20,000 nt of DNA from an uncultured virus (IMG/VR IMGVR_UViG_3300017917_002187) (Duplodnaviria > Heunggongvirae > Uroviricota > Caudoviricetes), in the IMG/VR virus record IMGVR_UViG_3300017917_002187; one strand, 5' to 3'. The position numbers were made by a program, and so were the translations under genes. The notes beneath the pieces were generated by a model. It worked only from the letters and a program-made list of their open reading frames with translations. It ran no database searches and was not told the DNA's origin. This document shows, one piece after another, positions 1 through 20,000 of the stretch; positions within the stretch are counted from its first letter, which is position 1; the number at the start of each line of letters is the position of its first letter.

Positions 1-446
1 GTATCTTTTGCTGATTTGTGAAGAATACCTTCACCACCATCTTCAATCCACCCGTTGATGTTGTCTTCTCTATCATCGATTAAAATGTGATTAGGTGATG
101 CAAATTCTCTTTTACGTGATGCACTTCTAAGGATTAATGGTACACCTGGTAGTTCTCTTTCAACCCAATCAAATTTACCTACTCTTGAGTCGTTACTCCT
201 TGAGGGTGCCGATAAAAGTGTTGGTTTATATTTGGATATTACATCCCATAATTCTTTACCATCTGGCATCCACTCCATGTTTACCCAAAACTCGTAACCA
301 GCACTATTAATTGGGTCCCAAAAACTTTTATCGTTTAAGTGTCTACCTGCTAAATCTACACCAGTAAGATTGAAATATGCTTTTTCAAAGTTGGTTAAAA
401 CACCATCCATATCACAATATATCTTGTATTGTTTTTCTTCACTCAT
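1..446 (-). CDS. HAD-family 5'(3')-deoxyribonucleotidase-like protein (3' end runs off the window; not in ORF track)
   Basis: Manual translation from ATG at 446: MSEEKQYKIYCDMDGVLTNFEKAYF...LLSAPSR...ILIDDREDNINGWIEDGGEGILHKSA. Has HAD motif I DxDGV and motif IV LIDD, typical of phage NT5C-like nucleotidases. Frame is open to the window edge. Confidence 0.85.
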   Translation of the reverse strand, partial: MSEEKQYKIYCDMDGVLTNFEKAYFNLTGVDLAGRHLNDKSFWDPINSAGYEFWVNMEWMPDGKELWDVISKYKPTLLSAPSRSNDSRVGKFDWVERELPGVPLILRSASRKREFASPNHILIDDREDNINGWIEDGGEGILHKSAKD

Positions 447-451
447 GTGGA

Positions 452-459
452 CAAATGTA
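452..459 (-). promoter_or_regulatory. Bacteroidota-type -7 promoter element TACATTTG
   Basis: Matches TAnnTTTG, 5 nt upstream of the ATG at 446; no clear -33 TTTG. Confidence 0.6.
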
Positions 460-475
460 TGGTATTTTTTTAAAT

Positions 476-499
476 AAAAAAAAGACCCGAAGGTCTTTT
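476..499 (-). terminator. Rho-independent terminator with C(UUCG)G tetraloop
   Basis: Minus strand AAAAGACC-TTCG-GGTCTTTTTTTT directly after the stop of 510..839. Confidence 0.85.
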
Positions 500-509
500 C
501 TAATTTTTT

Positions 510-839
510 TTACCAATCTTCCTCATTTTCAGTGGGTTCGTCTTCATCTTCTTCATCATAAAACTCATCTTCCATATCAATTTCGGACTCCAATTCATCA
601 ATTAAGTAGTCGTAAACCAACTCTTCCGTGAGCCAAAATGGAATATCTTCATCACTATTTGACTCAAAGTGTTTAATGTCGATGTTTTCCCGGTCAATAT
701 AACCAATATCATTAAAGTCTTCGGAATAATCGGTGGTGTTAAATTTTTCAAAAGTGACATAAATTTCAAATTGTTCGTCACTTTCAGGATCAAATACATT
801 GATGACTTTGGTGTTTAGACCTTTTTTTGATTTTTTCAT
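510..839 (-). CDS. hypothetical protein with highly acidic C-terminus
   Basis: 109-aa ORF followed by a terminator; C-terminus ELESEIDMEDEFYDEEDEDEPTENEEDW. Confidence 0.75.
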   Translation of the reverse strand: MKKSKKGLNTKVINVFDPESDEQFEIYVTFEKFNTTDYSEDFNDIGYIDRENIDIKHFESNSDEDIPFWLTEELVYDYLIDELESEIDMEDEFYDEEDEDEPTENEEDW

Positions 840-842
840 TAT

Positions 843-880
843 AAAAAAAATGGATAATTATACAAAATATAATTATCCAT
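843..880 (-). terminator. 13-bp perfect inverted repeat plus U-tract (terminator and/or operator over a promoter-like TATATTTTG)
   Basis: ATGGATAATTATA-CAAAA-TATAATTATCCAT (850-880), followed on the minus strand by a T run (A run 843-850). Confidence 0.55.
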
Positions 881-904
881 AATTTTATGAAAATCCAATA
901 TTGG

Positions 905-1090
905 TTATAAAGATCCTAAAACGTCACCAGTGTTTGTATCAAAAACATAATATTTTCCATCCTGACCTTTACCAATTGCAATAGGTAAATCAGATTTCGT
1001 TTCTGTTTCTTGTTCTTGAGTTTCACTTTGATTAATATTCTCAACGATATTCTTAATATCTTTAAGTTTTAATTTAACGACTTTTGCCAT
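905..1090 (-). CDS. small hypothetical protein, putative late/virion class
   Basis: 61-aa ORF with A-rich start context and a TATTTAT motif 16 nt upstream. Confidence 0.7.
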   Translation of the reverse strand: MAKVVKLKLKDIKNIVENINQSETQEQETETKSDLPIAIGKGQDGKYYVFDTNTGDVLGSL

Positions 1091-1106
1091 GTTTTTACTT
1101 TTACTA

Positions 1107-1114
1107 ATAAATAT
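1107..1114 (-). promoter_or_regulatory. putative phage late promoter ATATTTAT
   Basis: Recurrent sense-strand TATTTAT motif upstream of a subset of genes. Confidence 0.55.
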
Positions 1115-1124
1115 CTTTAAAAAT

Positions 1125-1155
1125 AAAAAACCCCCAATTAGGGGGTTTATTTTTT
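1125..1155. terminator. Rho-independent terminator, potentially bidirectional
   Basis: AAACCCCC-AATTA-GGGGGTTT flanked by A and T tracts, right after the stop of 1154..1810. Confidence 0.85.
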
Positions 1156-1810
1156 ATCCAACAACATTTTTCATATCGTCAGCATGGTGATCAAGTGGTC
1201 CCAACTCGGAACCTATCGGTACATGTTTCATTAATGGATAAACCTCATTAGTCAAATCATATGGTCTAAATTCTGGGTGACCATCCATACCGATATCCAT
1301 TCTCCTACCACCACTGATTTTTTGATCATGTGGTAAATGACAATGACCATGTAAATGAATGCGACCATTTCGTAAATTATTCCAAGATGTTATCGGGTAA
1401 TGCATTATCTCAAAGGTGTGTCCATGGTATTCCAATCTCATAAAGTCCCGAACACTGGCAAATAGTCTTTGACAATTTTCACGATTTCTTTCAATATGAT
1501 GATCGTGATTACCAAAGATTAAATGTATTTCTTTACATAAAATCCTATCTCTGAATATTTGAATGTTCTCAAACCCACCAAAAGACCAATCCCCACCATG
1601 AATTAAAACATCATCCTCACCAACAACCCCATTTATGTTGTTGACGATTGCGTCGTTCATCTCATCAAGAGTCATAAAATCTCTAGTCTGATTCACTGGT
1701 ATTGATCCATCGGACATTTTCCAATTTGTAATCCCTCTACAGATATTAGTATGTCCGTAATGTGTGTCAGATGTTATCCAAACTTTTCTGTCTTTTCCTA
1801 TTTTTAACAT
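1154..1810 (-). CDS. calcineurin-like metallophosphoesterase (phage type)
   Basis: Motifs SDTHYGH, GGDW, GNHD, HYP, HLHGHCH. Confidence 0.9.
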   Translation of the reverse strand: MLKIGKDRKVWITSDTHYGHTNICRGITNWKMSDGSIPVNQTRDFMTLDEMNDAIVNNINGVVGEDDVLIHGGDWSFGGFENIQIFRDRILCKEIHLIFGNHDHHIERNRENCQRLFASVRDFMRLEYHGHTFEIMHYPITSWNNLRNGRIHLHGHCHLPHDQKISGGRRMDIGMDGHPEFRPYDLTNEVYPLMKHVPIGSELGPLDHHADDMKNVVG

Positions 1811-1817
1811 AATGGGA

Positions 1818-1849
1818 CAAATATAATACTTTTTAAAATATTATCCAAA
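1818..1849 (-). promoter_or_regulatory. Bacteroidota sigma70-type promoter (-33 TTTG, 20-nt spacer, -7 TATATTTG)
   Basis: TTTG at 1849-1846 and TATATTTG at 1825-1818, 7 nt upstream of the ATG at 1810. Confidence 0.75.
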
Positions 1850-1879
1850 AAAAAATCCCCGATTTCTCGGGGACTTTTT
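1847..1879 (-). terminator. Rho-independent terminator with GAAA tetraloop
   Basis: Minus strand TCCCCGA-GAAA-TCGGGGA-TTTTTTTTT at the end of 1879..3174. Confidence 0.85.
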
Positions 1880-3174
1880 TATTTAGTTAACTCTTTTACT
1901 ATTTTGTCTACCAGTTTTTGAACCGATTCTTGTAAACCTAAGTCATCAAGACCACCCTCAACTGAAGTATTTGCATAACTCAATAATTCTTCAAAACTAA
2001 TAGATTCGACTCTTTGTTTCAATTCATCACAAGCCGCGATAAAACCTTCTTTTATGTTAGTATCGTTCATTAAAACGAAATTAGGATTTTCTTTTGCCCC
2101 GGGTCTTAATTGTACGTTTTTTGAAACACTAATGTCGTTTAATGTTTTGAAACCATTCTTTAATCTATCATCAGTTTCAAGTTTTTCACCTAATTTAACT
2201 GACATGTTTATGTTCCAAACAAAACTATTTTCACCAGTAAATTCACCCATGATATTCATGTCCATCCTTACTGTTGCATCGATATTAGCCTCTTCAAAAT
2301 CTCTACTTTGTTTTTTTTGTATTGGTGTTAAACCTACAAATCTCTTGCTCATTTTTCTACCAGCATCGTAGTTAGGATATTTTGTATTGAATTGTCTAGA
2401 TATTCTAAGGTTCTTGGTATTTGTTGTTTCAAAATCACCCATGTCATTGTTAATAACAGTCTCTAAAAAATCAAACTTGTTTTCAAACAACGTACCTGCA
2501 AATAACCTAAAAGATATTTTATCATTTGAAAATTCAGGTGAATGTTGATCCCCATAACCTCTTAACCCTTGAAAAAGAGTATTCATTGTACCTTTTACTA
2601 AAGGTGAGAATGGGATTGTTTTTTTTCTAAAAACATCACTAACGTTTGGACCAAAAAGTTCTTCTCTCATTAGTTTACCAATAATGGTTTTGTTTTCTCT
2701 TTCAACCCTTTTTTCTAAATTTTCTTCAGGTGACACCTCATCACTTGTGGGTTTATCTTCTGGTTTTGACCATCCCTTTGAAGATAAAAATGATTTAAGT
2801 TCTTTACTTGGATAGTCGGTCTTTTTACATGGTGCGTAAAGAATTTCTTTAACAACCTCATCTGTAGAAGTACCATATTTGTTGTGATACTTTTCAGCCA
2901 AACCTTCCAACCACTCTTTATTGCTTTCGGTGAACTGAGCCAATTCCTGACAATCTAAACTAATAACGACTTGGTTAATTGATGGTATGTAATAACCGTC
3001 GGGTTCACCATACTCACCCGGTGGTGTTGGATTAGATGGGGAAAATATTGGTCCAAAATCACCTTTAGGTGCTTTATCTGTTCTTGTACCCTTAGGTCTT
3101 AAGGCCATTTCCTCCATATCACCTTGTACGGATTCTATTAAATTTTTAAGATAATCTTTTGTGATTTTATCCAT
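1879..3174 (-). CDS. hypothetical protein, putative late/virion-associated
   Basis: 431-aa ORF with TATTTATA upstream and its own terminator; no recognisable domain. Confidence 0.75.
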   Translation of the reverse strand: MDKITKDYLKNLIESVQGDMEEMALRPKGTRTDKAPKGDFGPIFSPSNPTPPGEYGEPDGYYIPSINQVVISLDCQELAQFTESNKEWLEGLAEKYHNKYGTSTDEVVKEILYAPCKKTDYPSKELKSFLSSKGWSKPEDKPTSDEVSPEENLEKRVERENKTIIGKLMREELFGPNVSDVFRKKTIPFSPLVKGTMNTLFQGLRGYGDQHSPEFSNDKISFRLFAGTLFENKFDFLETVINNDMGDFETTNTKNLRISRQFNTKYPNYDAGRKMSKRFVGLTPIQKKQSRDFEEANIDATVRMDMNIMGEFTGENSFVWNINMSVKLGEKLETDDRLKNGFKTLNDISVSKNVQLRPGAKENPNFVLMNDTNIKEGFIAACDELKQRVESISFEELLSYANTSVEGGLDDLGLQESVQKLVDKIVKELTK

Positions 3175-3180
3175 AATAAA

Positions 3181-3211
3181 ACGTTTTCTATATAAATACC
3201 AAGAAAAACGT
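3181..3211 (-). promoter_or_regulatory. putative late promoter TATTTATA inside an imperfect inverted repeat
   Basis: ACGTTTTCT-ATATAAATACCA-AGAAAAACGT on the plus strand; motif at 3191-3198. Confidence 0.55.
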
Positions 3212-3217
3212 ATTTTT

Positions 3218-3457
3218 TTACTTTAGATAAAGTAATTTTCTGATTTTCTCACCCAATTTTAGGTCATTTGGTGTGTCAATAATTACTTTTTTGGGTATAC
3301 AGATAATATTATCATCATTTTTCTCTTCAAAACAACCTAAACATAGTTGACCTACTCCCTCAATATAACCAATTCTATGGTCAATGTGTGTTTCGGTTGT
3401 GTAAATGGTTTCTTTACCACAAATCACGCAATTGTCGTGTGTAATTGACTTTTCCAT
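3218..3457 (-). CDS. small zinc-binding (CxxC...CxxC) phage protein
   Basis: CVICG...QLCLGC; 79 aa; upstream TTTG-N20-TATTTTTA promoter variant (3474-3505). Confidence 0.7.
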   Translation of the reverse strand: MEKSITHDNCVICGKETIYTTETHIDHRIGYIEGVGQLCLGCFEEKNDDNIICIPKKVIIDTPNDLKLGEKIRKLLYLK

Positions 3458-3505
3458 AATAATAAAATTTTGGTAAAAATAAGAATAAATTTATAAAAAA
3501 ACAAA

Positions 3506-4387
3506 TTAAGCCAAACTTCTTATTTTTGGTTCGGCCCCTCTATCATAACCTGAAACTACTTTTGCAACTAAATCACCAGTACCCCATGTTTTAAGAGACT
3601 CACATTTTGCAATATTTTCAGCACCGATGTCATTAATCAAACCATTAACAATACAGTTATATCTACCATTTTTTAATGTTTTAATTGTTGCAATAACACC
3701 ATCTTCGGCAGTTTGGTAGCTTTTCACACCATGACTATTAATTGTGACTGCTCCTGACATTTTTTGGGTTGTATTAAATGGATTGTATTTTCCACCACTA
3801 CCTTCAGCTTGTCTCCAAGCGAGCATGAATTTCATATTTTCGGGTGATACGGGTGCTCCAAGACCCTCCAATATCTTTTCATATACATTAGTATCAGTAA
3901 TACCCTGTACAGATATAGTCTTATCTATATATTTTTTCAAATCTTCAGATTTAACACCTTTTTGTTTTAGGTTTTCAACCAACTTTTTTAACATGTCAGG
4001 TGTTGCAACAGTGATTGGTGAACTTTCATCAAACTCAATACCATTATCTTGTTTAAATTTATTAACCGCCGACGCTGTTTCAGGACCAAATAACCCATCA
4101 ACCCCATATTTGGGTAGTTGATACCCTAAAAGTATTAAACCTATTTGCATTGACTCAACACCTTTTTGGAAATTGTATGAACCCTTTTCTTGTTGTGACA
4201 ATCCATTGGATTCTATTTCTTTCTCCAGTGTCTTATAGAAATCACTTACGTCATCAGATACCTCATCCGCTTTTTTAGGATCATCTTTTTTTCCAAATAG
4301 CCTATCTAAAAATCCTTCTTCAATAACCTTCTGTCCGTAAGTTATCGTATGTATTCTCTCAAGTTCCTCTTTTAATGTTTTTTTCAT
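3506..4387 (-). CDS. peptidoglycan-binding domain protein with lysozyme-like C-terminal domain (endolysin or virion muramidase)
   Basis: PGBD signature MQIGLILLGY...GVDGLFGPETASAVNKFKQDNG; C-terminal AWRQAEG...YNPFNTT...KSYQTAEDGVIATIKTL...RY resembles lysozyme/glucosaminidase-fold enzymes. Confidence 0.75.
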   Translation of the reverse strand: MKKTLKEELERIHTITYGQKVIEEGFLDRLFGKKDDPKKADEVSDDVSDFYKTLEKEIESNGLSQQEKGSYNFQKGVESMQIGLILLGYQLPKYGVDGLFGPETASAVNKFKQDNGIEFDESSPITVATPDMLKKLVENLKQKGVKSEDLKKYIDKTISVQGITDTNVYEKILEGLGAPVSPENMKFMLAWRQAEGSGGKYNPFNTTQKMSGAVTINSHGVKSYQTAEDGVIATIKTLKNGRYNCIVNGLINDIGAENIAKCESLKTWGTGDLVAKVVSGYDRGAEPKIRSLA

Positions 4388-4393
4388 ACATTA

Positions 4394-4401
4394 ATAAATA
4401 T
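4394..4401 (-). promoter_or_regulatory. putative late promoter ATATTTAT
   Basis: 6 nt upstream of the ATG at 4387. Confidence 0.5.
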
Positions 4402-4427
4402 CACTTTGAAGAGAAAATATTTGTGAA

Positions 4428-4793
4428 TTATTCGACAATGTCACCCTTTTGAATTGCGGTCCATAAAACCTTGTCAACATTTTTAACAATCATCATATGA
4501 CCATCTGGTTGTTGAATACACAACCAATTTATTGATGGGTCATTTTCATCAGATTCACCACTAACAACAACACCTATGGGTAAACCATAATCGGAACCTT
4601 TCCAAACTCTGGGTTGCACAACCGGTGTTGTTTCCTCTACTGCTGGTGATTTGGGTTGTTCAACTTTTGGTTGTGGACTTTCTAATAACTTTTCATCCGT
4701 TTTTTTAGAACCCTCAACGAAAAACAATGTGATTATTGAAACTAAAACAATAACAATAATAATACTTATTGATATACGTATTTTATCTATCAT
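4428..4793 (-). CDS. membrane-anchored hypothetical protein
   Basis: N-terminal hydrophobic helix ISISIIIVIVLVSIITLFFV, P/Q/E-rich linker, small globular C-terminus; ATGA overlap with the upstream gene. Confidence 0.75.
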   Translation of the reverse strand: MIDKIRISISIIIVIVLVSIITLFFVEGSKKTDEKLLESPQPKVEQPKSPAVEETTPVVQPRVWKGSDYGLPIGVVVSGESDENDPSINWLCIQQPDGHMMIVKNVDKVLWTAIQKGDIVE

Positions 4794-5368
4794 AACAAAT
4801 ACTTTAATATTTTATCCTTAATACCTGTTTGTTTTATTCCCTCATTTGAATTGGGTGTTAAAACAAAATTGGTTAACCCGTCATGATTGAAGATTTCATT
4901 TTCAAAAGGTTTTTTATCATAAATTCCCAAATTCAAATCGTCAACTGCAACCCAATGTGTAACTTCAGGGTGCTGGTTCAACCAATATTTTATCTCAATA
5001 ACACGTTCATGTTCAATGTGTGCGTAGTTATGAAACCTTTTCCACCAATCAGGATCAATGTCCTTAGTATGTGCGGTCATATCAATTGGTGCTTTAATCA
5101 CCCCTTTACTTAAATAATACCCCTGTAATTCTTCGAGAGTTGCATGATACCTCCAATCGGAACTAATAACATAATCGGCACCAGTCTCGGTTAATATTTC
5201 ATTTAATACTTCAATTGCTTTGGTATCAAAATTATCAAACCGGTGATCCATATCGTAAGAAGCTTTATGACCATTTTTAGCCATCCATTTTCTTAACTTC
5301 TTATGTCGGGTACCCCAATTATCCGATAAACAAATTACCCCATCATTATCTAAAAATAGTACTTTCAT
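4790..5368 (-). CDS. HAD domain protein, HAD_SAK_2 (Swiss Army Knife RNA-repair-like) type
   Basis: KVLFLDNDGV, VISSDWR, ERVIEIKYWL, WVAVDD. Confidence 0.8.
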   Translation of the reverse strand: MKVLFLDNDGVICLSDNWGTRHKKLRKWMAKNGHKASYDMDHRFDNFDTKAIEVLNEILTETGADYVISSDWRYHATLEELQGYYLSKGVIKAPIDMTAHTKDIDPDWWKRFHNYAHIEHERVIEIKYWLNQHPEVTHWVAVDDLNLGIYDKKPFENEIFNHDGLTNFVLTPNSNEGIKQTGIKDKILKYLL

Positions 5369-5400
5369 TTTTATTTTTTTTGTATTACTAAATCTTTTAT

Positions 5401-5979
5401 TTATTCTCCATAATTTAATTCAATTAGACTCTTACTTAATGTATTCAGTGCTTGTTTATAGTACACTTCATTAAATCCGTCTTTGTTTCTTGGAGAAGGT
5501 AAAACATGTATAAAATGATTACGTTGACAATATAACATGTCAGAATCATCATCTATTATGATATAGTTCTCCACACCAGAATCGTCTATGACTTTTTGTT
5601 GTTCTTCTTCTGACCAATTGATATGATTAAATTTTAAGTCTTTTTGAAGATAGTATTTTATTTCTAATCCTCTCGGTATAGTCATTTCAGAAGATCTTAA
5701 AGAAGGGGTAATCCCAATTATCTCACCACTCATTTTTTCCATCTCCCAAACTTTTCTCATGAATTCAATACCCCCCATTCTCCAAGTTGATGAAATTACA
5801 ATCTTAGCACCCGTTTCATCAATCAGTTTGTTTAGTAAATCTTTACTATGTGCGCAGAATTTTTGGTAATAATCTTTACGACCATCTTCCCAAATCCATT
5901 CTTGGTATTTACACTCACCATTACGATAAGCATTTTCACAATTCAAAACACCATCTATATCTAAGAATATGACCTTCAT
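5401..5979 (-). CDS. HAD domain protein, HAD_SAK_2 type (paralog of 4790..5368)
   Basis: KVIFLDIDGVLN, IVISSTWR, RGLEIKYYL, YIIIDDDSDM. Confidence 0.82.
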   Translation of the reverse strand: MKVIFLDIDGVLNCENAYRNGECKYQEWIWEDGRKDYYQKFCAHSKDLLNKLIDETGAKIVISSTWRMGGIEFMRKVWEMEKMSGEIIGITPSLRSSEMTIPRGLEIKYYLQKDLKFNHINWSEEEQQKVIDDSGVENYIIIDDDSDMLYCQRNHFIHVLPSPRNKDGFNEVYYKQALNTLSKSLIELNYGE

Positions 5980-6671
5980 TTTGTTACTTTCTTATTGTAT
6001 TTTTTAAACACATTGTAAAATTGTTTATGGTATTCGTTATAATATTTTTCATTCCAAGAACTTAGTTTAGCCGTTGACATGTAAGCTTGAATTTCATCAT
6101 TCACTATCTTATCATCATCGTGATAACCAATCTTTATTAGCTCTTTTTTAAAGTGTTTAAAAATAGATGGTTTGATGTGTGAAATCAAATAATCCATTTC
6201 AACTTTATAATGAACATTTGTGTAATATAAACCATGAGCAATTTCGTGGTCCATGGTTTTAGATGTGATTTTATCAACACCAATTAAATACCATTGAGTA
6301 TTTTCTTGGTCATCTTTACTTTTAACAATACTATCACAATGTTCTATAATCTCCCTCATTATGTCATCATATGAAGTTAAACTAGTTGAAAATAGCTTGT
6401 TTGATTTTATTAACATTTCCGAAGGCACATTGTAACCAGACCAATCTTCCGTATATGTGAAGTGAGTTTTTTTATTCTTTTCGGTGTATATTTTCATGAA
6501 ATCTTCCAAGGTAAAATATGTTCCCCTAATTTCATTAAATGGTGATTCATAATACTCTTGGTATCTACAAAACAACATTCCCCGATCATAGTCATTTTTT
6601 ATTACCGCAGCAAAGATATTTGGTAAAATTTCTTTTATCTCACCTTTAACTAATAAGTCGTCAATTTTCAT
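5976..6671 (-). CDS. hypothetical protein with HExxH motif (possible zincin metallopeptidase)
   Basis: DHEIAHGLYY plus a downstream DEIQAY candidate third ligand; coupled to both neighbours. Confidence 0.6.
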   Translation of the reverse strand: MKIDDLLVKGEIKEILPNIFAAVIKNDYDRGMLFCRYQEYYESPFNEIRGTYFTLEDFMKIYTEKNKKTHFTYTEDWSGYNVPSEMLIKSNKLFSTSLTSYDDIMREIIEHCDSIVKSKDDQENTQWYLIGVDKITSKTMDHEIAHGLYYTNVHYKVEMDYLISHIKPSIFKHFKKELIKIGYHDDDKIVNDEIQAYMSTAKLSSWNEKYYNEYHKQFYNVFKKYNKKVTK

Positions 6672-6985
6672 TACATTAGTGCTTTAATTTTCCAAAATTC
6701 ATACCACTTTCTTTTTTCAAATGGTTTACATTCTGAAAACGGGTTATCCCCATAGGCCACTTTGTTTAAGTATTTTGCGGATAAAACATTAAAGAATATC
6801 TCATGATATTTTGGATTTATTTCTTTAAAATCCGTGGTTATGTCAACACCAATTTCAACTGGTCCGTCTTCAGTGTAGACAACAAAATACTCTTTTAACC
6901 TAACCACTGTGGTTGAATTTACTTGTAAATAGTCTCCCCCACCAATGTTCACATTTAGCTTGCTGTGTATGTCTGCGTTTTTCAT
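6671..6985 (-). CDS. hypothetical protein
   Basis: 104-aa ORF, first gene of the 6985-4428 operon; TAATG coupling to the next gene. Confidence 0.7.
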   Translation of the reverse strand: MKNADIHSKLNVNIGGGDYLQVNSTTVVRLKEYFVVYTEDGPVEIGVDITTDFKEINPKYHEIFFNVLSAKYLNKVAYGDNPFSECKPFEKRKWYEFWKIKALM

Positions 6986-6999
6986 ATGATAAATTTAAA

Positions 7000-7030
7000 C
7001 AAATATAATAAGTTATTTTTGGATTACAAA
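7000..7030 (-). promoter_or_regulatory. Bacteroidota sigma70-type promoter (-33 TTTG, 19-nt spacer, -7 TATATTTG)
   Basis: TTTG at 7030-7027 and TATATTTG at 7007-7000. Confidence 0.75.
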
Positions 7031-7035
7031 TATCG

Positions 7036-8430
7036 TTAATTATTATTCAAAATATCAAATTTTTCTTTTATCCATGCAACCTTGTGATTATCAGACATTT
7101 TATTATTTAAAACAATAACAGCGTCTTCAAAAATACTATCAACGGCACTATTTGCCTTACCATACATTTGTATTAAATTCCCGTTTTTGTATTGGAGGTT
7201 TATTCTCTTTTTTTCGTGTTTCATACTTATGTAAACTGACATAATCCCGTGTTTAAATTCCTTTTTCATGCAGTTTTTCATGACATGACCCTCAATATTA
7301 AAATCCTCTTCCGTTTTCAAAATCTTTACTTCAAAAATCTTGTCTTTTATTTTTATATCAGATTCGATTTCATATAAAAAGTAATCCGGGAATGTGTATC
7401 TAATCCTATAACCCCTTTTATAGTGGTTTTTTAAATTACTCCACTCCTCAAATATTCTTTCAAACGACTCAAAATTTTTGGCATTGAATTTTATTTTCAT
7501 TCCTTTGTTTTCTAAAAATTCTCTGATGGATAATAATTCATTAATCATATCTATCACATTATCCCTGTCATCAATTTTATCCCAGTCGTTTATTAATAAT
7601 GCCATACTATTTTTTTCAAACTCGTCTTTTAGAATGTGTATTTTTTTGTTGTAAGTTTTTTTACCAGAGTGTCTTAACCAATCAAATTTTTTTATATAGT
7701 CAATGTGATTTTCACCAAACAACTTACAGATATAGTTTAGAGTTTTTATATTAACGTTGATGTTGGGTGACTTGTTGATTTCACCTACTAAATATTTTGA
7801 TTTTATCCCGTAAGAATCCAATACCGCAGGTAGAAATTTATTATCATTATTTTTAAACCACTTTGGTTTTGGGTACTCATTAATGATTGTCTTATATACA
7901 GAGTCGTGTGCTTTAATTTTTTTCTTATCTAAATGGAAATTAACTAACAAATCAAATAGTGGGTTTACTTGGTGTTTATCAAAATAATTGTGGGTTTTAT
8001 AATGGTTGTTTTCAATATGGGGTTGTAACTTATCAATCAATATTTGCGTTAAATTTATTATGTTTTTTTGATATCTATTACCCCAATAACCACTTCTTTT
8101 TTCTCCCTTGTAAAACCCATTTTCAACTAACTCATTTATATTACTGAAGTTGTTTCTACTTTTTTTGTTTTTGTTTAATTGATTTTTTCTTTTATCCAAA
8201 TTTTCTGTTGTTACTTGGTAATAACAATCTATATCACCATTTTTAACATTTATGGTAAATCCATGTGCTATTGTTAATTTGTTTTTTACAGAAAACCTAT
8301 GAAAATCAAATACGTATTTTGATATGTAATGTATAAGATTCTCAAATTCATATAAACGAATATCACACTCAGAGTGTGATTCATTTGACCTTAATGTTTT
8401 GGATTGTTGATATTGAAACAACATGTTCAT
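7036..8430 (-). CDS. PcfJ-like domain protein (paralog of 8473..10296)
   Basis: C-terminal ILKTEEDFNIEGHVMKNCM...QMYGKAN; shares KKIK..EYP..ND.K...LDSYG.KSK with its neighbour. Confidence 0.65.
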   Translation of the reverse strand: MNMLFQYQQSKTLRSNESHSECDIRLYEFENLIHYISKYVFDFHRFSVKNKLTIAHGFTINVKNGDIDCYYQVTTENLDKRKNQLNKNKKSRNNFSNINELVENGFYKGEKRSGYWGNRYQKNIINLTQILIDKLQPHIENNHYKTHNYFDKHQVNPLFDLLVNFHLDKKKIKAHDSVYKTIINEYPKPKWFKNNDNKFLPAVLDSYGIKSKYLVGEINKSPNINVNIKTLNYICKLFGENHIDYIKKFDWLRHSGKKTYNKKIHILKDEFEKNSMALLINDWDKIDDRDNVIDMINELLSIREFLENKGMKIKFNAKNFESFERIFEEWSNLKNHYKRGYRIRYTFPDYFLYEIESDIKIKDKIFEVKILKTEEDFNIEGHVMKNCMKKEFKHGIMSVYISMKHEKKRINLQYKNGNLIQMYGKANSAVDSIFEDAVIVLNNKMSDNHKVAWIKEKFDILNNN

Positions 8431-8472
8431 ATTTCAAAATATAAATGAACATATTGTAAAAGTGTATATTAA

Positions 8473-10296
8473 TTAAAAACCAAAATCAACACCCCCCATA
8501 TCAAAAATATGATTTTGTTCTTCTTTTGCTTTTACTTCAATACCATTAAGTATTATTTTTGATTTTTTTGCCTCAATGTGTTCCAACATTCTTTGACTAG
8601 CAAACCTTTTTAGTCTATTACTTAATACCATTAGTGCTGGTTTAAATTGTTGTGGTGGTTCAGCATTACAAAAAAATCTTTCTTGTACGTAATTACCACT
8701 TTTCTTTTCCACTTCACATGTGACTCTATCTAAACCATTAACATCTCTGAGTGAAATAATCATGGAGGTTGTTTTACTCGCATATGTCCCAACACAATGG
8801 TGCATGTACGCACCCTCCTCACTATACTCCTCTTCTCTTTTTAAAATAACTGGTTTGAATTCATAGGTATTTCCGTCATGTTCAATTTGTATCTTATCCT
8901 CCACATTCCTAATCATCCTATTATCATAAACATACTCCCAAACCCATCCTTTTTTTATTAACATTACTAGTTTGGAAAATTCGGCATGTTCTTCATTAAA
9001 ATTGGTAATATTGGTGGCCCTAAACTTTATATCGGGGTAGTACTCTTTTAATTTACCCAACATAGAAACATGATCCTTGAACAATGATTGAAATTTTAAT
9101 CGTCTATTTTCGTCCATTGTTTTTAAAACCTTAATGATATTCATTTTCTCATCATCACTTAATTCGTTAAAATCCCTAACTAATTTAATTCTTTCACTAG
9201 GTGGACAATGTTCATGAAATATTGGGTCATTATTTTTTCTACAAAAAAGATTAAGTTCTTTTTGGGTCAATAACGATATAAATTTATGATAATTTGAACC
9301 AAATAAATGACAAAATGATGCAAAATCGGGAATGGATAATAGTGGGTTTTCGTGTACTATTTTATTTACAATTTTTGATTTTACACCATAACTATCCAAA
9401 ATTGATAAAATCAATTTTCTATCGTTCTTTTTCAAAAAAACCTCTCCGGGATATTCTCTGACCAATAAATTAAAATAGTCGTTTGGTACTTTAATTTTTT
9501 TGTGTTTAACCAAAAAATCAACACTCAAGTCCATTATTTTTTGTTTAATTTCATCGGTCATGGTTGAATCGTCATTAGATGGAATTAGATTATTAATAGT
9601 TTCCTTACTAACACCTAGGTTTTCTAACAATGTTTCCATAAAAACACGATTGTTTAATTCGGATTTAAACACATCTTGACCCCCACGAAGATCCTTAAAT
9701 TTGAATAAATCGGTATTTAAAAAATTATGAAGTTGGGTGAAGCTGTTTTTTCTGTATCTAATATTTTTTTTGTTTGGAATAACGTTTGAACTACCGCACG
9801 TAATATCTCCGTTTTTAAAACTATAACTTAAACTATAAATTTTTGTTTTGGTTTTGAAATATTTTGAATTAAAGGTTCTTGTGCGTTCCCGGTGATAAAA
9901 TTTTAAGATTAATTTATCTTCAGTTTTTCTTATGACTCTTTCAATAATGTTAACAGATATTGTTGCAAAGGGATTCATATAGTGTCTTTTTATGTGTTTA
10001 TCCCTTGTTGTGAAAAAGATTCCATTATTTTTTTGGTAAGCACAAACCATTGTTAATCTAGATAATTCATCACTATAATAAAACCTTGTTTTTGTGTTTT
10101 TATTATTGGGACCTATTTTAAAATAACCACAAAGGGTGGTGAGACTCATATTAACAGGTGACAATTTATTTTTTACCTCAAAAACCATTTGATTTTCAAG
10201 AAAAGTTGGTTCCTCAACAATTGTCGGAACTAATGGACAATAGTTTTTATATAACGTAATATAAGCGAAATTTACTCTCTGTTTAAGTATTTCCAT
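8473..10296 (-). CDS. PcfJ-like domain protein
   Basis: C-terminal ILKREEEYSEEGAYMHHCVGTY...RVTCEV...QERFFCN matches the PcfJ EG..M.HCV..Y signature. Confidence 0.75.
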   Translation of the reverse strand: MEILKQRVNFAYITLYKNYCPLVPTIVEEPTFLENQMVFEVKNKLSPVNMSLTTLCGYFKIGPNNKNTKTRFYYSDELSRLTMVCAYQKNNGIFFTTRDKHIKRHYMNPFATISVNIIERVIRKTEDKLILKFYHRERTRTFNSKYFKTKTKIYSLSYSFKNGDITCGSSNVIPNKKNIRYRKNSFTQLHNFLNTDLFKFKDLRGGQDVFKSELNNRVFMETLLENLGVSKETINNLIPSNDDSTMTDEIKQKIMDLSVDFLVKHKKIKVPNDYFNLLVREYPGEVFLKKNDRKLILSILDSYGVKSKIVNKIVHENPLLSIPDFASFCHLFGSNYHKFISLLTQKELNLFCRKNNDPIFHEHCPPSERIKLVRDFNELSDDEKMNIIKVLKTMDENRRLKFQSLFKDHVSMLGKLKEYYPDIKFRATNITNFNEEHAEFSKLVMLIKKGWVWEYVYDNRMIRNVEDKIQIEHDGNTYEFKPVILKREEEYSEEGAYMHHCVGTYASKTTSMIISLRDVNGLDRVTCEVEKKSGNYVQERFFCNAEPPQQFKPALMVLSNRLKRFASQRMLEHIEAKKSKIILNGIEVKAKEEQNHIFDMGGVDFGF

Positions 10297-10300
10297 AAAA

Positions 10301-10320
10301 CAAATATACTAATATTTATA
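10301..10320. promoter_or_regulatory. divergent back-to-back promoters: TATATTTG (minus) and TATTTATA (plus)
   Basis: CAAATATA at 10301-10308, 4 nt from the ATG at 10296; TATTTATA at 10313-10320, 12 nt before the ATG at 10333. Confidence 0.65.
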
Positions 10321-10332
10321 ACAAAAAAAAAC

Positions 10333-10467
10333 ATGGCAAAAACATCAAAATCATCTTCTAACTCAAGAAAAGTTAGTTTTGGTAAAAGAAAATCGGGTAT
10401 GGCAAAAAAATCACATAACAAACACGACAATAGTGAAAAAAACTATAGGGGTCAAGGTAGGGGTTAA
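10333..10467 (+). CDS. small basic protein ending in YRGQGRG (44 aa; not in ORF track)
   Basis: MAKTSKSSSNSRKVSFGKRKSGMAKKSHNKHDNSEKNYRGQGRG*; A-rich start context and TATTTATA upstream; fills an otherwise empty ~220-bp gap. Confidence 0.8.
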   Translation: MAKTSKSSSNSRKVSFGKRKSGMAKKSHNKHDNSEKNYRGQGRG

Positions 10468-10490
10468 GTGAAATTTATTATAGTTTTTTT

Positions 10491-10516
10491 ACCAACATGA
10501 TTGTTGGGTTAATTTT
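10491..10516. terminator. weak hairpin between convergent genes
   Basis: CCAACA-TGAT-TGTTGG between the stops at 10467 and 10516. Confidence 0.4.
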
Positions 10517-10965
10517 TATTGCCCTTTTTCTAAAACCCTTTCCTCCTCACTCAATAACCCCTTTCCAAATTTTTTAACACGATCAAAGTATCTTTTTTTA
10601 ACACGTTCCGATATGGTTAGTGGGTTACCCTCGTCATCAATTCTAACGAACTTAATGTTGGTATGGGTAACAACTTCTTGTTTACCATTATAAACATTGT
10701 GTTTACGCATCTCAATATACATAGTTAAAGATGTGTTACCAAATTCTTTAACATTCCCGTAAATTTTAAGAATATTACCGACTTTAACTGGTTTTTTAAA
10801 AGTTAGTTCATCAATCTTTATGGTAACAACTCTCGGAGTATCACATATTTGTGATGCATAAGCTGCGGATGACTCATCAATGATTGACATAATATTACCT
10901 CCAAACATATTGGAGTGTACGCCGATTTCACTGGCTTTACATATGTGTGTGGATATCAATTCCAT
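10516..10965 (-). CDS. hotdog-fold acyl-CoA thioesterase (YciA-like)
   Basis: NMFGGNIMSIIDE, VVTIKIDELTFKKPVKVG, GNTSL, FVRIDDEGNP. Confidence 0.88.
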   Translation of the reverse strand: MELISTHICKASEIGVHSNMFGGNIMSIIDESSAAYASQICDTPRVVTIKIDELTFKKPVKVGNILKIYGNVKEFGNTSLTMYIEMRKHNVYNGKQEVVTHTNIKFVRIDDEGNPLTISERVKKRYFDRVKKFGKGLLSEEERVLEKGQ

Positions 10966-10978
10966 ATTACTTTTTCAA

Positions 10979-10986
10979 CAAAAATA
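10979..10986 (-). promoter_or_regulatory. Bacteroidota -7 element TATTTTTG
   Basis: Matches TAnnTTTG, 13 nt upstream of the ATG at 10965. Confidence 0.55.
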
Positions 10987-11010
10987 GGTAATTCTATGGA
11001 ATAAAAAAAA

Positions 11011-11448
11011 TTATTTTAAAGCATCTATGAGTGCCATTTTTATGGCAGAGGATAGGGTTGTCTGTTGGAAGGGTACTCCGTTGTCTAATTCTAACAACAT
11101 AGACCTGGCTTGTGTTTTGTACCTACCCTGACCTGAATATAGTTGTGTACCTATTGATACGGTTACACGAACTTCGGTTATTTTATTACTAATGGCGAAC
11201 CCACCAATACGAAATGTGTTTTCTGGAACTCCAATGTATGAAACATTAATCGAAACCGATTCACCACTACAAAGATTATAACCCTTGTCTTGTAATATTT
11301 CTTCAGTTATCGTCTTTATCCCAAACAAAACGTTTCTGTTTTCTAGTTGTTTTATTTCTGATGTTGAGTAAACACTATCTATTTGGACACATTGACCAAA
11401 CCCGATTAGTGGTAATAATAAAATAAAAAATAATGTTTTAATTTTCAT
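11011..11448 (-). CDS. secreted protein, short paralog of the CsgG-like lipoprotein
   Basis: Sec signal peptide (..IGFG/Q); NRNVLFGIKTITEEIL and SGQG...FQQTTLSSAIKMAL align with EKNVGLGVTNIALDYL and SGLG...FAQSTVGISTRKAL of 13752..14441. Confidence 0.65.
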   Translation of the reverse strand: MKIKTLFFILLLPLIGFGQCVQIDSVYSTSEIKQLENRNVLFGIKTITEEILQDKGYNLCSGESVSINVSYIGVPENTFRIGGFAISNKITEVRVTVSIGTQLYSGQGRYKTQARSMLLELDNGVPFQQTTLSSAIKMALIDALK

Positions 11449-12397
11449 GTCCTGTTCTTATTAAATAAAAGTTAGTTATTCCCGCATTAGCGGGTGATGT
11501 ATTCATAAAAGAATTAGTTCCTGGGTGTGTTACTCGTAAGTCAACACTAGTACTTCTAATAGAAGTATATTGTGTTTGGGTAAGTAAACGATATGTTGGC
11601 ACTACCCACTCTTTCCCGTTAGTTTTTTGTAATTGTAAATATATATCTGACACTGTGAATGTGCCATTATTGTTAATATCGTACCTATAAAAATCCATAC
11701 CTGTCACATTTCTTCCCCCCAACACTAGATTTGCATTATCAAGTGCTGTTGTTGGTGGGGGTATTGACAAACTATCAACAATAATTCTCCATTCTATAGA
11801 AGGATTAGTAGGTCGTAAAAATGAATAATCACCAACAAAGTTTGTTAATGTCGTTGTCTCTAAAACCCATGGACCCGTGGTTACAACATACTCAAATTCA
11901 ATTACATATGGTAAAGATGTGTTTGGTAAGTCATTCCATTTACCACCACTCACAAACTGAGCATAGTCTTCATTACCTGCGTTGTTTGGTTCACCACCAT
12001 TCCAATTGGTATAAGTTACTGGTTCATTTGTTACCCATCTCCATTGTCCCTCTACAGCCTCATCATTAAATCCAATCCAACCTGAAGGCCACGTTTGAAA
12101 TACAAAATTATTTTCAGCGGCACTATTCATTGTTACTAAATGACCACCCATGTTCTCACAAGCAACCTTTGCCGATGTCCATGTCATGCTGGTTGTTGAT
12201 CTGTAGTATGAGTGTCCGTTATAATTTGTTTGTGATGTGAATCCGGTTATGTTGGGTGTTACTCGTTTCCATAATTGTATCCTAACACCACCAACCCCAA
12301 CGTTGTTTGCACCGAACACTCGACCACTATGTGTAAAGTTTTGAGCGTTTGATGTGGTGTATATGATTATAAATAACGTATATAATATTAGTCTCAT
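11438..12397 (-). CDS. secreted C-type lectin protein with dockerin-like module
   Basis: Signal peptide (..SNA/Q); CTLD motifs GHSYY, TWTSAKVACENMGGHLV, WIGFND, NWNGGEPNN, WND; dockerin-like loop DINNNGTFTVSD. Confidence 0.88.
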   Translation of the reverse strand: MRLILYTLFIIIYTTSNAQNFTHSGRVFGANNVGVGGVRIQLWKRVTPNITGFTSQTNYNGHSYYRSTTSMTWTSAKVACENMGGHLVTMNSAAENNFVFQTWPSGWIGFNDEAVEGQWRWVTNEPVTYTNWNGGEPNNAGNEDYAQFVSGGKWNDLPNTSLPYVIEFEYVVTTGPWVLETTTLTNFVGDYSFLRPTNPSIEWRIIVDSLSIPPPTTALDNANLVLGGRNVTGMDFYRYDINNNGTFTVSDIYLQLQKTNGKEWVVPTYRLLTQTQYTSIRSTSVDLRVTHPGTNSFMNTSPANAGITNFYLIRTGHEN

Positions 12398-13689
12398 AGT
12401 GTTAATTTACCCCCAATAAGTATTTGATAGTTTAAAACATTTTCGGTAACTGAATATGTTGTGCCACCAGTTAAACCAATCCTAAAGGTTTTAGTCACCG
12501 CATAATTAACATTTAAAAATGGAATTGCAATGGGTTTAGATGTAAAAACCTCTTCTGTATAAAATTTCATGTATGGAACATATATTGTAGCCAATATTGC
12601 CACCGCATCAATCTTTTTTGTTATTTTACCTCTATACATACCACCAAATATGGTTACCGCTGCGGTTATTGGTTCTTTATACATTTGACCATACACACCT
12701 GCAGCACCATACAACCAAGTAAATTTTTTTAAATTATCTATACGAATATAAACCAATGTATTTGTAAATGTATTTGGTAATAAAGACACACTATTTGATA
12801 CAAGATCAATGTGTTTTCTTTGTGTCTTATTAGTTATCCACGATTTGAATATTGAAATATTACCGACTTGTGCCTTAACTGTTAAATCTGCGGAAACCCC
12901 CCAAGATGTTTTACCGTCACCTTTCATTCTAATGTAACTAGTGGTTATTCTACTATCTTGGGACCCATCAGATGCTCTTTGAACCCCCACAATGTCACCA
13001 GTAAGTAAAATGGCAGGTTTTTGTCTTTGAGTTGCGGATGCTTGACTTGTGGATCTGTTAGTGTTTGTTCCAGTACCATTCGTTGATTCTTCTTCCTTTA
13101 CTTCTTCACCATCCTTATTAGTTTTTGGTTTATCATTATCAGTAGTGTTGGTAGAAGACGAACCATTGTTACCCCCACTATTAGAGTTATTATTGTCACC
13201 ATTATTGTTATTTTCTTCGTTTTTATCTTCCTCTTTGTTTTTATCATCACCTTTTGGTTTATCATTTGTGGAATTGGCAACAGACGATAAACCAACACTT
13301 GCAGACCCACCAAAATTACTCACAGTATTTATAAGTGTGTTCAATGATAAAACATTTGTTACAATTACATTTGAAATATTAATAACGTTATCTGTTATTA
13401 CATTAAAACCAATTGAACCGCACGGGTTACCCTTACCATAAATATTATAGGTATTATTTGCCCACTTGTCAAACTCACCATTTTGTAATTGTTGTGGTGT
13501 GAAGGTTTGTGATACCCCATAGTATGTCATAACAATAGGAAAATTCCCGTTTTGAGATGGTACCTCAATCCTTTTTAATTCTTTGGTACACGGATCCACA
13601 TATGTATAAGAAAAGGATTGGGCATTTAAACCCAATCCTATCCCTAATAAACATAATGTGAACAATATTTTATACTTTAAAGTATCCAT
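12394..13689 (-). CDS. secreted protein with low-complexity linker and putative C-terminal outer-membrane beta-barrel
   Basis: Signal peptide (..LNA/Q); N-terminal domain with two Cys; N/D/K/E/T-rich linker; about 200 aa of amphipathic beta-strand-like sequence ending YQILIGGKLTL. Confidence 0.6.
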   Translation of the reverse strand: MDTLKYKILFTLCLLGIGLGLNAQSFSYTYVDPCTKELKRIEVPSQNGNFPIVMTYYGVSQTFTPQQLQNGEFDKWANNTYNIYGKGNPCGSIGFNVITDNVINISNVIVTNVLSLNTLINTVSNFGGSASVGLSSVANSTNDKPKGDDKNKEEDKNEENNNNGDNNNSNSGGNNGSSSTNTTDNDKPKTNKDGEEVKEEESTNGTGTNTNRSTSQASATQRQKPAILLTGDIVGVQRASDGSQDSRITTSYIRMKGDGKTSWGVSADLTVKAQVGNISIFKSWITNKTQRKHIDLVSNSVSLLPNTFTNTLVYIRIDNLKKFTWLYGAAGVYGQMYKEPITAAVTIFGGMYRGKITKKIDAVAILATIYVPYMKFYTEEVFTSKPIAIPFLNVNYAVTKTFRIGLTGGTTYSVTENVLNYQILIGGKLTL

Positions 13690-13751
13690 TTTTTAGTTTG
13701 GTAATAAACATTATGTGATAATGTTTGAGAAAACTTATTATTTCTCTTATA

Positions 13752-14441
13752 TTACTTTTCGAAAATACCATCTTTAATCATCCTTGTCACTACACGAGAA
13801 CAACCAGTTTCCAAAGCCTTTCTCGTTGAGATACCAACAGTTGATTGTGCAAATTTCATTTCAATTGATTTTAGAAACGATTGTCCATATTGGGTAGCTT
13901 CACCTAAACCAGAACCTACTCTAACTTGTCCTGACTCAGCGTCTACAAATCTTACTTGTAAACCTAATCTTGTAGTTACCTCCAATTGTTTTTTACCTGC
14001 AACAAACGTTTCTTGTTCGTCAACTGAAAAATCATATACTTCAATGTAAACAAAAAACTTCGCCAATTTAATTTTACCTTTACCATCTAATTTGTTTTCA
14101 GTAAAACCTTTTGCACTTGCTTGGAATTGTTTAACCATTTTAAGTTTGATCTCTTCTTTATCTTCAGTAAACTCAAATCTGTTTGTTCCTTCTAAGTAAT
14201 CTAATGCAATATTTGTAACACCTAAACCGACATTCTTTTCTTTAAGTACAGGGTACATGTTTAAAACATTCTCACTAATACCAATAGACAATATTTGAAT
14301 AGGTATTTGTTTACCATCGTAATCACTTACATTGGTAATAGATTGTTTCTTTTCAAAATCGGCTTGGTATGTTTCGGTTCTAGTTGTTCCACAACCAACC
14401 ATTAAGGTTGTTGCTAATACTAAAAATAAATTTCTTACCAT
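13752..14441 (-). CDS. CsgG/HfaB-family outer-membrane lipoprotein
   Basis: Lipobox LMVG/C; GLGVTNIALDYLEGTNRFEFTE, LAKFFVYIEVYDF, LQVRFVDAESGQV pattern typical of CsgG-like proteins. Confidence 0.75.
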   Translation of the reverse strand: MVRNLFLVLATTLMVGCGTTRTETYQADFEKKQSITNVSDYDGKQIPIQILSIGISENVLNMYPVLKEKNVGLGVTNIALDYLEGTNRFEFTEDKEEIKLKMVKQFQASAKGFTENKLDGKGKIKLAKFFVYIEVYDFSVDEQETFVAGKKQLEVTTRLGLQVRFVDAESGQVRVGSGLGEATQYGQSFLKSIEMKFAQSTVGISTRKALETGCSRVVTRMIKDGIFEK

Positions 14442-14770
14442 GGTGCTTCTTCTTCTTTTTTCTTTTCTTCTTTTTTAGGTTCTTCTTTTGCAGGTTTCTC
14501 AATAACTCTTTCTTTAATAATTGTGGTTGGTGCTTGTTTTTGGGTATTTTCCTGTTGCTGTTGAACATTGATTGTTATTGGTGCGGCTGCAGGTGCAGCC
14601 ACTGGTGCAACTTGTTCTGTTTTGGTTTCGTTGGAATCTGATTGACCATTAAATATAATAGTACCAAGATACGCACCTCCACCAGTAATTAGAGTTGTTA
14701 AAGTTGCGATAATGGTCTTTTTTAAACCCGACCAAGTTCCATCATTTGTTTCTTGTGTTTCTTCTGACAT
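14435..14770 (-). CDS. small single-pass membrane protein with A/P/Q/K/E-rich tail
   Basis: Hydrophobic IIATLTTLITGGGAYLGTIIF; overlaps the start of the CsgG-like gene. Confidence 0.7.
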   Translation of the reverse strand: MSEETQETNDGTWSGLKKTIIATLTTLITGGGAYLGTIIFNGQSDSNETKTEQVAPVAAPAAAPITINVQQQQENTQKQAPTTIIKERVIEKPAKEEPKKEEKKKEEEAPW

Positions 14771-14800
14771 GATTTTTCCTTTTTTTGTTTTTATTGTTTA

Positions 14801-16687
14801 TTATAATGTTACACCCGATAACACTTTCTTACTTGAGATTACTTTACCATCACATTCCATGATTGCAAAATATGTACTACCAGCCAAACCTTTTAAGTCT
14901 GCGGTGTATCTATATTGACCTTGTGGCATTCTAGTATCGATAACATTAACTACTTTGTTTCCAAACATGTCTATAAAGTATACTGTGGTATTTGAGTTTG
15001 ATGGAACATTAAATTGTACCGCAACCATACCGGTTGTTGGGTTAGGGTAGATTAAAATGTCCGCAATATCTCCACCAACATTAACTGTTGGGTATTGTAC
15101 ACGTTGTACTTCAACTCTACCATCTGTAGGTCTGATTTTTAAATCACTTGCAATTGTGTTACCAACAAATTTACGAGTCACATATATTGGACTATTTGAC
15201 CAATCTTGTTTAGGTTTCAACGCCACAAATTGTAAAACAATTACTTCTTCACCATCATTTATATTGTTTTTATTAGACATGTCAACACCACCCCATTCAA
15301 CTACACCATCGTTAGGATTAACAAATGATAACCATTGACCAACTTTTTCTTTTGTTGTTACATTTTTAAATTCTAATAATGTTTTATCATATTTTAATGC
15401 CAATTGAAAAGATCCTAATGATTGGTCACCAATCAATGCCTTAACAGGAATATTAACTAAGTTACCTTCTTCAACACTTAATGTTGGTAAATTAATTTCA
15501 ATTTCTTGTAAGTTAGCGTAGTATTCGGTAGTTTGATCTATAATGAAATTAGGGGTATTGTTTGGATTAATGATTTTAATCGGTACCAATTTAGCCATAT
15601 GGAATCCAGTTTGGTTAGCATCCCCAGTTGCTAAAACGTATACCGTGATAGAATCAACACCCGGAAGAATATTATAAGTGTAATTTACAACACCAGGTAT
15701 AGTTAAACTATAATTTGTAGAAGGATTGTTCTTTATTGTGTCATATTCACTTACACTAAAGAATCTAACATCAGGAACAGAGTAAGATGTAAATCTACCA
15801 GATATTCTATTAAATATTGAATAAACATCGGATACTGTTACGTCACCTGAACCATTAACATCAGATGCGTGGTAATCAAAACCTGATAGTTCTTCAACAC
15901 CAGTAACAAATCTATTTACTTTTTGAGCGTCTGCGGTTGTAACAACATTACCTAATGATAATGTATCACCCCTAACTTCTACTTTAGTATTATACCACGT
16001 TGTATCTATGTCGGCTCTGAAACTAAATTTACCATTAATGTCTGTTGTGGCAACGGTTACTAAACTCCAATTACTTGATGATTTTGGTTTCTTATATAAA
16101 CCAACCAAAAGATTTTTAGTAAATGAATTAGTTACGTTAACAAATGTACCGCGAAAAGATAGATTTGGTCTTAAGAATTTACCACCACCATTAAATTTGG
16201 TTAGTGGTGTGTCTTTACCTCCCGATGTTGATGCAATTGTTGGGAATGTGTTATCAAAAACCAAGTTACTGATTCCAGTTAAGTTTTGAAACACACTATC
16301 GGGTCTGTGTTTAAAATTAATATTAAACAATTCCCCTGATGTGTATGTGAAATTGGTGTCACTACCTGTATGTACAACAGTAATTAAAATTCTACCATTA
16401 ATTATACGTGATTGTATATATTGTGTAGGGTCAGCTATTGATAACGACACTGTTGGGTTAACAAACGCAGATGTGTCGTAATTAATACCGAATTGTAATC
16501 CGGTTATTTTTGTGTTTGTTGTGTTATTATAACAAATTTTGACATTTGTTTCTTTTAAGTTTGATGTCCCAACACTATACGTGGAGTCAATAATTATTGA
16601 GTTTCCGTTAGGTGTCGGACAAGTCTGCGCTTGGCTTTGGTTAAAAAAGGGCGCAATTAATAATAAAGAAAAAAGAATATTTTTCAT
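14801..16687 (-). CDS. T9SS type A CTD protein with cohesin-like, dockerin-like and second cohesin-like modules (scaffoldin-like)
   Basis: Signal peptide (..SQA/Q); cohesin-like ITGLQFGINYD...GELFNINF and VNIPV...LGSFQLALKYDKTLLEFKNV; dockerin-like VTTADA...DVNGSGDVTVSD; C-terminal IYPNPTTG...IDMFGNKV...GSTYF...KKV T9SS signal. Confidence 0.85.
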   Translation of the reverse strand: MKNILFSLLLIAPFFNQSQAQTCPTPNGNSIIIDSTYSVGTSNLKETNVKICYNNTTNTKITGLQFGINYDTSAFVNPTVSLSIADPTQYIQSRIINGRILITVVHTGSDTNFTYTSGELFNINFKHRPDSVFQNLTGISNLVFDNTFPTIASTSGGKDTPLTKFNGGGKFLRPNLSFRGTFVNVTNSFTKNLLVGLYKKPKSSSNWSLVTVATTDINGKFSFRADIDTTWYNTKVEVRGDTLSLGNVVTTADAQKVNRFVTGVEELSGFDYHASDVNGSGDVTVSDVYSIFNRISGRFTSYSVPDVRFFSVSEYDTIKNNPSTNYSLTIPGVVNYTYNILPGVDSITVYVLATGDANQTGFHMAKLVPIKIINPNNTPNFIIDQTTEYYANLQEIEINLPTLSVEEGNLVNIPVKALIGDQSLGSFQLALKYDKTLLEFKNVTTKEKVGQWLSFVNPNDGVVEWGGVDMSNKNNINDGEEVIVLQFVALKPKQDWSNSPIYVTRKFVGNTIASDLKIRPTDGRVEVQRVQYPTVNVGGDIADILIYPNPTTGMVAVQFNVPSNSNTTVYFIDMFGNKVVNVIDTRMPQGQYRYTADLKGLAGSTYFAIMECDGKVISSKKVLSGVTL

Positions 16688-16705
16688 GATAGTAGTTTGT
16701 GTTAT

Positions 16706-16720
16706 TCATAAATATTATGA
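16706..16720 (-). promoter_or_regulatory. putative late promoter ATATTTAT in a short palindrome, driving the envelope operon
   Basis: TCATA-AATAT-TATGA on the plus strand; motif at 16708-16715, 20 nt upstream of the ATG at 16687. Confidence 0.55.
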
Positions 16721-16756
16721 GCAAACAAAAAAAGGCAACTATCTGAAAAAAATATG

Positions 16757-16993
16757 TTATTTTATTATTTTTATTTCCGATTGAGTTTCAATAACAACTC
16801 TCGCACCACAACTTAATATGGGTTTAATTTCACAACCATGGCCCGAGTATATAATTTTACTCGGACCAAGGATTTCAACTTCATTACAATATGTATTTTT
16901 TCTACCTTGTTTTATTGTTATTACAGGTAAATTTGTACCATTCGTTTTATTTGAACGAATATTATGTTGATTTACGTGAATTCTTGTTTTCAT
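16757..16993 (-). CDS. conserved small phage hypothetical protein
   Basis: IHVNQH...PVITIK...NTY..EVEILGPS...LSCGARVVIET pattern, which I recall from phage hypothetical proteins; function unknown. Confidence 0.75.
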   Translation of the reverse strand: MKTRIHVNQHNIRSNKTNGTNLPVITIKQGRKNTYCNEVEILGPSKIIYSGHGCEIKPILSCGARVVIETQSEIKIIK

Positions 16994-16999
16994 TTTTTT

Positions 17000-18385
17000 T
17001 TATTTGTCTGTTGTAATCAGATTACCTTGTATTGACCATGTAAAATCAAGTTTTACATCGTTTTTAAACAATGATGTGTCTTCCATGTCAATGTATTGGT
17101 CTGTTGTGTAACCATTTTTACCTGTCATGGTAGATAATGCGTGGCATGACATACAATTCGTCTGCATACCATAAACAAAGTTTGGGTTGAATTTATTCGG
17201 TAAACTGAATACTCCTGGTCCAAATCCACCTTCAAGATAGGGGTTAAATGCAATTACAGGTCTTCCACCTTTATCTGTACCTCCAGTTATTGGTTGATTA
17301 GGCCAAACAAACGTCCAAGCAACACTAACAGCATAATGTGATGCCGCACCCTTTAATTCTTTTGGTCTTAAACCCCCTTCAAATTTTGAACTTGGTGATG
17401 GTGGATTAGATGGGTCTGGACACCAGAAATATGTTTGCCATGTCCAATTTTTAATTTCTTTTGTTGTCACGTGCATTGCAACTAATAAAATATAATCACC
17501 TTCAATAAACTGTCTAGTTGCAGGAGTACCAGCATCTTGATGCATGTTTAAATAATCCGCACCTACTCTATCAATCTTGTAATTAATGAAATCATTTACA
17601 TTACATGTTGCTGCTTTGATTTCTTCATCGGTTGGGTTTGATTTAGTTACTGGTGTTAATTTTTTATTTGGTACTTGTTTATTATTCACGTCAGCATAAA
17701 CAAATGTTGTCCATTTATCATATCTAAATGCAGTATCGGGGTTTGGTTTAACCCAAACAGGAACTCTTATTAATCCATTCTTATCTGGTACACCAACATA
17801 ATACGTAGGTTTTGATGTTATTGAAGTGTTGGGAAATTCAGGAATAGAACCAATACCATCTTTAACAAGGAATTTTTTAAGTTCTGATTGTTTGAATAAA
17901 CTGTTTGATGTTGCGAAGTATGATGCACTTGGATCATAAGACACTGTTTCCAAGACAACAAAATTACTATCAACCTTTTGTCCCTCAAATAATTGTCCAT
18001 GTATAAATTGTTTAGGGACGTTTAAATTTGTTCTTGATATTTTAACCAAATCTTCTTTAGTTGTTTTACCTTGTGCTGTTAAAATCATTAACTCTTGAAC
18101 ACCATTCCAAGTTTCAAAGGTAAGTAAAGTTTGACCATTGTATTTTTCTTTGGTTGGTTCGGTCAAACCAGCCCAAATACCCCAAGCGTGTTTTACAATG
18201 CTTGATGTATCTTGATTTTCTAACCAAGTGTAAATTTTACCAGAATCTTCTGGAAATTTGAATCCCTCAATATTAACTGTTGGGAATTCTCTTGGTGTAA
18301 TTGTTTCTTCTTCTTTTCTACAAGAATAAAGGATTGTCATGAATCCAATAATTAGAAATAGATAATTTACGATTTTTCTTTTCAT
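17000..18385 (-). CDS. lipoprotein with C-terminal CxxCH heme-c binding motif
   Basis: Lipobox ILYS/C followed by RKEEE; NCMSCH (CxxCH at 17141-17155); MHVTTKE..NWTWQTYFW core. Confidence 0.72.
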   Translation of the reverse strand: MKRKIVNYLFLIIGFMTILYSCRKEEETITPREFPTVNIEGFKFPEDSGKIYTWLENQDTSSIVKHAWGIWAGLTEPTKEKYNGQTLLTFETWNGVQELMILTAQGKTTKEDLVKISRTNLNVPKQFIHGQLFEGQKVDSNFVVLETVSYDPSASYFATSNSLFKQSELKKFLVKDGIGSIPEFPNTSITSKPTYYVGVPDKNGLIRVPVWVKPNPDTAFRYDKWTTFVYADVNNKQVPNKKLTPVTKSNPTDEEIKAATCNVNDFINYKIDRVGADYLNMHQDAGTPATRQFIEGDYILLVAMHVTTKEIKNWTWQTYFWCPDPSNPPSPSSKFEGGLRPKELKGAASHYAVSVAWTFVWPNQPITGGTDKGGRPVIAFNPYLEGGFGPGVFSLPNKFNPNFVYGMQTNCMSCHALSTMTGKNGYTTDQYIDMEDTSLFKNDVKLDFTWSIQGNLITTDK

Positions 18386-18421
18386 TTTTTGTTTTTATTT
18401 TTAGTTTATTTATTATGTCAA

Positions 18422-18429
18422 TATAAATA
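18422..18429 (-). promoter_or_regulatory. putative late promoter TATTTATA
   Basis: About 37 nt upstream of the ATG at 18385; part of a TTATTTAT...ATAAATAA inverted repeat. Confidence 0.45.
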
Positions 18430-18444
18430 ATAAATTATTGATTA

Positions 18445-18630
18445 TCAATCCTCATCTTCTAGTCCGTCCATTAATGTAACATCCCAATCAGAAAGATTAT
18501 CATCACCCATTTGAGATCCATTCAACACCGAAGGTCCCCAAACATGTTCTATCCATTCCTCAAATGTGAATTTCGACTCTGGATTTATCATGAGATAATT
18601 TTTGTATTGTGTTTCTAATGTTGCCATCAC
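18445..18630 (-). CDS. small acidic hypothetical protein
   Basis: 60-61 aa (GTG at 18630 or ATG at 18627); coupled to the upstream stop. Confidence 0.65.
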   Translation of the reverse strand: MMATLETQYKNYLMINPESKFTFEEWIEHVWGPSVLNGSQMGDDNLSDWDVTLMDGLEDED

Positions 18631-18869
18631 TAATCAAAATTTAAATTATTTTCCTGTAATGTTTCACGAATAAACTCTCTGTACTTGTCAGCAATTTCAA
18701 TTTCAAATTCGGAAGCCTCTCCACCCAAAATACTAGCACCATATTTAGTTGTATTCCTAAGTTTTTGATCCAAATCATACATTGAGATTTTCCACAATGT
18801 TCCATTCATCGCGTCCCGGGCTTCTTGTTGTTCCTCAATCCCATCAAATTCAAATATTATTTTTGACAT
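18630..18869 (-). CDS. small phage hypothetical protein
   Basis: 79-aa ORF overlapping both neighbours. Confidence 0.7.
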   Translation of the reverse strand: MSKIIFEFDGIEEQQEARDAMNGTLWKISMYDLDQKLRNTTKYGASILGGEASEFEIEIADKYREFIRETLQENNLNFD

Positions 18870-19102
18870 AGTTTTTCCTTATCAAAATATTCTTTTATTT
18901 TGTTGTCCCATGGTTTGTTAACCTCTTTTAACATGGTACCAATTTCTAGTAACATATAATCAGACCATAAACCACCTTCGGATAGTAAATAAGGCATAAA
19001 ATAATAGAACCCGTCAACGTCTAATATAAAATACCCGACCAGCCTATCGTTAGACTCTACTCTAACCTCATATATATCATCTACTTTAGGGAACTTTAAC
19101 AT
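18857..19102 (-). CDS. small hypothetical protein
   Basis: 81-aa ORF starting 3 nt after the thyA stop. Confidence 0.7.
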   Translation of the reverse strand: MLKFPKVDDIYEVRVESNDRLVGYFILDVDGFYYFMPYLLSEGGLWSDYMLLEIGTMLKEVNKPWDNKIKEYFDKEKLCQK

Positions 19103-19105
19103 AAT

Positions 19106-19951
19106 TTAATTACTTAGTGGTGCTTTAATACTTGGATGTGATTGATAGTTCTCCAAAACAAAATCATCTACTAACCAATGTTCTGGTACGAATGATGGTT
19201 CGTTGTTAAAATGTAAGAGGATGTTTACTTTCGGTAATGGGTATGGTTCCCTTGTACGTTTTGGGATCTTATGTAATTCATAATACTCACTTAGTCCCCC
19301 ACCAAATGGCATTTGTTCGTTTACTGCTGTTGTGTAGAGGTCCCCCATAGCTTCTTTTAATAGTTCATGTCTTTCTTCTGGTGTGTATGGTCTTCCTATT
19401 TGTTCTTTAGCTTGCTCAATATGATTTGAATATAAATGAGTATCTCCTAAGTTTCCAATCAATTCATCTGGAACCATATTCACTTCTTTAGCGATAATCT
19501 CTAATAACAATCCATAAGATGCTATATTGAAAGGAAGTCCTAAGAATGTATCTACTGAACGTTGATTCCACATTAAAGAGATTGCTCTGGTTGGGATATT
19601 GTTTTCATCACACCATTTTTGGTAATCAAAATCTTTAGTTAAATGAGCAGTTTCATGAGTTAGTTTTTTTTCAATAGCAATGTTTATTCGCTCTAACTTC
19701 TTTAACTCTCTCGTATAAACTTGAAATCCATAATGACAGGGTGGAAGAACCATTTGGTCTAATTCACCAACGTTCCAAGCATTAACTTTATTACGTCTTG
19801 AATCTGGGTCTGTTTTAAGTAAGTTGATTGAGTTTGCGATTTGGTCTATACCTTTACTACCAAACTCATCATTAAACTCTTTATCTGTTTTTAATTTTTG
19901 CAAGAACTCTTCTTTTGTAAATGGAGTCCCATCTTCGTGTTTATATTTCAT
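19106..19951 (-). CDS. thyA: thymidylate synthase ThyA, C-terminal catalytic portion only
   Basis: IDQI...PDSRR...AWN...LPPCH...QRSVDTFLGLPFNIASY...GDTHLYSNH...IKAPLS; lacks the N-terminal motifs, and an in-frame TGA lies at 19964-19966. Confidence 0.9.
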   Translation of the reverse strand: MKYKHEDGTPFTKEEFLQKLKTDKEFNDEFGSKGIDQIANSINLLKTDPDSRRNKVNAWNVGELDQMVLPPCHYGFQVYTRELKKLERINIAIEKKLTHETAHLTKDFDYQKWCDENNIPTRAISLMWNQRSVDTFLGLPFNIASYGLLLEIIAKEVNMVPDELIGNLGDTHLYSNHIEQAKEQIGRPYTPEERHELLKEAMGDLYTTAVNEQMPFGGGLSEYYELHKIPKRTREPYPLPKVNILLHFNNEPSFVPEHWLVDDFVLENYQSHPSIKAPLSN

Positions 19952-20000
19952 AACTTTACTTTCTCAATTATATTTTTTACTTGATGTAAATTAAACTCAC
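19948..20000 (-). CDS. 3' end of an upstream ORF (…EFNLHQVKNIIEKVKL*)
   Basis: The only open minus-strand frame from the window edge; its TGA overlaps the thyA-fragment ATG (ATGA). Confidence 0.5.
   Translation of the reverse strand, partial: EFNLHQVKNIIEKVKL

What the first reader, a model, noticed from the sequence alone, without database searches (positions are those of the whole stretch)
11011..16715. Phage-encoded cell-surface display operon: T9SS scaffoldin, dockerin-lectin, CsgG-like lipoprotein and putative beta-barrel
Seen: six co-oriented genes, three junctions overlapping, under one TATTTAT motif. All six carry export or membrane signals (four Sec signal peptides, one lipobox, one TM helix). 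Known: T9SS CTDs route proteins to the Bacteroidota surface, cohesin-dockerin pairs assemble cellulosome-like complexes, and CsgG/HfaB are OM secretion or anchoring channels for curli and holdfast. Inference: the phage uses the host T9SS to display a scaffoldin that docks a sugar-binding lectin, with its own CsgG-like channel and barrel exporting or anchoring partners that lack a CTD. Possible roles are aggregating infected cells with new hosts or particles, masking receptors (superinfection exclusion), or altering grazer recognition. I know of no described phage system with this architecture.
Basis: partly seen in the sequence, partly recalled or inferred. Interest (0 to 1): 0.92.

Follow-up and report, generated by a model that had tools for sequence, protein, structure and literature searches.

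The report
Phage envelope cassette with lectin scaffold
A large phage of Flavobacterium-type bacteria carries six tightly packed genes that send a secretion-tagged cohesin scaffold, a sugar-binding lectin, two CsgG-like proteins, an outer-membrane barrel and a membrane tether into the infected cell's envelope; the block is widespread in related phages, but what it does has not been tested.

Summary
Six co-oriented minus-strand genes (11011-16687) overlap at three junctions, and each begins with a signal peptide, lipobox or TM helix. Domain calls are mostly confirmed. SCAF has Cohesin and a T9SS type A CTD above Pfam cut-offs, plus a dockerin-like module. LECT has a C-type lectin domain with EPN/WND motifs and shares SCAF's dockerin-bearing module. 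LIPO has a CsgG fold (Z 12) and is linked to Pfam CsgG through relatives. S145 is its short paralogue. P431 ends in a 12-strand outer-membrane barrel, most like autotransporter translocators (Z 24).

The block is phage-borne. It is syntenic with gp013-gp019 of Flavobacterium phage immuto, 58 of 81 loci hold five of the genes, and LIPO was found in only 2 of 401 host-family genomes. TM, LIPO and P431 are the constant core; the cohesin and lectin proteins vary.

Docking, surface display and a CsgG 'channel' remain untested. Phage T9SS cargo and phage CsgG/CsgF are already published; I found no paper on this combination. This scan has noted the same cassette on other DNA (42 notes, at least 39 genomes). 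Verdict: a real, conserved cassette of unknown function, a new variant of known kinds.

The parts
16708..16714 (-). TATTTAT (in ATAATATTTATG), a promoter-like motif 20 nt upstream of the SCAF start
   Evidence: Five of 7 coding-strand copies are intergenic and lie just upstream of genes. 12 of 24 related loci have it within 110 nt upstream of SCAF. Promoter function is inferred.
14801..16687 (-). SCAF, 628 aa: signal peptide, cohesin-like N-terminal domain, beta-sandwich, dockerin-like module, cohesin, T9SS type A CTD
   Evidence: Pfam. Profile against solved chains. Homologues in 63 of 81 loci.
15803..15946 (-). SCAF residues 248-295, dockerin-like EF-hand module
   Evidence: Pfam Dockerin_1 E 0.041, 14.5 bits, below the 22.9-bit cut-off. 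15 of 25 homologues match at E<=0.1, best 7.8e-5. The family profile matches solved dockerin 4uyp_B at E 1.6e-4.
15185..15499 (-). SCAF residues 397-501, cohesin domain
   Evidence: Pfam Cohesin E 2.1e-8, 34.9 bits against a 24.1-bit cut-off. 23 of 25 homologues match. Solved cohesin 4ums_A at E 0.005.
14825..15052 (-). SCAF residues 546-621, T9SS C-terminal sorting domain (type A)
   Evidence: Pfam Por_Secre_tail E 4.2e-7, 30.6 bits against a 27-bit cut-off. 25 of 25 homologues match. 134 of 201 host-family genomes match the SCAF profile, and the listed matches lie only in this region. No NCBIfam hit.
14435..14770 (-). TM, 111 aa: bitopic membrane protein with a Pro/Ala/Gln/Glu/Lys-rich tail ending in Trp
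   Evidence: Sequence. Family present in 76 of 81 loci. 53 of 53 distinct homologues end in W. No family match.
13752..14441 (-). LIPO, 229 aa: lipoprotein of the CsgG superfamily
   Evidence: AF2 model with pLDDT 74.7. CsgG is the best match by Foldseek at E 2e-7 and by VIA at Z 12.0-12.4. 14 of 32 distant relatives exceed the Pfam CsgG cut-off, as does bacterial homologue L086. No direct Pfam hit for the window's own protein.
12394..13689 (-). P431, 431 aa: signal peptide, small two-Cys N-terminal domain with a long helix (nt 13312-13620), disordered linker, C-terminal 12-strand beta-barrel (nt 12397-13014)
   Evidence: Alignment A2. AF2 model. Foldseek. VIA: NalP translocator Z 24.1, EspP 22.6, FapF 19.1, KdgM 18.5. 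Family present in 76 of 81 loci.
11438..12397 (-). LECT, 319 aa: signal peptide, beta-sandwich interrupted by a C-type lectin domain (nt 11909-12190), then a dockerin-like module (about nt 11603-11755); no CTD
   Evidence: Pfam Lectin_C E 2.6e-17. Invariant EPN 136-138 and WND 154-156. Matches to CD23, mannose-binding protein and DC-SIGNR at about 1e-20 to 1e-22. Residues 161-319 are homologous to SCAF 192-361, hhalign 99.1%, E 1e-18. Dockerin_1 in 4 of 8 homologues but not in this protein.
11011..11448 (-). S145, 145 aa: secreted short paralogue of LIPO
   Evidence: hhalign of A1 against A3: probability 97.5%, E 5.4e-12, 153 columns. Alignment A3. Homologues in 59 of 81 loci.

Best explanation
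This is a phage-encoded cell-envelope module, probably transcribed as one operon, that places phage proteins in every layer of the infected Flavobacterium-type cell's envelope.

Shown by computation: all six products begin with an export or membrane signal. SCAF ends in a sorting domain of the same type as the host family's own T9SS cargo. SCAF has a cohesin, a weaker second cohesin-like domain and a dockerin-like module. LECT has a canonical Ca-type sugar-binding lectin domain and the same dockerin-like module, but no CTD. LIPO and S145 are paralogues with the CsgG/PelC/LptE-type fold. P431 is a 12-strand outer-membrane barrel with an N-terminal domain on a long disordered linker. TM is an inner-membrane protein with a proline-rich tail.

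Inferred: Sec exports all six. The host T9SS carries SCAF across the outer membrane. LECT (or SCAF itself) docks on a SCAF cohesin through the dockerin-like module, in which case LECT could ride out with SCAF. TM, LIPO, S145 and P431 form a conserved outer-membrane and periplasm platform. The result is an infected cell whose surface carries an exchangeable sugar-binding protein. The most likely purpose is to change what binds to that surface: blocking further phage, masking receptors on debris, or sticking infected cells to neighbours or particles.
For: - Gene structure: tight, with overlaps, and signals on all six.
- Domains: Cohesin and Por_Secre_tail above Pfam cut-offs. Across homologues, CTD 25/25, Cohesin 23/25, Dockerin_1 15/25. 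The SCAF profile hits a solved dockerin at E 1.6e-4 and a cohesin at 0.005.
- CTD type: matches cargo tails in 134 of 201 host-family genomes.
- Lectin: invariant EPN/WND and a module shared with SCAF.
- Natural split: in the immuto clade the scaffold is a CTD-less dockerin-bearing half plus a separate cohesin-CTD protein.
- Folds: LIPO is CsgG-like, S145 is its paralogue, and P431 is a barrel.
- Co-occurrence: TM 76, P431 76 and SCAF/LECT 63 of 81 loci; five genes together on one strand in 58 of 81.
- Variable partners: these carry C-type lectin, ConA-like or PA14 domains, and LECT and SCAF diverge faster than LIPO (median identity 48% and 44% against 62%).
- Phage context.
Against: - No binding, localisation or expression data exist.
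- The window's own LECT gives no Pfam dockerin hit even at E<=10, and SCAF's dockerin is below the cut-off.
- NCBIfam did not recognise the CTD.
- One clade's cohesin protein (L031, 602 aa) shows no CTD, so T9SS export is not universal to the block.
- Lipidation of LIPO is not conserved.
- The P431 model is weak outside the barrel (pLDDT about 52 for the helix).
- That the core and the cohesin/lectin proteins act together rests on co-occurrence only.
- In 24 of 81 loci an endolysin gene lies beside the block, and here the TATTTAT motif is shared with the endolysin-like gene. Both would also fit a role at lysis.
Confidence: 0.55

Rival explanations
1. The block is a lysis-associated outer-membrane opening or remodelling device. 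TM, LIPO, S145 and P431 would act at the end of infection, as a spanin substitute or a timing pore, as proposed for phage CsgG in Melnitz. The cohesin and lectin proteins would be accessory.
For: A PG_binding_1+GH19 endolysin family lies within the fetched flanks in 24 of 81 loci, and small TM-protein families lie inside the block in 45 and 36 loci. The TM and LIPO genes overlap like spanin pairs. TATTTAT also precedes the window's endolysin-like gene. Buchholz et al. 2022 propose a lysis-timing role for phage CsgG/CsgF (PMC9004378, passages read). Earlier notes of this scan report the block in a 'spanin slot' (not tested here).
Against: In this window the block lies about 7 kb from the endolysin-like gene. 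A lipobox would be essential for an o-spanin, yet 24 of 37 distinct LIPO N-termini lack one. LIPO is a large folded domain, and TM's periplasmic tail is low-complexity rather than coiled coil. This reading does not explain the T9SS tag, the cohesin or the swappable lectins. The block sits among replication and nucleotide-metabolism genes.
Confidence: 0.18
2. There is no single machine, only a hot spot of independent exported 'moron' genes. SCAF and LECT would be secreted, soluble glycan-binding factors, and LIPO, S145, P431 and TM would have unrelated envelope roles such as exclusion lipoproteins or a porin.
For: The position of LECT shifts (3 main orders). The cohesin and lectin partners are swapped or absent in some clades while the core stays. 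The LIPO fold also matches the exclusion lipoprotein TraT at Z 7.5. The barrel resembles KdgM/Tsx-type porins.
Against: Five genes stay together on one strand in 58 of 81 loci at identities down to 25-30%. Overlapping junctions point to co-translation. The dockerin-like module shared by SCAF and LECT implies a common partner.
Confidence: 0.12
3. The block is a curli- or Fap-like fibre secretion system. The CsgG-like ring and/or a FapF-like barrel would export an unfolded, low-complexity protein that forms surface fibres to aggregate cells ('sibling capture').
For: LIPO's best structural match is CsgG. P431 resembles FapF in its barrel (Z 19.1) and in having an N-terminal helix and a disordered linker. 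Zaragoza-Solas et al. 2020 proposed this idea for phage CsgG/CsgF (PMC7029224, passages read).
Against: No CsgF, CsgA/B or Fap family was detected in any product. No repeat-type amyloid subunit gene lies in the block. LIPO's hairpin is polar and its lipidation is not conserved. Autotransporter barrels score higher than FapF.
Confidence: 0.06
4. The window is bacterial chromosome, and the block is an ordinary host locus.
For: Five relatives of LIPO lie in records labelled as bacterial MAGs. One of them, L086 from an Ignavibacteriales MAG, has truly bacterial neighbours.
Against: Four of those five loci have the same phage-type neighbours as the viral contigs. The LIPO profile was found in only 2 of 401 genomes of the family of the Flavobacterium MAG, and in 5 loci among one genome each of 185,579 species, though that scan finds close relatives only. 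The window's flanks match PHROG families, as do those of related contigs (33 of 50 ORFs). The block is syntenic with a cultured myovirus.
Confidence: 0.02

Closest known systems
gp013-gp019 of Flavobacterium phage vB_FspM_immuto (Immutovirus, NC_055915)
   Same: The same gene set. Lectin gp013 is 52% identical, TM gp016 55% over its N-terminal half, LIPO gp017 55%, P431 gp018 25% and S145 gp019 35%. It likewise lies among replication and nucleotide-metabolism genes.
   Different: The lectin gene lies first. The scaffold is two ORFs: gp014, the N-terminal part without a CTD, and gp015, cohesin plus CTD in the L053 homologue. The record names only 'cohesin domain' and 'lectin C-type domain' proteins and calls the rest hypothetical. 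The papers found that mention immuto concern DNA modification and polymerases (search listing).
Phage-encoded T9SS cargo of 'Cryophage' (Bellas et al. 2020, PMC7468147; passages read)
   Same: Phage genes with type A T9SS sorting domains, variable between phage variants. One is a PA14 protein, a domain also seen in this cassette's variants. The authors suggest secretion of membrane-associated proteins and a link to competition or superinfection.
   Different: That cargo is an endoglucanase, a GH39 and a PA14 protein. The passages read mention no cohesin, dockerin, CsgG-like protein or barrel ('lectin', 'cohesin' and 'CsgG' occur 0 times in the text). I did not test whether Cryophage carries this block.
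Phage CsgG/CsgF 'partial curli operon' of pelagimyophages and Methylophilales phage Melnitz (PMC7029224, PMC9004378; passages read)
   Same: A CsgG-type protein encoded by large lytic aquatic phages, in an operon with hypothetical proteins, absent from the host and of unknown function. Aggregation and lysis timing have been proposed.
   Different: Those are recognisable CsgG and CsgF of Proteobacteria-type curli systems. Here LIPO is not detected directly by Pfam CsgG and no CsgF is present. The partners here are a second CsgG-like paralogue, an autotransporter-like barrel, a T9SS cohesin scaffold and a lectin. tblastn with LIPO finds only immuto among 50,697 GenBank phage records.
Cellulosomal and non-cellulosomal cohesin-dockerin assemblies
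   Same: A Cohesin domain above the Pfam cut-off, and a dockerin-like EF-hand module whose family profile matches the solved dockerin 4uyp_B. The layout is modular, with one anchored cohesin protein and a cargo protein carrying the dockerin-like module.
   Different: It is phage-encoded. Anchoring or export is by a T9SS CTD rather than SLH or sortase (recalled). The cargo is a lectin, not an enzyme. Only one canonical Ca-binding loop is evident and Pfam scores are sub-threshold in this window. Binding is untested.
CsgG (curli channel), PelC, LptE and TraT: outer-membrane lipoproteins that share one fold
   Same: The LIPO model aligns to CsgG at Z 12.0-12.4 (about 170 residues, rmsd about 3.5), PelC at 10.3, LptE at 8-9 and TraT at 7.5. 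Several of these work as rings, or as plugs beside a beta-barrel.
   Different: There is no direct sequence match. Lipidation is not conserved. Membrane hairpins are not evident. Oligomeric state is unknown. The same domain is found fused to kinases and caspases.
Type Va autotransporter translocator domains (NalP, EspP, AIDA-I); also FapF and KdgM/NanC porins
   Same: A 12-strand barrel at the C-terminus, with NalP at Z 24.1 (226 aligned, rmsd 2.8), EspP at 22.6 and AIDA-I at 20.0. An N-terminal domain and a helix align with the pore helix.
   Different: No Pfam autotransporter match. About 100 disordered residues separate the helix from the first strand. The helix has low confidence. Language-model neighbours are unnamed Bacteroidota 'transporter' barrels and porins.

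Membership tests
Cohesin (Pfam PF00963) | Match to the family profile above the curated cut-off | tested here: met
   SCAF 397-501: 34.9 bits against a 24.1-bit cut-off, E 2.1e-8. 23 of 25 homologues match. The N-terminal domain (about residues 45-150) matches only below the cut-off, in 7 of 11 homologues tested.
Dockerin type I (Pfam PF00404) | Match to the family profile; paired Ca-binding EF-hand-like loops | tested here: inconclusive
   SCAF 248-295: 14.5 bits, below the 22.9-bit cut-off. 15 of 25 SCAF homologues and 4 of 8 LECT homologues match at E<=0.1. The SCAF profile matches solved dockerin 4uyp_B at E 1.6e-4. The window's LECT has no hit but has an invariant D240-x-N242...S250-D251 loop and is homologous to SCAF's module. 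The first loop looks degenerate.
Cohesin-dockerin complex | The two modules bind each other (Ca-dependent) | not testable with these tools
No other binding test is available.
T9SS type A cargo (Por_Secre_tail PF18962 / TIGR04183) | C-terminal sorting domain at the very end of a Sec-exported protein | tested here: met
   SCAF 546-621 of 628: 30.6 bits against a 27-bit cut-off. 25 of 25 homologues match. It matches the cargo tails of 134 of 201 host-family genomes. NCBIfam gave no hit at E<=1. Actual export by T9SS was not tested.
C-type lectin domain (PF00059), Ca-dependent sugar-binding type | Profile match plus EPN/QPD and WND motifs of the Ca/sugar site (motif meaning recalled) | tested here: met
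   63.9 bits against a 22.6-bit cut-off. E136-P137-N138 and W154-N155-D156 are invariant in 8 of 8. Matches to CD23, mannose-binding protein and DC-SIGNR at about 1e-20 to 1e-22. Sugar specificity was not tested.
CsgG family (PF03783) | Sequence match to the family profile | tested here: inconclusive
   The window's LIPO has no hit even at E<=10, and neither does its profile against solved chains. Membership holds only by transitivity: bacterial homologue L086 (38-42% identical) scores 28.6 bits against a 20.8-bit cut-off, and 14 of 32 distant relatives of the LIPO profile exceed the cut-off.
CsgG family (PF03783) | CsgG fold | tested here: met
   Model pLDDT 74.7. CsgG chains are the top Foldseek matches at E 2e-7 and the top VIA matches at Z 12.0-12.4 over 154-173 residues. 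PelC at 10.3 is within about 2 Z units.
CsgG-type secretion channel | Lipidated N-terminal Cys, membrane-spanning hairpins and a nonameric pore | tested here: inconclusive
   The window's LIPO has a lipobox, but 24 of 37 distinct homologue N-termini have no Cys. The long hairpin (129-167) is polar and variable. The model aligns equally well to the pre-pore and membrane forms. Oligomer state could not be tested.
Curli (type VIII) secretion system | CsgF and CsgA/B-type subunits alongside CsgG | tested here: not met
   No CsgF, CsgA/B or CsgE match in any of the six products by Pfam or NCBIfam.
Type Va autotransporter | C-terminal 12-strand barrel with a pore-filling helix directly before strand 1; Pfam Autotransporter match | tested here: inconclusive
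   The barrel fold is met, at Z 20-24 to NalP, EspP, EstA and AIDA-I. There is no Pfam match. The helix at 90-126 is separated from strand 1 by about 100 disordered residues and has pLDDT about 52.
Two-component spanin | An i-spanin with an N-terminal TM and a coiled-coil periplasmic domain, plus a small o-spanin lipoprotein with a conserved lipobox | tested here: not met
   TM's tail is Pro/Ala/Gln/Glu/Lys-rich and low-complexity. LIPO is a 229-aa folded domain, and its lipobox is absent from most homologues.

The most novel reading that the evidence does not exclude
The block is one integrated, phage-built surface-display machine. A conserved platform (an inner-membrane tether ending in Trp, a CsgG-like ring pair and a stalked outer-membrane barrel) holds a T9SS-delivered cohesin scaffold, onto which phages plug interchangeable sugar-binding heads (C-type lectin, ConA-like, PA14). 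This would turn the infected cell into a glycan-binding particle that captures neighbouring hosts or shuts out competing phages. It would be a viral counterpart of the cellulosome principle, and the first multi-layer envelope apparatus known to be encoded by a lytic phage.
Probability: 0.22. Interest if true: 0.85.

Novelty: new variant of a known kind. Interest (0 to 1): 0.6.

Why it matters
Lytic phages are known to change the host surface with single proteins, such as exclusion lipoproteins and O-antigen modifiers. Two papers report phage CsgG/CsgF of unknown role, and one reports phage T9SS cargo. This block joins those threads. It is a conserved multi-gene set that addresses every envelope layer, borrows the host's T9SS sorting signal and carries swappable sugar-binding heads.

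If it works as one unit, it would show that phages can rebuild the surface of the infected cell in a modular way. That would bear on superinfection, on aggregation of abundant freshwater and marine Flavobacteriia, and on particle attachment. A cultured phage-host pair carries the block (immuto and Flavobacterium sp. LMO8), so the question can be tested directly.

Tried and rejected
- **DNA search:** megablast of the window against GenBank phages found no match.
- **Direct family searches:** Pfam, PHROGs and NCBIfam gave nothing for LIPO, TM and S145. P431 gave only low-complexity noise.
- **Profiles against solved-structure sequences:** LIPO and P431 gave nothing below E 0.36.
- **Complex prediction:** Docking is therefore untested.
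- **Protein atlas:** no usable hit for the P431 N-terminal domain. For the barrel, only unnamed Bacteroidota 'transporter' clusters and porin families.
- **P431 relatives:** 423 reached E<=0.001, and all 120 listed are unnamed and have no Pfam domain.
- **Upstream lipoprotein p461:** no GenBank phage match.
- **TATTTAT as a window-wide enrichment:** rejected, at 11 against 15.5 expected. I kept it only because of its placement.
- **Sigma-70-type promoter and terminator scans:** counts were at chance level.
- **Spanin reading of TM/LIPO:** considered and down-weighted (see membership test).
- **Literature:** searches for phage + type IX secretion + cohesin, phage-encoded + T9SS, bacteriophage + cohesin domain + dockerin + Flavobacterium and CsgG + phage genome + lipoprotein found no paper on this cassette. 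These searches cover only the held open-access library.
- **Not run:** no SignalP-type predictor and no third structure prediction were available, so SCAF, LECT, TM and S145 were not modelled.

Full report
**What is in the window.** All long ORFs lie on the minus strand at 27-36% G+C. The finding covers six of them, listed here in transcription order:

| Gene | Coordinates | Length |
|---|---|---|
| SCAF | 14801-16687 | 628 aa |
| TM | 14435-14770 | 111 aa |
| LIPO | 13752-14441 | 229 aa |
| P431 | 12394-13689 | 431 aa |
| LECT | 11438-12397 | 319 aa |
| S145 | 11011-11448 | 145 aa |

Three junctions overlap: TM/LIPO by 7 nt, P431/LECT by 4 nt and LECT/S145 by 11 nt. The other two are gaps of 30 and 62 nt. 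Each product starts with a hydrophobic signal-like segment, a lipobox (LIPO, MVGC) or a single TM helix (TM). I read these from the sequences and a hydropathy script, because no signal-peptide predictor was available.

**The TATTTAT motif.** It sits 20 nt before the SCAF start. Its overall count is not enriched: 11 copies against 15.5 expected. However, 5 of the 7 coding-strand copies fall in the 5.3% of the window that is intergenic, each 6-37 nt before a start codon. The genes concerned are SCAF, the endolysin-like gene 3506-4387, the lipoprotein gene 17000-18385 and two others. In addition, 12 of 24 related loci have the motif within 110 nt upstream of SCAF. I take it as a plausible phage promoter element.

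**Phage or host.** No whole genome is held for the window. Its flanks match phage protein families: deoxyribonucleotidase, phosphoesterase, endolysin-type PG-binding protein, thymidylate synthase and several families of unknown function.

- SCAF and LIPO each find only the immuto isolates of Flavobacterium sp. LMO8 (4 records) among 50,697 GenBank phage records.
- There the block is gp013-gp019, placed after the polymerase, SSB, RecA, helicase, RNR and nuclease genes. Identities are 52% (lectin), 55% (LIPO), 25% (P431), 35% (S145) and 28% (SCAF, there split into gp014 and gp015).
- In IMG/VR, 97 stretches encode a LIPO relative, and 80 loci were kept.
- By tblastn at E<=1e-5, the 81 loci (80 plus immuto) hold LIPO in 81, LECT in 66, SCAF in 63, P431 in 62 and S145 in 59.
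- All five occur together, on one strand, in 58 loci. The orders are SCAF-LIPO-P431-LECT-S145 (34), LECT after S145 (14) and LECT first (8). Two further loci gave other orders; I take these as cross-hits between the related SCAF and LECT proteins.
- By clustering, the TM and P431 families are each present in 76 of 81 loci, and SCAF/LECT in 63. Some loci are cut by contig ends.
- I scanned 50 flanking ORFs, chosen from 83 non-core ORFs of at least 120 aa in 8 loci. Of these, 33 match PHROGs: RNR, DnaB, UvsX, SSB, ThyA, topoisomerase II, QueC and endolysin.
- A scan of one genome for each of 185,579 species found 5 loci, all in MAG records; this scan finds close relatives only. Four have the phage-type neighbourhood, and one (L086, Ignavibacteriales) is truly bacterial.
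- The LIPO profile was found in 2 of 401 genomes sampled from the family of the Flavobacterium MAG, one being that MAG itself.

**SCAF.**
- Pfam gives Cohesin at 397-501 (34.9 bits, cut-off 24.1) and Por_Secre_tail at 546-621 (30.6 bits, cut-off 27).
- It gives a sub-threshold Dockerin_1 at 248-295 (E 0.041).
- Across 25 homologues, the CTD is found in 25, Cohesin in 23 and Dockerin_1 in 15, with best E 7.8e-5.
- The family profile matches a solved dockerin (4uyp_B, E 1.6e-4), a solved cohesin (4ums_A, E 0.005) and two CTD-bearing chains (E 0.02-0.04).
- The N-terminal 180 residues give weak Cohesin matches in 7 of 11 homologues, all below the cut-off.
- NCBIfam did not recognise the CTD.
- In 201 host-family genomes, 134 match the SCAF profile. 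Of the 150 matches listed (171 more were not), all but one lie within profile positions 509-631, the CTD. The exception is on the phage-like contig of G001.

SCAF therefore carries a host-type sorting signal on a body that the listed host matches do not share.

**LECT.**
- Lectin_C matches at 70-163 (63.9 bits).
- EPN (136-138) and WND (154-156) are invariant in 8 of 8 sequences. From memory, these motifs mark Ca-dependent, mannose-type sugar binding.
- The profile matches CD23, mannose-binding protein and DC-SIGNR at about 1e-20 to 1e-22.
- The window's LECT gives no Pfam dockerin hit, although 4 of 8 homologues do, with best E 2.6e-4.
- Residues 161-319 are homologous to SCAF 192-361 (hhalign 99.1%, E 1e-18). 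That stretch includes an invariant D-x-N...S-D loop at 240-251.
- LECT has no CTD.
- In other clades the partner proteins carry Lectin_C plus a ConA-like domain, or PA14 plus cohesin.
- In the immuto clade the scaffold is naturally split into a CTD-less N-terminal half and a separate signal peptide-cohesin-CTD protein.

**LIPO and S145.** Neither has a direct family match.
- The LIPO model (pLDDT 74.7) is closest to CsgG, by Foldseek at E about 2e-7 and by VIA at Z 12.0-12.4 over 154-173 residues.
- PelC follows at Z 10.3, Cj1090c at 10.2, LptE at 8-9 and TraT at 7.5.
- Sequence supports the link only through intermediates. The bacterial homologue in L086 passes the Pfam CsgG cut-off (28.6 bits against 20.8).
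- The LIPO profile finds 290 representatives at E<=0.001 among 1.84 billion. I scanned 32 full-length distant ones: 17 match CsgG at E<=0.01 and 14 exceed the cut-off. Two of the 32 are fused to protein kinases and three to caspases.
- S145 is a short paralogue of LIPO (hhalign 97.5%, E 5.4e-12).

Three points argue against a CsgG-type pore. Among 37 distinct N-termini, only 13 have a Cys near the cleavage site and 24 have none; these came from 78 LIPO-length members, of which 14 lacked the anchor motif I used. The long hairpin at 129-167 is polar and variable. No CsgF or curlin was found.

**P431 and TM.**
- P431 has a conserved N-terminal domain with two invariant Cys, a disordered S/G/N/T/E/K-rich linker and a C-terminal domain ending in GGKLTL.
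- The model has mean pLDDT 59, with 64-82 in the barrel. It shows 12 strands at 226-430 and a long helix at 90-126.
- VIA ranks autotransporter translocators first: NalP at Z 24.1 (226 aligned, rmsd 2.8), EspP 22.6, EstA 21.2 and AIDA-I 20.0. FapF follows at 19.1 and KdgM at 18.5 (162 aligned, rmsd 1.8) (Foldseek).
- The longer alignments include the helix, as a pore helix would. Its confidence is low, however, and about 100 disordered residues separate it from strand 1.
- Relatives are unnamed and have no Pfam domain. Language-model neighbours are unnamed Bacteroidota barrels and porins.
- TM has a short cytoplasmic head, one helix and a Pro/Ala/Gln/Glu/Lys-rich tail. All 53 distinct homologues end in Trp.

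**How it most likely works.**

Shown: the signals, the domains, the paralogy, the folds, the co-occurrence and the phage context.

Inferred:
- Sec exports all six products.
- The host T9SS takes SCAF across the outer membrane. From memory, T9SS moves folded proteins.
- LECT and SCAF's own dockerin-like module bind a SCAF cohesin. CTD-less partners could then leave with, or hang on, the CTD-bearing cohesin protein, and the natural split in the immuto clade fits this.
- TM, LIPO, S145 and P431 form a conserved platform in the periplasm and outer membrane.
- The outcome is an infected cell that displays a swappable sugar-binding head.

The faster divergence and domain swapping of SCAF and LECT relative to LIPO (median identity 44% and 48% against 62%) fits a part that meets a variable outside target. 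I put 0.55 on this reading. The exact purpose (exclusion, masking of debris or aggregation) is open.

**Rivals.**
- *A role at lysis (0.18).* It is supported by endolysin genes beside the block in 24 of 81 loci, by small TM-protein families inside it, by the promoter motif shared with the window's endolysin-like gene and by the published lysis-timing idea for phage CsgG. Against it, the block here lies about 7 kb from the lysis-like pair at 3506-4793, the lipobox is not conserved, and this reading leaves the T9SS tag and the lectins unexplained.
- *Independent exported genes (0.12).*
- *A curli- or Fap-like fibre system (0.06).*
- *A host locus (0.02).*

**What is known.** Phage-encoded T9SS cargo was reported once, for 'Cryophage': an endoglucanase, a GH39 and a PA14 protein (PMC7468147, passages read). 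Phage CsgG/CsgF operons of unknown role are reported in pelagimyophages and in Melnitz (PMC7029224 and PMC9004378, passages read). I reached those two papers through earlier notes of this scan. My four literature searches found no paper on this combination, and the papers that mention immuto concern other topics (search listing).

Earlier notes show that the scan has met the same cassette on other DNA: 42 notes in at least 39 genomes. They also claim that it occurs in unrelated phage lineages and in a 'spanin slot', which I did not test. I file the finding as a new variant of known kinds: real, conserved and untested in function.

**Limits.** Binding could not be tested. Only two structures could be predicted. 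Signal peptides were judged by eye and by hydropathy. 'Phage' status for the metagenome contigs rests on IMG/VR membership, PHROG matches and synteny with one cultured phage.

Noticed in passing
window 17000-18385 (-): The gene just upstream of the block encodes a 461-aa lipoprotein (LYSC lipobox) followed by RKEEE. From memory, this resembles the Bacteroidota signal for surface-exposed lipoproteins. It matches phrog_19967, is absent from GenBank phages and from the related loci, and is preceded by the same TATTTAT motif.
   Followed up: partly
window intergenic gaps, e.g. 1091-1153, 3175-3217, 4388-4427, 16688-16756, 18386-18444 versus 1811-1878, 6986-7035, 10297-10515: There seem to be two classes of upstream motif. 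One is [AG]ATATTTAT, before the block, the endolysin-like gene, p461 and two others. The other is TATATTTG-like, which from memory resembles the Bacteroidota -7 consensus TAnnTTTG and lies before other genes. They may mark phage-specific and host-type promoters.
   Followed up: partly
window 14435-14770 (-) and homologues: All 53 distinct TM-family sequences end in Trp, within an acidic/Pro context (EAPW, EESW, APKW). This strictly conserved C-terminal residue has no known partner.
   Followed up: no
window 3506-4793 (-): A 121-aa bitopic protein with a Pro-rich tail (4428-4793) sits directly upstream of a 293-aa protein whose only recognised part is a PG_binding_1 domain (3506-4387). They are candidate lysis genes, and no catalytic domain was identified.
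   Followed up: partly
L086:7974-15410: The only clearly bacterial relative (an Ignavibacteriales MAG) has a CsgG-family lipoprotein, a 204-aa paralogue, an 825-aa transglutaminase-like protein and a CHASE2-adenylate/guanylate cyclase in a row. This may be the cellular counterpart of the paired CsgG-like genes.
   Followed up: partly
proteins P0113, P0119, P0082, P0083, P0090: The LIPO-type CsgG-like domain occurs fused to Ser/Thr protein kinases (C-terminal to the kinase) and to caspase-like peptidases. This suggests it can act as a periplasmic binding or sensor module rather than a pore.
   Followed up: no
window 4790-5368 and 5401-5979 (-); 7036-8430 and 8473-10296 (-): There are two tandem HAD_SAK_2 paralogues (192 aa each) and two large tandem PcfJ-like proteins (464 and 607 aa) between the block and the lysis-like genes.
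   Followed up: no
L021:4018-4625, L045:8725-9072, L031:6936-7963 and others: Many related loci carry one or two further small TM-protein families inside the block: a 115-190-aa family in 45 loci and an 81-103-aa family in 36 loci. This window lacks both.
   Followed up: no
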